Notes: generated from the sequence alone by a model not told the origin. A stretch of 64,000 nucleotides of DNA from an uncultured Gammaproteobacteria bacterium (GCA_964482085.1 CAYZVS010000004.1:11878-75877), one strand, 5' to 3'; counted from the stretch's first letter, positions 1 through 64,000 are shown. Made by a program: numbers and translations.

Positions 1-1228
1 CCGGCAAAACGCTAGGCGCAAGTTCACTCCACGGAGCAACAACTTGTGCGAGCCTACCTGCGTACATGTTCCAAACGTTCTGACGCGCACCACGAATCTC
101 CGCAAGTGGCTGCCAGACCTTGGGTAGAAGTCCAAAAACTTCATCACCCTTAGCCGGGTCCGAACTGCGCAGAATCTTCCAGTGACGTTCCGGCGGAATC
201 TTCATTCCAACCAAAGCGCCTCCGTACTGTAGCGGAAGCAGCTTGGTAAACGAGATGATTTTCACATCACCCCACATACCCGCCCCTTCCGAACCCCAGC
301 CATAGGCCAAGTCCTCGATAAGTGGAATTCCTCGCGCATCGCAGAACGCGCGCATCTCCGCCGCATGCGGATTAGGAAAACCAAACTCGTGGATCAGGAA
401 GACAGCGTGCGTTTTGTCCGACGGCGTCTGCGACCACTTGCACACGCTCTCGATCGCTCGTGTCACACACGATGAGATGTACGGTGTTCCAGTTGTCGTT
501 GAGATCAAGACCTCATCGTCAGACGACAATCGTCCCTGATCGCGATACTCCATGAGTGCTCCCGCGATCGCAAACATCGCTCGCGGAAAAAAGGTCCACT
601 CATCCGTACCGACAATCTTTGTGAAAAGATCGCGGCCAGGCTCGGGAGGTCCCGGATCAATTCCGTACGCAGCCGTATCAAACGGAGTGATACGCAAATC
701 GATCGGCAAATCCGTCGGTCGCATCACCATCGGATAATCCTGCTGCGCGTAACCGCGAAAGTAGAACTGCAACGATGGTCGATACGAAACACCGATATCA
801 AAGTACGAGTAATTTCCAAAAGAACTCTTTATTGCCTGCCACAGGAGCAGATTGGGTGTCTCGCGCTTTTTACCCGCCGGAGTCGACGCGTGGCACAGCA
901 AGAAGTTCTTGCGACCAACACCAGCCGTCAGCACCCAGCCGAGTACCTCACCCGTATCTTCAGCTTCCGCAACAAAACCGCAATGACGCGTCTCGAAGAC
1001 AGATGGAATATCGTCAGCGTTGGGAGTGAACGGCTTCACAATCCCAAGGTCCTTCTCGGGCACAAAATCCCGAATTCTGACCCCAGATCGCTCGCCCTTG
1101 CGAACACTCGTACGCACTCGAGTCGGAAGCGACTCCCAAACCGTTGTTTCGTCGGAAAGAGTAATAAGGCTTCCCTGAAGGACATAATCCTTGCTGGTAT
1201 AGCCGAAAGCGGGCTTTTCCTGGTGCAT
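1..1228 (-). CDS. partial CDS (C-terminus beyond window edge): FemAB/GNAT-like N-terminal domain fused to a DegT/DnrJ/EryC1-type PLP sugar-aminotransferase-like region
   Basis: Absent from the ORF track because it is open at the window edge. My own translation of the reverse strand from ATG 1228-1226 is stop-free to nt 1 (409 codons, MHQEKPAFGYTSKDYV...). NLLLWQAIKSSFGNYSYFDIG resembles FemAB-type acyltransferases. THAVFLIHEFGFP...GIPLIEDLAYGWG...VKIISFTKLLP resembles the DegT-family fold including the S-F-x-K lysine. Motif-level recognition only. Confidence 0.5.
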   Translation of the reverse strand, partial: MHQEKPAFGYTSKDYVLQGSLITLSDETTVWESLPTRVRTSVRKGERSGVRIRDFVPEKDLGIVKPFTPNADDIPSVFETRHCGFVAEAEDTGEVLGWVLTAGVGRKNFLLCHASTPAGKKRETPNLLLWQAIKSSFGNYSYFDIGVSYRPSLQFYFRGYAQQDYPMVMRPTDLPIDLRITPFDTAAYGIDPGPPEPGRDLFTKIVGTDEWTFFPRAMFAIAGALMEYRDQGRLSSDDEVLISTTTGTPYISSCVTRAIESVCKWSQTPSDKTHAVFLIHEFGFPNPHAAEMRAFCDARGIPLIEDLAYGWGSEGAGMWGDVKIISFTKLLPLQYGGALVGMKIPPERHWKILRSSDPAKGDEVFGLLPKVWQPLAEIRGARQNVWNMYAGRLAQVVAPWSELAPSVLP

Positions 1229-1275
1229 GGCATGTCCAGCCTATGAAGAATCTACTTTTTCCGCAAGCGTGCGCC

Positions 1276-2280
1276 TTATTCCAGATCAACAAAGACTCCA
1301 TCGCTTTCAAGGGAGCGCATCGCCGCCTCAAGCACCTTAACGACTCGCAATCCCGCATGACCGTCAGTAGCTGGCGCTCTATTCTCTTTGATCGATGCAA
1401 AAAACTCACGCAACTGAGCACGAAGCGGCTCCTCCTGATTGATATGTGGAATTTCTACAGCCCCCGTACGCAAAGCTGGATATGCTGGAATATCTCCCGT
1501 CGGATCATACGTACCACGATCATAAACTCTGATCGGTTCCGCTGTATTAATATCATCGTAAACTGCCATTTTCTTATCACCACCCACCATCATCAAACGT
1601 TGCTTCACTGGCGAATACCAATTCACATGCACATGTCCAAGCGTCCCATCGCCATAATCAAGTGTCATGTACACCATTGTTTCCTGTGGGCTCGTCGGAT
1701 GAATCACGTGCTTAGCGCCCATCGCTGATACGCGCACCGGCTCTTTACCGAGCAATGCCTCAAAAATTGTCAGATCATGCGGCGCCAAATCCCAAAGAAC
1801 ATTCACATCGCTACGGAACAAACCGAGGTTGACTCGAACCGAGTCTAAATATTTCACCGTCCCCAGCTCTCCCGTCTTCACAAGCTCAACCAAGGCTCGT
1901 ACTTCCGGCTTATAATGAAATATATGTCCAACCATCAGCCGTCGATCCGCCTCCTCCGCTTTTGCGATCAGGCTCTTTGCTTCGTCGATCGTACGCGTGA
2001 GCGGCTTCTCAACCAGCACATGCAAACCGTTCGCCAAAGCCGCTTCAGCCAGCGAAGCATGCGTATCAACCGGCGTCACAATAATCGTTGCATCATACCC
2101 ATCGGCAAACGCTTCCGGTGCAGGCTTAGCCACATGCGTCTTCGGAAACTTCGCCACCATTTTCGCCGCCTTCACCGGATCAAGATCTGAAATACCGATC
2201 GATTCCACTTCCGGAAATTCAACCAGGTTACGTACCACATTTGGTCCCCAATAACCGACACCGACGACGAGAATCTTCAT
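1276..2280 (-). CDS. Gfo/Idh/MocA-family NAD(P)-dependent sugar-nucleotide oxidoreductase (WbpB-like)
   Basis: 334 aa. N-terminal Rossmann motif MKILVVGVGYWGPNVVRNL and an EKPL motif (HVLVEKPLTRT). Sits next to the aminotransferase-like gene. Confidence 0.85.
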   Translation of the reverse strand: MKILVVGVGYWGPNVVRNLVEFPEVESIGISDLDPVKAAKMVAKFPKTHVAKPAPEAFADGYDATIIVTPVDTHASLAEAALANGLHVLVEKPLTRTIDEAKSLIAKAEEADRRLMVGHIFHYKPEVRALVELVKTGELGTVKYLDSVRVNLGLFRSDVNVLWDLAPHDLTIFEALLGKEPVRVSAMGAKHVIHPTSPQETMVYMTLDYGDGTLGHVHVNWYSPVKQRLMMVGGDKKMAVYDDINTAEPIRVYDRGTYDPTGDIPAYPALRTGAVEIPHINQEEPLRAQLREFFASIKENRAPATDGHAGLRVVKVLEAAMRSLESDGVFVDLE

Positions 2281-2283
2281 AAA

Positions 2284-2904
2284 TTATTTCCGCAAGAGAA
2301 AAAAATAACCCGAAACCTGTTTTCCGGATGAACGTCGCACACCGTCCAGCAAACGCCCAATGCTTCGCACCACCTTATGTCCCATGCGACCAGGAAGCAA
2401 ATGCGTCAATGTCTCAACTGGACCACGAACGGCCTGCAATTCAATCGATGAAAACGGCGCAGACAAAGAACGGATCCCATCCTCGGTAAAACGGAAATAA
2501 TCTCCGTAGTATCCAGGCATGGCGTGATAGGGAGAAAGAAACGGGACGGAGATAAAAACGGTTCCACCCGGTTTAAGCACGCGGTACATTTCCTGAAAGG
2601 CATCCCAAGGTCTCGGCACGTGCTCGAGCACCGCCAAACAAATAATCGAATCCCAAGATACTTCTGCAAATGGCATCGCCATGACATCGCCTACAACATC
2701 AGGATGATACGTGTCGACCGGATCCATAACCTTGTAAGAAACGTGCTCCAGTAAAGGACGTATCCATAGACGCTGTGTATCGACGACATTCCCTCGGCCG
2801 GCATCGACTCGTAAACCAGCGCCAATATCCAAGACCAGTGCACCGGGCTTCAAACACTCGAGCACCGCTCGTTTAAAGAATGCATCCCAAGCGGTTGCCT
2901 TCAT
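2284..2904 (-). CDS. class I SAM-dependent methyltransferase
   Basis: 206 aa. Motif I is VLDIGAG, followed by VLEHVPRPWDAFQEMYRVLKPGGTVFISVP. ATGA start/stop overlap at 2901-2904. Confidence 0.8.
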   Translation of the reverse strand: MKATAWDAFFKRAVLECLKPGALVLDIGAGLRVDAGRGNVVDTQRLWIRPLLEHVSYKVMDPVDTYHPDVVGDVMAMPFAEVSWDSIICLAVLEHVPRPWDAFQEMYRVLKPGGTVFISVPFLSPYHAMPGYYGDYFRFTEDGIRSLSAPFSSIELQAVRGPVETLTHLLPGRMGHKVVRSIGRLLDGVRRSSGKQVSGYFFLLRK

Positions 2905-3989
2905 AAAGACGAATGCAGGATATCAATCACGCGCTTGGCCGTCATGCCATCGCCAAAAGGGCAGATCCAATCACGCGATTTCGCAAGGAGTGCATCGACA
3001 ATCAAACCGAGCTCTGCTGGGTCCGTCGACGCATACAAAACATTCCCGCCCGCATCGACCGTCTCAGGACGTTCCGTATTTGCCCGGAGCGTCACGCAGG
3101 GAACGTGAAGAATATTTGCTTCCTCCTGCATACCGCCGGAATCCGTGAGCACGAGCTCGGCTCCCGACTGAAGCGCCAACAAATCCAGATATCCGATCGG
3201 TTCGCTCAAAATAAAATTTGCATTTTTCAACAAATCCTCCCAGAGACCGCTCTTCAGCAATTGCGCCTTTGTGCGCGGGTGTACCGGAAATACAATTTTC
3301 CAACCACGCGTTTCCGCAAAGAGCGACAACATTTCGATCATCGCCTGCAAGCGATCCGACTCATCCACATTCGACGGCCGATGCATCGTCAACAACGCAT
3401 ACGGGCTATTGATACCGAATCTAGACAGCGTATCCCCGCTTTTAGCAATCTCGTGATAATGAAGCGCCGCATCGACCACAGTATTCCCAACAACATACAC
3501 GCCTTCCAAAATCGTCTCGCCGAGGAGACGTCCGCGCTGTACTTCCGTGGGACAAAAATGAATGTCAGCGACAATTCCAGCCAGTACACGATTTGCTTCT
3601 TCCGGCATATCCCAATCGTCGCTACGAAGTCCGGCTTCAAGATGCGCGACGGTGATTCCAGATTTATGCGCGGCAAGCGCTCCGGCCAAAACGGAATTCG
3701 TGTCTCCTTGCACCATCACAACCTTCGGCTTCAATGTTTCAAATGCATCATGCAGCCGATCGATCATCGCTCCAAGTTGTTTCAGCACTGGCATGGAACC
3801 GACGCGCAAATTTATTGCCGGCTGTGGCAAGCCAAGTTCGCGAAAAAAAATGCCATCCAAAGCATCATCGTAATGCTGTCCGGTATGGACGATGGCGACA
3901 GGAATCCCCCGTCGCATGGCCTCGAGGACCACCGGCGCTGTCTTAATAATCTCGGGTCTTGTGCCCAAAATGACGACTAACACAGGCAA
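2901..3989 (-). CDS. wecB: UDP-N-acetylglucosamine 2-epimerase (non-hydrolysing)
   Basis: 362 aa. Contains LGTRPEIIKTAPV, HTGQHYD, VLTDSGGMQEEA and HRPSNVD, the hallmarks of the WecB/MnaA family. The start is TTG at 3989; GTG at 3983 is an alternative. Confidence 0.9.
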   Translation of the reverse strand: MPVLVVILGTRPEIIKTAPVVLEAMRRGIPVAIVHTGQHYDDALDGIFFRELGLPQPAINLRVGSMPVLKQLGAMIDRLHDAFETLKPKVVMVQGDTNSVLAGALAAHKSGITVAHLEAGLRSDDWDMPEEANRVLAGIVADIHFCPTEVQRGRLLGETILEGVYVVGNTVVDAALHYHEIAKSGDTLSRFGINSPYALLTMHRPSNVDESDRLQAMIEMLSLFAETRGWKIVFPVHPRTKAQLLKSGLWEDLLKNANFILSEPIGYLDLLALQSGAELVLTDSGGMQEEANILHVPCVTLRANTERPETVDAGGNVLYASTDPAELGLIVDALLAKSRDWICPFGDGMTAKRVIDILHSSL

Positions 3990-5816
3990 TTATTTACCAG
4001 AAAACACCTTTTTATACCAGAGCTGGAAGGATACTGCCGACCAAAGCGGCGCCAGTGCGTATCGCTTTTTAGAGATATGTCCATCAAGCATGCGGTTCAA
4101 CCCATTAAAATCGAGTATCCATGAGGTGCCATCGACATAGCTGGGCGACAGAATCTCGCGCATGTACGGCTCAAGCGGTCCCCGAATCCATTTAGCCATC
4201 GGCGAGTTCCACGCTCGCTTCTCTTCCGCCGAAAGATGCGGAGCAATCCATGGCTTCATCGCATCGATAAGAACACGCTTACCCTGCTTCCGATCGCCAA
4301 GTTTATATTTCGACGGAATTCTAAATGCATACTCGACAAGATCGACATCGAGAATCGGTACGCGCTGTTCAAGCCCATGCGCCATCGTTAATCGATCGGT
4401 TCTGATTAACGATTCATCCGGAATCCAAGTCCGAACATCCGCCGTCATCAACCCGTTCGTCTTATCTTTCCAGCTGTCGACAAAGTACGGTGCGAGCATC
4501 TTTGCTGTTACCGACCAATCATTCATTCCTTTCTTTAAAATCGAATCAATGTCGATTTCTTTCTGCGCAACAAATGAAAGATGTCGATCAAGGCCCGATT
4601 TTGCAGCCAATTTCTTCCAAGAATCCTTCGGGATACTGCCGAGCAAACTCCACGGGAACGGAAATTTCTGCAATCGATCGATCTGCGCGGCATACCAATA
4701 CCGCGGATAACCTCCGAACAGTTCATCGCCACCATCACCGCCAAGAGCGACGGTGATTTCCGGCTTTGCAAACTCGGCGAGCGCATACGTCGATGTCTGA
4801 ATATGATTCGCCACGGGTTCATCCATATGCCAGGCCGTTGCCTCTAAAAGATCGCGCGCCATCATCGCGTCCAATCGAATAACATGATGTTCCGCTCCAA
4901 AATATTTTGCCGTTCGTGCTGCAAGTTCCGCATCCGCATTGTATTTCTCCTGCTGAAAATCCGAGGCGTATGAAACGGTAAACGCTTTAAGCGGTCCGCT
5001 CGACGTTTCGCTCGCTAATCCAAGAATCGCCGACGAGTCAATACCTCCGGACAAAAAAACTCCAACAGGTCGATCGGAAACCAATTGTCTTGCCACCGAC
5101 GACTTCAACCGCTCGCGCACTCCTTGTACCGCATCCTCATAGGTCGATACACGTTCCCCTTCCTGCAACTTCCAAAACGACTTGATGGTGAATTTTTCAT
5201 CCTGAAACAAACCAACATGACCGGGCGACAAACGTTTAATCCCTTCGACCATCGTCTGCACCCCAGGAACATACAGTAATCTGAAATATGCATTCAAAGC
5301 ATCCTTATTGATTTTGCGTTCCGACAAAATCGGCAGCAACGCCTTCATCTCCGAAGAAAACGCCAGCTGTTTTCCATCAAAGAAATAGTAAAGCGGTTTA
5401 ACGCCGATCTGATCGCGGACCAATCTCAAACTCTTTTCATCACGATCCCAAAGCGCGAAAGCAAAAATGCCGTTCAAACGCGGCAAGCAAGGCTCGCCAA
5501 AACGAGCGAACATACGGAGGAGTACTTCCGTGTCGGAAGTCGAAGTAAATCGTTCCCCCATTCCCTCAAGCTCCGCACGCAATTCCTTATAATTATAAAT
5601 CTCGCCATTAAAGATGATGGTAAAACGTCCATCCGGCGACGCCATCGGCTGATGACCTCCCGGCGACAAATCAATAATCGACAAACGATTATGTGCAAAG
5701 GACACGGACTCAGTTTCCCAAAGTCCTTGGTCATCCGGTCCGCGATGACTCGTCAACTCATGCATCTTTCGCAGAAGCCCCGGATCACGCCATGTAAAAC
5801 CATTAATCCCGCACAT
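3990..5816 (-). CDS. asnB: asparagine synthase (glutamine-hydrolysing) family amidotransferase, glycan-cluster paralog 1
   Basis: 608 aa. Starts MCGI (Ntn Cys2). Has the SGGIDSS PP-loop and the GGDELFGGY motif. Confidence 0.85.
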   Translation of the reverse strand: MCGINGFTWRDPGLLRKMHELTSHRGPDDQGLWETESVSFAHNRLSIIDLSPGGHQPMASPDGRFTIIFNGEIYNYKELRAELEGMGERFTSTSDTEVLLRMFARFGEPCLPRLNGIFAFALWDRDEKSLRLVRDQIGVKPLYYFFDGKQLAFSSEMKALLPILSERKINKDALNAYFRLLYVPGVQTMVEGIKRLSPGHVGLFQDEKFTIKSFWKLQEGERVSTYEDAVQGVRERLKSSVARQLVSDRPVGVFLSGGIDSSAILGLASETSSGPLKAFTVSYASDFQQEKYNADAELAARTAKYFGAEHHVIRLDAMMARDLLEATAWHMDEPVANHIQTSTYALAEFAKPEITVALGGDGGDELFGGYPRYWYAAQIDRLQKFPFPWSLLGSIPKDSWKKLAAKSGLDRHLSFVAQKEIDIDSILKKGMNDWSVTAKMLAPYFVDSWKDKTNGLMTADVRTWIPDESLIRTDRLTMAHGLEQRVPILDVDLVEYAFRIPSKYKLGDRKQGKRVLIDAMKPWIAPHLSAEEKRAWNSPMAKWIRGPLEPYMREILSPSYVDGTSWILDFNGLNRMLDGHISKKRYALAPLWSAVSFQLWYKKVFSGK

Positions 5817-5817
5817 A

Positions 5818-6834
5818 TTAGTTACCCAGCATGATAAACGATGACATCTTGTTGATGAGCGATTTCATACTATGCCCCTGCTCAACAATTGACTGTAACT
5901 CTTCACGAGAATGCAATCGCATACCCCTAATAAACTCAGCAATTCCCTCTGGCGTATCCTCTTTTGGAAAATCTGGATATCCAATCGCTTCCGCATGTCC
6001 TTGAATAATCACCGGCGTTAATCCGCAATACATCGCTTCAAGCGCAGACTTGTCGATTGTCTTAGGAACAAGATTAATAAAAACACGGAAACGCGGATAA
6101 ATCTCCTTCAAAGATGGCATGGGAACCGAGCCCATAAAACGAACGCGTTCAGAAAGACCAAGATCTTTTACAAGCGTCTCAATCTCACCTTGATAATTAT
6201 TGTCGATCGATGGATCAAGCGGTCGACCATAATGCGTCAACCGATATTCACTCGGCAAAAGCGCAAGTGCTTTCAATACGACATCAAGACGCTTGGAACG
6301 TGAAATACGATGCACAGCAAGTAAATGCTTTTCATCTTGCCGCTCTGAATCCGGTAATTCCGGAACATTCCAATATTCCGTATCAATCCCATGCCCTGTT
6401 ACAATCTTACGCGGATCGCCATCGTAATGTGGCAAAGACTCTTTGGTCGCGCAAAAAAATCGCGTTACAGCAATCTCGCCGATCTTAAGTGAAGTCGTAC
6501 GCGTATAATGCGTAAACCAAAAATAGGTTGGAATGCCACGCAACTTCCAATACACCGCCCCGGCCGCAAGCCAACGCGTGTTCATGTGCACAAAGACGCG
6601 ATCGTACTTTAAAGAAAACATCAGCTTCCAAAAGCGGAATAACGACCCAAAACGTCCGCCCTGTTTATGCTCAACTGAATACACATTTTCCAAACTCGTC
6701 TCCCCTTTCTCTCCGCAAATAATCGTGACATCGAAACCAGCCTCGCTAAAACCCTTGGCCCACAAAGCCGCAAAGGCAACATCATCGTCCTTGTCGTTAA
6801 TCTTGGGCGTTATAAACAAGAGACGTTTCTTCAT
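5818..6834 (-). CDS. GT-B fold glycosyltransferase (GT4-like)
   Basis: The track ORF runs to 6918, but that extension overlaps the upstream wecB paralog. The internal ATG at 6834 (MKKRLLFITPK...) lies 2 nt after the upstream stop. C-terminal half is Glycos_transf_1-like (HRISRSKRLDVVLKAL...RFMGSVP). Confidence 0.7.
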   Translation of the reverse strand: MKKRLLFITPKINDKDDDVAFAALWAKGFSEAGFDVTIICGEKGETSLENVYSVEHKQGGRFGSLFRFWKLMFSLKYDRVFVHMNTRWLAAGAVYWKLRGIPTYFWFTHYTRTTSLKIGEIAVTRFFCATKESLPHYDGDPRKIVTGHGIDTEYWNVPELPDSERQDEKHLLAVHRISRSKRLDVVLKALALLPSEYRLTHYGRPLDPSIDNNYQGEIETLVKDLGLSERVRFMGSVPMPSLKEIYPRFRVFINLVPKTIDKSALEAMYCGLTPVIIQGHAEAIGYPDFPKEDTPEGIAEFIRGMRLHSREELQSIVEQGHSMKSLINKMSSFIMLGN

Positions 6835-6836
6835 AC

Positions 6837-7913
6837 TTAGAGCAACTCCGACAAAATATTTGCAATCCGTTCCGCTGTCTTTCCGTCCCAATGCGGTGGA
6901 AGACCACCATTTTTCCAATCACCATTCATGGCGCGCTCAAATGCAGCAAGAATTTTTTCTGGATCACGTCCAACAACTTCACTTGTTCCGTAAGTCACCG
7001 TTGACGGTCTCTCTGTTTCATCACGTAATGTAATACACGGAATCGACATCGCGGTTGTTTCTTCTTGCAAACCGCCAGAGTCCGTTAAAACAAGCTTGGA
7101 GTTTTTTACCAGCTTAATCATATCCAGATAACCCATCGGATCAACAATCTTGATTCTAAAATTATCGCCCGCCAATTCCTGCATTCGAGCCTTAGTGCGT
7201 GGATGTACCGGAAAAATCAACGGCAATGTTTCAGAAATCTTTTTGAGCGATTCCCATACAACACGCAATGTCTCCGGATGATCAACCGTTTCAGGACGAT
7301 GCATCGTCAATACGCCATACGACTTTGGGGTAAGTTGTAGTCGTTCCAAAACGTCCGACGCTTCCGCAAGTGGCTCCGATTTACGCAAAGAATCGATCAT
7401 GATGTTTCCAACGTAATGAATTTTCTCTTTTGGAATACGTTCATTTTCCAAATGCACAAGTCCCGCATCATCAGAAACAAATAAATAGTCTGAATGATGA
7501 TCCGCGATCATACGATTCAATTCTTCTGGCATACTCCAGTTATGCGATCGAAGTCCCGCTTCAACATGGACAACCGGAATATTCGCGGCTACACCAGCCA
7601 TCGCACCAGCCGCACTCGACGTTACATCGCCTACAACAATAATCGCGCTCGGCTTCCGTTCCGTAAGCAATGGGATAAGTGCTGCCGTAATTCTTTGTGA
7701 TTGAGCAATACGATCTCCAGCACCAACTCCCAAATGAATATCCGGATCCGGGATGCCCAATTCTTTAAAAAAAACATCCGACATGTTTGCATCGTAATGC
7801 TGTCCCGTATGCACCAAAACAACACCGATATCTTTGCTAAGCAAAGCCTCGTAAAGCGGCGCAATCTTGATGAAATTTGGCCTTGCTCCAGCAATCAGAA
7901 ACACCGTTTTCAT
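6837..7913 (-). CDS. wecB: UDP-N-acetylglucosamine 2-epimerase, second paralog
   Basis: 358 aa. Contains AGARPNFIKIAPL, HTGQHYD, VLTDSGGLQEET and HRPETVD. Confidence 0.9.
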   Translation of the reverse strand: MKTVFLIAGARPNFIKIAPLYEALLSKDIGVVLVHTGQHYDANMSDVFFKELGIPDPDIHLGVGAGDRIAQSQRITAALIPLLTERKPSAIIVVGDVTSSAAGAMAGVAANIPVVHVEAGLRSHNWSMPEELNRMIADHHSDYLFVSDDAGLVHLENERIPKEKIHYVGNIMIDSLRKSEPLAEASDVLERLQLTPKSYGVLTMHRPETVDHPETLRVVWESLKKISETLPLIFPVHPRTKARMQELAGDNFRIKIVDPMGYLDMIKLVKNSKLVLTDSGGLQEETTAMSIPCITLRDETERPSTVTYGTSEVVGRDPEKILAAFERAMNGDWKNGGLPPHWDGKTAERIANILSELL

Positions 7914-7925
7914 GCGTCTCGCATC

Positions 7926-8648
7926 TTACGGCCGCTCGGCCTCTGTGGCAAGCGTTTCCGTATACAACCAATCTCCCCCAACCTCTCGTAAGCGGGCATC
8001 ACCAACAGGTTTTCCAAAAGCCCCTAAAAGCGATGAAGCGTAAGGAAAAAAGTGCAGATGCAAATCAAACGTATATCGATACGGCCTCTGCTTAGGAACA
8101 ACGATAACCAACTTGTGTCGCGTTAAACGCCTAAGTTCCGACAACGACTTTCCCAAATCACGCACATGCTCGAGCGTATGCGTACAAACCACCGTATCAA
8201 ATGAGCAATCGGGAAACGGAAGCGCTTCTACATTCGCTTCAAGAAAAGTAGCGGACGATGCTCGCTGACGCGCTTCATCACAGATAATAATGTCCGTCGC
8301 CGTTACACGCGCTCGCTCAACAAGTTTTCCAGCAAGCACACCCTTTCCGCAACCCGCCTCCAAAACATCTCCACCAACAATCTCGCCAAGCACAGCACCA
8401 ATTGCTTCATCAGTTAAATCCGTATCACGCTCCATAAGTACAGGCTCCACATCGCGATACGCTTGCGCAAATTCCTCTTCCGTCATCGCCCAAGCTTTTT
8501 CTTTAAACGATAAAAAAACATGCGCTCGGTCTTTATACAAAATCCGAAACGGAATCGACATAAACCACCGGGCATCACGCAACAAAGGTGGAAGCAATTG
8601 ATCCAAAATAAAATGGAATTTCAATGCTGTTTGTCGTGAAAATTTCAT
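7926..8648 (-). CDS. class I SAM-dependent methyltransferase
   Basis: 240 aa. Contains VLEAGCGKGVLAGKL (motif I) and CTHTLEHVRDL. Confidence 0.75.
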   Translation of the reverse strand: MKFSRQTALKFHFILDQLLPPLLRDARWFMSIPFRILYKDRAHVFLSFKEKAWAMTEEEFAQAYRDVEPVLMERDTDLTDEAIGAVLGEIVGGDVLEAGCGKGVLAGKLVERARVTATDIIICDEARQRASSATFLEANVEALPFPDCSFDTVVCTHTLEHVRDLGKSLSELRRLTRHKLVIVVPKQRPYRYTFDLHLHFFPYASSLLGAFGKPVGDARLREVGGDWLYTETLATEAERP

Positions 8649-9349
8649 ACGTCAGAACCAAGAACACGCATTTTAAACATACGTAAAATAAGTTTGGCAT
8701 GTCTGCGCATTTCTTTGCGATAATCGAGCTTACTCTCACCATGAATACGAACGGTAAGCGGCGCAGGAATCTCTGCAACGCGACGCTTACGTTGTACCAG
8801 ATGAAACAAAATCTCGGCATTTATATCAAAGCCGGTCGTCTTAAGCGGCAACTCAATCAAATGTTCACGGCGATATAATCGAAAAATCGGACTCACTGCA
8901 GTGACATCGGCTCCGACAACAACCTTATAAACAATCGTTGCAATATGAGAGATGAATATTCGATAGGAAGGAATGTCCTTTCCGTACCCAGCTAACTTTG
9001 GAGATCCAGAAACAAAATCAACATCTCCCTGCTGATAACGTGCGAGCAACTCTTTCACGAGCTCCGGCGCAAACGTTAAATCACTATCCATCGTGATAAC
9101 TAATTCCCCCTTAGATTCTTTGATCCCAGTACGAACCGCAGCCCCAAGTCCAGAATTCTTTTCATGACGCACAAGGCGCACAGGCCCACCCAAAGATTCC
9201 GCGACAACGGCCGTCTCATCCTTACTCCCATCGTCAATCACCACGATTTCATAAGGCATGCCGAGAACATCAAAAACAGGAATCACCTCATTTGGGATTC
9301 GCTTCAGGTTTTCCGCCTCATTATAGGCTGGAAAAATGAATGAAATCAT
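8645..9349 (-). CDS. GT2 polyprenyl-phosphate glycosyltransferase (Dpm1/GtrB-like)
   Basis: ISFIFPAYNEAENL...VVIDDGSKDET...MDSDL. I trimmed the start to ATG 9349, which forms an ATGA overlap with the upstream stop at 9346-9348. Confidence 0.8.
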   Translation of the reverse strand: MISFIFPAYNEAENLKRIPNEVIPVFDVLGMPYEIVVIDDGSKDETAVVAESLGGPVRLVRHEKNSGLGAAVRTGIKESKGELVITMDSDLTFAPELVKELLARYQQGDVDFVSGSPKLAGYGKDIPSYRIFISHIATIVYKVVVGADVTAVSPIFRLYRREHLIELPLKTTGFDINAEILFHLVQRKRRVAEIPAPLTVRIHGESKLDYRKEMRRHAKLILRMFKMRVLGSDV

Positions 9350-10473
9350 GGCCACAGGATAGCGCAAATACGTCTGGCCCGCTCGATCCACGTATATTGA
9401 GCCGATAATCGCTTGGCTTCAAGAGCCCGCGATTTCGCTTCTTCCGGCTGATCAACCACTTTAGCTATTTCCGTTACCAAAGAATCCACATCGCCCGGTT
9501 TTGCAATAAACGCGCTTTTCTCAGAGAGAATCTCTCGAACACTTGGTAAATCCGTCGCAATCATCGGAACCCCACTCATCAAATACTCAAACAATTTGAG
9601 CGGCGACATGTAATAGGCATAATGCTCCGTATACGGAAATGGCATGAGCAATAAATCTGCAGCCGCATAAAATTTGCCGAGTGTCGCTTGTGGTTGATGG
9701 CCCATCAATCGTACGTTCGCTCCCAATTTACTCGAATATCGTTCCAACTCCTGCCGCGTCCCTCCAACCGCAAGTAACAAAATGTTCTTTCCTTCCGATG
9801 CGAAGCGTTCCACAGCTTCAATCGATTCATCCAGACCTTTAGGCATGTTCATCGTTGTAAACTTGCCCGTATACAAACATACAATTGTTTCCGGTGCGAT
9901 TCCGAGCTCACGACGAACTTCCTCGCGCTCATAGATGAGCGCAAACATCGCAGGATCAACCGCATCTGGCTCAACAACAACGCGATCCGTTGCAACTCCC
10001 GCTTCAACGAGACGTTTTTTACTTGCACTCGTAAGCGTAATAATTCCGTCGAGTCGTTTTGCGATACGCATCGCCCAAGAAGAATGATGTAGCGCATGCG
10101 ATTCCCAAACGCGCTTACCTGGTATCCCTGGCACGCTAAACACATACAGCTCGCGACTAAATACAACATCGGGTTTGAACCGTTTCAACTCATTCCGCAA
10201 TGACCATAAAAAAGTCGATGTTTGAATCCAAAGTCCAAGTCGGCCGAGCCACGACCAACGAATCGCATCCACACAAGGCAATCGCTTAAAAACAAACGAG
10301 GGTTCGACACCGTAATAAGCAAATGGGTCTTCTGCTTGTACAGGCTTACGATCTGGAACAAACAACGTCACCTCGTGCCCAAGCGCCACAAAAGAACGGC
10401 ACATCGCCATCACTTGATCACTCTGAGCCTTTTCCGATGGAAATCGGCTATTTGCGACGTAAGCAAGTTTCAT
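9346..10473 (-). CDS. GT4 glycosyltransferase
   Basis: I trimmed the start to MKLAYVANSRFPSEKAQ (the 26-aa N-terminal extension in the track is unsupported). C-terminal block is FPYTEHYAYYMSPLKLFEYLMSGVPMIATD (E-x7-E-like). Confidence 0.8.
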   Translation of the reverse strand: MKLAYVANSRFPSEKAQSDQVMAMCRSFVALGHEVTLFVPDRKPVQAEDPFAYYGVEPSFVFKRLPCVDAIRWSWLGRLGLWIQTSTFLWSLRNELKRFKPDVVFSRELYVFSVPGIPGKRVWESHALHHSSWAMRIAKRLDGIITLTSASKKRLVEAGVATDRVVVEPDAVDPAMFALIYEREEVRRELGIAPETIVCLYTGKFTTMNMPKGLDESIEAVERFASEGKNILLLAVGGTRQELERYSSKLGANVRLMGHQPQATLGKFYAAADLLLMPFPYTEHYAYYMSPLKLFEYLMSGVPMIATDLPSVREILSEKSAFIAKPGDVDSLVTEIAKVVDQPEEAKSRALEAKRLSAQYTWIERARRICAILWP

Positions 10474-13400
10474 ACAAGACAAATAACGCGTAAGCGGCAA
10501 AAGGCGCAAGTAAATGATCCAACGGCATTCGATACTTGGTATAACCAACAAACACGGTATGCATCAATGAATACGTGATTAAAATAATCACAATCAACAC
10601 AGCCTCCTTCTTTTTCCGACGAAGAGCGATCACAAGTCCAAGCAAACCAAACCAAACAACAACCAACGTAGAAACCCAAACCGCTGCACGCGCCAAAAAG
10701 ACTTTGAGCGGATTATTAGCAAAGGTCCAAGGAGCGCCCGTTTTTACACTAGGAAATAAACCCGGCTGCCAAAATGTTTTAAGTTTCTGTAACTGAATTT
10801 TCCAGCCATCCGACCAATAATGAGTCTCCATCCAAGCTGAGCCTTTATCTCCCCAATACTTACTAAACTGAGCTTCATTCAAAAGCCCTCGCTCAGAGCA
10901 ATGTTCAAGTTTTCCAACAGGATATTTTGGATGCCATTCCGTCCAGTACTCGCTATCGCGATAGACACCATCAGCTTCAAGCTCGGCACGTAACCATGGC
11001 TGAATCGTAAACATGATGTAGTTTGGATCTGTCGATGAAACAACCGGATCATCAATGATTTCCATCGGATATCCACGCTTCGTGATCTCGTAAATATACT
11101 CATTATTTGCTTTATAAAAGCCATGTCCCAAATCCGTCGTAAACGGAACAAAGGTATGAAAGACCGTCCAATTGCGATATGTCCACGGTGCAATCAGTCC
11201 CGCTGACACAACCGCCATAATCACAGCAACAAGAATCGCACGCTTCCAATCCGGCCACCACATCCAAAGAAACCACAGCACAACAAACGGCATTGCCGGC
11301 AAAATTGTTCCCTGAATGTAAGCGAGGGCTGCAATGGAAACACCAGCGAGAATAGCCGTAGATATTTTTTTATTGTCTTTCAATCGCAAAAGCGTCCAGA
11401 CTAAAAACAACATCAAGAACACCGATAAAAACGTGTGATAGTACTGCGTGAAATGATAAAAGGTGTACGGATAACACGCCATCATGAACGCTCCCAGTAG
11501 AGCTGCTTTTCTCCCAACAAGACGCTTGCCAACAACATAAACCAGAATCAACGCAAGCCAAGCAATAAAATTCTGCACCAAAGCTTGCACCAACGTATTT
11601 TCAGGACGAATCACGCTATAAAGAGCCGTGAGGAAAAACAGGAAGCCTGGAGATCGATACGCAGACGAGCAACCAAGCTCCGTAGCATACGAGTATCCAT
11701 ATCCCTGAAACCAGTGTTCAACGAGTGTATAGAATCCCCATTCGCGATTTACCAAACCATGATGAAACAAGAAAGCTGAAGCGAGTCTCGTTACAAGAGC
11801 AAACAGGACAAAAATCAAAACCCAAAGAGCAAATCTTGGTCGCACCTCACCAACAAATTCACACAAACGCTTCCAACCCTCACGCTGTGAGCCATGAAGT
11901 GTGGACATTTTTTGAAACGCCGCAGCTTTTTCTCGGGCGTTCTTACGCATGACATCTGTTTCAGCACGATTCTCGATCGTGTGTCGCATCGCTTCTGAGA
12001 GAGCGGCCGCATCCCCAATCGGAACAACACTTCCCTCAATCTTGTCACAAAACAAACTCCCGACACATCCGACGTTGGTTGTAACAACCGCAACACCAGC
12101 GGCCATCGCTTCCAAAATCGTTCTACCAAAACCCTCATAACGTGACGACAACACAAAGCCATCAGCCGTATTCCAAAGCTCATCCGGATTCTTCCAATCC
12201 TCAATTTTTACTTGCTCAACAAGTCCCATCGACTCGATTCGTCCATGCAGCATCGGCAAAAGCGGTCCCCGTCCGATTAAACGGATCTGAAAGGGAACAT
12301 GCTTAATCTTCAATTGTTTGGCAGCTTCAAGCAAAACATCGAGTCCTTTTTGTTCGACAAATCGACAAGGCACAACAAATCGAAACACCTCCGCACGTAC
12401 AACCATTTCTTTAACAAGCAAGGACGATACATCAACGGCAACCGGAATCACCTCGATCCTATTCTCATGGATTCCAATCGCAACAAGATGCCGTTTTACT
12501 CGCTCGCTCACAACTCGAACTCTCTCCGCTTGTTGGAGAATACATTTACCCAAAACAGACAATAAACGATTCTTAATCGATTCTTTCTTCCAATATCCAG
12601 AATAAAAATCTCCATGTTCTTGCACTTCAAGTGGAACATCTTTTACGCGTGAAACAATATATCCAATCAATCCAGCGATAAACGGATCTTGTGCTGTTAC
12701 CACGCTACGATTTGGTACCGTTCCCACAGACTTCATTCCCTGCCAAATCGATCGAAAAAACCGAACAATGCTATTGCCAGAAAATCCATAAACCATCAGA
12801 TGTTCACTCTGTGCAATCTCATCCGTCTTAAATCTCGATAAGACAATCGCCTGAATACTACCCTCCCCCGCTAAATGTCTAAGGCGTTCTGACGATGCTG
12901 ATTCCGTATCCAAAAGCTCGCGATCAAAAGAGAACATCACCGTCTGAAGCGGCCCACTTCCCTCTCCGACATTCACGAGCACCCGCTCAACCTGCTTTGT
13001 CATCTCCTTATGCGTCCATTTCGCAGCCAACGTTACACGTTCCACGTTATGTGTTACGCGATTCAATGCCTCGATCCAAGCCTCCCGCTGGTTATACGGC
13101 AAAACCGTAATCAAATCTCCAAATACTTCTTTCGTTTCCGGATTACCCCCCTGATCGCTCACAAGACACGGAACTCCCATCGAGGCCGCTTCCGCCACAA
13201 CGTGCGGATACCCTTCATATCCAGAGTTCAACAAAAATACATCAGAAGCTCGCATCCAATTACCAATCTGCTCGCGATCAAGTCTACCAACAAAACGAAT
13301 ACGATCTTGAGCCGATGAAGCTTGCGCGAGCCTTTTCCATTTTTCCGTTTCTGGACCTTCTCCCGCAATCACCAGCTGATGTGTTTCAGGCAATTCTTTC

Positions 13401-14083
13401 CACCACTCAATTAATTCCGCTACTCCCTTCCAAGGAACAGCGCGCGCAACAGTAAAACATACGACAGGAGCCTCTAAACCTTCAACACTTCTTTTTTGTT
13501 CTCGAGAAAACCCTTCAGGAAGCGTATCCTCGGCATTTCGAATCGTTTTAATAAAAGCCGGATCAACACCCCATCGCAAAATAACAGAATGCAAATAATT
13601 GCTCGGGGCAATGATCTGACTCGCTCGCTTAGCTACAAAGCGCTCGATCTTTTCATACAAACCAATAAGACCTCCATGTTTCTTTTCTAAAAAAGCATCA
13701 AGTAAATCTCGTTCTCCTTTTTGTTGAGCCATCTCCCACGCGTAATCGCCAGGAACACGTAACACTGCCGGCACCTTTCGTAATCGCGCAGCCAACATTG
13801 TCGGCAAACCTTCTGATACAGCACCTTGCAAATACGCAACAGAAACGTCCTTCAACTCGCGATACGCCGCAAACATGAATCGAGCATATCGAATAAACGG
13901 CCCACCGCGACGAGAAACGCGCACCACACGCCAGCCCTCTTCCGATGAAGTCTTTTGTTCACCATAGGCAACAACCGTAACCGTATGCCCAACAGAAACC
14001 AAAGCACGCGCCATGGCTCGCGCATAAATAGAAGGTCCTCCTCCTTCTGGTGGGTAAATACCCGAAGCAATCAAAATTCTCAT
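10448..14083 (-). CDS. tri-domain glycosyltransferase fusion: GT4 + GT4 + polytopic GT-C (ArnT/PMT, GT39/83-like) membrane domain
   Basis: Single stop-free ORF. Track aa ~12-385 are GT4 (MRILIASGIYPPEGGGPS..., NSGYEGYPHVVAEAASMGVPCL). Track aa ~395-755 are a second GT4 (SSRYEGFGRTILEAMAAGVAVV). Track aa ~765-1221 carry about 11 hydrophobic helices and one ~150-aa hydrophilic loop. Start ATG 14083 forms an ATGA overlap with the upstream stop. Confidence 0.75.
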   Translation of the reverse strand: MRILIASGIYPPEGGGPSIYARAMARALVSVGHTVTVVAYGEQKTSSEEGWRVVRVSRRGGPFIRYARFMFAAYRELKDVSVAYLQGAVSEGLPTMLAARLRKVPAVLRVPGDYAWEMAQQKGERDLLDAFLEKKHGGLIGLYEKIERFVAKRASQIIAPSNYLHSVILRWGVDPAFIKTIRNAEDTLPEGFSREQKRSVEGLEAPVVCFTVARAVPWKGVAELIEWWKELPETHQLVIAGEGPETEKWKRLAQASSAQDRIRFVGRLDREQIGNWMRASDVFLLNSGYEGYPHVVAEAASMGVPCLVSDQGGNPETKEVFGDLITVLPYNQREAWIEALNRVTHNVERVTLAAKWTHKEMTKQVERVLVNVGEGSGPLQTVMFSFDRELLDTESASSERLRHLAGEGSIQAIVLSRFKTDEIAQSEHLMVYGFSGNSIVRFFRSIWQGMKSVGTVPNRSVVTAQDPFIAGLIGYIVSRVKDVPLEVQEHGDFYSGYWKKESIKNRLLSVLGKCILQQAERVRVVSERVKRHLVAIGIHENRIEVIPVAVDVSSLLVKEMVVRAEVFRFVVPCRFVEQKGLDVLLEAAKQLKIKHVPFQIRLIGRGPLLPMLHGRIESMGLVEQVKIEDWKNPDELWNTADGFVLSSRYEGFGRTILEAMAAGVAVVTTNVGCVGSLFCDKIEGSVVPIGDAAALSEAMRHTIENRAETDVMRKNAREKAAAFQKMSTLHGSQREGWKRLCEFVGEVRPRFALWVLIFVLFALVTRLASAFLFHHGLVNREWGFYTLVEHWFQGYGYSYATELGCSSAYRSPGFLFFLTALYSVIRPENTLVQALVQNFIAWLALILVYVVGKRLVGRKAALLGAFMMACYPYTFYHFTQYYHTFLSVFLMLFLVWTLLRLKDNKKISTAILAGVSIAALAYIQGTILPAMPFVVLWFLWMWWPDWKRAILVAVIMAVVSAGLIAPWTYRNWTVFHTFVPFTTDLGHGFYKANNEYIYEITKRGYPMEIIDDPVVSSTDPNYIMFTIQPWLRAELEADGVYRDSEYWTEWHPKYPVGKLEHCSERGLLNEAQFSKYWGDKGSAWMETHYWSDGWKIQLQKLKTFWQPGLFPSVKTGAPWTFANNPLKVFLARAAVWVSTLVVVWFGLLGLVIALRRKKKEAVLIVIILITYSLMHTVFVGYTKYRMPLDHLLAPFAAYALFVLYETCLRRK

Positions 14084-14781
14084 GTCTTTTCCAAAACCAA
14101 TGTTGTCGACCATTTCACCTTATCTAAATCTTCAGGAAAATAAAGATCATTCAATCGTTCTTCAAAGGCATACCACGCTTGAACCGCTTCCTCAGACGCT
14201 CCTCGCATAAAGCCTTTAATCGGATACAAGTTATGCTTACGAGTCATGAGCACCTTAAACCCAGCCGCTTCAGCCTGCAAACGGAATTCTTTATCATCGA
14301 CGTGCTTCATATACGGGCCCTGAATTCCAACCATAGCCAACAATTGACTCACCGGAACCATCAAACGCTCCTTTAAATCGTGAGATCGAAAGTGCCCATC
14401 ATCATAATTGAGATAAGCAATGCCTCCAGTCTTCAACGATTGATACACCGTCTTCAAAAAAGCATCCTTATCAACAACATGCTCAATCGCACTAAATGCC
14501 GTCACAACATCAAAAGATTCTTCTGTCGATAAAATCTGCGCATCCCCTTCCTTTAATTCAATATTCGAGAACCCTGCAAATTCCTTCCGTCCACGTTCAA
14601 TGGCCACGCGATCATAATCAAAGCCTCGATAGACTGCCTGTGCATGCGTCTGTAAAAAAATCTTCCACGACGTTGCCGCGCCACAACCTAAATCAAGAAT
14701 CTTAAAATGATACGATTCAAATCGTTCATGTAGCTCAGATAAAATCCACTGCTTAGCAGCATTTCCGGCAGTGTAAATCAT
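14080..14781 (-). CDS. class I SAM-dependent methyltransferase
   Basis: 233 aa. Contains ILDLGCGAATS (motif I) and FDVVTAFSAIEHVVDKDAFLKTVYQSLKTGGIAYL. Confidence 0.8.
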   Translation of the reverse strand: MIYTAGNAAKQWILSELHERFESYHFKILDLGCGAATSWKIFLQTHAQAVYRGFDYDRVAIERGRKEFAGFSNIELKEGDAQILSTEESFDVVTAFSAIEHVVDKDAFLKTVYQSLKTGGIAYLNYDDGHFRSHDLKERLMVPVSQLLAMVGIQGPYMKHVDDKEFRLQAEAAGFKVLMTRKHNLYPIKGFMRGASEEAVQAWYAFEERLNDLYFPEDLDKVKWSTTLVLEKT

Positions 14782-15905
14782 AGGGATTCAAGAATCATTT
14801 TCATCTGCTCTGCGATACGCCGCCAATCATAACCCTCGCGCACAACACGCGCACCATTCATCACGACCCGCTCACGCAAACCAGATTCTGACAAAAGACG
14901 ATCAACGGCTTGAACAATCGATTCCGGATTCCGCGGCTCACAAAACACCCCCGTTTCTCCATCAGTCAAAAAATCCGGGATACCGCCAACGCGCGTTCCC
15001 ATAATCGGAATCTCGGCGGCCATCGCCTCTAAAAATGAATTTCCCAAACCCTCGGAAAGAGAAGGTCTAATAAAAATATCACAAGAACGTAAAAGCTCAG
15101 GCAAATCCGCATGTGCTTTATACCCTGCAAAAATTACGCGATCTTTTATACCCAGTCCATGTACCAATGTACGTAGCATCACTTCATCCTCCCCAACGCC
15201 AATCACCAAAAATTTACAACGCGCAGGAAGTAAGGGAATCGCTCTAATAACATCGTCCACTGCGTTCTTGAGCGACAAGCGCGATGCCGTAACGAGCACG
15301 ATTTCCTCTTCAGTAAAACCAAATGACTTACGAAGCTCTTGTCGGCGCTCACTTGATACGATATGTGAAAAACTCTCTATATCCACACCATTAGGAACAA
15401 TATCCACTGTTCCAAGAAACCCATTCTTCACAGCCCACTCCCCAAGAAACCGACTAATCGCCTGTACACGATCAGCCCGCTTAAAAAGCATGCGCTGAAG
15501 AAAACTAAAAATACCTAAACGTTTTGCATACTTCTCCAACGGATCGCCTTCTTGCAAGGTCAAAAGCAATTTCGATTTTGGACGTAACCAACAATAAAAT
15601 AAACTCGCAAATCCCGCATAACTCGCCATCATCGACCAAACCGGTGTTCCCTTTGCAACCAATCGCTTTGCTTTCCATGCGCCAACAAATGGCAAAAGAT
15701 ATTTGTCGATCGAGTATCCAAAACCCACACGATACACGTCGACATTCCCTATCCGTTCATGGTCAGTTAATCCGCGCTTTAATCGTGCGCAAATTAAAAC
15801 AAATTCCATCGACGGCATCCGATCCGTCAATTCCTTCAATGCCACTTCCGCGCCTCCGACAACCGGATAAAACGCCGTGGAGAAAATTAAAATACGTTTA
15901 TCCAT
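14778..15905 (-). CDS. GT4 glycosyltransferase
   Basis: 375 aa. Contains ILIFSTAFYPVVGGAEV and PSLSEGLGNSFLEAMAAEIPIMGTRVGGIPD (E-x7-E). Confidence 0.85.
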   Translation of the reverse strand: MDKRILIFSTAFYPVVGGAEVALKELTDRMPSMEFVLICARLKRGLTDHERIGNVDVYRVGFGYSIDKYLLPFVGAWKAKRLVAKGTPVWSMMASYAGFASLFYCWLRPKSKLLLTLQEGDPLEKYAKRLGIFSFLQRMLFKRADRVQAISRFLGEWAVKNGFLGTVDIVPNGVDIESFSHIVSSERRQELRKSFGFTEEEIVLVTASRLSLKNAVDDVIRAIPLLPARCKFLVIGVGEDEVMLRTLVHGLGIKDRVIFAGYKAHADLPELLRSCDIFIRPSLSEGLGNSFLEAMAAEIPIMGTRVGGIPDFLTDGETGVFCEPRNPESIVQAVDRLLSESGLRERVVMNGARVVREGYDWRRIAEQMKMILESL

Positions 15906-17667
15906 ATTTTTTCAACCACGTTGCAAGTGAATACAACATCCACAATCTATTTCCGTGATCCGATCCATTGTCATTCTCTTGCACAAGTTTTATCACCTCT
16001 GCACGAGAGACATAAGCATCAAGCTTCGTATTATCCAAACAACGCTCTGCAAAAGCCGCTCGCAACGGTCCTCGGAACCAAACAGCCAATGGAACTTGGA
16101 ATCCACGTTTTGGTCGTTGCAAAATTTCCTCTGGTAAAATATCTTTCACTGCTTCTACTAATAAACGCTTCTTCAGCTTGGAAGAATACCGATATTCCAA
16201 CGGCAAGCGCGTAACATATGAAACCAATTCCTGATCGAGTAGCGGACTACGAGCTTCAAGTCCTTGCGCCATTGTCGCGCGGTCCATCTTCACATTCAAA
16301 TCATCCGGCAAGTAAGAGCGCAAATCAAAATCCATTGCCGCCGCCATTGGATCCAGTTCAGGATTTAAATGTGAGCGAACAAATTCCAGCGCTTCCGGCT
16401 GCTGAAAATACGCGCCACAAAACAAAGCCGGATACCCGCCAGTAAGCGTTTCCGCAAAACGATCATAACGTTTATCTCTTGTTATCCATCCAATGCTACG
16501 TGCTACATGATACGCGCTACGCGCCAATCCCGTCTTCTTTAAACGCAACGCTTTCTCAAAATATCCATAACGACGATACCCACCAAACAACTCATCACCG
16601 CCATCACCCGTTAAAACAGCCTTAACATGCTTTTGCGTTTCGCGTGCAAGAATCCACGTATTCAATGCAGACGAATCGGCAAACGGGGCATCATATTGGT
16701 TGATCACATCATCTGCAATCGCGAGCAAATCTTCCGGCTTCGCGATAAATGCGTAATGCTCAAAACCAAATCTCTTGGCGAGTTCAGCTGCCTGATCACG
16801 TTCATCAAATGCCGCTTCCTCAAATCCGAGCGTGAAAGAAGAAAGTTTAATGCCTTGCTGATGTGCGATCGCCGCAATCGCTGAAGAATCGATTCCACCT
16901 GATAAAAAAATACCAACAGGAACATCAGCGATCAATCGTAAACGCACACTCTCCTCCAAAAGCTTCCGAACTTCTTTACCTGCATCTTCAAACGAAATAT
17001 TCAACGCTGATTCTTCCGGTAAATATTTCGTAATAGAAACGTTTCCATCTTTCAACCATCCACAATTCCCCGGCTCCAGACTCTTCACCCCAACAAATCC
17101 CGTAAGCGGGCTCGGGACATATTGCAAACCTAGAAATAATTTTACGGCTTGTTCATCGATCTTGAATTTCTCAAGCGCGCCAATCGCCTTCAACTCTGAT
17201 GCAAACAAAAACGAAGATGCGTCATCGCGATAAAAAAACGGTTTCTTGCCAATACGATCGCGTGCAAAAAATAACGCTTGCTCTTGTTTATCCCATATCG
17301 CAAAAGCAAACATGCCACGAATCTTCTCCAACATTTTTTCTCCATCTCTCGCAAACAATTTCAACAAGACTTCCGTATCGCTTGTCGATCGAAAAGAATC
17401 TGTCTCAAATTCCGATCTCAACTCCTGATAATTATAAATTTCTCCATTAAACGTAACCGTATATCTCCCATCTGCGGATACCATCGGCTGTTTCCCGTTC
17501 TCCGACAAATCAACGATAGAAAGACGTCGATGAGCAAATCCAGCTACCCCATCCATCCAAATCCCCTCCCCATCCGGCCCACGCTTAGCCAAAGCTAAAG
17601 CCATGGCCTTCAAACGACCTTGGTCAGCTTGGCCATTTTTTCGTACTTCACCGGCAATCCCGCACAT
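15898..17667 (-). CDS. asnB: asparagine synthase (glutamine-hydrolysing) family amidotransferase, glycan-cluster paralog 2
   Basis: I trimmed the start to MCGIAGEV, because the Ntn amidotransferase needs Cys at position 2. Has SGGIDSS and GDGGDELFGGY. Confidence 0.85.
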   Translation of the reverse strand: MCGIAGEVRKNGQADQGRLKAMALALAKRGPDGEGIWMDGVAGFAHRRLSIVDLSENGKQPMVSADGRYTVTFNGEIYNYQELRSEFETDSFRSTSDTEVLLKLFARDGEKMLEKIRGMFAFAIWDKQEQALFFARDRIGKKPFFYRDDASSFLFASELKAIGALEKFKIDEQAVKLFLGLQYVPSPLTGFVGVKSLEPGNCGWLKDGNVSITKYLPEESALNISFEDAGKEVRKLLEESVRLRLIADVPVGIFLSGGIDSSAIAAIAHQQGIKLSSFTLGFEEAAFDERDQAAELAKRFGFEHYAFIAKPEDLLAIADDVINQYDAPFADSSALNTWILARETQKHVKAVLTGDGGDELFGGYRRYGYFEKALRLKKTGLARSAYHVARSIGWITRDKRYDRFAETLTGGYPALFCGAYFQQPEALEFVRSHLNPELDPMAAAMDFDLRSYLPDDLNVKMDRATMAQGLEARSPLLDQELVSYVTRLPLEYRYSSKLKKRLLVEAVKDILPEEILQRPKRGFQVPLAVWFRGPLRAAFAERCLDNTKLDAYVSRAEVIKLVQENDNGSDHGNRLWMLYSLATWLKKYG

Positions 17668-17740
17668 ACCAACCAGCCTAGCGGAAACCGATTTTTTTCG
17701 CAAAACTGGCACTTTTTTACGCTTTTGATATGGTGATTCT

Positions 17741-18859
17741 ATGAGAATCGCACTCTTGGTAACTCAGGGCGAGCATGGAGGCGTCCAGGACTTCCTCGGC
17801 CGCTTTATGAGCCACCTAAAGACCCAAGGCCATCAAGTGGCCGTCTTTTGCGGTCCCGGAGACTGGCTAGAAGCAAAATGCACCATAGAGGGCATCCGTT
17901 TTATCCGATTACACAAACTCAAACGGAATCTTCACCCCTGGTTTGACCTGCAGGCAACTCGTGAACTCCGCATCGCGCTACGCGATTACAAACCCGACGC
18001 CGTGCATTTGAACAGTTCCAAAATAGGCATCATCGGATCATTAGCGGCACGTCGCGCACAAGTACCACGTATTGTTTATCGCATCGGCGGTTGGGCTTTT
18101 TTAGAAGATCTTTCTCCGCTTAAAAAATGGCTCTATCGATCAGCTGAGATTTTCACGGCACGATTTAAAGACATTATTATCTGTGTAAACCCCGACGATG
18201 CAGAAATCGCAAAAAGATACGGAATCAAACCGCGGACAGAAATCCGTTGCGTTCCAAATGGCATCAATACAGATTCAATGCTCACGCAACTTTATACACG
18301 TGAAGAAGCACGCAGAATCCTGAAAGCAAACGATCATTTTATTTTTGGCACTATCGCCAATTTTTATCCAGCAAAAAATCTTCCCAACTATATTGAAGCT
18401 TGCGCGATCGTTGCTGTAAAAAATCCGGAAGCGCGATTTGTTATTATCGGCGATGGTGAAGAACGCGCTCTGATTGAAAACGCAATCCAGAAATACAACG
18501 TAAAAAACAAAATCATTCTCGCAGGAGCACGTGAAGATGCAGATCGCCTTTACTCGGCTTTTGATGCTTTCGTCCTCCCCTCCTCAAAAGAAGGCATGAG
18601 CTGGGCTCTGCTCAAAGCAATGGCTTGCGGACTCCCCTGCATCGCAACCGATGTCGGCGCCGCTAAATGGATGCTTGATCAAAATACCGGACTCCTCGTG
18701 AAACCCGCCGATACGAATGGCCTCGCCACATCGATGCAAGAAATAATAACAAACAAATCACTCCGGACGACACTCGGTGAAAACGCACAGAAAGCGGTAC
18801 AAGACCGCTTTCCGTTGGAGCAAACAATGAAGGGCAATGAACTCGCCCTGACTTCCTAG
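17741..18859 (+). CDS. GT4 glycosyltransferase
   Basis: 372 aa. Contains MRIALLVTQGEHGGVQ and PSSKEGMSWALLKAMACGLPCIATDVG. Divergent from the main operon. Confidence 0.85.
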   Translation: MRIALLVTQGEHGGVQDFLGRFMSHLKTQGHQVAVFCGPGDWLEAKCTIEGIRFIRLHKLKRNLHPWFDLQATRELRIALRDYKPDAVHLNSSKIGIIGSLAARRAQVPRIVYRIGGWAFLEDLSPLKKWLYRSAEIFTARFKDIIICVNPDDAEIAKRYGIKPRTEIRCVPNGINTDSMLTQLYTREEARRILKANDHFIFGTIANFYPAKNLPNYIEACAIVAVKNPEARFVIIGDGEERALIENAIQKYNVKNKIILAGAREDADRLYSAFDAFVLPSSKEGMSWALLKAMACGLPCIATDVGAAKWMLDQNTGLLVKPADTNGLATSMQEIITNKSLRTTLGENAQKAVQDRFPLEQTMKGNELALTS

Positions 18860-21186
18860 CGTCGTAAACCCTTGTATTCAGACGTATTTGTAGCGACGTC
18901 CACGGGAGCAGCAGCTTCCGGAGTTGGCGCAGATACCGGTACTATCGACGATGCCGCCTGCGGATTCTGAAGCGCCTGTAATGCCGATTCCGTTGTCGGA
19001 TCGATGGCATTTGCCGCGCCAAGCAATTCCATCGCGAGTTCTGGCTGTTTACCGACAATCAATTTATAAACAAGTTGCGCATAGACATCGCCCGTTGCAA
19101 CTGGATAATCCGTCGTAAGGCCAGCAGTAAACTTTTTGATTCCATCAACATCGCCACGGATCATCAATGCATCCATGACCACGACGAGTTCCCGTGCGCT
19201 CTGCAAACGATACGGATACGGAACTGATAATGCTTTTTGAATATTCTCTGCACCAGCTTCAAGTTCATGCTTGTCGTACATCGTAGTGATGCCAAGATTC
19301 CAATATCCTTCACCGTAGTCAGGATCAAAAGAAATGACATTACGGAAAATATTAATAGCCGGTTCCAGATTGCCGGTCATTAAATACAACCGCGCCAAAC
19401 CGTAATGCAGCTGCTGTCGTTTAGGGCTGGTCTGAATTGCGGCTTGATATTGCTGCTCGGAAACTTGCGCCTCACCAGGAATAAGCGAGATCATTTCTTG
19501 CGCTAAACGAGCGTAGATAAATCGTGGATGCGTATTGTTTGGATGACGCGCAATTTCCTGCTCTGACAATTTCTTGGCGAGCGCATAAAGCTCCTGCCAC
19601 TGTGGAACGCGCTGAATACCTCCAGATGAAGCAAGTGAGATCATGTTTCTGGCAAGCAAGAATGACTGCTCATCAAGATACGGGGTCCATGTCTTGGACG
19701 CCTCGGTTGCAAGTTGCAACGACACAGCCGGATTCACACTAAAGACCGCATTAGATTGCAGGGCAAGCCGAGAAATCATGAATGGATTTATAGACGTACG
19801 TAACACGAGCAGACCCATCACAATCGTCAAAACAATATAACCCGTCCAAGGCGCATTAATAGTTCCTACCTCTTTATGCTTTTGTGCCATCGCCTCCTTT
19901 TCTCCAACAAACTCACCTTTTGTTGCGGCGATAATGAGAGCAAACAACAGATAACTCATCGAGAAACCAGCCGGATGATCAAACACAAACAAGTTCTGGA
20001 CAAAGTACGCCACAGGCAGTGAGAACAGGATCGCCGCAATTGGTAAATCGATATATTTTTTGCGATAAGCCCTGATCGTGCTGTAAAAGATCGCACCGTA
20101 AACTCCAAAGAAGGTTAGGAAGCCAAACAAACCTGTCATCGACAAAACATCCATCACTGTATTATGCGCCCGATCAAACCAGGTTTCATACGATCCAAAG
20201 CGCAAAGAAATTGGATTGTATTTCTGGTTAAAGAGAATATGGAAGTTATCAAATCCCCAACCGGTAAGCGGACGCTCGACAAAACCCTGCCACGCAATGT
20301 CCCAAGCGATAAGACGCGTACTAACAGCCCCCTGAAAATCAACGAAGCGATACAGCGGAGACTCGCGTATAATTGGCTGTTCACGCACAACATACAATGT
20401 TCCATAGCCAGCAAACAAAGCTAACAAAATACCAAATACACCAAAGCGTAACTTTTTATTTTTGGTAAAAAGCGCTGTAAAGAAGGCAAAGGCGATTAAA
20501 CCAGCTGTAACTCCGACAAGCGCACCACGCGACTGCGCCAACAAAAAAGCGATGATATCTAGACAGAAGATCAACACATACGCGATGCGCCAGTTTTTGG
20601 ACGTATTTCTCCAAAAAAGCAAAGCCAAGAAAAAGAAGTTGAAAATCTGATACGCGGCCATGTAGATCGGATTATCAAGCAATCCTCCCACACGTGGACC
20701 AGCCGGAAACATGAGCAGATTAGGATTCATTTTCTGCATGATGGCCACGATAGCCATGATGGCTGAGAGTGCCACCTGATAATGCAGGAGCTTCTTCCAT
20801 TGTTCCCAAGTTTTCATGACACCCACCGTCATCGTAAGCCAAGCCAAGAAATGCAAAAGCGTAAACAAGCCATTCATGCGCTCCTGATTCCCCCACCAGG
20901 CACGATATGGATCAGACGCAAACACAACAGACAAACCAATCGCAACAAAGTAAGCCAAAATCGCAAAATACAAAACATGCTTCTTGGGGCGATAAACCGG
21001 CTCCATCCAAGCTAAAGCAAGATATGCAGGAAAAGTCAGCCCAACCAGAACTTGAAAGAAGATGAGCTTAGAAAAAACAAAGGGGAAAATGACGACAGGA
21101 ATAAATACCAAGGGCAAAAGTAGCCCTCCGTAGACCCCGAGCATGCAGATCGCCTTAAAAAACTTGATGGCTTGTGAGCGGTTCAT
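18856..21186 (-). CDS. O-antigen ligase/polymerase-like (Wzy_C) polytopic membrane protein with C-terminal TPR domain
   Basis: About 12 hydrophobic helices. Wzy_C-like blocks are LAQSRGALVGVTAGLIAF and RAHNTVMDVLSMTGLFGF. The C-terminal ~300 aa carry TPR-like repeats (LARLYLMTGNLEPAINIFRNVISFDPDYGEGYWNLG). I chose ATG 21186 over the track's TTG at 21210. Confidence 0.75.
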   Translation of the reverse strand: MNRSQAIKFFKAICMLGVYGGLLLPLVFIPVVIFPFVFSKLIFFQVLVGLTFPAYLALAWMEPVYRPKKHVLYFAILAYFVAIGLSVVFASDPYRAWWGNQERMNGLFTLLHFLAWLTMTVGVMKTWEQWKKLLHYQVALSAIMAIVAIMQKMNPNLLMFPAGPRVGGLLDNPIYMAAYQIFNFFFLALLFWRNTSKNWRIAYVLIFCLDIIAFLLAQSRGALVGVTAGLIAFAFFTALFTKNKKLRFGVFGILLALFAGYGTLYVVREQPIIRESPLYRFVDFQGAVSTRLIAWDIAWQGFVERPLTGWGFDNFHILFNQKYNPISLRFGSYETWFDRAHNTVMDVLSMTGLFGFLTFFGVYGAIFYSTIRAYRKKYIDLPIAAILFSLPVAYFVQNLFVFDHPAGFSMSYLLFALIIAATKGEFVGEKEAMAQKHKEVGTINAPWTGYIVLTIVMGLLVLRTSINPFMISRLALQSNAVFSVNPAVSLQLATEASKTWTPYLDEQSFLLARNMISLASSGGIQRVPQWQELYALAKKLSEQEIARHPNNTHPRFIYARLAQEMISLIPGEAQVSEQQYQAAIQTSPKRQQLHYGLARLYLMTGNLEPAINIFRNVISFDPDYGEGYWNLGITTMYDKHELEAGAENIQKALSVPYPYRLQSARELVVVMDALMIRGDVDGIKKFTAGLTTDYPVATGDVYAQLVYKLIVGKQPELAMELLGAANAIDPTTESALQALQNPQAASSIVPVSAPTPEAAAPVDVATNTSEYKGLRR

Positions 21187-21230
21187 AGAATACGGACAAG
21201 CATAGCACAACCCCTCTAACCCGCGGAACC

Positions 21231-21314
21231 TAACCTCTCTAAATCTCCCCTTCTACGAAGGGAGACTTCCTAATCAGAACCCTCCTTCGTAGAAAGGAGG
21301 GCAGGGTGGATTAT
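21231..21314. repeat. 84-nt double-hairpin repeat, copy A (3' flank of the DUF559 gene, overlaps its stop codon)
   Basis: taacctctctaaatctccccttctacgaagggagacttcctaatcagaaccctccttcgtagaaaggagggcagggtggattat. Two hairpins: tctcccc-ttc-tac-gaa-gggaga and ccctcctt-cgtaga-aaggaggg. A partial 11-nt copy of the repeat end (aacccctctaa) lies at 21209-21219. Confidence 0.75.
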
Positions 21315-21682
21315 CCCGTCCTTCTTTCTCCCATCTTTCGTTCCAATCGTTGAATCACTTCATCCAGCCTTTGTACAACCTCATCATTCCAAAATCTAAT
21401 CAGCTCAATTTTATGCGCCGCAAGAAAATCAGATCGCCTCACATCATATTCAGCTTGATCTTTATCACCATGAAAACGGCCATCCACCTCAATCCCAAGT
21501 CTCAAAGCGACACAAAAAAAATCCAGTACGTAAGGCCCGACAGAATATTGACGTAAAAATTTATACCCCTGAACCCTGCGCATTCTAATACGCTTCCAAA
21601 GCTCACTTTCCGCCTCAGTCATATTCCGACGCAACTCCCGCCGCCGATCCCTCAACCTCCGATCATTGTAAACATATTGCAT
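21311..21682 (-). CDS. DUF559 endonuclease-like domain protein (Vsr/PD-(D/E)XK-like fold)
   Basis: 123 aa. MTEAESELWKRIRMRRVQGYKFLRQYSVGPYVLDFFCVALRLGIEVDGRFH is a typical DUF559 signature. Confidence 0.8.
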   Translation of the reverse strand: MQYVYNDRRLRDRRRELRRNMTEAESELWKRIRMRRVQGYKFLRQYSVGPYVLDFFCVALRLGIEVDGRFHGDKDQAEYDVRRSDFLAAHKIELIRFWNDEVVQRLDEVIQRLERKMGERRTG

Positions 21683-21719
21683 TCTCTACTCCGTTCCATG
21701 CATTTTAATATCTGTCAAT
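21683..21719 (-). promoter_or_regulatory. conserved 37-nt leader ATTGACAG-N13-TGGAACGGAGTAG-AGA directly before the DUF559 start
   Basis: The same 37-nt architecture precedes yraN at 29872-29908. Identity is 8/8 at the 5' end and 13/13 at the 3' block. The element includes a GGAG Shine-Dalgarno. Confidence 0.4.
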
Positions 21720-21734
21720 CCTAATCTCCGACCG

Positions 21735-21828
21735 TAACCCCTCTAAATCTCCCCTTCTACGAAGGGAGACTTTCTACCTAATCAGAACCCCCTCCTTCGC
21801 AGAAGGGAGGGGGCAGGGGGTGGGTTAT
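21735..21828. repeat. 94-nt double-hairpin repeat, copy B (5' flank of the DUF559 gene)
   Basis: A direct repeat of copy A, with a 35-nt block 100% identical. It differs by indels CC and GG that lengthen both arms of one hairpin (8 bp to about 10 bp). The plus strand carries the G-run tract GGGAGGGGGCAGGGGGTGGG. Confidence 0.75.
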
Positions 21829-21831
21829 AAC

Positions 21832-21865
21832 AAAACAAACACCGCCCGAAGGCGGTGTTTGTTTT
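21832..21865 (-). terminator. rho-independent terminator of the giant surface-protein gene
   Basis: Perfect 15-bp stem aaaacaaacaccgcc / ggcggtgtttgtttt with loop cgaa, 20 nt after the stop at 21886. A/T runs lie on both sides. Confidence 0.75.
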
Positions 21866-21885
21866 TACCTGACTGACGCTAGGGA

Positions 21886-24800
21886 TTAGCGGGTCAAGGT
21901 CTGGGTCTGTGTGAGGTCTTCGACGTAGACATCGTTTGTCCAGTCAAATGAGCTACCCGGAGCCGCAAAGGTGTGCGGAACTTCCGAGAAGTCAGACCAT
22001 ACGAAGGAACCTGGCTGTTCAGCCGTACCATCGTTGTTCGTATCGAGGTTGATACCAGGGCTGGCGAGACCAGGGTTGGTCAAACCAGTACCAGCAATCG
22101 AACCAACTACGAGGTAACCCGTTGTTACCGTACCAGCGAGGTTGCGGGTAGGAGCAACGCTGACAGTATTGCCAGCGACCGAACCGGCTGGGGTGGCGTA
22201 CAAGGTGTACACGTTACCCGAACCAGAAATCGTCTCTTCATTAGTGAAGGTCACAACGATGCGACCCGTCAATGTAGCAGCGAGAATCGAACCCGACTCG
22301 ATGTTAGCACCGGCGTCATCTTCGACGGAGTAGTCACCGAGGTTAAGGTCCGTGGAACCCTTACGAACGCGGAAGTTCGTGAGAGAAATGGAACCGGTCT
22401 TCGAGAAGTCAAAGCTGATCTTCTTGAGAGCGACCGAGCCAGCGCTGTCAGCAGAAACCTGCATGCGGTACAAATCCTGTGAAGTACCGTCGGCAAGCGT
22501 CGTGGTTGAAAGCGTCTGACGCGTAGCAGTTGGCTTGGACTTGCGGATGACAAACGAGTTGCCAACCGTCGGGGAACCGGTCGAGTAGACAAGGTCACCG
22601 GAAGCAAGACCAACAGCGCGAACATTGAATTTGCCTGCGTAGTCAGCGCTCCAGTTACCTGAAGTCAAACCAGCACCAAGACCAAGTTGGACCTGGTTAC
22701 CGGAACGGACGACACCGGAGGTGGCACCCGAAACCGAGGAGGAAGACTGGACGTTATTAATCTTAGCCCAAAGCTGGAATGTTACAGAACCGTCCTTTGG
22801 AACCATGATCGGAGCAGACGTCAGATCCACGTCCTTGTTGCGCAAAGCGCCGGACGAGAAAATGTCGGAGCCAGCGACCACACCATCCTTCGCGACAGCA
22901 ATCATCGTGAAGTTGGCTGCATCACCCGTCGAAGTGACGTTGATGCGCTCAATGTTCATGGCTTCGAACTGAGCCGTAGCCTTGAATTGAGCGAGGTTCT
23001 GCCATGTGTCACCACCGGCGACGAGAATCGTCGACTGGCGGAGGTTATCTGCAGCAACAGTAAGCGTACCGCCGTTCTTGACCGTTTGGACCAAGACCGG
23101 AGAAACACCTGCGTTGGCGATGACGTTAGCACTCAACGTTGGGGTTACCGTGTTGGAGTCCTGGTCATCAGCCGTGACATCGTTCGCAGAAGCGATACCG
23201 ACAGCAAACTTGTCTTCAGGGCCACCGATAACGGAGTCGGCAGTACACTTAACAACAAGGGTCTTAGATGAACCGGCAGGGATCGAAGCATTCACGTTCG
23301 TGATGTTCAATGCACCTGTGGTGACATCTGGGGACTGTGCGTTACCAAGCTGAGTCGATCCGTCGAAAAGGGCACACGAGGTGACCACGTTTCGCAAATC
23401 GCTGCCGATAAAGCTGGCTGGGGCGGTGGAATCACCAGTACCCGTAAGCTTGACCGAGCGGATCAAGATCTGACTCTGGGAGCCAGCCGTGAACACAAAG
23501 CCAGCGGAAGCGATGTTCTGCTCCTTCTTAACAGCCGTACCGGCTGTTGGGGAAGCAGCGAGAGCGACCGAGAGGTTCGATGCCTTCACCGTCATCGGGT
23601 TACCCGCGATGGTGGTGTTCGGAACAATTTCCGAAGCTGGCAAGAATTCACCCGTGTCAACAATACGAATATCTGAAGTTCCATACAACGAACCGCCAGG
23701 ACCCATCGTTACACGGTACTGGTTGACGCCAGAGCCAGAGAATTGGCCATTGATGTCATCAGCACTGTTTGTGAGGTCAGTCGTGAACGCGAGGTTCAAG
23801 GTCTGGCCTGCACTGACGTTGAACGAGTCATTGAAGGTAAGCGTTCCGGAGTTGCTCGAGCTGGAAACAAGAGCCGTCGGCAACGAGATAGGACCCATAA
23901 CGGTCGCACCTGTGTCGAGGTTCTTGATCTTAAGGTCGCGGAAGTACTCTGTACCTGCGGAACCCTTTACCAACGCGTTCGGGGTAAGACCAGCGAGCGA
24001 GAACGTCATCTTGCGGATTTCGAGCATGCTGTCCGAAGCCGTGATGGCGAACTTGAACATAGGAACATCTTGGGCACCCTTGGCTACGTCAGATGTCGCA
24101 GGACCGTTGAAGGTCGTTGTGAACTGACCGCCCTTGGTTGTGACCAAGCTGAAGTTTGTGCTTGCACCATCAAACGAACCGTTACACGGGGATGTCGTGT
24201 CAATACAGACGCGAGCACCGGTACCGAATTCTGTGTCGATAGCGTAGACATCCGTCGAGTACTCGACGTAGGTCTTAATCGTGCGACCCGAGCGGCCAGC
24301 AACGGAAGCAACCAAGGAGAAGACACGCGTTGTGCCGTCGGTAACGAGATAAGCTGGGTTGAAGTTCAACACAATCTTATCACCTGCAAGCGATGGGGTC
24401 ATCGCAACAAGCGTCGTACCTTGATAGAGCTTCAAGTTGGTGAGGTCGGAGTTCGAGATGTCACCTGTCTGAAGAAGAGTCACGCGACGGACTTCAATGT
24501 CGTTACCTTGTGCAACGAGCTTGAAGTTGGCGATTTCAGCTTCAGAGGCGCCAATCTGCGGATCGGTTGGAGTCGTACCCTTCTGAACGTCGAGGCGGGA
24601 AGCCGTCGTCGTACCGATGGTAAAGACATTACCGCGGACCGGGAAAGAACCCGTAACCGTGGCACCCGTACCGGCCAAGACGACGGAAGCAGCGTCCGAA
24701 ATTTCGAACGAGTGCTGACCGCCAGCTGTGACGCCGGAGTTCGTGTCACCGACAACCAAGACCGAGTAGGTCTGACCGGCGGCGATCGAGATGTTCAAAC

Positions 24801-25758
24801 CGTTGAATTGAACCATGTTGGTCGACGAGTTGATCGTGCGGCCAGTGGTCAAACGCGTACCGTCAGCCTTGTACAGGTAGACGTTGGCGAAATCAGAGGA
24901 AGCACCGACGCCAACGCGGCGGACGGTAAGACCTGTGATAAGAGCGCCAGCAGCACCGGCCGTCAAGTTGTACTTGGCGAGCATGATGCTTGAAGCGCCT
25001 TGCGGAACGTTCTGTCCTGCTGGCGTGTCGGAAGCAAGAGTAACCGAGGTTGAGCCACCAACCATGGTCGTACCAGGGTTGATAACGTTAGCCAAGACAT
25101 CTTCGCGACCCGTTACATCAGCACCGTTCGGATACGAGATCGTCGTGGTGATGACATACATTGGGTTGAAGTTGTTGGCCGTGAAAGCAGGGTCAACAAG
25201 CTTGCGCTTCATACCACCCCAAATGACGTAGCGGCTAGAGTCACCAACGTAGGTGATAACCGTACCTTCTGGGTGCATGGCCGAAGAAATCGACGCACCA
25301 ATGGAGTAGTTAACGAAGAAACCATCCGGGACGTCGACAACGCGCGAGGCCCATGAGGAGCCGTAAAGCGAGATAGCGAGAGCCTCGGACTCGACCCAGT
25401 GAAGAACACCGTTTGGGGAAACAGCGTACACCTTAGGATCGGTCGTGATTTTCACGAGGTTGGTACCTGGGCGAATGGTGACGTTGCCACCAATCGGGTA
25501 CGAAGCGAGCTCCGAGTCCGAAATGGTCTGGACGGAATTGAAGTTCATGTACCACGAGAAGTATGTCTTCTCGTTAGGGAAAACGTAGCGCTTCATGTCG
25601 CTGGCAAAGTAGTAGACAGCAGGACCGGAAGCCTTGATGAGCTGACCAGGCGACGCGGCGGATGCCATGCTAGGAACAGCAAGCAATCCGGCACCGACGG
25701 ACCAAGTGATGGTCGTCAGAGCAACGAAGCTGGAGAAAATTTTCTTGAGAATATTCAT
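21886..25758 (-). CDS. 1290-aa secreted S/T/G/A/V-rich surface (S-layer-like) protein with divergent beta-sandwich-like repeats
   Basis: I trimmed the start to MNILKKIFSSFVALTTITWSVGAGLLAVPSMASA (Sec signal peptide). There is no LPXTG motif and almost no Cys. At least 6 divergent modules are visible (e.g. EVRRVTLLQTGDISNSDLTNLKLYQG..., ALKKISFDFSKTGSISLTNFRVRKG...). Spot counts on two 60-nt lines gave about 52-57% GC, against about 45% in one neighbouring line. Confidence 0.65.
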   Translation of the reverse strand: MNILKKIFSSFVALTTITWSVGAGLLAVPSMASAASPGQLIKASGPAVYYFASDMKRYVFPNEKTYFSWYMNFNSVQTISDSELASYPIGGNVTIRPGTNLVKITTDPKVYAVSPNGVLHWVESEALAISLYGSSWASRVVDVPDGFFVNYSIGASISSAMHPEGTVITYVGDSSRYVIWGGMKRKLVDPAFTANNFNPMYVITTTISYPNGADVTGREDVLANVINPGTTMVGGSTSVTLASDTPAGQNVPQGASSIMLAKYNLTAGAAGALITGLTVRRVGVGASSDFANVYLYKADGTRLTTGRTINSSTNMVQFNGLNISIAAGQTYSVLVVGDTNSGVTAGGQHSFEISDAASVVLAGTGATVTGSFPVRGNVFTIGTTTASRLDVQKGTTPTDPQIGASEAEIANFKLVAQGNDIEVRRVTLLQTGDISNSDLTNLKLYQGTTLVAMTPSLAGDKIVLNFNPAYLVTDGTTRVFSLVASVAGRSGRTIKTYVEYSTDVYAIDTEFGTGARVCIDTTSPCNGSFDGASTNFSLVTTKGGQFTTTFNGPATSDVAKGAQDVPMFKFAITASDSMLEIRKMTFSLAGLTPNALVKGSAGTEYFRDLKIKNLDTGATVMGPISLPTALVSSSSNSGTLTFNDSFNVSAGQTLNLAFTTDLTNSADDINGQFSGSGVNQYRVTMGPGGSLYGTSDIRIVDTGEFLPASEIVPNTTIAGNPMTVKASNLSVALAASPTAGTAVKKEQNIASAGFVFTAGSQSQILIRSVKLTGTGDSTAPASFIGSDLRNVVTSCALFDGSTQLGNAQSPDVTTGALNITNVNASIPAGSSKTLVVKCTADSVIGGPEDKFAVGIASANDVTADDQDSNTVTPTLSANVIANAGVSPVLVQTVKNGGTLTVAADNLRQSTILVAGGDTWQNLAQFKATAQFEAMNIERINVTSTGDAANFTMIAVAKDGVVAGSDIFSSGALRNKDVDLTSAPIMVPKDGSVTFQLWAKINNVQSSSSVSGATSGVVRSGNQVQLGLGAGLTSGNWSADYAGKFNVRAVGLASGDLVYSTGSPTVGNSFVIRKSKPTATRQTLSTTTLADGTSQDLYRMQVSADSAGSVALKKISFDFSKTGSISLTNFRVRKGSTDLNLGDYSVEDDAGANIESGSILAATLTGRIVVTFTNEETISGSGNVYTLYATPAGSVAGNTVSVAPTRNLAGTVTTGYLVVGSIAGTGLTNPGLASPGINLDTNNDGTAEQPGSFVWSDFSEVPHTFAAPGSSFDWTNDVYVEDLTQTQTLTR

Positions 25759-26012
25759 AGTTAGAATCCTTTGCAGGATTCGAGGCCCTTTAGATCCGTG
25801 CGAATCGTTTAGGGCGTGATGAGTAGTTACGACTCCAGTCACTCTGACGCTAATCAGAGGTCGACCTTGACGCCGGAGTGGGTATATTTCGAGCGCGAGC
25901 GAAAGGGGTCACCACATCTTTCGATGAGGTTCTCCCGCTCGTCAGGACGGCACTACGACGGAGTCGCAGGGTCGCCCTGTTGTGGCGGAAGAACAGACCA
26001 GCTCGCATTTCC

Positions 26013-27182
26013 TTACGGTGGACTTGTCGTGCTTGTTGCGGTGGATGATGCTTCGGGAGCTGTCGCCGGAGTCGAGCTTGTTATGACGGGAAATGGAATA
26101 GGAATATTTGATTGCGTACTGGAGGCAACTAAAAGATCCGCAGCCGTTTCCGCCTGCGCTGCGGCCTTGGAAGCTTCCAAAAGCTTACCTGAAACCTCAC
26201 TTAATTTATTAGCATTCAAAAGAGTACGAGCTTCCTGCAACGTCGTGCTCGCGGCATTGAATTGTCCAACAGTTGTGCTTGTCATTCCTTGCAATAGGTT
26301 AGACCCCGTACCAGTTGCTTGTAATTGATTGGAGATATTACTGGAATCGCTTATCGAGCGCAACTTATCCTCCGAGTCCGTAAGACTCGCCGTAATACGA
26401 TCAACTTTATTTGTAATCGATTGACGTACGTCTGCCTCACTCACAATCCACTCGGTATCCGGATTCGTGCTCGCCTCAAGCAAAGCCTCGACTGCCGTAA
26501 CACCTGTATGAACAGCCGCGACCTCTGCCTCGGCGATACTCGACTTCACTTCCGGTGAAGCTTCATTCTTCACCAACTGTAAATTCTGAATAATTTGCGC
26601 GCTAGCCTTGTCGACAATTTTAACCGCTTCTGCGCCACCTTTTGTTTGCTCGGCACGAACTTCCGTAACCTGCAATTTCACGGTGTTCAAATCACGCTTC
26701 AGATCTTCTGCAGCCTGCTTCAAACGCACCTGCTGCTCCGGAGCAGGCGTTGCAGCGATCTTTTGGATTTCTTCAACGCGTCGATCCACGAACGAAGACT
26801 TGAGCACCAAACGCTCAGCCTTACCGGATGTAAAAGCTAAACGCGTCTGCTCGGTTGCAATTTTAATCGGATAAAGAAAATCTCCCGGAAGCGATCGGTC
26901 GGAAGCGGAAACGCTTGCAATTGATCCGCCAAGCACCGTGATCATCACGGACAAAATCGCAAGAGCCGGCGCACGCATCAAATTTGTCAAACGCGGCGGA
27001 ACCAAAAGTCGCATTGCAGAACGCGCACGCACAGGCATGGCTGCCGGTTGCGTTGGAAGCGTATTACGGACCTGAAGTAAAAGGTGCTCACGCGTACGAG
27101 CAACAAACGCCTGATCAGGTACGATAACACGCTCCGTCGTTCTGACGGATTGCAGCTTTCGCATCAAATCACGTTTGGTCAT
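26013..27182 (-). CDS. DUF5667-like single-pass membrane protein, candidate anti-sigma factor
   Basis: 389 aa. One TM helix (ALAILSVMITVLGGSIASV) followed by LPGDFLYPIKIATEQTRLAF, a DUF5667-like signature. Coiled-coil-rich, with an S/T/P-rich tail. Lies 4 nt downstream of the ECF sigma gene. Confidence 0.6.
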   Translation of the reverse strand: MTKRDLMRKLQSVRTTERVIVPDQAFVARTREHLLLQVRNTLPTQPAAMPVRARSAMRLLVPPRLTNLMRAPALAILSVMITVLGGSIASVSASDRSLPGDFLYPIKIATEQTRLAFTSGKAERLVLKSSFVDRRVEEIQKIAATPAPEQQVRLKQAAEDLKRDLNTVKLQVTEVRAEQTKGGAEAVKIVDKASAQIIQNLQLVKNEASPEVKSSIAEAEVAAVHTGVTAVEALLEASTNPDTEWIVSEADVRQSITNKVDRITASLTDSEDKLRSISDSSNISNQLQATGTGSNLLQGMTSTTVGQFNAASTTLQEARTLLNANKLSEVSGKLLEASKAAAQAETAADLLVASSTQSNIPIPFPVITSSTPATAPEASSTATSTTSPP

Positions 27183-27186
27183 GGGT

Positions 27187-27747
27187 TTAAGTCGCGAGTT
27201 TGTCGAGTGCTTTGAGTGCCCGATGATAGATCACGCGTACATGCCCGGGGGTCTTGTCGAGAACAAGGGCGATATCCGTAAAGCCAAGTCCGTCGATGAG
27301 CCTCAATGTCAGCACATCACGATAATCTTCTTTCAGACGTTCAATACGTTCGAGAACAATGCGTAGATCAGTGCGAGCCTCGACCACGCGTTGTTCGCGG
27401 CCTCGATCCGAGAACTGTCCTTCAAGATAAGAAGACGTTGCAGGATCATCATTTGTTACAACTTGCTTCTGAGCCTCTGCTTTACGGTAATAATCTACAA
27501 CCGAGTTTCTGGCGATTTGATACAAAAAAGCGCGAACATTACGAATTTCCGTATTTTGTAAAATAGCGTTCCAAAAACGCAAAAACGTCTCTGACGTCAC
27601 ATCTTCAGCCACTTCACGCGAGGGAAGCTTTAGGTAAACGAACCGGTATATCGCAGAGATATACCGGTCGTAAAGGCTGCTAAATGCATCCGCGTCCCGC
27701 TTGGTACGAACGCGATACAGTTGGTATTGGTCGATGAGCTGGCTCAT
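27187..27747 (-). CDS. ECF-type sigma-70 family RNA polymerase sigma factor
   Basis: I trimmed the start to MSQLIDQYQL, which has a GGAGGG Shine-Dalgarno 6 nt upstream. Region 2 is FSSLYDRYISAIYRFVYLKL...DVTSETFLRFW. Region 4 is DVLTLRLIDGLGFTDIALVLDKTPGHVRVIYHRALKAL. Confidence 0.85.
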   Translation of the reverse strand: MSQLIDQYQLYRVRTKRDADAFSSLYDRYISAIYRFVYLKLPSREVAEDVTSETFLRFWNAILQNTEIRNVRAFLYQIARNSVVDYYRKAEAQKQVVTNDDPATSSYLEGQFSDRGREQRVVEARTDLRIVLERIERLKEDYRDVLTLRLIDGLGFTDIALVLDKTPGHVRVIYHRALKALDKLAT

Positions 27748-27785
27748 GCGTTTCCCTCCAAAAACCACTGCTAGGAAGTTTATGA

Positions 27786-27814
27786 ATATTAGCCATAAAA
27801 TAGCATTTTTGCAA
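27786..27814 (-). promoter_or_regulatory. candidate sigma-70-type promoter of the sigma operon (TTGCAA-17 nt-TAATAT)
   Basis: On the reverse strand: -35 TTGCAA (27814-27809), a 17-nt spacer, and -10 TAATAT (27791-27786). This lies about 38 nt upstream of ATG 27747. Confidence 0.35.
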
Positions 27815-27865
27815 CCCTGTGGGCTATTTTTCATCCACAAAAGCCGATACAAATACTGTTTTTAA

Positions 27866-27899
27866 CTTAATTTGTCCACACTATTGTGGACAAATTAAG
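27866..27899. promoter_or_regulatory. perfect 15-bp inverted repeat (candidate operator) in a divergent intergenic region
   Basis: cttaatttgtccaca-ctat-tgtggacaaattaag. The right arm contains TGGACA, which fits as the -35 box of the HTH gene promoter. Confidence 0.5.
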
Positions 27900-27915
27900 A
27901 AAAGACTGCTAATTT
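27887..27915 (+). promoter_or_regulatory. candidate promoter of the HTH gene (TGGACA-17 nt-TAATTT), possibly giving a leaderless mRNA
   Basis: -35 at 27887-27892 and -10 at 27910-27915. The ATG at 27922 is 7 nt after the -10 box, and no Shine-Dalgarno is visible. Confidence 0.35.
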
Positions 27916-27921
27916 CTTCTT

Positions 27922-28224
27922 ATGTCAGAAAACGTAAATACAAAAGAAGAAGTCGTCCGACTCACGATCAGTGAGGCGGCCAAGCTTTTTGGTGTAAATC
28001 CCCGCACCGTCCGCCGAGCGATATCGGCCCAACAACTCCGATACATCGTTGTAAGAAATCGCTATAAGATTTCTTTTCCCTCGCTCGTGTCATGGTCACA
28101 AAATCAAGCAACCGTCCGCCGCAAACGTGACACGCAAGGCATCGGCCAATGGGTAGACCAATGGCGTATCCGTAATCTCAAATATTCTCCCCGAACTCCA
28201 GAAAAAACAAATCCCTCGCACTAG
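27922..28224 (+). CDS. excisionase/MerR-type helix-turn-helix DNA-binding protein
   Basis: 100 aa. LTISEAAKLFGVNPRTVRRAISAQQLRY is an HTH_17-like motif. Confidence 0.75.
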   Translation: MSENVNTKEEVVRLTISEAAKLFGVNPRTVRRAISAQQLRYIVVRNRYKISFPSLVSWSQNQATVRRKRDTQGIGQWVDQWRIRNLKYSPRTPEKTNPSH

Positions 28225-28241
28225 GCGAGGGATTTGTTTTT
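28208..28241. terminator. bidirectional rho-independent terminator overlapping the HTH gene stop codon
   Basis: 12-bp stem caaatccctcgc / gcgagggatttg with loop actag (which contains the TAG stop), followed by ttttt. The convergent GT4 gene ends at 28240. Confidence 0.7.
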
Positions 28242-29415
28242 AAATCGTGGCTGCAAGAACGGGACGACTCACAAGTTCCGTATGTCCATTCAATGTCATT
28301 TGATACACACGAATCATGTCATCAAGACGATCATCCACATGGTGAATGCGTGCCACATACGCATGAGCACGCGAACCCATTTCAAGGCGTTGCGTCTTGG
28401 ATTGACTAGCAAGTTCAATCAATGCATCTGCGAGCGCGTTCACATCACGCGATGGAACGGCTTTCATATGGCCGCCAGTCGCTTCACAATTGCCTGGAAT
28501 ATCGGTCGCGATAATCGCACGACGATACTGACAAGCCTCTACCACAGCAAGAGAAAGCCCTTCACTCGCCGTTGGAAATACATGTGCCAAAGCCTGTGCC
28601 TGCAAAGCAGCTAATTCTCGACCGGTTTTTTCACCGAGCATCAAAACACCCTTTGTGCGTGCGGCGAGTCCACAAAGCCAAGTCGCATAACGATCTGTCC
28701 AAGAAGCTCCACCCACAAGTACAAGCGGACGATCGGTAAAGAGATCCGGACGTGCTTTTCTTGCAAGTCCATAAGCATCAATCAATACATGTGCCTGTTT
28801 ATCCGGAATCAAACGACCAACAAACAAGAAATATCTGTCAGACTGTAATCCATTCGCCTCTAAAGCACCCGTGTCACAAATAGGCTCTGGCTCCGGGATT
28901 GGATGTGAAACGTACACGGTTTGCGTACCATACGTTTCCAAACAATAACGCGCCAAAGTTTCAGACACGGCAATCGTACGATGACTCGCCTGGCAAGCAA
29001 GCCATTCACCAACACGAAAAGCAAATTTAGCAAAACCACCCCATTTAGCCAGGACGCGATCAATACAGTGAAAGGTAACAATAACCTTAGCCTTAGGCAT
29101 GATCATGCGCGCAAACGGCGTAAGCAAAGCAATACCCGTTCCATGCAAATGCACAATTTCAGGCTTGAGCGAGCGGGCCTTCCAAAGCGCGGTAACACCA
29201 TGCGTAATCGCATCCAAATGCTTGGTGCGAATACCCGTGGTAATCACCTGCTCAATGTTATGCGGTGCACGGCTTCCACCCACATACCAAGCACGTCCAA
29301 AAACGACCACGCGATGTCCGCGCGATACAAGTCCTTGCGCCAATGTTTCCACATGGCGCTCGATACCGCCGGAGCGAGCCGGCAAGCCTTTTTGGCCGAT
29401 CATGACAATGGTCAT
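28240..29415 (-). CDS. GT4 glycosyltransferase
   Basis: I trimmed the start to MTIVMIGQKGLPARSGGIERHVE. C-terminal block is FPTASEGLSLAVVEACQYRRAIIATDIPGN. Confidence 0.8.
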   Translation of the reverse strand: MTIVMIGQKGLPARSGGIERHVETLAQGLVSRGHRVVVFGRAWYVGGSRAPHNIEQVITTGIRTKHLDAITHGVTALWKARSLKPEIVHLHGTGIALLTPFARMIMPKAKVIVTFHCIDRVLAKWGGFAKFAFRVGEWLACQASHRTIAVSETLARYCLETYGTQTVYVSHPIPEPEPICDTGALEANGLQSDRYFLFVGRLIPDKQAHVLIDAYGLARKARPDLFTDRPLVLVGGASWTDRYATWLCGLAARTKGVLMLGEKTGRELAALQAQALAHVFPTASEGLSLAVVEACQYRRAIIATDIPGNCEATGGHMKAVPSRDVNALADALIELASQSKTQRLEMGSRAHAYVARIHHVDDRLDDMIRVYQMTLNGHTELVSRPVLAATI

Positions 29416-29514
29416 ACGTGTATTGATAATATAGGTAAGGGAACCGTCATTTATAACAAAAAAATCACATTTTGTCAATGCTTCGATAATACTATTTAGC
29501 CAACATTAGCCAAA

Positions 29515-29871
29515 TTATAAAATACGCTCTATCCATACAATGCTCGGCTCGGCCTCATACGGCGCTAAAATAGCGATAGCATCTGCCTGATAGCATTCTG
29601 GAGGCTGTTTTTGGCTCTTAATCCAGCATTCAATAGCTCGAGAAAGGTGCTTCAATTTTGTCCAAGTGATCGAGGCTTCCGGATACCCATAATCCAAAGA
29701 TCGACGAAGTTTCACCTCAATAAAACGAATTTCCCCATCGCGCGAGACAATCAAGTCAATCTCACCTAATCGGCAATTCCAATTCCTTTCGATAACACAA
29801 AATCCACGCTCCTCAAGAAACTTGGCGGCCATCGCCTCCCCTCTTTGCCCATGTATTTTTCTAGAATCCAC
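29515..29871 (-). CDS. yraN: YraN-family (UPF0102) PD-(D/E)XK endonuclease-like protein
   Basis: 118 aa with a GTG start. GQRGEAMAAKFLEERGFCVIERNWNCRLGEIDLIVSRDGEIRFIEVKLRR is the classical YraN signature. Confidence 0.8.
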   Translation of the reverse strand: MDSRKIHGQRGEAMAAKFLEERGFCVIERNWNCRLGEIDLIVSRDGEIRFIEVKLRRSLDYGYPEASITWTKLKHLSRAIECWIKSQKQPPECYQADAIAILAPYEAEPSIVWIERIL

Positions 29872-29908
29872 TCCCTACTCCGTTCCAAATTTTAAGTGAA
29901 CTGTCAAT
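29872..29908 (-). promoter_or_regulatory. second copy of the conserved 37-nt leader ATTGACAG-N13-TGGAACGGAGTAG-GGA
   Basis: See 21683-21719. It has the same length and the same distance to the start codon. Confidence 0.4.
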
Positions 29909-29912
29909 ACGT

Positions 29913-29938
29913 AAAAGCCCTCCGATCGGAGGGCTTTT
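29913..29938 (-). terminator. rho-independent terminator (perfect 26-nt palindrome)
   Basis: aaaagccctccgatcggagggctttt, 3 nt after the stop of the 29941-30357 gene. Confidence 0.7.
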
Positions 29939-29940
29939 GC

Positions 29941-30357
29941 CTAGTGCTTTGGCTTAGGTAGCCACTTCTCAAAATTGTGCTTTTCCGCCGCTGACATTTC
30001 TCCTTTTCTCGCCTTCTTGTAATCGCGATAAATCTCAAACTTCCACCATCCAAAAATAGCAAGCCAGATCACATACAAGAATCGCATTGAGAGCACAGGG
30101 ATACTCTCATAGTAAAACCAGTACAAAAGCAATCCAGAGAGTCCTGCCGTTAAAAGCCAAGTAGAAACGCTCTTAAGCATGCGACGAACAATCTTATCCA
30201 TCCCTTTTTGTAACTTGAGATAGACCATCGTTGCGATACCAGCAACAACCAACGCTGACATGAAAATCACCAACACACGTTCCACCCAGGGAAAAAACGG
30301 CACGAGTCCGTAGCCAAACCAATAATCAAATCGTAATAGGGGTTTAAGATAGTCCAT
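29941..30357 (-). CDS. hypothetical membrane protein (3-4 TM helices)
   Basis: 138 aa. Hydrophobic segments VLVIFMSALVVAGIATMVYL, WLLTAGLSGLLLYWFYY and FLYVIWLAIFGWW. I recognised no family motif. Confidence 0.55.
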   Translation of the reverse strand: MDYLKPLLRFDYWFGYGLVPFFPWVERVLVIFMSALVVAGIATMVYLKLQKGMDKIVRRMLKSVSTWLLTAGLSGLLLYWFYYESIPVLSMRFLYVIWLAIFGWWKFEIYRDYKKARKGEMSAAEKHNFEKWLPKPKH

Positions 30358-30368
30358 AATCAGTTGGG

Positions 30369-30977
30369 TTATTCATCAGACATTCCTTCAGGGACATGCG
30401 TGGAAAACACCTCTGTTTCTCGCGATGACGGTTCCTTGGCATACACCAAAGCATAATGGGAGTCACCTGCATCAAACTCGTCCACGAGCTCAAGCGCAGG
30501 ATCCGCAAAATAGCGCTTTGCTTCTTGCGCCGACATTCGGTTCTCGATGGGAGGCCCGATCGTCGTTTTGATCGGCTTCCACTCGACAACAAGGATACGA
30601 CCGCCCGGCTTGGTAAGGCGCATGGCCTCTGCGACCAATCCGGCCCGGTTGACTGATAGATAAAGGTTATTGGAGGCGATAGTCAAGTCAACGCCACCTG
30701 TGGGAATACGCGCCGCATTCAGGACGTCAATATCTGACCATATCGGCAAGACATTCCAATACTGATCATACTTAGCCGCTCGCTCAATGGCCTTAAGCGC
30801 CGCTTTATCGATATCAACCGCATACACACGTCCCTCACCACCCGTCATCTGGGCGGCAGAAAAAACAAAGTGACCAAGCGCGCCACATCCGAGATCGACA
30901 ACATGCAAGCCCTTGCGCAAACCCGCGCGTTCGAGGACTTTGAACGGATTGATCAACTCATTGCCGCTATGACGCAT
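30369..30977 (-). CDS. class I SAM-dependent methyltransferase
   Basis: I trimmed the start to MRHSGNELINPF, 2 nt after the upstream stop. Contains VVDLGCGALGHFVF...RVYAVDIDKAALKAIE...LTKPGGRILVVEW. Confidence 0.8.
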   Translation of the reverse strand: MRHSGNELINPFKVLERAGLRKGLHVVDLGCGALGHFVFSAAQMTGGEGRVYAVDIDKAALKAIERAAKYDQYWNVLPIWSDIDVLNAARIPTGGVDLTIASNNLYLSVNRAGLVAEAMRLTKPGGRILVVEWKPIKTTIGPPIENRMSAQEAKRYFADPALELVDEFDAGDSHYALVYAKEPSSRETEVFSTHVPEGMSDE

Positions 30978-30979
30978 GT

Positions 30980-31240
30980 TTAGGGTGAAGCTGACGGAAA
31001 CAAAGAACCAAGAGTTGCTTGTAAAAAAGCCGTCCAGAGATTCGTAGCGACCAAAAACCCAAGTAAACAAAAGACGATTCCCAATAACTTATAAAACAAA
31101 TTGGTCCCACCGCCTCCCAGGTACTTCTCAGCAAAAGCGACACCACCAAAAAAATCAACAATCGTTCGTGTACGAATCACAAAGAATGCGCCGACAGCGA
31201 CGATAACTGAGCCCAAAAGCACACGTAGAAAGAATCCCAT
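30980..31240 (-). CDS. small hypothetical membrane protein (2 TM helices)
   Basis: 86 aa. Contains GSVIVAVGAFFVI and LLGIVFCLLGFLVA. Confidence 0.5.
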   Translation of the reverse strand: MGFFLRVLLGSVIVAVGAFFVIRTRTIVDFFGGVAFAEKYLGGGGTNLFYKLLGIVFCLLGFLVATNLWTAFLQATLGSLFPSASP

Positions 31241-31280
31241 ATTGTATGAATACGTTTAAAGTGTAGCATAATTGAAATCT

Positions 31281-32087
31281 ATGAAGAAACACCGTCCAAT
31301 ACCCAGAAAAGCCACGCATCACGATCGCGGACCCAAAACCTCATGGGAGAATGTTTCTGGTTGGTATTCAGGCTATATGGGCAAAGAAGGCGGTGATTTT
31401 CAAAAAGATCTCATCTTTCCTGGCGCCTTACACCTTCTTGCACCAAAGAAGGACGGCCACTATCTGGATCTCGCATGTGGACAAGGAGCCTTCACAAGGC
31501 TCTTAGCGACCAAAGTCTCTAAAGTCGATGGATTAGATGCCGCAAAAAGCCTCATCGATCTCGCTAAAAAGAACGCACCCAAAAACGCACGCTTTGTCGT
31601 CGATGACGCAACCAACTTTGCGCATCTCTATCAACCATCGTCCCTTGATGGAATCGTTTGTAATTTAGCGATTCAAAATATCGATGCGCTCGCTCCAGTC
31701 TTTTCCGATGCCGCGCGTACTCTCAAACATGGTGGTGTTTTTGTCATCACGATGAATCATCCAGCGTATCGACAACCAAGACAAAGTGGTTGGGGTTGGG
31801 ATGAAGAACGCAAACTCCAATATCGTCGTATCGATAAATACATGTCGGAATATGAAATGCCGATTATCGCACACCCAGGATCCGCACCGAGCGTTAAAAC
31901 CTATTCCTATCATCGTCCCATTTCCGTTTACATTAACGAACTCGCCAAACACGGTTTTGTCATTGAAGCGCTGGAAGAATGGGTTTCAAACAAAGTGAGC
32001 GATTCCGGACCCCGTGCCAAAGCAGAAAATATCGCCCGCCAAGAAATCCCGATGTTCCTCGGAATACGTGCCGTAAAAATCGACTAA
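31281..32087 (+). CDS. class I SAM-dependent methyltransferase
   Basis: I chose ATG 31281 (the track uses TTG 31272). Contains YLDLACGQGAFTRLLA and LKHGGVFVITMNHPAY. Confidence 0.8.
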   Translation: MKKHRPIPRKATHHDRGPKTSWENVSGWYSGYMGKEGGDFQKDLIFPGALHLLAPKKDGHYLDLACGQGAFTRLLATKVSKVDGLDAAKSLIDLAKKNAPKNARFVVDDATNFAHLYQPSSLDGIVCNLAIQNIDALAPVFSDAARTLKHGGVFVITMNHPAYRQPRQSGWGWDEERKLQYRRIDKYMSEYEMPIIAHPGSAPSVKTYSYHRPISVYINELAKHGFVIEALEEWVSNKVSDSGPRAKAENIARQEIPMFLGIRAVKID

Positions 32088-32554
32088 TCAATCAACTGGT
32101 CAACAATTTCGTAAGAAGTAATTTTGTCGTATCCATCAAACAAGAAACTTCCTCGAAACGTTTTTCCTTCCAAGTAAAACGGAAACCAATATTGATCATC
32201 CGGCCAAGCCTTGTCGAAAGGAAATTCTGAAACATTGTACCACTGAGGCCGAATCTCTTCTGTCTCAATGGGTTCACCTTTAAAAACATGCGATTCGTAT
32301 AAGTGAATCTCGATCACACCCGGTTGTTCCACATTTCGATAATCGCACTCGATGATGCCAAATTTTCGTAGCTCCCCAACCTCAACACCTACTTCTTCTT
32401 TCACCTCGCGACAAGCAGCCATTCCAACGTCTTCACCTTCTTCCACTTTTCCACCAAGCCCATTCCATCGCCCCTCACCAAATCCGCGTTTCTTGTAGCC
32501 CAAAAGAATCTCATCACCACGGCGGAGATATACCAGCGTTAAAATTTTACTCAT
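32084..32554 (-). CDS. NUDIX hydrolase (MutT-like)
   Basis: 156 aa. NUDIX box GGKVEEGEDVGMAACREVKEEVGV. Confidence 0.85.
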   Translation of the reverse strand: MSKILTLVYLRRGDEILLGYKKRGFGEGRWNGLGGKVEEGEDVGMAACREVKEEVGVEVGELRKFGIIECDYRNVEQPGVIEIHLYESHVFKGEPIETEEIRPQWYNVSEFPFDKAWPDDQYWFPFYLEGKTFRGSFLFDGYDKITSYEIVDQLID

Positions 32555-32569
32555 ACGCTTACAGAATAC

Positions 32570-35293
32570 CTAAGATTCCGTTCCGTGACACTTTTTATAC
32601 TTCTTTCCACTTCCGCAAGGACAAGGATCATTGCGTCCAACATCGGCCATAGCTTGTGAAACAGCCTTGGAATCTCCATTCGATGAACCCATTACTTTCT
32701 GTAGCCCAGAAAGCTCAATCGGTTTTGCAAGCGCCTGCATACGACGCATTTCCTCTTCCGCCGTCTCGCGAGAAATACGCACATTAAAAATCGTTTGCGT
32801 TACGCGTTGGTTGAGATTAGCAAGCACTTCATGAAACAAGCGATACGCTTCACGCTTATACTCAACCAAAGGATCACGCTGTCCATAGCCCTGTAAACCA
32901 ACGCCATGCCGCAGATAATCCATGTTCTCCAAATGCGCAATCCACAAATCGTCCAAAGCGCGAAGCGCCACGGCTTTCTCGACTTCCGCCTGCATGAGCG
33001 GATCACGAACTTCATTGCTAAGGGCGTCATATGCTTCTTTAGCAAGACGCAAAAGCGTTTCAACAATACCGGTGCGCAAAACCAACAGGTCATGTTTGTT
33101 TTCTGTGTTGGATTCTGCGGCCTTCAACTGCCCACGAACATCAACGCCTTTGGGCAAAATCATGCTGGCGGCTTTTGCGAGCTCATCCAAATCCCATTGC
33201 AACGCATCTTCCGGCGCTGTGTGAAAAGCCACTATTTGCTCGATCTCACCCTCGATCATTTCCATGATCATTGGCTTAAGTGGACTCTGATTATCCATGG
33301 TCGGCTGTTGTGATGCCGTCAGAAGATCGCGACGCTTTTTATAAATCACCATGCGATGTTTATTCAACACGTCATCGTATTCAAGCAAGTGCTTACGAAT
33401 ATCAAAGTTGTGACCTTCCACTTTACGTTGTGCAGCCGCCAAAGAACGCGTCAAAACCTTGTTCTCAATCGCCTCATCTTCCGGTACGCCCAAACGCTCC
33501 ATCATGCCTTTCATGCGATCAGAACCAAAAATACGCATGAGATCGTCTTCCATCGATACATAGAATTGCGTAGAACCCGGATCACCCTGACGACCGGCAC
33601 GTCCACGTAACTGGTTATCAATACGACGCGATTCATGACGTTCCGTACCGAGCACATGCAAACCTCCAAGCTTACGTACCTCTTCCATTTCTTCCGGAGT
33701 TGTCGGATTTCCACCCAGCAAAATATCGACACCACGACCCGCCATATTCGTTGCAACCGTCACCGCGCCTTTACGTCCTGCTTGCGCGATAATCTCTGCT
33801 TCACGCGCGTGATTTTTGGCATTCAACACTTCATGTGGCACGCCTTCTTGACGAAGCAACTCCGATAAAAGCTCGTTTCTCTCAATAGAAACAGTACCGA
33901 CAAGCACCGGCTGTCCTTTCTCATGACGAGCCTTAATCTCACGAACAGACGCCCTGAATTTACCAATTTCGTTTTTATAAACACGGTCGGTCAAGTCATC
34001 ACGCTGCTGTTCACGATTGGTCGGAACAGAAAGCACCTCAAGCTTATAAATCTTGTGGAATTCCTCTGCTTCCGTGGCGGCTGTACCAGTCATTCCAGCC
34101 AACTTCTTGTACAAACGGAAATAATTCTGAAAAGTAATTGTTGCAAGTGTGATGGACTCACGTTGTACTTTTACGTGCTCCTTGGCCTCAATCGCTTGAT
34201 GCAAACCCTCAGAGTACCGACGCCCAGGCATCAAACGCCCCGTAAACTCGTCCACAATCATAACCTCGCCCTCACGCACGACGTAATCACGGTCAAGCTT
34301 GAACAACGCCTTAGCGCGCAAAGCCTGCTCAATATGATGCACGGTCCGCATGCCTCCATCCGCATATAAATTCTCAATACCAAGAGCTTTTTCAAGCTTA
34401 GCAACACCCGCTTCCGTTAACGTTGATGCTCGCTGTTTTTCATCAAGCTTATAATCCTCAACCTCGATCAACTCCTTTACAACTTCCGCAAAACGGAAAT
34501 ATTGATCCGTCGCCTCTTCAGCAGGAGCACTAATAATAAGCGGCGTACGCGCTTCATCGATCAAAATCGAGTCGACTTCATCGACAACCGCGTAATGTAA
34601 TTCACGTTGCACCATCTCTTCTGCGCGCTGAACCATGTTATCGCGCAAAAAATCAAAACCAAATTCATTATTGGTTCCATACGTAATGTCAGCCGCATAA
34701 CCCTCGCGACGTGAAACCGGTCGCAAATAGTCCATGTCAACACGGAATGAACCTGTCGCATCACGCTCCTCATCATGTTTTTCCTCCGCCTTAAAATCTG
34801 GATCATACACAAAACTTCCGGCATGCTGAATACAAGCAACAGAAAGTCCAAGTGCGTAATACACCTGACCCATCCATACGGCGTCACGTCGCGCAAGATA
34901 ATCGTTAACTGTAATCACGTGGACACCTTTTCCGGTAAGTGCATTCAAATAAACCGGTGCCGTAGCTGTAAGCGTCTTACCTTCACCTGTTCGCATTTCC
35001 GCGATCATACCGCGATGAAGCGCGAGTCCGCCGAGCAACTGAACGTCATACTGTCTTTGTCCAAGAACACGGCGAGAAATTTCACGCACAAGAGCAAATG
35101 CTTCCGGTAAAAAAGCGTCACTCGACTCACCCTTGGCCATACGCTCACGATATTCCGCGGATTTGATTCTAAAATCCCCGTCTCCGAGGGACTTCATCTG
35201 GTCCTCGAGTTTATTTGCCTGCTCCACAACAGCCCGCAAACGCGCGACTTCACGGGCATTTGGATCACCGAGTACCTTGGACAAGAACTTCAT
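32570..35293 (-). CDS. secA: preprotein translocase ATPase SecA
   Basis: 907 aa. Contains MRTGEGKTLTATAPVYLNAL, a DEVDSILIDEARTPLIIS DEAD-like motor, and the C-terminal zinc finger CPCGSGKKYKKCHG. Confidence 0.97.
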   Translation of the reverse strand: MKFLSKVLGDPNAREVARLRAVVEQANKLEDQMKSLGDGDFRIKSAEYRERMAKGESSDAFLPEAFALVREISRRVLGQRQYDVQLLGGLALHRGMIAEMRTGEGKTLTATAPVYLNALTGKGVHVITVNDYLARRDAVWMGQVYYALGLSVACIQHAGSFVYDPDFKAEEKHDEERDATGSFRVDMDYLRPVSRREGYAADITYGTNNEFGFDFLRDNMVQRAEEMVQRELHYAVVDEVDSILIDEARTPLIISAPAEEATDQYFRFAEVVKELIEVEDYKLDEKQRASTLTEAGVAKLEKALGIENLYADGGMRTVHHIEQALRAKALFKLDRDYVVREGEVMIVDEFTGRLMPGRRYSEGLHQAIEAKEHVKVQRESITLATITFQNYFRLYKKLAGMTGTAATEAEEFHKIYKLEVLSVPTNREQQRDDLTDRVYKNEIGKFRASVREIKARHEKGQPVLVGTVSIERNELLSELLRQEGVPHEVLNAKNHAREAEIIAQAGRKGAVTVATNMAGRGVDILLGGNPTTPEEMEEVRKLGGLHVLGTERHESRRIDNQLRGRAGRQGDPGSTQFYVSMEDDLMRIFGSDRMKGMMERLGVPEDEAIENKVLTRSLAAAQRKVEGHNFDIRKHLLEYDDVLNKHRMVIYKKRRDLLTASQQPTMDNQSPLKPMIMEMIEGEIEQIVAFHTAPEDALQWDLDELAKAASMILPKGVDVRGQLKAAESNTENKHDLLVLRTGIVETLLRLAKEAYDALSNEVRDPLMQAEVEKAVALRALDDLWIAHLENMDYLRHGVGLQGYGQRDPLVEYKREAYRLFHEVLANLNQRVTQTIFNVRISRETAEEEMRRMQALAKPIELSGLQKVMGSSNGDSKAVSQAMADVGRNDPCPCGSGKKYKKCHGTES

Positions 35294-35312
35294 AGTCGGC
35301 AGATCTTAGCCT

Positions 35313-35342
35313 AAAAAGACGCCTCGTACAAGGCGTCTTTTT
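35313..35342 (-). terminator. rho-independent terminator after hpf
   Basis: Stem agacgcc / ggcgtct flanked by an A4 run and a T4 run, 10 nt after the hpf stop. Confidence 0.6.
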
Positions 35343-35351
35343 GGCTTTATC

Positions 35352-35666
35352 TTAGGACTTATTACGATCATTCATCTTGTCCTTCCACTGGGTAATCGTC
35401 TCCCGTAAATGATCTTTAACCTTATCAATCGCCTTATATAGATCCTCCGCCTCACGATCGACCATTATCGTTTCACCACCGATTTGCACATTGGCCTTGC
35501 ATTGAAAGATTTTTCCGCTGTGATGACTCCCGTCAGCCATTCCAACTTCAACATCAATATGTCTAATCGATTCAAGATACTTTTCAAGACTAAGCATTTT
35601 TTCTTCCGTGTATTCTCTGATGGCAGGCGTAAGCTCCATGCCTTTGGCGATGATGTTGATAGTCAT
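35352..35666 (-). CDS. hpf: ribosome hibernation promoting factor / RaiA family (short form)
   Basis: I trimmed the start to MTINIIAKGMELTPAIREYTEEKMLSLEKYL, a sigma-54 modulation protein/S30EA signature. 104 aa. Confidence 0.85.
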   Translation of the reverse strand: MTINIIAKGMELTPAIREYTEEKMLSLEKYLESIRHIDVEVGMADGSHHSGKIFQCKANVQIGGETIMVDREAEDLYKAIDKVKDHLRETITQWKDKMNDRNKS

Positions 35667-35682
35667 ACCCTTCAAGCCTAGC

Positions 35683-36666
35683 TCAAAAACCAACCAATTG
35701 CACCTCCTCGTGCAACTCAATTCCAAGCTCATCCCGAACCTTCATTTTTACACGTGAAATCAAGGCCAAAATATCTTGCGCTCGCGCTTGTCCTTTATTC
35801 AAAAAGAAATTTCCATGTTTAGCACTCACCTGCGCATCTCCAACCGACTCCCCCATCATTCCCGCCTGATCAATCAACCATCCGGCAGAAAGCGACTTAT
35901 TCTTCAGCATCGATTCCGGAACTTCCACAGACCGTTTCAAAATATCCAATTCTTTCTCATCGGAAAATTCAAAATTCTTAAATGCACATCCTGCACTGGA
36001 AGCATCAAGTGGCTGCTTCTCTCTACGCATACGCATGATTTCCTCCATTCTCATCTTTCCAGCTAGAACATCAGACGATGGTTTTAAAGCGAGCGTTGTC
36101 GATAAAATAAGATGTGGCCGATGCTTAAACATGCTTCCGCGATAAACAAACTCACACTCGCTATTAGAAAGCATCTTGCGTTCATGTGTATTCAAATCAA
36201 AAACTTCTACGGACAAAACAGCGTCTTTCATCTCCCCTCCATAACAGCCAGCATTTCCATAAACCGCTCCACCAATAGTTCCAGGAACACCAATCGCCCA
36301 TTCAAACCCCGTCAACCCAGCATCCACCGATTGCCTTGCTACCAAACCCGTAATCATTCCCGACTCTGCCGTTACTCGATTCTCCTCAATCGTCGTTTTA
36401 CGATTAGCGGCCTGAATAAGCACGCCCTCATAACCGTCATCAGAAACCAGCAGATTCGATCCTCCGCCATAGATAAAAAATGGGATATCTGTTTCCAAAG
36501 CCGCTGTCACAGCCTCAATCAAACTCTCCGAGCTCGTTGCCGTCACATGCAACTTTGCATTCCCACCCACTCGAAAACTCGTACGCTTAGCCATCGGCTC
36601 ATCTCTGTTTGCACTCGGAACCCTCGCCAAGAATGCTTCAATCTTATTTTCTGTCAGAGGCATCAT
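35683..36666 (-). CDS. murB: UDP-N-acetylenolpyruvoylglucosamine reductase
   Basis: 327 aa. FAD-binding block TSFRVGGNAKL...GGGSNLLVSD and the C-terminal MurB domain (SAGCAFKNF...SAGWLIDQAG...VSAKHGNFFLN). Confidence 0.93.
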   Translation of the reverse strand: MMPLTENKIEAFLARVPSANRDEPMAKRTSFRVGGNAKLHVTATSSESLIEAVTAALETDIPFFIYGGGSNLLVSDDGYEGVLIQAANRKTTIEENRVTAESGMITGLVARQSVDAGLTGFEWAIGVPGTIGGAVYGNAGCYGGEMKDAVLSVEVFDLNTHERKMLSNSECEFVYRGSMFKHRPHLILSTTLALKPSSDVLAGKMRMEEIMRMRREKQPLDASSAGCAFKNFEFSDEKELDILKRSVEVPESMLKNKSLSAGWLIDQAGMMGESVGDAQVSAKHGNFFLNKGQARAQDILALISRVKMKVRDELGIELHEEVQLVGF

Positions 36667-38084
36667 ACATCCATGATTTTATCCGCAATTTTATAAATGT
36701 CGCCGGCCCCCATCACAATAATCACATCACCCGATCGCTTCCAACGCTTAAGTACAGCCAACGTTTCATCCAGAGAAGAGGCGTATTCAACAGAGCGCAC
36801 CATCGAGCGATCCGCATCGTGACGCACAATTGCATCCTGTAAATCACGTGAACTCACGGAATCATCATCATTTTCTCGGCCAGCAACATCAAAAATCTCC
36901 ATCAAGAGTAGCGCATCCGCGCGATCAAAACTCGGTACAAAATCCAAAAATAAATCGCGTGTTCGCTTCCGCTGATGTGGCTGAAACGCAAGCACGATGC
37001 GCCGTCCCGGATAAAACGCCTTGGCCGCTTCAAGTGTCGCCGCTACCGCGGTTGGATGATGTCCATAATCCGAAACAACCAAAATACCATCTTGATCACT
37101 TATTTTCTGGAAGCGTCGCCAAATACCATGAAAACGCGCAAGCACCGTCTCAAGCCCGGTCCATGGAACACCCAAAGAAGAAACCAAGCTAAGCGCGGCG
37201 ACACAATTCATAACATTCATCTTTCCCGGGATAGGCAGACGGAATCGATACACACGGCCGCTCGAATCACGTAATCCAAATGACTGCTCACCGGGCTTTA
37301 TCGTATGATCCACAATCTGATGATCGGCATGCGTCCCAAAACCAAAAGTCCGAATCCGTACGTCGCGTTCCAGTAGTGAAGCACGCGCCTGACCAACCAG
37401 CGTCTGCACATTAGGATCATCTGCATTTGCAACAACGACCCCACCGTGTTGAACCTTATCGAGCAGCTCCCGAAATACCTGCAACAAACTCGGCAAATCC
37501 GGAAAAATATCCGTGTGATCAAGTTCCAAATTATTTAAGACAACAGCATACGGCTCAAACTCCAAAAAATGCTTGGCATACTCATCCCCTTCAATAACAG
37601 CCAAAGAGGAAGATCCAAAGCGCACATTTCCATCCGGAAAAGACGGAACACGACTTCCCACAATCACCATCGGATCCTGCGCCGCTCCTTCTAGTAATAA
37701 TCCGGCAAGAGCTGTCGTTGTACTTTTTCCATGCGTTCCACACACAAGCAAACATCGTTTTGAAGCAAGCCATGCTCCCAAAAAGGCAAAGTTCGTAACT
37801 TGTAAAAGACCGCGAGCTGTTGCGGCGACACGCTCCGGATTCTTTTCACCAGCCGCCGATGTATAAATCAGTAATTCCGCATCTGCCGGAACATGACTCG
37901 CTTCATGACCGATCGCAACAGGAATCCCGAGCTTCACAAGTTCATCCGTTGCTTCTGATCTTGCAACATCCGATCCGGTAACGCGTACTCCGACGCGCAC
38001 AAGCAACTTGGCAACGCCCGACATATTAATTCCGCCAATGCCAACCATGTGGACACGGCTTACCTGGGTCAAATCCATGTACAT
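36663..38084 (-). CDS. murC: UDP-N-acetylmuramate--L-alanine ligase
   Basis: 473 aa. Contains HMVGIGGINMSGVAKLL, GTHGKSTTTAL and DYGHHPT. ATGA-type 4-nt overlap with murB. Confidence 0.93.
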   Translation of the reverse strand: MYMDLTQVSRVHMVGIGGINMSGVAKLLVRVGVRVTGSDVARSEATDELVKLGIPVAIGHEASHVPADAELLIYTSAAGEKNPERVAATARGLLQVTNFAFLGAWLASKRCLLVCGTHGKSTTTALAGLLLEGAAQDPMVIVGSRVPSFPDGNVRFGSSSLAVIEGDEYAKHFLEFEPYAVVLNNLELDHTDIFPDLPSLLQVFRELLDKVQHGGVVVANADDPNVQTLVGQARASLLERDVRIRTFGFGTHADHQIVDHTIKPGEQSFGLRDSSGRVYRFRLPIPGKMNVMNCVAALSLVSSLGVPWTGLETVLARFHGIWRRFQKISDQDGILVVSDYGHHPTAVAATLEAAKAFYPGRRIVLAFQPHQRKRTRDLFLDFVPSFDRADALLLMEIFDVAGRENDDDSVSSRDLQDAIVRHDADRSMVRSVEYASSLDETLAVLKRWKRSGDVIIVMGAGDIYKIADKIMDV

Positions 38085-38122
38085 AGGCTACGACTAACAA
38101 GCGTTTGCGTCCAGAAACGACA

Positions 38123-38148
38123 AAGCCTCGTACAGTTGTACGAGGCTT
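38123..38148 (-). terminator. candidate terminator hairpin
   Basis: 11-bp stem aagcctcgtac / gtacgaggctt with loop agtt, 10 nt after the stop at 38158. The T-tract is only moderate. Confidence 0.45.
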
Positions 38149-38157
38149 CAGTCCGAG

Positions 38158-38553
38158 TCAGGCGTCTTCCGGAGCTGCTCCCGGAAGCAAAGGTTCAGGC
38201 GGGGCCGCGGGCTTGGGAGCCGTTTCCGGCTGTATCCAAAGCACCGTGCCGTCAACATCGATAATCAAGTAGGGCCGGAACTGGTCCGGATACACGATCG
38301 GATACTGCGGCTGATAGACGATGCGTATCGCCTCGAGAAAATCATCCTCAGAGACCTGATGCACGTCTTTCTCGCACATGATCATGCACTTCAGTGCGTG
38401 ATCGATGATATTTCTATCATCGTTGCGATATACCTTGGCGAGAGCGACCAGTATCAAGCGATACCCCGCGTCGAGCGAGGGGGTACACCTCTCCTTCATA
38501 AAACGAACGACATCGATAGCAGAATTGCCGTGTTGGCCATTTTCTTGGGCCAT
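38158..38553 (-). CDS. hypothetical protein with Pro/Ala-rich C-terminal tail
   Basis: 131 aa, with no recognisable motif. The tail is QPETAPKPAAPPEPLLPGAAPEDA. Confidence 0.45.
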   Translation of the reverse strand: MAQENGQHGNSAIDVVRFMKERCTPSLDAGYRLILVALAKVYRNDDRNIIDHALKCMIMCEKDVHQVSEDDFLEAIRIVYQPQYPIVYPDQFRPYLIIDVDGTVLWIQPETAPKPAAPPEPLLPGAAPEDA

Positions 38554-38612
38554 AGACCCTCCTTAGCTAATCGAAGCTAGCAAGAAACAGGCTTTTTGTC
38601 TAGACTGCCTCC

Positions 38613-39887
38613 ATGTTGCAACTATCTCAAAGCGATCCAGAAATCTCCGGATTGATCGAGGAAGAGCTCACGCGTCAGCGTGAAGGCTTGGAACTCATTG
38701 CCTCGGAAAACTATGTTTCCAAGGCTGTATTGGAAGCCATGGGCTCACCCTTAACCAATAAATACTCGGAAGGTTATCCGGGAAAGCGTTATTACGGTGG
38801 CAATGAAGTAATCGACAAAGTCGAGACGCTCGCCATCAACCGCGCCAAACAACTCTTTGGTGCAGAGCATGCCAACGTCCAGCCACATGCCGGCGCGCAA
38901 GCCAATTTTGCTGTCTACCTTGCTTTACTGAATCCGGGCGACACCGTACTCGCCATGAACCTTTCTCATGGTGGCCATCTCACACACGGCTCACCCGTAA
39001 ACTTTTCTGGTAAATGGTTCAACATCATTCCGTACGGTGTTCGTGAATCCGATCATCTGGTCGATATGGACAATGTCCGCGCACTCGCGCTCGAGCATAA
39101 ACCCAAAATGATTATTGCGGGCTTTAGCGCTTATCCTCGCAAACTCGATTTTGCAAAATTTGCCGAGATCGCACAGGAAGTCGGCGCCTATTTATTTGTC
39201 GACATGGCGCACGTTGCAGGTCTTGTCGCCGCCAAACTTTACCCCGACCCAATCCCCCACGCCGACGTCGTCTCTACCACCACACATAAAACACTTCGTG
39301 GTCCGCGCGGCGCTATGCTTCTTTCCAAAATCCAAGATCGACTTGATCCAGAAGGAAAGAAAAACCTCGCACAAAAAATCGACTCGGGAGTTTTCCCTGG
39401 ATCGCAAGGTGGTCCACTAGAACATATTATTGCTGCAAAAGCTGTCGCCTTTCACGAAGCGCTGCAACCATCTTTCGTCGACTATCAAAAGCAAGTTTTG
39501 TTGAATGCGCAGGCTATGGCAAAAACCTTCTTAGAAGAAGGTGCGCGATTAGTTTCTGGGGGAACTGACAATCACCTACTCCTTTTGGATGTCACCCCTT
39601 GGGATATTGGTGGCAAAGAAGCTGAGATTGCTCTTGAACAAGCCAGTATCTCCGCCAACAAAAACATGATTCCGTTTGATACGCGCAAACCAGCGGATCC
39701 ATCCGGCATCCGTCTAGGAACTCCAGCCATCACAACTCGCGGTTTTGATGAAAAGGCAACAATCGAACTCACGCATTTAATTGCTAAACTGCTCAAATCT
39801 AAAAACAACGCGTCAACTTCAGAAGAAGTAAAACACGAAGTTCGCAAACTCGCCGACGCTTTCCCACTCTATACCGACCAAAACTAG
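38613..39887 (+). CDS. glyA: serine hydroxymethyltransferase
   Basis: 424 aa. Contains [27 protein letters not shown] and the PLP-lysine block [12 protein letters not shown]. Confidence 0.97.
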
Positions 39888-40459
39888 ACACGAATCGCTT
39901 TCACGAAAGACTCCAACAATTCACCACGTCCATTTCCAGAAACGGTGCTATGCGCGATCACCGGTACTCCTGGATACGTGCGCTCGAGTTCTTGAATCTT
40001 CTGTTGCAACTCATTCCGTGAAGGTTTGTCCGACTTATTCGCGACCAATAAAAACGGCAAACCAGAACGTTGAACTTGCTCGATAATCTCTTTATCGACA
40101 GGCGTAACACCGAGGCGTGAATCCAGAATGATGACGACTAATTTAATACGCGCCCCAACCGACAAAAAACCAGACAGCAAATCAAGCAATCGATCGCGTT
40201 CATTTTTAGAAGCTTTTGCATACCCATAACCCGGAAGGTCAACCAACTCATACTTCTTGTCCATCGAAAAAATATTGATGAGACGCGTAAGTCCAGGCGC
40301 GGAACTCGTCTTAGCAAGCCCAGCAACGCCCGTAATTGAGTTGATAAGCGATGATTTCCCAGCATTCGACCTTCCAAGCATCACCACCTGCGACAAGCCA
40401 TCCTTGGGCACAAGCTCAGGATCAGCGTAACTTCTTATAAATGTCGCATTCTTCATCAT
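39884..40459 (-). CDS. engB: ribosome biogenesis GTPase YsxC/EngB
   Basis: 191 aa. G1 is [13 protein letters not shown]3 is DLPGYG and G4 is NKSD. Confidence 0.9.
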
Positions 40460-40473
40460 GGCCGGATCCTAGC

Positions 40474-41187
40474 CTAAAGGAACGTTTCGCGAAAGGCCTT
40501 GCCCGCGTCCACATAGGAAGCGTTCGATTCATCCTCGGGATTTGTATACGACCAATTCCAGTACAAGGCATCCGGAGTTTTGAACCCAAAAAATCCATGA
40601 ACCTGCTTTTGTGCATCCAAAATCTCACTTCCTCGCCAATTGTGGCCAATAACAATCAAACCAGCATCAATTTCTTTCAAAATGTTTTCCTCCCCAAGTG
40701 TTGAATGTCGATTCTCAAGCCAAGTAAGTCGCTCGATAAGCTTTTGATAGAAAGCATTCATCTGTCCCCAACGTACCGATCCAAAAAATACAACCGCATC
40801 CGCCGCCAAAAGAATCTTACTGATCTTCCATAACTCATCATCCGGATTATTCAGACTTGCATAACATCGATGACAACCAGAGGGATCCTTCTCTTTATCC
40901 TCAAGCAATGCACCCTTCTCACCACACGTATTTCCCCGACTTGTAGAAACGTTTCCTTCGCACGGATAAATTTTCAGCGTAGTGACATCGATAATCGTTA
41001 CCTTGTCACCAATTTGCTCCGCCATTTTTCTGGCGAGCAATGTACTTTTTGGTAAATCATTTTTCTCACCAATCCATCGATTCGATGTCGTTAAAAACAA
41101 AATACGTGACTTGTCACGTAAATACGTAATGCTTCGATCCATGATCGCGCGATCCTGTCCAATACGGGAAAATGGATTGCTGGACAT
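40474..41187 (-). CDS. flavodoxin-like fold protein (NADPH-dependent FMN reductase / iron-sulfur flavoprotein-like)
   Basis: I trimmed the start to MSSNPF. ILFLTTSNR...LLAADAVVFFGSVRWGQMNAFYQKLIERL matches the pattern of flavodoxin-like reductases. Several Cys are present (YPCEG, NTCG, CHRC). Confidence 0.45.
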   Translation of the reverse strand: MSSNPFSRIGQDRAIMDRSITYLRDKSRILFLTTSNRWIGEKNDLPKSTLLARKMAEQIGDKVTIIDVTTLKIYPCEGNVSTSRGNTCGEKGALLEDKEKDPSGCHRCYASLNNPDDELWKISKILLAADAVVFFGSVRWGQMNAFYQKLIERLTWLENRHSTLGEENILKEIDAGLIVIGHNWRGSEILDAQKQVHGFFGFKTPDALYWNWSYTNPEDESNASYVDAGKAFRETFL

Positions 41188-41197
41188 AAAGAAAATA

Positions 41198-41833
41198 CTA
41201 CCACGAAACCCGTTTCCCCTTTTTCCACTCAATAATATCCCCCATCTTCATCTCGATAGGATCCGCACACCTAAGTGTAGCAAGTTGCGATCTGGTCAAA
41301 AGCTCCTTATGAGAAACATCGCACAAATACTGTGCGACAGACCAATTATTATCTTCATTTGTTACCCATTCTTCACGATCAAATCGTGATAAATCGACAG
41401 GCAAAGAATAGCGTCTCAGCGTCTTGAACCCGTTCTTGTCAAAGTACTCATGAAAATAAGAGAGCACGAGCTCTCGTATCGTCCGATAAACGGGCTCACG
41501 ATATCGCAATACTCCATGGTTAGTCTTTGAAACAGCACCCCAACATCCATGCTGTTTAAACAACGCAACCACATGATCAAAATCATGACGAGCACTCTCA
41601 AGATCAAGAATAAGTGGCTTCTCTCCTTGTAAACGGAACGCGAGTGCCGCAAGCATTGCTCCTTCAATACAATGCGCCCGCTTCTCACGCATCACGCGCC
41701 GTGGTGAAAGACACGTATCCCCTTCCGGCTCATCATTTTGCTTCAACGTATCCAAATAATCCTGCACTTTACGAGGGGTATTCAGCCTCCTCAACAGCTT
41801 CAACTCAGAAGCATTCAGACCAAACATACGCAC
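41198..41833 (-). CDS. hypothetical protein, possibly transglutaminase-like cysteine-protease fold
   Basis: 211 aa. KRAHCIEGAMLAALAFRLQGEKP and DHVVALFKQHGCWGAVSKT loosely follow the transglutaminase-core Cys and His blocks. The third catalytic Asp is not evident. Confidence 0.35.
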   Translation of the reverse strand: MRMFGLNASELKLLRRLNTPRKVQDYLDTLKQNDEPEGDTCLSPRRVMREKRAHCIEGAMLAALAFRLQGEKPLILDLESARHDFDHVVALFKQHGCWGAVSKTNHGVLRYREPVYRTIRELVLSYFHEYFDKNGFKTLRRYSLPVDLSRFDREEWVTNEDNNWSVAQYLCDVSHKELLTRSQLATLRCADPIEMKMGDIIEWKKGKRVSW

Positions 41834-41883
41834 AAGATATCAAGCCGCACGTTCTTATGCGAGGTGCTATACTCTCCCCATCT

Positions 41884-42237
41884 ATGCCAGACCTGAAAGA
41901 AATCCACGCCAGAATCCGGGCTAAAAAAGATGAAAAGAGAAAAGTAAATACGATTTTTAAAGATGTTCTCTCCCAATCCAAGCCTTATCAGGATCTTTTG
42001 GAAGAAATCCGTAAACTTAAAACCAAAAAGATCCAAATAGAAACAGAAATCCGTACCGATTTTGGAAAAGAAATGGAACAACTTGAGCGTATCGCCATGG
42101 ACGTAAAAACCGACGAGATGCTCCTTACGGATCTTTCCCTTACCATGCTTATGAAAGGCCAACCGCTCGATCTCACAGATGAAAACGATGTAAAATACGA
42201 GCCCGTTTTTAAAATTACATACAAAAAGAGTCTTTAA
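41884..42237 (+). CDS. hypothetical coiled-coil protein
   Basis: The track ORF starts at 41614, but its first 90 aa overlap the opposite-strand gene. A plausible start is MPDLKEIHARIRAKKDEKRK (ATG 41884; 41857 is an alternative). The sequence is K/E-rich with heptad-like spacing. Confidence 0.45.
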   Translation: MPDLKEIHARIRAKKDEKRKVNTIFKDVLSQSKPYQDLLEEIRKLKTKKIQIETEIRTDFGKEMEQLERIAMDVKTDEMLLTDLSLTMLMKGQPLDLTDENDVKYEPVFKITYKKSL

Positions 42238-42956
42238 TTTTTTTCCATCTCTTTTGCAATCGCCTGATCTTTCTTCAACTTCTCCGCTTCTCTTTTTATA
42301 GCCTCATGCGCAATAGGCTGAACTTTGAATAATCGCATCAGTGAGAAGACGATCGAACTCGCAAACAAGATCAATCCGATATTCACTAAAAACAAAACGA
42401 GTGAATTTGAAATCATCCCCCAATCCAATCGCGCGATACCAATACCCGCCACAGCAACCGGCGGAATAAGCGACGCAGCGACGGCAACTCCCGGCAAACT
42501 CGCGCTCAATTTTGGCCTGATTAAAGCATATGAAGCTGCAAATCCTGCAACGAGTGCAATAAGGCCAGAGATAACGTCTGGCTTGAGCCTACTGATTATC
42601 TCAGGATTCAACTCAGGTCCCAGTCCAGCAATTCCAGAAAAAAACAGCGCAACGATCGCCGAGGCTGGCAAAGCAAACAAAAGTGACTTTACGAGAGTAA
42701 ATATGGAACGAGATATTAACGGCTTCTCCGCCATCACGATACCCATTGAGAAACCGAGAATCGGAGAAAGAAGTGGCGCGATTAACATGCTCCCGATAAT
42801 AACCGAAGCATTATTTGAAAGGAGACCAAACGTCGCCATAAAAACAGACAACACGATCATCAAAAAAAATTCGTCCCTCGGTGTGCTGTCAGCAATTAAA
42901 TTCTTAACGGCATCCTGCTTATCTTGATCCGATAAACTCGTAAAAAGCGTTGTCAT
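42234..42956 (-). CDS. DUF389-family membrane protein
   Basis: 240 aa. VIIGSMLIAPLLSPILGFSMGIV is the typical DUF389 motif. 5-6 TM helices. Confidence 0.75.
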   Translation of the reverse strand: MTTLFTSLSDQDKQDAVKNLIADSTPRDEFFLMIVLSVFMATFGLLSNNASVIIGSMLIAPLLSPILGFSMGIVMAEKPLISRSIFTLVKSLLFALPASAIVALFFSGIAGLGPELNPEIISRLKPDVISGLIALVAGFAASYALIRPKLSASLPGVAVAASLIPPVAVAGIGIARLDWGMISNSLVLFLVNIGLILFASSIVFSLMRLFKVQPIAHEAIKREAEKLKKDQAIAKEMEKN

Positions 42957-42960
42957 ATAA

Positions 42961-43236
42961 TTACTCTTGCGGCGTCTGATTTCTTAGCTGCTCCTCAAGT
43001 ACCTGTGCCGCATTTGGGATAGGTGAAAATTGATCCAGCCCAAAGGCACTAAGCAAGCTAGAAAAAGACAAGATAATAAGTGAGGCGACAATCGAGGCTC
43101 CAAGTGCCGTACCTAAACCAAAAACAACACCCACTAAAAAACGTCTTTTGAAATCATTCTGTCTCTCCAGCGCTTTTGCGATACGTGAAAGCTCAACTTC
43201 AAGAACTGGTTTACTTTTATTTTGAAGCTTTGACAT
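42961..43236 (-). CDS. small membrane protein, DUF5665-like
   Basis: 91 aa. FKRRFLVGVVFGLGTALGASIVASLIILSF. Confidence 0.45.
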   Translation of the reverse strand: MSKLQNKSKPVLEVELSRIAKALERQNDFKRRFLVGVVFGLGTALGASIVASLIILSFSSLLSAFGLDQFSPIPNAAQVLEEQLRNQTPQE

Positions 43237-43241
43237 ACGTA

Positions 43242-46200
43242 CTAACCATTATAACGCAAAGACTCTAACTCCGCACTCATCGCAGCTCTGGTCAACGGTC
43301 CAACCTCTCCTGTTTGTTGAATTCCTTTTGAGAGCTGATATCGCTTTACAGCCACTTCTGTTAAAGAACCAAAGTTACCCGTGATGCGTCCATCCTGATA
43401 AATAGTAGGCCCTTTCCACGCCAAAAACTCTTGTAGAGCTCGAACATCTGTAACCTTGGTTGATCCAACGCTCAACAGGTCAACAAATTGATAGTCGCGA
43501 GAAATAAAAGTGAAAGGCCAAATGGAGCCTACGACGGAAACATTACACATCATTCGTGAAAATTCTTGCTCAGACGGATACCCAGGCACACCTAACTCCC
43601 CACTAATAAATTTAGAGGAAACATCTAACCGAGAAAGCGCATCGAGTTCCGCAGAAGCTAATGGAGCACCTACCGTATAGTCAAAATAAAACTCTTCCGA
43701 AATATCCGATACGTTTTTATTCCACTCAGCACCGGCAATCTTCATTGCCATAGACTCATTAGCGATTGCACGTAACGTACCTTGCATTTGTACCAAATAA
43801 ACCGTCGGAATACTCGGAAATTTTACTAAGCGTATTCCTGGTTTATATGTGACATTTTTTCCGAGTGGAAGCATCGCTAATTGCTCTTTTAATATTGTAC
43901 GAACAAGAGAGAAATCGCAATACCAAGAACGATACACACTTGCGTTTGGAAAAGCGTGTCGTTTTCCGTCGGCGCCAAGATAATAGACGGTCGAGTCAAG
44001 TTGCGTGTTTGGATTCCCGTCATCCGGTAATTTTACAAGATCGTGCAACGTAAAACCAAGCTCTTCAAATAGAGAAAGTTCTGCTGTCCGATCCCCTGAA
44101 ATAAAAGGGCTCTGAGGAATCAAAATGCTTCCGCCATTTCCAGGAGCACTTGAGCCCCCACCAGGACTTGTCGTATAAAGCGGCATCGTCAATGTAAAAA
44201 GCTGATTTCGTGTATCAATATTCCCCACGACACTTGCCGTTGCAAGCGTTCCAGTCGCTGACACTGATACGGAATAGGGGTTGAAACCACCAGAAGTCAC
44301 ACTGATCGATGAATTTGTCATCTGATAAGCAGGTAGCGTTGTTGCGTATGCCGTATAACCCGTACCGTCTGTCGTAAGCGAGGTAGATGAGGCGCTGTTC
44401 GCAGAGGTGAAGGTTACTTGTGCGCCACCGACAGGAAGTAAACCTGTGTCCTGTACAAGCGCCCGTACGGAGAAACGAACATTTACTCGACCAGCCCCCG
44501 TAATAACGCTTGACGTCCGGGTAAACAAAGAATTAGCGATCGTATTATCACCGCTAGACTCGCTACGAACATCAGAATCAATATTCCCACTCAGAGTGGA
44601 GTCGAGCACAGTATTCCCTGCTGAAGTACCCAAGAACAAAATCCCGTTTGAGCTATTTGTTGAAATGACATTCGAAAATGAATTAGTATTTGAATCAATG
44701 AGTTCGATTCCTGCGTGACGCACACCTGTAACAGCACGATCAATACGTGCTGGGTTCGTATCACCCGGACGAATATTCGCGACAGCCGATGCGACAACAG
44801 ATGCATTATAGGTAAAATTACCACCGCTCACGGTAAAAACGTCGTCTATAAAAAGATCGACCGTTATCGGCGCCCCACAAACAGCAACATAAGAAACAAG
44901 CGCGCTAGAGGATGTAACAAAATTATTTGGCGCATAAATCATGATTTTATCACCAAAGAGATCGACCAATCCCACATTCCAGTTATCAACAGCATTTCCG
45001 ACAGCAACAGATACATCCTTTCCATCACTATCAATAATATCAACATCACACAAAGGGCCTTGAACTAGCAGAATTCTATCGTTTGCACCTACCAGGGCTG
45101 CAGATTCATTATAGGTATTGCCAGAATATTCTAGAATGGAACGAGTGATCGTGTAGGTAGAAATCCCCTGGGTTGAGGACCCGTTCTCAGCTACCAAGTT
45201 ATTTAGACTGCTTCCGTCAATTCCTTGCAAAGTTATCGCGCTTCCTACCTGACCCAAGGGCACGGAAAAAACGGTACCTGCTCCTGATCCAGTCATATTC
45301 AAACCCGAGGTAAAACGCATAGTCCCACTTGCAACAAAGGGCCCATAGGCTCCATCGGCAAATAACAGTGTATCGTTACTTCGTAGATTCTGAGAGAGAA
45401 GCCCTGTCGTGGTCGCATCAACTGTCACATAGTCCACGGTACCCGCTGCATTTATGTGAAAAAGAGAGCCGCGGACGCCTGAAAAAGCTCCTACATCTTC
45501 TGTTCCATTAATATCCAAGTAGTCACTGAACGGGGAAAGCTCGTAATCATTCAACGGATCCGCGTCAGCTAACTTAAACGCTGGATTACCGATTAAACTC
45601 GTTGCGTCCAAACTGGTCACGAGCTTGTTATAATCATTAACAAGCTGATTGAGACCACTGAAACCATTATACGAATCCGTAAGATTCGCTGTAGAACTAG
45701 CTACATTGAAATTTAAACTAACACCATTGCCCCCTGAACTCGAGAAAGGATTGTAACAAATATTATGATTAAAATCGATATTGATATTCTGTAAACCTGG
45801 GTAAGCGCCGTTGTCATATACACCGAGACAGGCATTCCCGTTTAGAGAAGTCTGCGCACCACCCATGATCAAGGTATTGTGCTCCGCAACGACATTAACA
45901 TCGCCCTCATTGACACGGATATTAATACCCAATGTTCCATTGGTATCACCCTGATCCTTGCTTGGAAAAACAAAAACATTCCGCGCAAGATACACCTCTA
46001 CATTTTCTATAGTCAACATCGTTACAAAGTTATCATCAATCACCACCGCAGACTGAACCCTATTTCCTATAAAATTAATATTCAATCCAGCAAAAAAGGA
46101 AATAAAATACCCATTAGTATTCACATTATAATTATTAAAAGTATTGGTCGTAACGTCAAAATCATTAGGCGCATCCGCTGGATCCGTATAGTCAAACGGT

Positions 46201-46779
46201 CCTCCTCCAGCCGTTGTAAAAGAAAGACAATTACTACCAAAACGACATTCAAAAACATTATTGGAAATTGTACCGTTATCGGCGTTCTGTATTTGAATCT
46301 TCTGTATACCTTGATTATCCCGAATCGTAAGTCCATCACTCAAAGTAAACGTCAGTTGTGACGCAGCCGCGCTAGAAAAGCTATTTCCTATAAAACGAAC
46401 ATCCGTCTTTCCAGACGGCATCAAAACTTGTATTCTCGTAAGTACACTGAGATAAAACATTCGTACTGCCAAGGTTAAGGTAGTATGCAGACTGAAGAGC
46501 ATTACCGATCACAACCCCTGCAGTACACGTCAACGTGAGATCGTTAGGCAAAGACAATGATCCACCTTCAATAGCGTCATTAAAAACATATCCCGTATCA
46601 ACAAGAATCGTATCACCCGACGCTGGGGGGGGCGCTAAAACAGCATCCGTGATTGACGTATAATCACATCCCCCTGCACAGACCGTTGTTGTGGCCGCCA
46701 ATGCACTGGTTGGCGAGCCTACAAAACCAATGAAAAGCGCAACAAGAAAAAAGAAGAGGGCGCGAAAGTGCATAAACAT
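43242..46779 (-). pseudogene. frameshifted ~1180-aa secreted right-handed beta-helix protein with C-terminal peptidoglycan-binding domain
   Basis: ORF 46779-46381 encodes a signal peptide (MFMHFRALFFFLVALFIGFVGSPTSALA) plus the first beta-helix turns. ORF 46502-43242 continues in the +1 frame with NxxFxGN-type repeats (VRFIGNSF, INFIGNRV, EHNTLIMGG). The C-terminus is PG_binding_1-like (LQEFLAWKGPTIYQDGRITGNFGSLTEVAVKRYQLSKGIQQTGEVGPLT). Confidence 0.7.
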
Positions 46780-46948
46780 TTTATATGCATTTTATCACCA
46801 TGCCGCCTACTAGTCCACCAGCTACTAAATACAATTTTTCAATTCCGCATCACATCAAAAGTATACCATCAATACAGAAGACTAAATATATGGCTCATTT
46901 TACTAAAAAGTATCGGATCATTGCCGCTTAGTAACGCTTGAAAGACGC

Positions 46949-47269
46949 TTATTTTGTTTTTTGCACCCAACGAATATCCTTAAATCCCATAAAAAGCATA
47001 AAAAGAACAATAACTTTTACCAAGATATTCCCATAAGGATCAAGAAAGAGTTGGGTCAGTTGGGTATATCTACCAAACAAAGCATGCACCAGAATGCTCA
47101 GAGGCAAGACAAGCCACATGATGCTAATCAACGTTATCTTAACGTGACATTTTGCAAATAACCAAATAATAAGCGGTGAAAAAACAAGAAACCCCAAATA
47201 AGAAATCGCAAAATCAAATACGGAAAATGGCCCAATGCGAAAAGTCCGCAAATAGTCTATGGGATTCAT
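46949..47269 (-). CDS. hypothetical membrane protein (3 TM helices)
   Basis: 106 aa, hydrophobic. 4-nt overlap with msrA. Confidence 0.5.
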
Positions 47270-47775
47270 AACGAGGTATCAGAAAGATAGCTTGGCATAC
47301 TCCGCACAAAGTGACAGGTATAACCTCCGGGGTTATTTTGTAAGTAATCCTGATGCTCGGGTTCAGCAAGCGTAAAATTCTTGAACGGCTCAAGCGTCGT
47401 AACCACAGGATTAGGCCATCGCTTTGATTCATTTACGAGTGCAATAAAATCCGTCGCTTCTTTCCTTTGTTGCTCATCACCATAAAAAATAGCGGAGCGA
47501 TAAGAGCTACCAACGTCATTACCTTGCCGATCAAGGGTCGTGGGATCGTGAATAAGAAAAAAGAAATCAAGTATTTTCTTGTAGCTCGTCTGGGTGGGAT
47601 CAAAGGTGATACGCAGCGCCTCCGCGTGTCCTGGGTGCTGTTGGTACGTTGGATCTGAATTTTCTCCTCCTGTATAGCCCGTTTCGGTATCCATTACTCC
47701 CGGCAATTTACGAAAAAGTGCTTCCATCCCCCAAAAACATCCCCCTGCGAGAATGGCTGTTTGTATAGCGCTCAT
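47266..47775 (-). CDS. msrA: peptide-methionine (S)-S-oxide reductase
   Basis: 169 aa. Active-site block [12 protein letters not shown], plus [12 protein letters not shown]. Confidence 0.93.
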
Positions 47776-47794
47776 AATTTTATCTCTAAAAAAA

Positions 47795-48343
47795 TTATTT
47801 TTTAATCCCTAAAATAAACGGGCGTGCTAGTTGCGTCGCTACCCCAACGACAAAAACGATCGCGAGATAAAGCCCAAGCATCTGAGGTAGGCTAAATGGA
47901 ACAGATCGTAAGCCACCTAAGACCAGAGCACTGATCCACGAGACAACTGAGACAGAACCCGATACGAGCATAAAGCGACTACGCTTTTTAAAAGTAGCGG
48001 ATCTAGAAATGTTCTTACCCGCATGACGCTTCATGTGAGGAATGTGGTAGGTGTGAAAAACAATGCCATTGATCACAATCACACTCACAATGATCATCTT
48101 CGTAACAAACTTTACCGATGCAAGCAGTTCTTCTGGCCGTAACAGAAACATTGCTGCGCCAGAAGCAATAAGAATAACCAAGCCCAACCACACCATAGCA
48201 CCAGCCGTATTCATTAAACGGATCTCATCATGTGACAAGACACGGTCACGCGCTGAACGCAGAAAAAGCGCATCACTCACAAAGGCGCCACCAGCACCAA
48301 TCGCAACACCAAAGAGATGCGCTAGCATTAAAATAATACTCAT
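47795..48343 (-). CDS. hypothetical membrane protein (4-5 TM helices)
   Basis: 182 aa. I recognised no secure family motif. Confidence 0.5.
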
Positions 48344-48418
48344 GTGCTTATCATAGCATCTCTGCCTATACGGCTCTATAACTGGATAAAGTCCCTAATA
48401 TAAGTTAGCCTGCTAGAT

Positions 48419-48697
48419 ATGAGCGATACTCCCCAACCCCACGTTTCAAAAGATCCGATGCATGGCAAAACCCTGCAATCGATTATTGAGTTTCTCGTTG
48501 AGACCTATGGCTGGGAGGCTCTCGGACGACGCATCAAAATAAAATGCTTCACCACCGATCCAAGCGTCAAATCAAGTCTCACCTTCTTGCGCAAAACACC
48601 TTGGGCACGCCAAAAAGTAGAGGTCTACTATCTCGCGACTCTTAAAAACGAGACGCATCCCCTTGATGCAGAGACAATCCCGATGGATCTTGGATAA
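48419..48697 (+). CDS. VF530/DUF2132-family small DNA-binding protein
   Basis: 92 aa. [58 protein letters not shown]. Confidence 0.75.
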
Positions 48698-48704
48698 GGG
48701 CTAT

Positions 48705-49805
48705 ATGAAATATCTTCTTCTTTTACCACTCACCATTGTACTTTTTGGCGCTGGCTGTTCAAAGACCGAGCTTGCTGTTTTTACAGACAGCGAACAAATT
48801 GAGGCTAATCACGTAACAACAACGCAGACACCCCCAGCACAAGCAATAGCTTCAGCGGTCACCCTTCCTGTCCTAGAATACGGCCAACGTGTAACGCGTA
48901 AAGCTTTTGGCGAATATATTCAAGATCGTTTTAGCGGATATCATGTTGGTGATGATATTGAATTTAATGATGAAGTATCTATCAATAAAGAGATCCCCGT
49001 TGTCGCTATTGCTGATGGCACGGTTACAAAAGTGAGCCAAACCTCTGGTTATGGTGGGTTAATTACGATCGCTCACGAGATAGATGGGGCCATCGTCCAT
49101 GCGCTTTACGGTCATCTTGACCTTAAGTCAGTAACGGTAAATGTAGGAGATCTTGTGACCGCTGGTTCGCATATCGCCAATCTCGGGGATCACGAAAGTG
49201 CCGAGACCGACGGTGAGCGTAAGCACCTTCACTTTGCTCTTTACGAAGGCGGTAGCTCACGTCTCAATGGCTATGTACCCAACGCATCCTCAGTAAACGA
49301 ATGGATCAACCCAACCGAATTTTTTATAAAATATAAGCTCATCTGGTCATCATCACGCGTCATCAACCCTACTCAAGAACTCGGTGGCGATATCTTTCCG
49401 CTACAATTTAAACTACCCGAAGGGATGGAGCTCGAATATGTCCCCTCGCTTCAGGCGCTCAATATCTTTACCCGTGATGGATCAGGTACAGCACGCGAAC
49501 GATCGCAACTATTTGTACGCTTCTTTGACGCATCCTCTTTTCTGACGCTACCCACAGTAACGATCCACCAAACAACTGATCTTACGGTAGGCGAAGACCT
49601 TTATACAGCAAAGCGCTATGATATCGAAAAGAAGCCAGGTGTCGCCACTTTTGTTGACCAGCCAACTTGGCGTAATCAACGTCATATTGTGACAGACTTT
49701 CGTTTAAGCGAAGGAAAAGCGCGATACTTCGTGATCGCTAAAAACCCAACCCTTGATCTTGCGATCTATGAAACGTTTTTATCAAACGTAGAAATATTTC
49801 CATAA
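48705..49805 (+). CDS. M23-family (LytM-type) metallopeptidase lipoprotein
   Basis: I trimmed the start to MKYLLLLPLTIVLFGAGCSK (lipobox). YHVGDDIEF...GYGGLITIAHE...YGHLD...HLHFALYEG are M23 Zn-site motifs. Confidence 0.85.
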   Translation: MKYLLLLPLTIVLFGAGCSKTELAVFTDSEQIEANHVTTTQTPPAQAIASAVTLPVLEYGQRVTRKAFGEYIQDRFSGYHVGDDIEFNDEVSINKEIPVVAIADGTVTKVSQTSGYGGLITIAHEIDGAIVHALYGHLDLKSVTVNVGDLVTAGSHIANLGDHESAETDGERKHLHFALYEGGSSRLNGYVPNASSVNEWINPTEFFIKYKLIWSSSRVINPTQELGGDIFPLQFKLPEGMELEYVPSLQALNIFTRDGSGTARERSQLFVRFFDASSFLTLPTVTIHQTTDLTVGEDLYTAKRYDIEKKPGVATFVDQPTWRNQRHIVTDFRLSEGKARYFVIAKNPTLDLAIYETFLSNVEIFP

Positions 49806-50116
49806 AACGATCATGACAAACGTCCCCCGCTCACTTCGTCATTGGTTTATCGCGCAATGCTAAGCTTAAAAGTTCTTTGGTCACTAGTGGCCATTGTGAC
49901 AAGACTTTTACAATGAAATCAGTTGACGCGATTATTCAAGCTCAAGACGCACACTTAAAGGAGGTTGTCGCCAGTGGTGAAGCCACTCACGAAGAAGCCC
50001 TCAAAGACATGCAAGGTCGCTAGAAGCATCCTATCAAAGCCCTTAGTTGGTATATGGATACAAAGAAAGCATTCGCTGCTTTGCCTGAGCAGAATTAACT
50101 TCTCCTATGAAGGATT

Positions 50117-50144
50117 AAAAAAGCTCCTAATATAGGAGCTTTTT
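50117..50144 (-). terminator. rho-independent terminator after the sortase gene (bidirectional shape)
   Basis: aaaaaagctcct-aatat-aggagctttt: a 7-bp GC-containing stem flanked by an A6 run and a T4 run. Confidence 0.65.
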
Positions 50145-50181
50145 ATATTTCTGACATGTATTCTTGATATTTAACACCTAC

Positions 50182-50919
50182 CTATCGAACGATATCAGTA
50201 AATATCACAAGTCGCTTATTATAGCGTTTTTTAATTTTGTCCCAGACGCCCGTGCACGTGACGAGATTAAGATGACTGCCAGTGCCATCAGAAATAAAAA
50301 CCTCTGGTGCCTGTGCGTTAAAGTCATAGACACGACTCTCACGAACAACGAATGTAATAGTCTTTCCTAAATCATCCTCAACGGTAACTAAGTCTCCTCT
50401 TTTTAGTTTATGCAAATTATCAAAAACGGCACCTCCTTTAAAACCAATATGTCCATCAATCACGGCGCTACCTGTCTTACCAGGAATCGGCCCATATTTG
50501 TACCAACCCGTATCGAATTGATTGCTTGGCACATCCATCGCACCTTCTGGTGTAAGGCCCATATAGCGGATAGCCGCACTGATACCAATACTGGGTATCT
50601 TGAGACGTATAGGGAGCCCAATTCCTACTTGATTGTTCTGTTTTTGGACACGTGCCTGTGCGGTAGGCACCAAGCTAGCATACCGAAGATCCTGACTATC
50701 AACAATATTTGTTGCGTACTCGACCGCTACGTACGAGAGTATAGCAAGCACCGCAACGATATATAATACAGGAGCAAAAGTCTTCCTAACGAAATTGAAG
50801 ATATCCTTTATAGAGAGATGCTCCTTCTTTTTTTGCTTTCTTGAAAAAGTCGAACGAGATTTCGTTCGACTTTTCGTCTGTATTTTTTTACTATTATTTT
50901 TCTCGGCTTGGATACGCAT
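50182..50919 (-). CDS. sortase-family transpeptidase
   Basis: 245 aa. N-terminal TM anchor; His block SAVIDGHIG, catalytic Cys block LNLVTCTG, and a downstream Arg (KRLVIFTD). Confidence 0.85.
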   Translation of the reverse strand: MRIQAEKNNSKKIQTKSRTKSRSTFSRKQKKKEHLSIKDIFNFVRKTFAPVLYIVAVLAILSYVAVEYATNIVDSQDLRYASLVPTAQARVQKQNNQVGIGLPIRLKIPSIGISAAIRYMGLTPEGAMDVPSNQFDTGWYKYGPIPGKTGSAVIDGHIGFKGGAVFDNLHKLKRGDLVTVEDDLGKTITFVVRESRVYDFNAQAPEVFISDGTGSHLNLVTCTGVWDKIKKRYNKRLVIFTDIVR

Positions 50920-52033
50920 TTCGATGAGTTAAAGCGAACAGGATTGTACCTATCACAAACATCCCTGAAAGAAGTACAATCCAGTTAAATGGATTATTGC
51001 TTGACCCAGAACCTGTGTTTGGAAGAGTAGGAATTGGATTTGATGACGGAGCCAAATCTGGCGATACAACAACTTCTGCGAAAGCTTGATCTGAAACGGT
51101 TAAACCGTTTGCGTGACCGGTTGCAGTGGCGGTATTCAACGTCGTCTCTGTCACGTTTTGTTGACATGTATAGTTCCATGTCTCATTCGTTTCAAGCAAC
51201 GAATTACCATTGTTATCACCAGAGATAAACGTCACGTTAGTACACTTATCGTCAATAAGCGTTACATTGTCGAGTGATACGGTACCTGGATTAATAACAT
51301 TGTAGGTATAGGTAACGAGGCCGCCAACTGATGCTAAGTCAATTGGATCTGCTTTTTTAATAACATGAATCAAAGGGGCGATTGGGGCCCCCTCAACGGT
51401 GACAGTAGCTAAAGCGGTATCGATAGCTGTTAAACCATTGGCGCGACCTTTAGCAACGGCGGTATTAACCGTTGTTGTTAGGATATTTGTCGTACAAGAA
51501 TAGGTCCATACCTCATTTGTGCCGAGTTTCGTATCAGAATTACCATCACCTGAAGTAAACGTGACATTACTACATCTATTATCTGTAACCGTGACGTTTG
51601 TTAAAGCGACGGTACCAGGATTTGAAACCTTGTAGGTATAGGTAACTGAACCACCGTTAAAAGGCAAAGCTAATGGAACAGGTGTTTTTATGATTTGGAT
51701 TAATGGTGGGACGACCGGTGCGCCAACAAAAACCTGGGCGATAGCCGTATCAACAGACGCCATACCATTGCCTTCACCACGTGCTGTTGCAAAGTTTACC
51801 GTTGTCTTTAAGAGCGTTGTTACACAGCTATACCTCCATGCTTCACTCGTCTCTAGCAAACTATTGTTATTACTATCTCCAGAGATGAGCTTTACGTCTG
51901 TACATTTATCATCAACGAGCGTTACCTTATTTAGGGTAATCTGACCAGGATTCGTAACGGTATAATGATAGGTAACCGAACCAGGTCCAGAAGGTAAATT
52001 CAAAGGACTCGGAACTTTTCTCACATTAATCAA
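50894..52033 (-). CDS. LPXTG-anchored surface protein segment: three 110-aa conserved-repeat (DUF11/TIGR01451-like) domains + LPNTG + TM + basic tail
   Basis: VTYTYKVSNPGTVALTNVTVTD-type repeats, each with a Cys pair. The sorting signal is LPNTGSG...WIVLLSGMFVIGTILFAL...HRN. It has no signal peptide of its own and a TTG start 4 nt inside the upstream gene. Confidence 0.8.
   Translation of the reverse strand: MINVRKVPSPLNLPSGPGSVTYHYTVTNPGQITLNKVTLVDDKCTDVKLISGDSNNNSLLETSEAWRYSCVTTLLKTTVNFATARGEGNGMASVDTAIAQVFVGAPVVPPLIQIIKTPVPLALPFNGGSVTYTYKVSNPGTVALTNVTVTDNRCSNVTFTSGDGNSDTKLGTNEVWTYSCTTNILTTTVNTAVAKGRANGLTAIDTALATVTVEGAPIAPLIHVIKKADPIDLASVGGLVTYTYNVINPGTVSLDNVTLIDDKCTNVTFISGDNNGNSLLETNETWNYTCQQNVTETTLNTATATGHANGLTVSDQAFAEVVVSPDLAPSSNPIPTLPNTGSGSSNNPFNWIVLLSGMFVIGTILFALTHRNAYPSREK
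51059..52033 (-). repeat. three tandem coding repeats with an exact 330-nt (110-aa) period
   Basis: Units begin at aa 1, 111 and 221 (INVRKVPSPL / LIQIIKTPVPL / LIHVIKKADPI). Confidence 0.8.
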
Positions 52034-52773
52034 AGGGGTACGGTATTTGACGAAGGTGGAGTTGCAGCGACACAGGAGGGAGCCGTAATCGTATCTGTAT
52101 CAGTCGTGACGGTTCCTCCAAAGGCGAGAGCTCTTCCGTTCCATGTTGTATTTGCACCTACCGTAATACCTGCGTTAGTAATAATCGTACCAATAAAGGT
52201 CGTATTTGCCCCAAGCGTCGCAGCTGCTGTTGGCGTCCAAAATACGTCACAAGCTGATGCCCCAGCAGCCGAAACTACTGCGCCAGCGGTCGACGTAAGC
52301 GCGCCAACAGCTCTAAAAATATAGGTTCCGCTACCATTGAGGGTGAGTGGGCCACCAACATTCATAGCGCCAGTACTACAATAAACTCCCGGCGTATAGA
52401 CACCAACTGGACCATGCGTAATATCAGTAGAAAGATCAATTGCACCAGGCGCAAACGTAAAGGTACAAGGCTGAACAGCAAGAGCAGATAACGCATTGCC
52501 TTGATCAATGCCAGCTACCGCGTATGGTGCACCTGATCCATAGCTTGGATGAACACCGGCTGGAGCAACAGCAGGTCCCGTAGTAAATCCGACACTGCCA
52601 GTAATAGTTGTACCTATTACCGTATTTGTATAGGTATCACTAAGCACGCCAAAGGCTGAGGCTGCGCCAAGAGAAGGCGTTGTTGCAGCTTGTGCAATAG
52701 GAGTGGACACAAAAAGCAAAGCCGTTGCTAATAGATATCCCAACCTTTTGTTAAAGAACAAATCTTTTATCAT
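52030..52773 (-). CDS. DUF3494 (ice-binding-like) secreted domain protein, probably the N-terminal part of the LPXTG protein
   Basis: 247 aa. Signal peptide MIKDLFFNKRLGYLLATALLFVSTPIAQA. LGAASAFGVLSDTYTNTVIGTTITGSVG and WNGRALAFGGTVT are DUF3494-type motifs. Confidence 0.75.
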   Translation of the reverse strand: MIKDLFFNKRLGYLLATALLFVSTPIAQAATTPSLGAASAFGVLSDTYTNTVIGTTITGSVGFTTGPAVAPAGVHPSYGSGAPYAVAGIDQGNALSALAVQPCTFTFAPGAIDLSTDITHGPVGVYTPGVYCSTGAMNVGGPLTLNGSGTYIFRAVGALTSTAGAVVSAAGASACDVFWTPTAAATLGANTTFIGTIITNAGITVGANTTWNGRALAFGGTVTTDTDTITAPSCVAATPPSSNTVPL

Positions 52774-52884
52774 AGAGACAATCTTCCCGTTAATAGCGGG
52801 GACCGAAGGATATAAATAACGACCTTACTGTAACTAAATATCATCATACCATAAAATATAGATTCAAGGGTAACCCACAAATTC

Positions 52885-54702
52885 TTACCTCGGCCACTCC
52901 AACGGCAACATGCCCGTAAACGGATACGTACCGAATAGTACATCCGCTACCCCCTCACCTTCGCTACCAGGGAGCCATACGGCTATGATTGCATCCCATT
53001 CGGTCGATTCTGGCGGTAGCTCAAGCGGTCGCCCTGAGACAATTACCACGACAAGCTTTTTACTCGTTGCACGAACGAGGCGAATCGTTTCAAGATCTTC
53101 TGTGCTTAGTGATGGATGCGCATTGTCGCCCTTACCTTCTGCATAAGGCTCTTCGCCAACGACGGCAATACCAATCGCCGCCTTACCAGACGAGGTGCTA
53201 AATGATCCACTAAGGTCATAGTCAACAACTGTCGAAGATGAAATGCTCATCTTAATCCCATCTAAAATCGTTGTCCCTGGGACCCAGTTGCCATCGATCC
53301 CCTGCCACTCGACCGTCCAACCACCCATTTGGCGGCCAAGATTGTGCGCGGCAGAACCAGCAACAAGAATACGATCAACACGAGATGAGAGTGGTAGTGT
53401 GCGGTTATTATTTTGAAGAGACACTAATGATTTGCGTACGGCTTCACGTGCTAACTCGCGATGCTCTGCAGAGCCTACACTGGCAAGCATGGATCCATCC
53501 GCGCTCGCGTTCTCAAACAAGCCTGCAGCAAACTTTGCACGGAGTATTCTTCTCACCGCATCATCAAGACGTTCGGGAGAAATGTCACCGTTTTGTACTG
53601 CGCGCCGAACATAACCCACAAACGGTTTATAATCGTAGGGCAACATAACCATGTCCACACCGGCATTCATCGCCGTGACAACGGCATGATACTCACCACC
53701 GGGAATTTCATACACACCATACCAATCAGAAACGACTATACCGTTAAAACCAAGCTCACCTTTAAGCACGTCCGTAACAAGATAATGGTTCGCCGCTAAC
53801 TTCAAGCCATCCCAGCTATTGAGACCGACTAATACTACGGAAGCACCTGCATCAACAGCCGCTCTAAACGGAGGTAAATGCACGCGTCGTAACGTTGCTT
53901 CATCTACCGTAGTAATTCCTTGATCGATCTTAAAATCCTTGTTACTAGAAGTACCCCAAGCCATCGCCCCCGCACCCATATAGTGCTTGGCTGTAGCGAT
54001 CACTCTCGTCCCGGACGATGAAAACGACTGCGTACCATCGACGTAAGCGCGACCCAAGCTTGTAACCATGTCCGTGCTAGATCCAAATGTTTCATACACG
54101 CGCCCCCAACGGCTATCCTGAACAACATCGAGATCGGGGGAAAAATTCCAATGAATACCAGTGGCGGCCATTTCTTGTGCCGTGGTTTGCGCGACACGAT
54201 ACACAAGATCCGCGTCATGACTCGCACCCAAACCGATCGCATGCGGAAACACCGTCGCGCCAATGACATTCGAGTGACCATGGATCGCATCGACACCGTA
54301 CAGCAACGGAATTCCCAAACGCGTATTCTGTGCACGCTCCTGAAAACTCCGTACCATATCCAACCAAGTGGCTGGCGTATTCGGTGAAGGCACGGCTCCT
54401 CCACCACTTAACATCGCGCCGATACCATAACGAGTAACGTCATCGAGTACTTTTACGCTATTCTTTTCAACTAATATTAGCTGACCAATTTTTTCCGTTT
54501 CTGTCATGCGATTCAATAAATCCTCGATACGTTGCTCCACAGAAACATCACTCCGACGATAGAGCGCATCAACAGGTACACATGCGGGCGGACATGCTTC
54601 AACGAGCAAAACAGTGGGTCGCTGTATGAAATAAATAACCAACCCGATCACAGTGACAACAAGTGCTATAGCCCCAACTTTTTGAAAAGTCATATTCTGC
54701 AA
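52885..54702 (-). CDS. glycoside hydrolase family 3 (beta-glucosidase / beta-hexosaminidase-like), membrane-anchored
   Basis: 605 aa. N-terminal TM helix. Contains KIGQLILV, GVDAIHGHSNV and the nucleophile block GIVVSDWYG, plus a C-terminal GH3 domain. Confidence 0.9.
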   Translation of the reverse strand: MQNMTFQKVGAIALVVTVIGLVIYFIQRPTVLLVEACPPACVPVDALYRRSDVSVEQRIEDLLNRMTETEKIGQLILVEKNSVKVLDDVTRYGIGAMLSGGGAVPSPNTPATWLDMVRSFQERAQNTRLGIPLLYGVDAIHGHSNVIGATVFPHAIGLGASHDADLVYRVAQTTAQEMAATGIHWNFSPDLDVVQDSRWGRVYETFGSSTDMVTSLGRAYVDGTQSFSSSGTRVIATAKHYMGAGAMAWGTSSNKDFKIDQGITTVDEATLRRVHLPPFRAAVDAGASVVLVGLNSWDGLKLAANHYLVTDVLKGELGFNGIVVSDWYGVYEIPGGEYHAVVTAMNAGVDMVMLPYDYKPFVGYVRRAVQNGDISPERLDDAVRRILRAKFAAGLFENASADGSMLASVGSAEHRELAREAVRKSLVSLQNNNRTLPLSSRVDRILVAGSAAHNLGRQMGGWTVEWQGIDGNWVPGTTILDGIKMSISSSTVVDYDLSGSFSTSSGKAAIGIAVVGEEPYAEGKGDNAHPSLSTEDLETIRLVRATSKKLVVVIVSGRPLELPPESTEWDAIIAVWLPGSEGEGVADVLFGTYPFTGMLPLEWPR

Positions 54703-54769
54703 TCAGAGTAACACACTTAAACACACCTCTCCTTAACAAAATAACCGCGATATTTCGCGGTTAAAATGT

Positions 54770-54843
54770 TGGCAGGGACGGGGGGAATCGAACCCACGCT
54801 AAAGGTTTTGGAGACCTTTGTACTACCATTATACGACGTCCCT
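54770..54843 (-). tRNA. trnW: tRNA-Trp (anticodon CCA), CCA end encoded
   Basis: Hand-folded. Acceptor stem AGGGACG/CGTCCCT; D arm GTAT-AATGGTA-GTAC; anticodon arm AAGGT-CTCCAAA-ACCTT; 4-nt variable loop; T arm GTGGG-TTCGATT-CCCCC with one T:C mismatch; discriminator G; 74 nt in total. Confidence 0.85.
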
Positions 54844-54960
54844 AAGCTCTCAATTGCAGCGTAAATATAGCCGATCGAGGGGAAAAAGCAATAGACCCAA
54901 AACATCCGTTGACACCAGGCCCTAGGTACCGTAAACCTTGAGCACGAAAGGACGGCTTTC

Positions 54961-55548
54961 ATGAACCGCGACGAGTTCTTTCACAAGCTCTCCCCGCGAC
55001 CAGCTAAAGAGCTAGAGTCGATTCAACAAGCCTACTGGTTATCTAAGCACGCACACCGTAAGCAATCACGTGACGGAGGCGAGCGATACTTCGAGCATCC
55101 ACGACGTGTCGCTCTCCGCGCCATCGCAGCCGGTTTTGACTCGACCGAGCAGATCATCATTTGCCTGCTACATGACGTCGTCGAGGACACGGATACGCCA
55201 CTCACGGTCATCATCACTCTCTTTGGTGCACAGACATGGGAACGCCTCCTTCTCGTCTCCAAAAAAGTCCCGATTTTTGACCCGTTAACGGGTGAGGTAC
55301 GAAGGCGCACCAAGAAAGTAACCAAAGACTACTTTGCTGCGATCAGCTCCGCTGACATCGTCGTACGACTCGGCAAGATCTTTGATCGTCTCGACAACAT
55401 GTCGGACATGCGCACCTTCACTTCTGCACGACGGAAAAGGTATTTGCGAGAAACACGCCGCTACCTCCTTCCAATCGCACGACTCACCGACCTGAATCTC
55501 CACGATCAACTACAAAAGCTCTGCAAGGAGGTTGCACAAGCAATCTGA
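54961..55548 (+). CDS. HD-domain protein, small RelA/SpoT-type (p)ppGpp hydrolase-like
   Basis: 195 aa. YFEHPRRVALRAIAAGFDSTEQIIICLLHDVVEDT. Confidence 0.75.
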   Translation: MNRDEFFHKLSPRPAKELESIQQAYWLSKHAHRKQSRDGGERYFEHPRRVALRAIAAGFDSTEQIIICLLHDVVEDTDTPLTVIITLFGAQTWERLLLVSKKVPIFDPLTGEVRRRTKKVTKDYFAAISSADIVVRLGKIFDRLDNMSDMRTFTSARRKRYLRETRRYLLPIARLTDLNLHDQLQKLCKEVAQAI

Positions 55549-55554
55549 TACAAC

Positions 55555-55582
55555 AACGCCCCCAAATCTCTTTGGGGGCGTT
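55555..55582. terminator. bidirectional rho-independent terminator between convergent genes
   Basis: 12-bp stem aacgcccccaaa / tttgggggcgtt with loop tctc. Confidence 0.7.
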
Positions 55583-55604
55583 CGTCATTTTAAATGATAT
55601 AAGA

Positions 55605-56036
55605 TTAACCTCGGAAATCTGGTCCAGCATCTTCCGGTTGCCAAAGTGGATACGTCCCATCCTTTTGACGATCCAAGACAAAACCATTGTAAACAGGATC
55701 ATCTGAACCCGGCTGATCAATAATCGCATCAACAACGATACCTGTGGTCGTTCTCTTGATGAACATCGATACAACCTCATTGCCTGGCAATGTGCGATAG
55801 TAAGCTGTAAACGGTTCGACGACATCGGATTGAATGTTCGTGAGTTCTGCAGCCGTAAATGCAAGCTTGTTAAAATAAAAAACCTGCGGTGTTTGCGCGC
55901 ACATCTCGCCTGTTTTGACAACGGATTCGCCAACGCCCGTATCGACAACCGGGCTCGTGGCAATAGTCGGTATCTCACATCCAGCTCCAAATAACGATAA
56001 ACAGGCAATCACAGCAATGGGTTTGATGAGTCTCAT
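55605..56036 (-). CDS. hypothetical lipoprotein
   Basis: I trimmed the start to MRLIKPIAVIACLSLFGAGC (lipobox). I recognised no family motif. Confidence 0.55.
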   Translation of the reverse strand: MRLIKPIAVIACLSLFGAGCEIPTIATSPVVDTGVGESVVKTGEMCAQTPQVFYFNKLAFTAAELTNIQSDVVEPFTAYYRTLPGNEVVSMFIKRTTTGIVVDAIIDQPGSDDPVYNGFVLDRQKDGTYPLWQPEDAGPDFRG

Positions 56037-56105
56037 ATACCCTAGTTGTAACAAAATACACACAATTGACAAGTGCCTGGCACAATCATACGCTTCCGCT
56101 CATCT

Positions 56106-57392
56106 ATGTCGGAAAAAAAACGCATTGCCGTTATCGGGGCTGGAATCGCCGGACTCGCCTGCGCATATAACCTAAAACAGGCAGGACATGAAGTCACTGT
56201 CTATGAGAAAAATACCCACGTCGGTGGACGTATGTCATCCAGAACCAAAGACGGATTCATCTTTGATCTTGGAGCAGACCATCTCTGCGACCTATATGAC
56301 AGAATAAAATACTATTGTTCAGAATTTGGCATCGAGTGGGAAAAGATGCGCTTTCTAAAATATGCCCTTCTTAAAGAAGGAAAGCTCGTGCCCTTTGCCA
56401 ACGCCATAGGCACGCTCTCCAAACTCCGCCTCACGTGGCAATTTTTTCTTGCAAAAAATGTAGGCGACTTCCTCGACCTCGACAATCTCACAGAATACGA
56501 CACAGAAAACGCCTACGCTTACATGAAACGCTGGGCCGGAGAAACGGTCGCGGATTATTACATCGATGCCTTTACCTCCACCTATCAATTCCATCGTGCA
56601 GAAGAAATTAGTGTCGCCGCACTAAAAGGAATCCTAAAATCGATAACTACCGAGCCGAATCGATGGCATCTCCATAGAACCAAAGGTGGAATGCAAGCAC
56701 TGCCGGACGCTTTTGCAGCGAGACTCAACGTACATTGCGATTCCCCCATTCAAGAAATTACCGGAGGAAATATGGTGACGCTCAAAAAACCTGACGGATC
56801 CTTAGAAACCTACGACGCCGTCGTCCTCGCTTCGCAAGCAACCGCGAGTCACCGCATCTATCAAAACCCGACCCCACAGCAAAAAGACTTACTTGAGAAT
56901 GCTAAATACGCTTCCACGATCAGTATCGCCTTCCGCGTGGATCACGCACTTCTCCCAGACACAGCCGTTGTCTGGGTTCCCTTTGTTGAAAACCCACATA
57001 TTTCTGGCTATGTAAATGAAGCCATGAAAGGCGAGGAGGTACTACAGGGTGACAAGACGCTCCTTTCCGTATGGTTGCATGAAGTCTTCGCTAAGACATT
57101 GCTTGATAAAACAAATGAAGAGATCTTTGAAGCAGTAAAACCAGAGCTCCTCAAAGCATGTCCATGGATTACATCGGTCGAACAACTAGAAAACCACGAC
57201 TTAGAACGTTGGGTCGATGCGATGCCAAAATTCAGTCACGGTCATCTAACCCGTGTCGAAACCTTTATGAACAAAGGCCAGGGAGCAAACAACGTCTTCT
57301 TTTCTGGCGACTATCTAAACGGCCCTTGGACGGAAGGCGCACTCCGCAACGGTGAACGTGTTGCAAAACAGGTACTTACAGAGCTTGGATAA
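56106..57392 (+). CDS. NAD(P)/FAD-dependent oxidoreductase (amine oxidase / protoporphyrinogen oxidase-like fold)
   Basis: I trimmed the start to [43 protein letters not shown] (GxGxxG plus the GG motif). Confidence 0.8.
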
Positions 57393-59010
57393 ATTCTTCA
57401 TCTGTTGGTGGCTTGATCCCGTCAAGAAAACGGTCACCTGTTAAATCCATATACAGATCCATACCAGTAGAGACGGTACCGTACATCCCAGCCCATCCAC
57501 TCGATGCATTACACCACCAAAAATTTGGGAACGGTGTTTTTGCTTTCAAGCGATTCTTACTAACTTGAGACGGAATCATATCCGCACCGTAAGCGTTCCC
57601 TTGTGGCGCGAGCACAAAATCCACATTCGTTGTTGATGTGCCGATCGTTTTAACGACGATATGTTTACGAATATCAGGAATATATTTTTTCTCAACAAGA
57701 TCGATCATTTTCTCTGCCGTCTGTAACTTCAATTTTATATAGTCAGCATAGCTCTTATCCTGCGCGTCCTTGAACGGCTGATATTCTGTATACGAGGCAA
57801 GCTCAAGAATCTGACAATCCGGTCCAGGTGTCGTACCACCCTCATTTGTGTGAAGCGTTGGCGTAGACATAAAAACCCAAGGCTTCTCAAAATTCACCTT
57901 ACCCATCTGACGCCACATCTCATTCATATCCCAATCCTCAAGATGCCAGATATTAAATGAACCGAATCCGTATTTTCTTAGGTCAATATCTTTCAAACCA
58001 AGATAGATAACGACACCGGCTTGCGAATACTTGTAGGACAATTTTTTCTGCTCTTCTGCTGGGAATTTCTCCCAACCGATCATTTTGGCCATGGTTTGCG
58101 GATCACCATTGCAAATAAAATTCTCCGCTTCAAAAACCTTACCGTCTCTCGTTCCGACGTTAGTCACCTTGCCATCCTCAACCGTGATTGTATCGACGGG
58201 CGTTTCATAGTAGATATGACAACCATCGTGGCTCGTAATAAAATCCGCCAAACGCTGGACGTAATACTTGAAATGTTTTGTCGGATAATACGCACCGGTA
58301 TTGTACCCACCAAATAATGAAATAAACATGAAAAGGGAAAGCTTTTCAGGGGGTAACATAAAATCCCCCGCATTGGCGCAAAGTACCGCTTGCGCCTCCT
58401 TACTTAAACGGCACTCATCAAATAGATCCTGCTGTGTCGCATTGCGGTACTTGATGATATTTGGATATTTGTACGCCTTCAAGAAATCAAACCAACGAAT
58501 TTTTGTCGGGAATGTTCTGAACTCCTCCCGAATCGCACGGAGAGCAGAAACAAATTTTTCCATGGGCTCTTTTTGATCTGGATACGCTGCAACAACATTC
58601 TGTACAAGCTTATCGTAACCATACGGAATGGTAACGCGTTTTCCATCAGGCATCACCATGTGGTCATAGCCATTCTTATCGAGCAGTTCAAACGTAATAT
58701 CTTTCTCAAGCCCTACATGCTTGAGGAACTCATAAATTTTCCCACCGGGAGCGCATCCCCAAATATAATGAACCTGACCACAGAAATGATAATCCCCCGT
58801 GTGGAAGGTTTGCGCATAACCGCCTGGAATATCATGCGCCTCGAGCATACAAATCTTTTTCCCTGCTTTTGCGAGTAAAGCAGCAACCGTCAAAGCCGAG
58901 CTACCGGTTCCAACAATAACGTAGTCGTATTTGTGACCTTCCGCATATCGCGCATCTTGCGCAACGTGTTGCTCCTTGGTTAAGGCGCTTGTGCTCGATT
59001 TCTTTGCCAT
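57376..59010 (-). CDS. phytoene desaturase (CrtI) / RetSat-like family FAD-dependent oxidoreductase
   Basis: I trimmed the start to MAKKSS. Contains [39 protein letters not shown]. The ~545-aa size is typical of CrtI/CrtISO/RetSat-like enzymes. Confidence 0.7.
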
Positions 59011-59047
59011 AATGGCGGAATTGTGGCCTGTCGGATATATTTTGGCA

Positions 59048-59620
59048 ATGAAACGCGCCATCATCGTCCACGGTTGGGCAAGCCACAGCCGTGATAGCTG
59101 GTTTCCATGGATCAAAAAAGAGCTGGAATCAAAGGGTTTTCAAGTCTCTATCCCCAATCTTCCATTCCCTCGTTTTCCACTGATCCCGCTTTGGACACAC
59201 GCTCTAAGAGCGTGTGTCGGAACCGTCGATCAAGATACGGTCTTTATCGGCCACAGCATCGGTTGCCAAGCGATTCTGCGTTTTCTAGCGACTCAATCTC
59301 ACCCGGCTAAGGGCGCCGTATTTGTCGCTGGATTCTTTACACTCAACAAACCGGAATCCTGGATCAAGAAAAAAATCATCGCTCACTGGCTTCATCAACC
59401 GTTGGACCTGGATAAATTACAAAAGCTTCTTCCAGATTCCACCGCCATCTTCTCCGACAATGACCGACGCATTCCGCTTGATGAGAACAGAAGAGCCTTC
59501 AAGAAAAATCTCGGAAGCAAAATCCTCATCGATCACAATAAAAAACATTTTGCTGGAAAACAAGGTATAACGGAGCTACCAAGTGCCCTGAATGCTACGC
59601 TCGACCTTTTTCATGACTAA
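59048..59620 (+). CDS. alpha/beta hydrolase, YdeN/RBBP9-type serine hydrolase
   Basis: I trimmed the start to MKRAIIVHGWASHSRDSWFPWIKKEL. The nucleophile elbow is GHSIGC. Confidence 0.75.
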   Translation: MKRAIIVHGWASHSRDSWFPWIKKELESKGFQVSIPNLPFPRFPLIPLWTHALRACVGTVDQDTVFIGHSIGCQAILRFLATQSHPAKGAVFVAGFFTLNKPESWIKKKIIAHWLHQPLDLDKLQKLLPDSTAIFSDNDRRIPLDENRRAFKKNLGSKILIDHNKKHFAGKQGITELPSALNATLDLFHD

Positions 59621-60404
59621 ATCCGATCTGCGTTTTTACGCGCATGAACTTGTTGTCTTCACGATCAAACAAGCACGTGCTTGTATTTTTGCTGGATTAT
59701 TTTTTGTCCTACTTTTTCTTTCACGTTATTTACCACTTGGCCCGCTCCCTCGTTACGACTTCCTGTTCATCGCCGCCGTCGCCATCCAAATCGCCCTATA
59801 CTGTTTAAAAATAGAAACCAAGGACGAAATAAAAACGATCGCACTCTTTCATATGATCGGCCTCGCACTCGAGCTCTACAAAACAAATCCGGCGATCGGC
59901 TCTTGGACCTATCCGGAATTTGGTTATCTCAAAATCGGAACCGTTCCACTGTATAGCGGCTTCATGTATGCCGCTGTTGGAAGTTACATCAGCCAATCAT
60001 GGCGCATCATGAAACTCAAACTAACCGGCAAAGTTCTCTACTGGCCAAGCGTGATTCTCGGTATCGCTATCTATCTCAACTTTTTTACCAATCACTATCT
60101 CCCCGATATTCGCTGGATTTTGATCGTGCTTGTTTTTATAACGTTCTGGAAAAACAGGGTGGAATATACGATCACAAGCAAAACCTATCGCATGCCGGTC
60201 TCATTCTCTTTTTTACTCATCGCTTTCTTTATTTGGATCGCAGAAAATATTTCAACCTATCTTGGAGCATGGAAATATCCGCATCAACTCACAACCTGGA
60301 ACATTGTCTCATTCCATAAAATCACATCGTGGTACCTGCTTGTTATCATCAGTTTCATTCTGATCGCAAACTTAAAACACATAAAAGAAAACCGTTCCAA
60401 ATAA
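59613..60404 (+). CDS. DUF817-family membrane protein
   Basis: FTIKQARACIFAGLFFVLLFLSRYLPL...PRYDFLFIAAVAIQI. About 7 TM helices. ATG 59613 is preferred over the track start at 59592. Confidence 0.65.
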   Translation: MTKSDLRFYAHELVVFTIKQARACIFAGLFFVLLFLSRYLPLGPLPRYDFLFIAAVAIQIALYCLKIETKDEIKTIALFHMIGLALELYKTNPAIGSWTYPEFGYLKIGTVPLYSGFMYAAVGSYISQSWRIMKLKLTGKVLYWPSVILGIAIYLNFFTNHYLPDIRWILIVLVFITFWKNRVEYTITSKTYRMPVSFSFLLIAFFIWIAENISTYLGAWKYPHQLTTWNIVSFHKITSWYLLVIISFILIANLKHIKENRSK

Positions 60405-60405
60405 T

Positions 60406-60930
60406 ATGACCGACTCACAAACCTTGGGCACCATCGGTCTTGCGCTTATTGCAATCGTGCTCATCATTGTTGATATTATGGTTGTGCGGTTTGTCGTCAG
60501 AGGCGCACCCTATATCCCAACAAAACCGGAAGGCGTAGAAAAAATGCTTGCACTAATCGATGTTCAGCCAGGAATGAAAGCAGTCGATATTGGTTCTGGT
60601 GACGGTCGCATCGTGATCGCGCTCGCACAAGCAGGAATGGAGGCCGATGGTTATGAAGTAAATCCCCTACTCGTCTGGATCTCGAGACGCAATATTCAAC
60701 GCGCTGGACTGGAACAAAAAGCCAAGATTCATCAGGTTGATTTATGGAAGGCCGACCTCTCGCAATATAACGTAATAACACTGTTTGGTGTCGGCTACAT
60801 CATGCGTGCTTTGGAAAAGAAATTGCGGCGAGAACTGAAACCCGGTTCCCAAATAATCTCCCTTGGTTTCAAATTCCCAACCTGGCAATACCGTGAAAAA
60901 AACGGCAGCCTCTACACTTACCGTGTTTGA
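60406..60930 (+). CDS. class I SAM-dependent methyltransferase with N-terminal TM helix
   Basis: 174 aa. AVDIGSGDGRIVIALAQAGMEADGYEVNP. Confidence 0.75.
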   Translation: MTDSQTLGTIGLALIAIVLIIVDIMVVRFVVRGAPYIPTKPEGVEKMLALIDVQPGMKAVDIGSGDGRIVIALAQAGMEADGYEVNPLLVWISRRNIQRAGLEQKAKIHQVDLWKADLSQYNVITLFGVGYIMRALEKKLRRELKPGSQIISLGFKFPTWQYREKNGSLYTYRV

Positions 60931-60993
60931 GCTTCACCCTTGTAACAAGCATCATTTTCTGCTAGATTTTTTCCAGTTCATTCGGAGGCAACC

Positions 60994-61797
60994 ATGCGCA
61001 TACGTGCGGCCCTCGCACTCACTTGTTCCGTCCTCCTGTTCTTTTTTGTCGCCGGTTTCCTCGCATTTCCAGAAGTCATCGTCATGATGATCGTCGCACT
61101 CCTCAAAGGAGAAGGCGCTTCAGGTATGCGGGTAAAGGCATCAACACACACGGGAAAATGGGCCTGTCGCCTTTACATCTGGATCTGTCGAATCTTACAC
61201 ATCCACATACACAAAAATTGGCCTACAGATGATGATGGTCGACCAGCAATCATCATGGCAAATCATCTCGGCGCTTTTGATCTTCTGCTGATGTGGGGAG
61301 TTGCCGTTCAGTCCGGGAGATCCAATAACCGACTCGTGATAAAGAGAAGCATTCTCTTTATCCCCATCGTCGGACAACTTGCATGGCTGACGGGCGCCAT
61401 CCCACTCAAACGCAACCGCGACCCAAACGATCGTAGAGCGATCGCAGAAGGTGCACGGAAAGCGATCGCAGAAAAAGCGAGCGTCCCGATCTTCCCAGAA
61501 GGCACACGTTTTACCGGCGCCATCGGAGGAAGCGGATATCGCCACCTACTCCCACCAAAAATCGGTGGGTTCAAGAATCTACGTCGAGAGCTCCCTGACT
61601 ATCCAGTTCTCGACATTACCGCTTCATGGTATCCGCCACTTCCACCCGGAAGCGGTACAACCGTTCTCGATAGCCTCAAACTCTATGGACGTGATCTGCG
61701 TATTACTGGCCATCTTTTCAACGCCGATCAAATTGATGAAAACTGGTTAGAGAAACGCTGGCATGAAAAAGATGACGAGCTCGCATCTCGTCAATAA
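60994..61797 (+). CDS. lysophospholipid (1-acyl-sn-glycerol-3-phosphate) acyltransferase family protein
   Basis: 267 aa. H-x4-D motif (ANHLGAFD) and FPEGTR motif. N-terminal TM helix. Confidence 0.8.
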   Translation: MRIRAALALTCSVLLFFFVAGFLAFPEVIVMMIVALLKGEGASGMRVKASTHTGKWACRLYIWICRILHIHIHKNWPTDDDGRPAIIMANHLGAFDLLLMWGVAVQSGRSNNRLVIKRSILFIPIVGQLAWLTGAIPLKRNRDPNDRRAIAEGARKAIAEKASVPIFPEGTRFTGAIGGSGYRHLLPPKIGGFKNLRRELPDYPVLDITASWYPPLPPGSGTTVLDSLKLYGRDLRITGHLFNADQIDENWLEKRWHEKDDELASRQ

Positions 61798-61803
61798 AAA
61801 CAA

Positions 61804-61830
61804 CCCCGCAGGCCATGCTCGCCTGCGGGG
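61804..61830. terminator. terminator hairpin between convergent genes
   Basis: 10-bp GC-rich stem ccccgcaggc / gcctgcgggg with loop catgctc. The T-rich tail lies on the minus-strand side. Confidence 0.6.
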
Positions 61831-61857
61831 TCCTCTTGTGCCGAGCCCGCTTACTTC

Positions 61858-62265
61858 TTAACGCTTACCTCCCGTTCCGCGATGGAACATCGGCTTCATG
61901 ATAGGTAACCCAGCTTTTTCAAGAAGGGCTTTTGCTTCATCGTTCTTGCCATCCTTGCGCAAAGCATTTGCTTGTTCCAGGGTTATTTTTTGCTCGTCCG
62001 TCAATTGAACGCGCATCATGTTACCGCGTCGATGCATCGGAATCCCTGCTTTTACAAGAATGTCATCTGCCTGCTTACGCAAAGCATCCGCTTGTTCCAC
62101 GGCAGTCTTTTGCGCGTCGGTCAGATTCATCTTCTCCAAAAAAGGGTGCTTAACAGTCGTATTTTGATCTATCGTTGTCGTCGCTGCGTGTACGCCAGTA
62201 ATCGCAAGTGCAGCTACCGGAAGAATCACAGCAGAAGAAAAGAATAATTTACGAAGATTATTCAT
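61858..62265 (-). CDS. secreted LTXXQ-motif protein (CpxP/Spy-like), internally duplicated
   Basis: 135 aa. Signal peptide ...AALAITGVHA. Two units, LTDAQKTAVEQADALRKQ... and LTDEQKITLEQANALRKD... Confidence 0.55.
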   Translation of the reverse strand: MNNLRKLFFSSAVILPVAALAITGVHAATTTIDQNTTVKHPFLEKMNLTDAQKTAVEQADALRKQADDILVKAGIPMHRRGNMMRVQLTDEQKITLEQANALRKDGKNDEAKALLEKAGLPIMKPMFHRGTGGKR

Positions 62266-62289
62266 AGGAAAAATAGTGTGGATAAAGAG

Positions 62290-63171
62290 TTAACGGCACG
62301 CACCGCGGCGCAGCGTCTTGAGAATCTCGTAAGGCACAGAGTCCTTACAATCAGTGCTACGCGACTTCTCGACTGTTCTTTCATCACCGCAAGCAACACC
62401 GCCTCGTTTAGAGACACCCCCTACTCTTGAATCCCATGGAAAGATGTAGCAAGGTCGGAAAAATGGCTTTTCAGGGCCATCACCATCTTTGGCAAAAATA
62501 CCGATAACACGCACAACATTGCGCTCCATGAGCAGCTCTTGGCTATCAGAAGCAAGATCCGACAAGCCCATGACATAAATAGATCCATCAAATCCACGCA
62601 AACGGAAAGACTGCGCTTCATTGTCGATATCAAGCACCTCCCCACCAAGCAATCCCTGACCCGGTTGCGACCATACAGATCGCTCTCGAACATTAACGGG
62701 TCGATACAATGGAATACGAGAACCAACCTGCTCTTCCACTAACTTTCCAGCACCGCTGGCATAGAAGAACAAACCCCCTAACATAATTCCAAGCAAACTA
62801 AATCCAATCACCGCAAGCAACGGAACACGATACCCGCGCGATGTGTGTCGAAAATTTTCATACGCCATCAGCATCGCACCGACGACCGCCACAATCCAAA
62901 CCGTTGGCAATACCTGCATCACAAAACCAAACAAATGCTGATGCGTAACAATACGATACTCCCAACCTGCATTCACAAAAGCAAAAAGCAATGCTCCGGC
63001 AACCAAAGAACCGAGAATAATTGATAGGACCCAAAATACCCAGAACAAGCGGTCCTTTACCGTGAATTTCCATTTTGGAAGCGGAACAACTTGCTCCATT
63101 TCAATACGATCCAAGACCTTGCTCGCAAGATCCGGATTGTGGCCCGTAGGCTGGATTTGGTGTTCATTCAT
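62290..63171 (-). CDS. hypothetical 4-TM membrane protein, candidate anti-sigma factor
   Basis: 293 aa. Lies 3 nt downstream of the ECF sigma gene. It has 4 hydrophobic helices and a Cys-containing C-terminal domain. The assignment rests on position only. Confidence 0.4.
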   Translation of the reverse strand: MNEHQIQPTGHNPDLASKVLDRIEMEQVVPLPKWKFTVKDRLFWVFWVLSIILGSLVAGALLFAFVNAGWEYRIVTHQHLFGFVMQVLPTVWIVAVVGAMLMAYENFRHTSRGYRVPLLAVIGFSLLGIMLGGLFFYASGAGKLVEEQVGSRIPLYRPVNVRERSVWSQPGQGLLGGEVLDIDNEAQSFRLRGFDGSIYVMGLSDLASDSQELLMERNVVRVIGIFAKDGDGPEKPFFRPCYIFPWDSRVGGVSKRGGVACGDERTVEKSRSTDCKDSVPYEILKTLRRGACR

Positions 63172-63174
63172 AAT

Positions 63175-63744
63175 TTATTCCAAGTGAGAGAGAGATTGCC
63201 GCAAACGTTTCTTGGCACGATTCAACAGCGTCGCCACCGTTCCTGTCGGAATACGCAAAATATCTGATATTTCAGAATACTCACGATCCTCAAAATAACG
63301 CAGCACAATCACATCCCGATACTTACTTTCCAATGTTTGCATTGCTCGTACCAACTGTTCCGTATTCAAACCCAATTCCGCCAGCATCGATGTATCAGAA
63401 TGACCATCCAATTGATCCAAAATCAATTCAGCGTCATCCACCGAATGCCCTTCAGGACGCACAGAGCTTGATCGAAAAAAACTCATCGTTTCATTGTGGG
63501 TGATACGATAAATCCAAGAAGAAAACTTCAGCGTTGGATCAAACTCGTTCAAATTACGATACGTTTTCAAAAAAACGTTCTGTAAGATATCCTCGATATC
63601 TTCCCTGCGCTTCAGCCCTAATCTCCGCAGGTATCTCGCAAGTGGTTCCTGGTATCTGTTTACCAGTAACCCAAAAGCCTCCTTATGCAACAAGGCCTCT
63701 CCGACGACCTCTTCGTCGGCGCGCGTGACGGCATGGTTCGTCAT
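63175..63744 (-). CDS. ECF-type sigma-70 family RNA polymerase sigma factor
   Basis: 189 aa. Region 2 is DIEDILQNVFLKTYRNLNEFDP...FSSWIYRITHNETMSFFR. Region 4 is VIVLRYFEDREYSEISDILRIPTGTVATLLNRAKKRL. Confidence 0.85.
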   Translation of the reverse strand: MTNHAVTRADEEVVGEALLHKEAFGLLVNRYQEPLARYLRRLGLKRREDIEDILQNVFLKTYRNLNEFDPTLKFSSWIYRITHNETMSFFRSSSVRPEGHSVDDAELILDQLDGHSDTSMLAELGLNTEQLVRAMQTLESKYRDVIVLRYFEDREYSEISDILRIPTGTVATLLNRAKKRLRQSLSHLE

Positions 63745-63758
63745 GTCACCTATCGATA

Positions 63759-63785
63759 TATACGCGTTTAAACACCTTTTGTTTC
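63759..63785 (-). promoter_or_regulatory. candidate ECF-type promoter (GAAAC-16 nt-CGTATA) upstream of the sigma gene
   Basis: On the reverse strand: GAAAC at 63785-63781, a 16-nt spacer, then CGTATA at 63764-63759, 14 nt before ATG 63744. It resembles the generic GAAC-N16/17-CGT pattern of ECF promoters. Confidence 0.3.
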
Positions 63786-63867
63786 TGCTTGTCCATAAAG
63801 TGTGCCAAGGTTAGGCAAATCTATCCGAAAGAAACGATCGTATCTGACGTATTAAGAAACAACAACT

Positions 63868-64000
63868 ATGAATAAAAAACTTCTGATCGCTCTTTCCGTC
63901 GTTATTATTCTCGCAATCGCAGGAGTTGCTGGATACGCATTTCTCACATCCCCAACAAAAGCTCCGACACAACCCGTATCAGAGAACCGCCCACCGATAG
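63868..64000 (+). CDS. partial CDS (N-terminus only): membrane-anchored or secreted hypothetical protein
   Basis: ATG at 63868. MNKKLLIALSVVIILAIAGVAGYAFLTSPTKAPTQPVSENRPPI..., open to the window end. Confidence 0.5.
   Translation, partial: MNKKLLIALSVVIILAIAGVAGYAFLTSPTKAPTQPVSENRPPI

Follow-up and report, generated by a model that had tools for sequence, protein, structure and literature searches.

Which molecule receives the glycan handled by a Wzy_C-type membrane enzyme that is encoded next to a large secreted protein? The question was raised by a stretch of DNA of 64,000 nucleotides, analyzed as a whole and called the window below. The homologues of the window proteins carry the labels Candidatus Uhrbacteria or Patescibacteria, and, judged by these labels, the source organism is an Uhrbacteria-type CPR bacterium (Patescibacteria). 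The two genes at issue were located as follows.

18856-21186, minus strand: Wzy_C-TPR ligase gene, 776 aa (Pfam Wzy_C and TPR)
21886-25758, minus strand: BIG, 1290 aa (translation)

Both genes are on the minus strand with 699 nt between them, which agrees with the first-pass annotation, where a large S/T-rich protein had been placed on the same strand at a distance of 0.7 kb.

For the enzyme, we combined Pfam profiles with an AF2 model and structural searches. The 776-aa protein contains both Wzy_C-like blocks quoted previously, LAQSRGALVGVTAGLIAF and RAHNTVMDVLSMTGLFGF. Pfam Wzy_C (PF04932) matched residues 207-360 with 62.8 bits (cutoff 31.7, E = 4e-17), and TPR_19 and TPR_11 were above the Pfam cutoff at residues 577-633. 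The earlier description of Wzy_C-like blocks followed by a C-terminal TPR domain was thus borne out by Pfam and AF2, and three parts were delimited.

19849-21186, minus strand: Wzy_C/WaaL-fold catalytic membrane core, residues 1-446 (Pfam, AF2, Foldseek)
19747-19848, minus strand: extra 13th transmembrane helix, residues 447-480 (AF2 model, hydropathy)
18952-19746, minus strand: TPR-like helical repeat domain, residues 481-745 (Pfam TPR_19 and TPR_11; all-helical at 486-747 in AF2)

The AF2 model (pLDDT 84, pTM 0.80) gives the core 12 transmembrane (TM) helices and an outer loop of 76 aa (267-342) between TM9 and TM10. Foldseek aligned the model with WaaL (7tpg_B) at a TM-score of 0.65 over 450 columns, and WaaL 7TPG was the sole solved relative of the ligase (E = 1.4e-10 with a profile and 1.2e-06 with the single sequence). 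The residues R220, R291, and H341 were invariant in 30 homologues and each pair with the same amino acid in WaaL 7tpg, and the RGA, RL..W, and AHN motifs are conserved. The corresponding residues are R215/R288/H338 in Escherichia coli WaaL and R224/R298/H349 in PglL (PMC3643930). With the Wzy_C domain, the 12-TM core with its loop, and the Arg/Arg/His residues all present, the ligase belongs to the Wzy_C/WaaL-fold superfamily (PF04932). Neither PglL_A (PF15864) nor Wzy_C_2 matched the ligase at E <= 0.01 in the Pfam scan, and no NCBIfam ligase subfamily matched the 776-aa protein. The WaaL of Cupriavidus metallidurans (7TPG) is alike in its core, large outer loop, and three motifs, but it ligates to the lipid A-core of a diderm and has neither a 13th helix nor a TPR domain. 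In cryo-TEM, CPR cells had an S-layer but lacked an outer membrane (bioRxiv 10.1101/2020.05.14.094862); a lipid A-core acceptor is therefore implausible for the window ligase.

The hydropathy of the 13th helix was at least 1.63 in 30 of 30 homologues, and the positive-inside counts (K+R) were 9.8 inside versus 3.5 outside. Because of this extra helix, the TPR domain is predicted to be extracytoplasmic, carried out by the helix itself. The first-pass annotation had asked whether the domain might be cytoplasmic, and both the helix and the charge counts point to the outside. The TPR domain matched consensus TPR proteins and the TPR domains of OGT and SPINDLY (PDB profile search, Foldseek), so that its best structural matches include TPRs fused to protein-acting glycosyltransferases. 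Its mean identity across species is 43% versus 67-72% for the catalytic core, and it harbors invariant patches at residues 501-509 and 587-592.

BIG was divided into five segments.

25654-25758, minus strand: signal peptide, residues 1-35, cleavage after ASA (translation; conserved in orthologues)
25309-25653, minus strand: module 1, residues 36-150 (conservation, second copy in the window)
25054-25308, minus strand: module 2, residues 151-235, diverged copy of module 1 (internal repeat)
22024-25053, minus strand: Ig-like beta-sandwich array of about seven domains, residues 236-1245 (internal repeats, AF2, Foldseek)
21889-22023, minus strand: conserved C-terminal tail, FVWSD.SEVPH...DWTND.YV.DL.Q.QTL (alignments)

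The signal peptide is of the Sec type, with KK, a hydrophobic core, and ASA followed by AS at the cleavage site. The mature protein consists to 52% of T+S+G+A+V and to 22% of S+T, and BIG has a pI of 4.9, only four Cys, and no LPXTG in its sequence. The translation thus confirmed the earlier picture of a T/S/G/A/V-rich signal-peptide protein of 1290 aa without LPXTG. No Pfam or NCBIfam family matched anywhere in BIG, and no sequence relative was found in the PDB. The AF2 model of the Ig array is all-beta with a mean pLDDT of 84. Foldseek returned multi-Ig proteins, for example the PrgB Ig-like domains, integrin legs, and alpha-2-macroglobulin; these were generic Ig arrays only, with no S-layer protein among them. 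The C-terminal tail has a mean identity of 61%, and 77 columns of the BIG alignment are at least 90% Ser/Thr.

The codon usage of BIG stands apart from that of its neighbors: NNC accounts for 79% of its F/Y/H/N/D codons versus 24 +/- 11% in 38 other window genes (z = 5.1), and the same C3 bias recurs in four orthologues of other genomes. From this codon usage, BIG would be very highly expressed. In its apparent secretion, high-expression codon signature, acidity, and low Cys content, it resembles S-layer proteins, and BIG is probably a major surface protein, the S-layer protein of this Patescibacterium. The term S-layer is supported indirectly, by the expression signature, the composition, and the Ig-like domain array; no descriptions of Patescibacteria S-layer proteins were found in the literature.

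The sequences on both sides of BIG were also annotated.

27187-27852, minus strand: ECF-type sigma factor, which opens the conserved cassette (Pfam Sigma70_r2/r4_2)
26013-27182, minus strand: DUF5667 membrane protein with anti-sigma-like topology (Pfam DUF5667, 7e-10)
25759-26001, minus strand: structured 5' leader RNA of BIG (alignments, covariance model R1)
21832-21865, minus strand: intrinsic terminator right behind the BIG stop codon (folding energy)
21226-21811, minus strand: inserted DUF559 (endonuclease-like) cassette between the BIG and ligase genes (Pfam DUF559, 6.9e-30)

Among the 54 species-representative loci with enough flank, a sigma-factor homologue lies 5' of BIG in 53 and the DUF5667 gene was found in 52. 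The DUF5667 protein has a cytoplasmic N-terminus of about 70 aa, one TM, a helical exterior, and an S/T/P-rich tail. The leader starts immediately 3' of the DUF5667 stop codon, and its last hairpin overlaps the ribosome-binding site. Covariance model R1 detected it in the window and in 52 other loci, each time directly 5' of BIG. In 1.43 Mb, R1 had no match away from the leader, the lone extra being a weak opposite-strand match that overlaps the leader of locus L024. In the leader alignment, 95.5% of the cells are paired and 14 of 20 pairs show compensatory changes, and 0 of 500 shuffles reached the observed values. No Rfam family matches the leader, which is a conserved, covarying RNA without an Rfam family. 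Behind the gene, the terminator forms a perfect 15-bp stem with a UUCG loop and a U-rich tail (-28.3 kcal/mol, z = -6.8). The same hairpin occurs in locus L001, only about 35 nt before the ligase ATG. The codon bias, signal peptide, pI, four Cys, S+T content, and Ser/Thr columns, together with the structured leader and a terminator of its own, are the basis for reading BIG as a major envelope protein.

To relate BIG to the enzyme, we used 57 species-representative Patescibacteria genomes. In 56 of them, a full-length BIG orthologue is encoded on the ligase strand directly 5' of the enzyme, and the gap has a median of 238 nt. The 15 loci in which the contig ends closer in mostly agree with this, as 11 of them hold the BIG C-terminus. 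The synteny with a large S/T-rich protein in relatives that the first-pass annotation had proposed as a check was therefore found. In two loci (L008 and L059), the ligase has another neighbor, a protein with only the N-terminal module in common with BIG, and in one (L017), a ligase homologue has no BIG within 10 kb. BIG takes the position that a secreted-protein substrate gene has beside PglL-type genes (PMC3643930), which is suggestive only.

The N-terminal module bears on how this synteny is read. It is the most conserved segment of BIG (mean identity 80%), and its duplication is visible as an internal repeat of residues 17-117 versus 149-248 (E = 8e-4). A second copy in the window (43653-44045) lies in a protein of 1086 aa (43242-46502), where it is C-terminal and beside PG_binding_1. 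The module, of about 120 aa, matches 5021 representative protein clusters, either N- or C-terminally, in proteins of 232-1886 aa, and its passenger domains comprise GH10, GH5, cupredoxin, Big_1/Big_7, and beta-helix. No relative of it was found in Pfam, NCBIfam, or the PDB, it is unrelated to SLH or CWB2 by sequence, and the AF2 confidence over it is low. As it is portable, occurs at either protein end, and accompanies diverse passenger domains, it is probably a wall anchor. Because the BIG N-terminus is common to thousands of surface proteins, the adjacency does not single out BIG as the acceptor. With a portable module, that same synteny would also arise from a locus whose product is the wall polymer holding BIG. 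The synteny fits O-glycosylation of BIG and an anchoring wall polymer equally well.

The genes on the other side of the ligase would supply the glycan.

17741-18859, plus strand: GT4 glycosyltransferase, convergent with the ligase, stop codons overlapping (Pfam)
15898-17712, minus strand: asparagine-synthase (AsnB/WsfA-like) amidotransferase, with which the minus-strand glycan operon starts (Pfam)
1276-15905, minus strand: glycan biosynthesis block (Pfam)

Besides GT4s, a GT2, and methyltransferases, the block encodes a GT4-GT4-PMT_2(GT-C) fusion, two homologues of UDP-GlcNAc 2-epimerase, a GFO/WbpB-like oxidoreductase, and a second AsnB. The Wzy_C gene had been said to head a 19-kb glycan-assembly operon; however, the opposite-strand GT4 gene intervenes, and the block is longer, extending at least 10 kb past the window start. 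In locus L085, the continuation holds DegT, a hexapeptide acetyltransferase, DegT-GT2, radical SAM, GT2, PMT_2, an epimerase, and GT4. The GT4 lies on the opposite strand just 3' of the ligase in 66 of 71 loci and the AsnB gene was found in 44 of 62; these ligase-proximal genes, like GT4_a, show conservation between species. Neither a flippase nor a priming phosphoglycosyltransferase was seen over about 45 kb, and no LCP phosphotransferase was seen within the 64-kb window.

The closest precedent is WsfB of Paenibacillus alvei, a predicted S-layer O-oligosaccharyltransferase (O-OTase) with Wzy_C and a C-terminal TPR motif, whose slg locus includes glycosyltransferases and wsfA, an asparagine-synthase homologue (PMC2943079). 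This precedent is absent from the first-pass annotation. The window resembles it in the pairing of Wzy_C with TPR and in the nearby AsnB homologue, a likeness of architecture only, and in the setting, as the WsfB acceptor is the abundant secreted, wall-anchored S-layer protein of a monoderm. That protein, SpaA, is SLH-anchored and tyrosine-glycosylated, whereas BIG has no SLH and a new module of its own. Moreover, unlike in P. alvei, BIG is directly 5' of the enzyme gene and is accompanied by a structured leader RNA as well as a sigma/anti-sigma pair. In Geobacillus stearothermophilus, WsaB is a Wzy_C enzyme predicted to transfer a completed lipid-linked glycan to Ser/Thr of the S-layer protein SgsE, and it is associated with the TPR protein WsaA (PMC2943079). 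The TPR there is a separate protein of 168 aa, whereas in the window ligase an extra TM helix joins it to the enzyme. The Geobacillus cluster also has an ABC transporter and the priming transferase WsaP, and none was seen here in the same 45 kb. The architecture of the ligase, as given by Pfam and AF2, is that of the WsfB/WsaB type, a monoderm type whose Wzy_C and TPR parts are either fused or encoded side by side. The PglL of Neisseria and the PilO/TfpO of Pseudomonas share the Pfam family, the three catalytic-region residues, and a gene position beside the protein-substrate gene (21 of 31 pglL genes adjoin their pilin substrate gene; PMC3643930). They are, however, diderm systems with pilin substrates, and PglL_A was not detectable in the window ligase.

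Our tentative preference is to read the ligase as a protein O-OTase acting on BIG, on account of the enzyme class, the TPR domain predicted outside, the adjacency in 56 of 57 genomes, and the precedents of WsfB, WsaB, and PglL. BIG would be exported via Sec and held at the wall by the two N-terminal module copies, displaying its Ig-like domains. The ligase would take a glycan, the presumed product of the adjacent GT4/AsnB/2-epimerase/WbpB-like locus, from undecaprenyl pyrophosphate and move it to a hydroxyl acceptor at the outer face of the membrane. The TPR domain (about 270 aa) would dock surface proteins just after export, BIG in the first place and perhaps others that bear the module. The ligase is probably expressed by read-through of the terminator behind BIG, which would yield plenty of the structural protein but only a little of the enzyme. 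What we infer is the acceptor, what the TPR domain does, that a lattice forms, and the read-through.

Several observations count against this reading. The TPR domain is much less conserved than the core, and TPR domains are also present in polysaccharide-export scaffolds. The most conserved part of BIG is the module that thousands of proteins share, and a strong terminator and, here, an inserted gene separate BIG from the ligase. PglL_A was not matched, and flippase and priming transferase were not seen in the 45 kb. Other candidate outer-face transferases exist (two PMT_2/GT-C with small GT2 partners), and the fold search with BIG returned no S-layer protein. The earlier interpretation, an S-layer glycoprotein plus an slg-type locus, is partly supported: neither the predicted position of the TPR domain nor the synteny in relatives, two of its three computable refuting conditions, refuted it, but the adjacency does not single out BIG as the acceptor.

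A possible but rather less convincing explanation is that the locus makes a secondary cell-wall glycopolymer, which the ligase polymerizes or ligates to a wall or lipid acceptor and to which BIG and the other module proteins bind non-covalently. In Clostridioides difficile, CWB2 domains bind PS-II and the synthesis genes lie beside slpA. In Bacillus and Paenibacillus, SLH domains with pyruvylated SCWP serve as anchors of S-layer proteins (PMC6081394, PMC8942822). As in these SLH and CWB2 systems, a portable module occurs here on the presumed S-layer protein and on other surface proteins, with polymer genes next door. The diversity of passengers over the 5021 clusters is a hallmark of a wall anchor, and the module's change of position, N-terminal in BIG and C-terminal beside PG_binding_1 in the 1086-aa protein, its strong conservation, and its being all that the ligase neighbors in L008 and L059 share with BIG fit the same idea. 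The synteny would then mean anchor and ligand rather than enzyme and substrate. The conservation of GT4, AsnB, and GT4_a is what a conserved polymer would predict, and some Wzy polymerases match Pfam Wzy_C. However, monoderms normally rely on LCP phosphotransferases to attach their wall polymers, and none was seen in the 64-kb window; moreover, the Wzy polymerase gene is usually one of the least conserved in its locus, unlike the ligase core with its 67-72% identity. An extracytoplasmic TPR domain has precedents in protein-glycosylating enzymes; for a large constant domain of this kind, no role is known among Wzy or WaaL enzymes.

It is improbable that the ligase is an O-OTase for type IV pilins or for many secreted proteins, with the adjacency of BIG reflecting a conserved order of the envelope island. 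The enzyme class, topology, and TPR domain fit such a role equally, general PglL systems modify many substrates (PMC3643930), and CPR cells are coated with type IV pili (bioRxiv 10.1101/2020.05.14.094862). The different module-bearing neighbor in L008 and L059 and the L017 homologue without BIG point the same way. Nevertheless, no pilin gene lies beside the ligase in the window or in the five gene contexts listed, BIG is the neighbor in 56 of 57 loci, and adjacency usually marks the main substrate in characterized systems (PMC3643930).

Very unlikely, finally, is a division of labor on the model of Ppm1/Pmt, which O-glycosylate proteins in Actinobacteria, with PMT_2/GT-C enzymes and small GT2 partners glycosylating BIG and the ligase handling another, non-protein glycan: a PMT_2-like domain is fused to two GT4 domains (10448-14113), and separate PMT_2 genes occur in the L001, L085, and P0039 contexts near small GT2 genes, which would make polyprenyl-phosphate sugars, but the window match is under the Pfam cutoff (24.2 versus 26.1 bits), PMT_2 is broad and includes lipid and polymer glycosyltransferases, and the PMT_2 genes are not beside BIG, whereas the Wzy_C-TPR gene is.

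Returning to O-glycosylation of BIG, a wider proposal, which we consider conceivable but doubtful, is that a large clade of Patescibacteria has this locus as its core envelope cassette. The parts would be the sigma/anti-sigma pair, a leader RNA not described before that controls or stabilizes the mRNA, the S-layer protein, the new anchor module common to thousands of CPR surface proteins, and a dedicated TPR O-OTase glycosylating the S-layer protein. If this five-part cassette were true, BIG would be the long-sought S-layer protein of ultra-small cells, and CPR cell-surface architecture and host attachment would become directly testable from named genes.

The 0.7-kb gap between BIG and the ligase is not empty, as it holds the terminator and the DUF559 gene proper (21311-21682). 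The DUF559 cassette is bounded by direct repeats of about 80 nt (21226-21301 and 21730-21811), and locus L001 is without it. The cassette is an insertion, outside the BIG-ligase system, and its flanking repeats occur in only two copies within the window.

The gene for a 776-aa Wzy_C-TPR membrane protein (hereafter the ligase) is genetically tied to that for a major secreted surface protein (BIG), beside a large glycan locus. The genes and segments concerned are as follows:

18856-21186, minus strand: ligase, a polytopic protein whose translation holds both Wzy_C-like blocks of the first-pass annotation (Pfam)
21886-25758, minus strand: BIG, 1290 aa with a Sec-type signal peptide (from translation)
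17741-18859, plus strand: GT4 glycosyltransferase gene, convergent with the ligase gene
10448-14113, minus strand: 1221-aa fusion protein, two GT4 units followed at the C-terminus by a PMT_2-like (GT-C) membrane domain

For the species survey, we took one genome per GTDB species and scored the resulting 80 loci with tblastn. A full-length BIG orthologue was found directly upstream of the ligase, on the same strand, in 56 of the 57 loci having at least 4.4 kb upstream, so that chance adjacency is ruled out and the large S/T-rich protein clearly keeps its place in relatives. The association is real and far beyond chance. The gap between the two genes had a median of 238 nt (range 76-2704). Of 54 loci, 53 had the sigma factor and 52 had DUF5667; the convergent GT4 occurred in 66 of 71, and AsnB in 44 of 62. 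Five contexts obtained by identical-protein look-ups gave one gene order: sigma factor, DUF5667, the ~1300-aa protein, and Wzy_C-TPR on one strand, followed by GT4 on the other strand and, further on, by AsnB with additional glycosyltransferases. One locus (L017) carries a ligase homologue and no BIG within 10 kb. For both proteins, the homologues carry the label Candidatus Uhrbacteria or Patescibacteria, in agreement with the earlier guess of a CPR-like organism.

In the mature chain of BIG, T+S+G+A+V make up 52% and S+T 22%, the pI is 4.9, and there are four cysteines. The sequence lacks LPXTG, and the initial description of a secreted protein rich in these five residues holds. BIG had no match in Pfam or NCBIfam, and its orthologues are 42-84% identical over the full length, a conservation that is unusually high for a surface protein. 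For Phe, Tyr, His, Asn, and Asp, 79% of the BIG codons end in C, versus 24 +/- 11% in 38 other genes of the window (z = 5.1). The excess of C and the depletion of A at third positions recur in BIG orthologues from four other genomes of differing base composition, which argues for a very highly expressed gene under translational selection and not for recent transfer. In the AlphaFold model of residues 91-1290 (36 sequences, pLDDT 84), BIG is predicted to be all-beta with about seven domains, and the internal repeats are consistent with this. The PDB sequence search with BIG returned nothing significant, and Foldseek against the PDB returned generic multi-Ig proteins only, at very low TM-scores; the fold search neither supports nor excludes an S-layer identity. 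A Bacteroidetes-type sequon, D[ST][AILVMT], was dropped as a candidate, since its 5 occurrences in BIG against 6.9 +/- 2.5 in shuffles show no enrichment.

The most conserved region of BIG is a portable segment of ~120 aa at its N-terminus (residues 36-150, 80% mean identity), which we call the module (motif VYY..DGKRY.FPNE.TYFSWY ... TDPKVYAV). The window holds two copies:

25309-25653, minus strand: module copy 1, in BIG
43653-44045, minus strand: module copy 2 (41% identity), in a second surface protein (43242-46502, residues 820-950)

The second copy lies near the C-terminus of its protein, beside PG_binding_1. A search with the N-terminal module alone gave only short fragments and no architectures, and it was replaced by an exhaustive HMM search and a Pfam scan of 76 matches. 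The HMM search matched 5021 representative protein clusters, and for 2039 of these E was <= 1e-30. In proteins of 232-1886 aa, the module either stands directly after the signal peptide or is C-terminal, and in the 76 scanned proteins its passengers include Big_1, Big_7, Invasin_D3, GH10, GH5, cupredoxin, beta-helix, and beta-propeller domains. No relative of it was found in Pfam, NCBIfam, or the PDB. The module is probably a wall-anchor domain of Patescibacteria, because its distribution is that expected of a domain of the SLH or CWB2 type.

Upstream of BIG there is one further conserved element:

25759-26001, minus strand: structured 5' leader RNA of BIG, the 243 nt that separate the DUF5667 stop from the BIG start

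The leader sequence is conserved across species and holds the invariant single-stranded motifs CCUGAC and AAGGUCGA. Its structure comprises a hairpin with a variable tip, a long-range helix around an insert of 0-90 nt, another hairpin in which covariation is visible by eye, and a final one that overlaps the ribosome-binding site. A covariance model built from 20 sequences found the leader in the window and in 52 further loci, each time immediately 5' of BIG. In the 1.43 Mb searched, there was no match away from a leader; one extra weak match, on the opposite strand, overlaps the leader of locus L024. The covariation alignment comprised 54 sequences (the 53 leaders and this opposite-strand match); its fitting to the model biases it towards the structure. 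In this fitted alignment, 95.5% of the cells were paired, 14 of 20 pairs had compensatory changes, and 110 cells were double changes, versus 31.7 +/- 4.4 in shuffles, none of 500 reaching 110. The slid controls collapsed, and an independent MAFFT alignment already gave seven covarying pairs. Rfam returned no match to the leader, even at E <= 10. An alternative pairing of UUCUCCCGC with GCGGGAGAA, which excludes the long-range helix, is plausible by eye; the variation there mostly yields mismatches, and the pairing was left as an idea. The leader could serve to stabilise the mRNA, to provide a site for processing, or to act as a riboregulator. It begins at the very stop codon of DUF5667, so one transcript may cover BIG and the sigma/anti-sigma pair, with processing or stabilisation to follow.

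BIG and the ligase share a strand at the distance first reported (0.7 kb; 699 nt), but the gap is not empty:

21832-21865, minus strand: BIG terminator, a perfect 15-bp hairpin directly after the BIG stop (-28.3 kcal/mol, z = -6.8)
21226-21811: inserted cassette with a DUF559 (endonuclease-like) gene, after the BIG terminator and before the ligase start (Pfam and repeats)

The terminator was missed by the consensus promoter/terminator scan and was shown by folding and a repeat finder. The same scan gave no convincing sigma-70 promoter for BIG or for the ligase gene. The hairpin is also present in L001, the closest complete relative (9940-9975), where only ~35 nt separate it from the ligase ATG, which suggests that the ligase is expressed by read-through of the conserved terminator. 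If so, little enzyme would be made per structural protein. The DUF559 gene is flanked by ~80-nt direct repeats (~91% identical, two hairpins each), is missing from L001, and looks like a small mobile cassette.

The ligase had been described as a Wzy_C protein with a TPR-like C-terminal domain, and Pfam bears this out. Wzy_C was found at residues 207-360 with 62.8 bits (cutoff 31.7, E = 4e-17), and TPR_19 and TPR_11 above cutoff at residues 577-633. The Pfam scan gave no match to the PglL-specific motif, and no NCBIfam ligase subfamily was matched. In an AlphaFold model from a 30-sequence alignment (pLDDT 84, pTM 0.80), nine TM helices precede a 76-residue loop (267-342); after the loop come three further TM helices, a short linker, TM helix 13 (447-480), and an all-helical repeat domain (486-747). 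By sequence and by fold, the membrane part has a single solved relative, the O-antigen ligase WaaL (7TPG; profile E = 1.4e-10, single-sequence E = 1.2e-06, Foldseek TM-score 0.65). For the TPR part, the structures that match best are those of consensus TPR proteins and of the TPR domains that bind substrate in OGT and SPINDLY. In WaaL, the catalytic loop is on the periplasmic side. Since the ligase has an additional 13th helix, the TPR domain is predicted to lie outside, where the first-pass proposal needed it and not in the cytoplasm. In the 30 homologues, TM13 is hydrophobic in all, and the short loops average 9.8 K+R where assigned inside versus 3.5 outside. Residues R220, R291, and H341 align onto identical residues of 7TPG (motifs RGA, RL..W, AHN), are invariant across the 30 homologues, and match residues that E. 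coli WaaL needs and PglL conserves (PMC3643930). The ligase is a WaaL-fold enzyme in which the active region is intact and the TPR domain is predicted to face outward.

The glycan genes beside the ligase encode GT4s, a GT2, methyltransferases, two AsnB homologues, two UDP-GlcNAc 2-epimerase homologues, and a WbpB-like (GFO) oxidoreductase. The ligase had been placed at the head of this operon; the GT4 gene converging on it is on the plus strand, and the minus-strand operon starts only at AsnB. The glycan block (window 1-5816; 11053-21005 in another locus, L085) runs at least 10 kb past the window start. In L085, this continuation contains DegT aminotransferases, a hexapeptide acetyltransferase, a radical SAM/B12 enzyme, a GT2, a PMT_2/GT-C protein, an epimerase, and a GT4. 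Neither a flippase nor a priming transferase was seen in the window block and its L085 continuation. With its GFO oxidoreductase, 2-epimerases, two AsnB homologues, DegT, and acetyltransferase, the locus resembles the WbpB/E/D/I-type pathway, and the gene set suggests an amidated sugar of the diacetamido-uronic-acid type. The parts of the GT4-GT4-PMT_2 fusion are separate genes in L001; the fusion and the small GT2 genes hint at a second outer-face glycosylation route.

Our favoured reading, held tentatively at a little below even chances, is that the ligase is an O-oligosaccharyltransferase glycosylating BIG. It would transfer the locus glycan from undecaprenyl pyrophosphate to Ser, Thr, or Tyr of BIG, and its TPR domain would dock the BIG protein. 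The closest precedent is WsfB of P. alvei, which likewise combines Wzy_C with a C-terminal TPR motif, in an slg locus that has an asparagine-synthase homologue, wsfA, comparable to the AsnB genes here; in Geobacillus, WsaB is paired with a separate TPR protein, WsaA (PMC2943079). Among pglL genes, adjacency of the enzyme to its substrate gene is the rule (21 of 31; PMC3643930). This interpretation is plausible and survived the tests run, but they do not discriminate it from its main rival. The locus may make a wall polymer that is bound by the module, the Wzy_C-TPR protein being the polymerase or ligase of that polymer. We regard this as the less likely of the two; the portability and high conservation of the module fit it at least as well. 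So do the contexts of L008 (91-2166) and L059 (14-1387), where the position upstream of the ligase is occupied by the gene for another T/S/G-rich repeat protein, which ends with the module and has only this one module in common with BIG. An argument against a polymerase role, from a conserved enzyme and a variable glycan, was withdrawn because the ligase-proximal genes are themselves conserved in most species, the distal ones lying beyond the 10-kb flanks. Smaller weight is given to a general or pilin-directed transferase, and likewise to the GT-C enzymes of the locus as the protein glycosylases.

If O-glycosylation of BIG is right, the system is of a kind already known, S-layer protein O-glycosylation by a Wzy_C+TPR enzyme, and not categorically new; it would differ from known cases in that the acceptor is unrelated and both the anchor module and the leader RNA are new. 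CPR/Patescibacteria account for much of bacterial diversity, and the majority of them live attached to other cells. In the literature searched, S-layers on CPR cells were reported from microscopy only, with lattice periodicities given as 3.8 and 10 nm, and we found no paper naming a CPR S-layer protein, CPR glycosylation machinery or O-oligosaccharyltransferase, or DUF5667. The cassette offers concrete candidates for metaproteomes, heterologous expression, and the fitting of cryo-tomograms: a surface-protein family (>1300 database matches), the module (>5000 clusters), the ligase, the glycan genes, and a putative regulatory RNA. The ligase could also interest glycoengineers if it is a relaxed O-oligosaccharyltransferase.

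Elsewhere in the window, a sortase gene lies beside genes for an ice-binding-like protein and for a DUF11/DUF7507 protein that carries an LPNTG sorting signal (50182-52773, minus strand), a predicted separate surface or pilus locus that depends on sortase. At 62290-63744 (minus strand), the gene for a second ECF sigma factor precedes one for a 293-aa protein without a Pfam match; these may be another sigma/anti-sigma pair. Many public MAG records with the cassette (L008, L011, L013-L016, and others) are titled 'uncultured Gammaproteobacteria bacterium', which looks like a placeholder or a mislabel.
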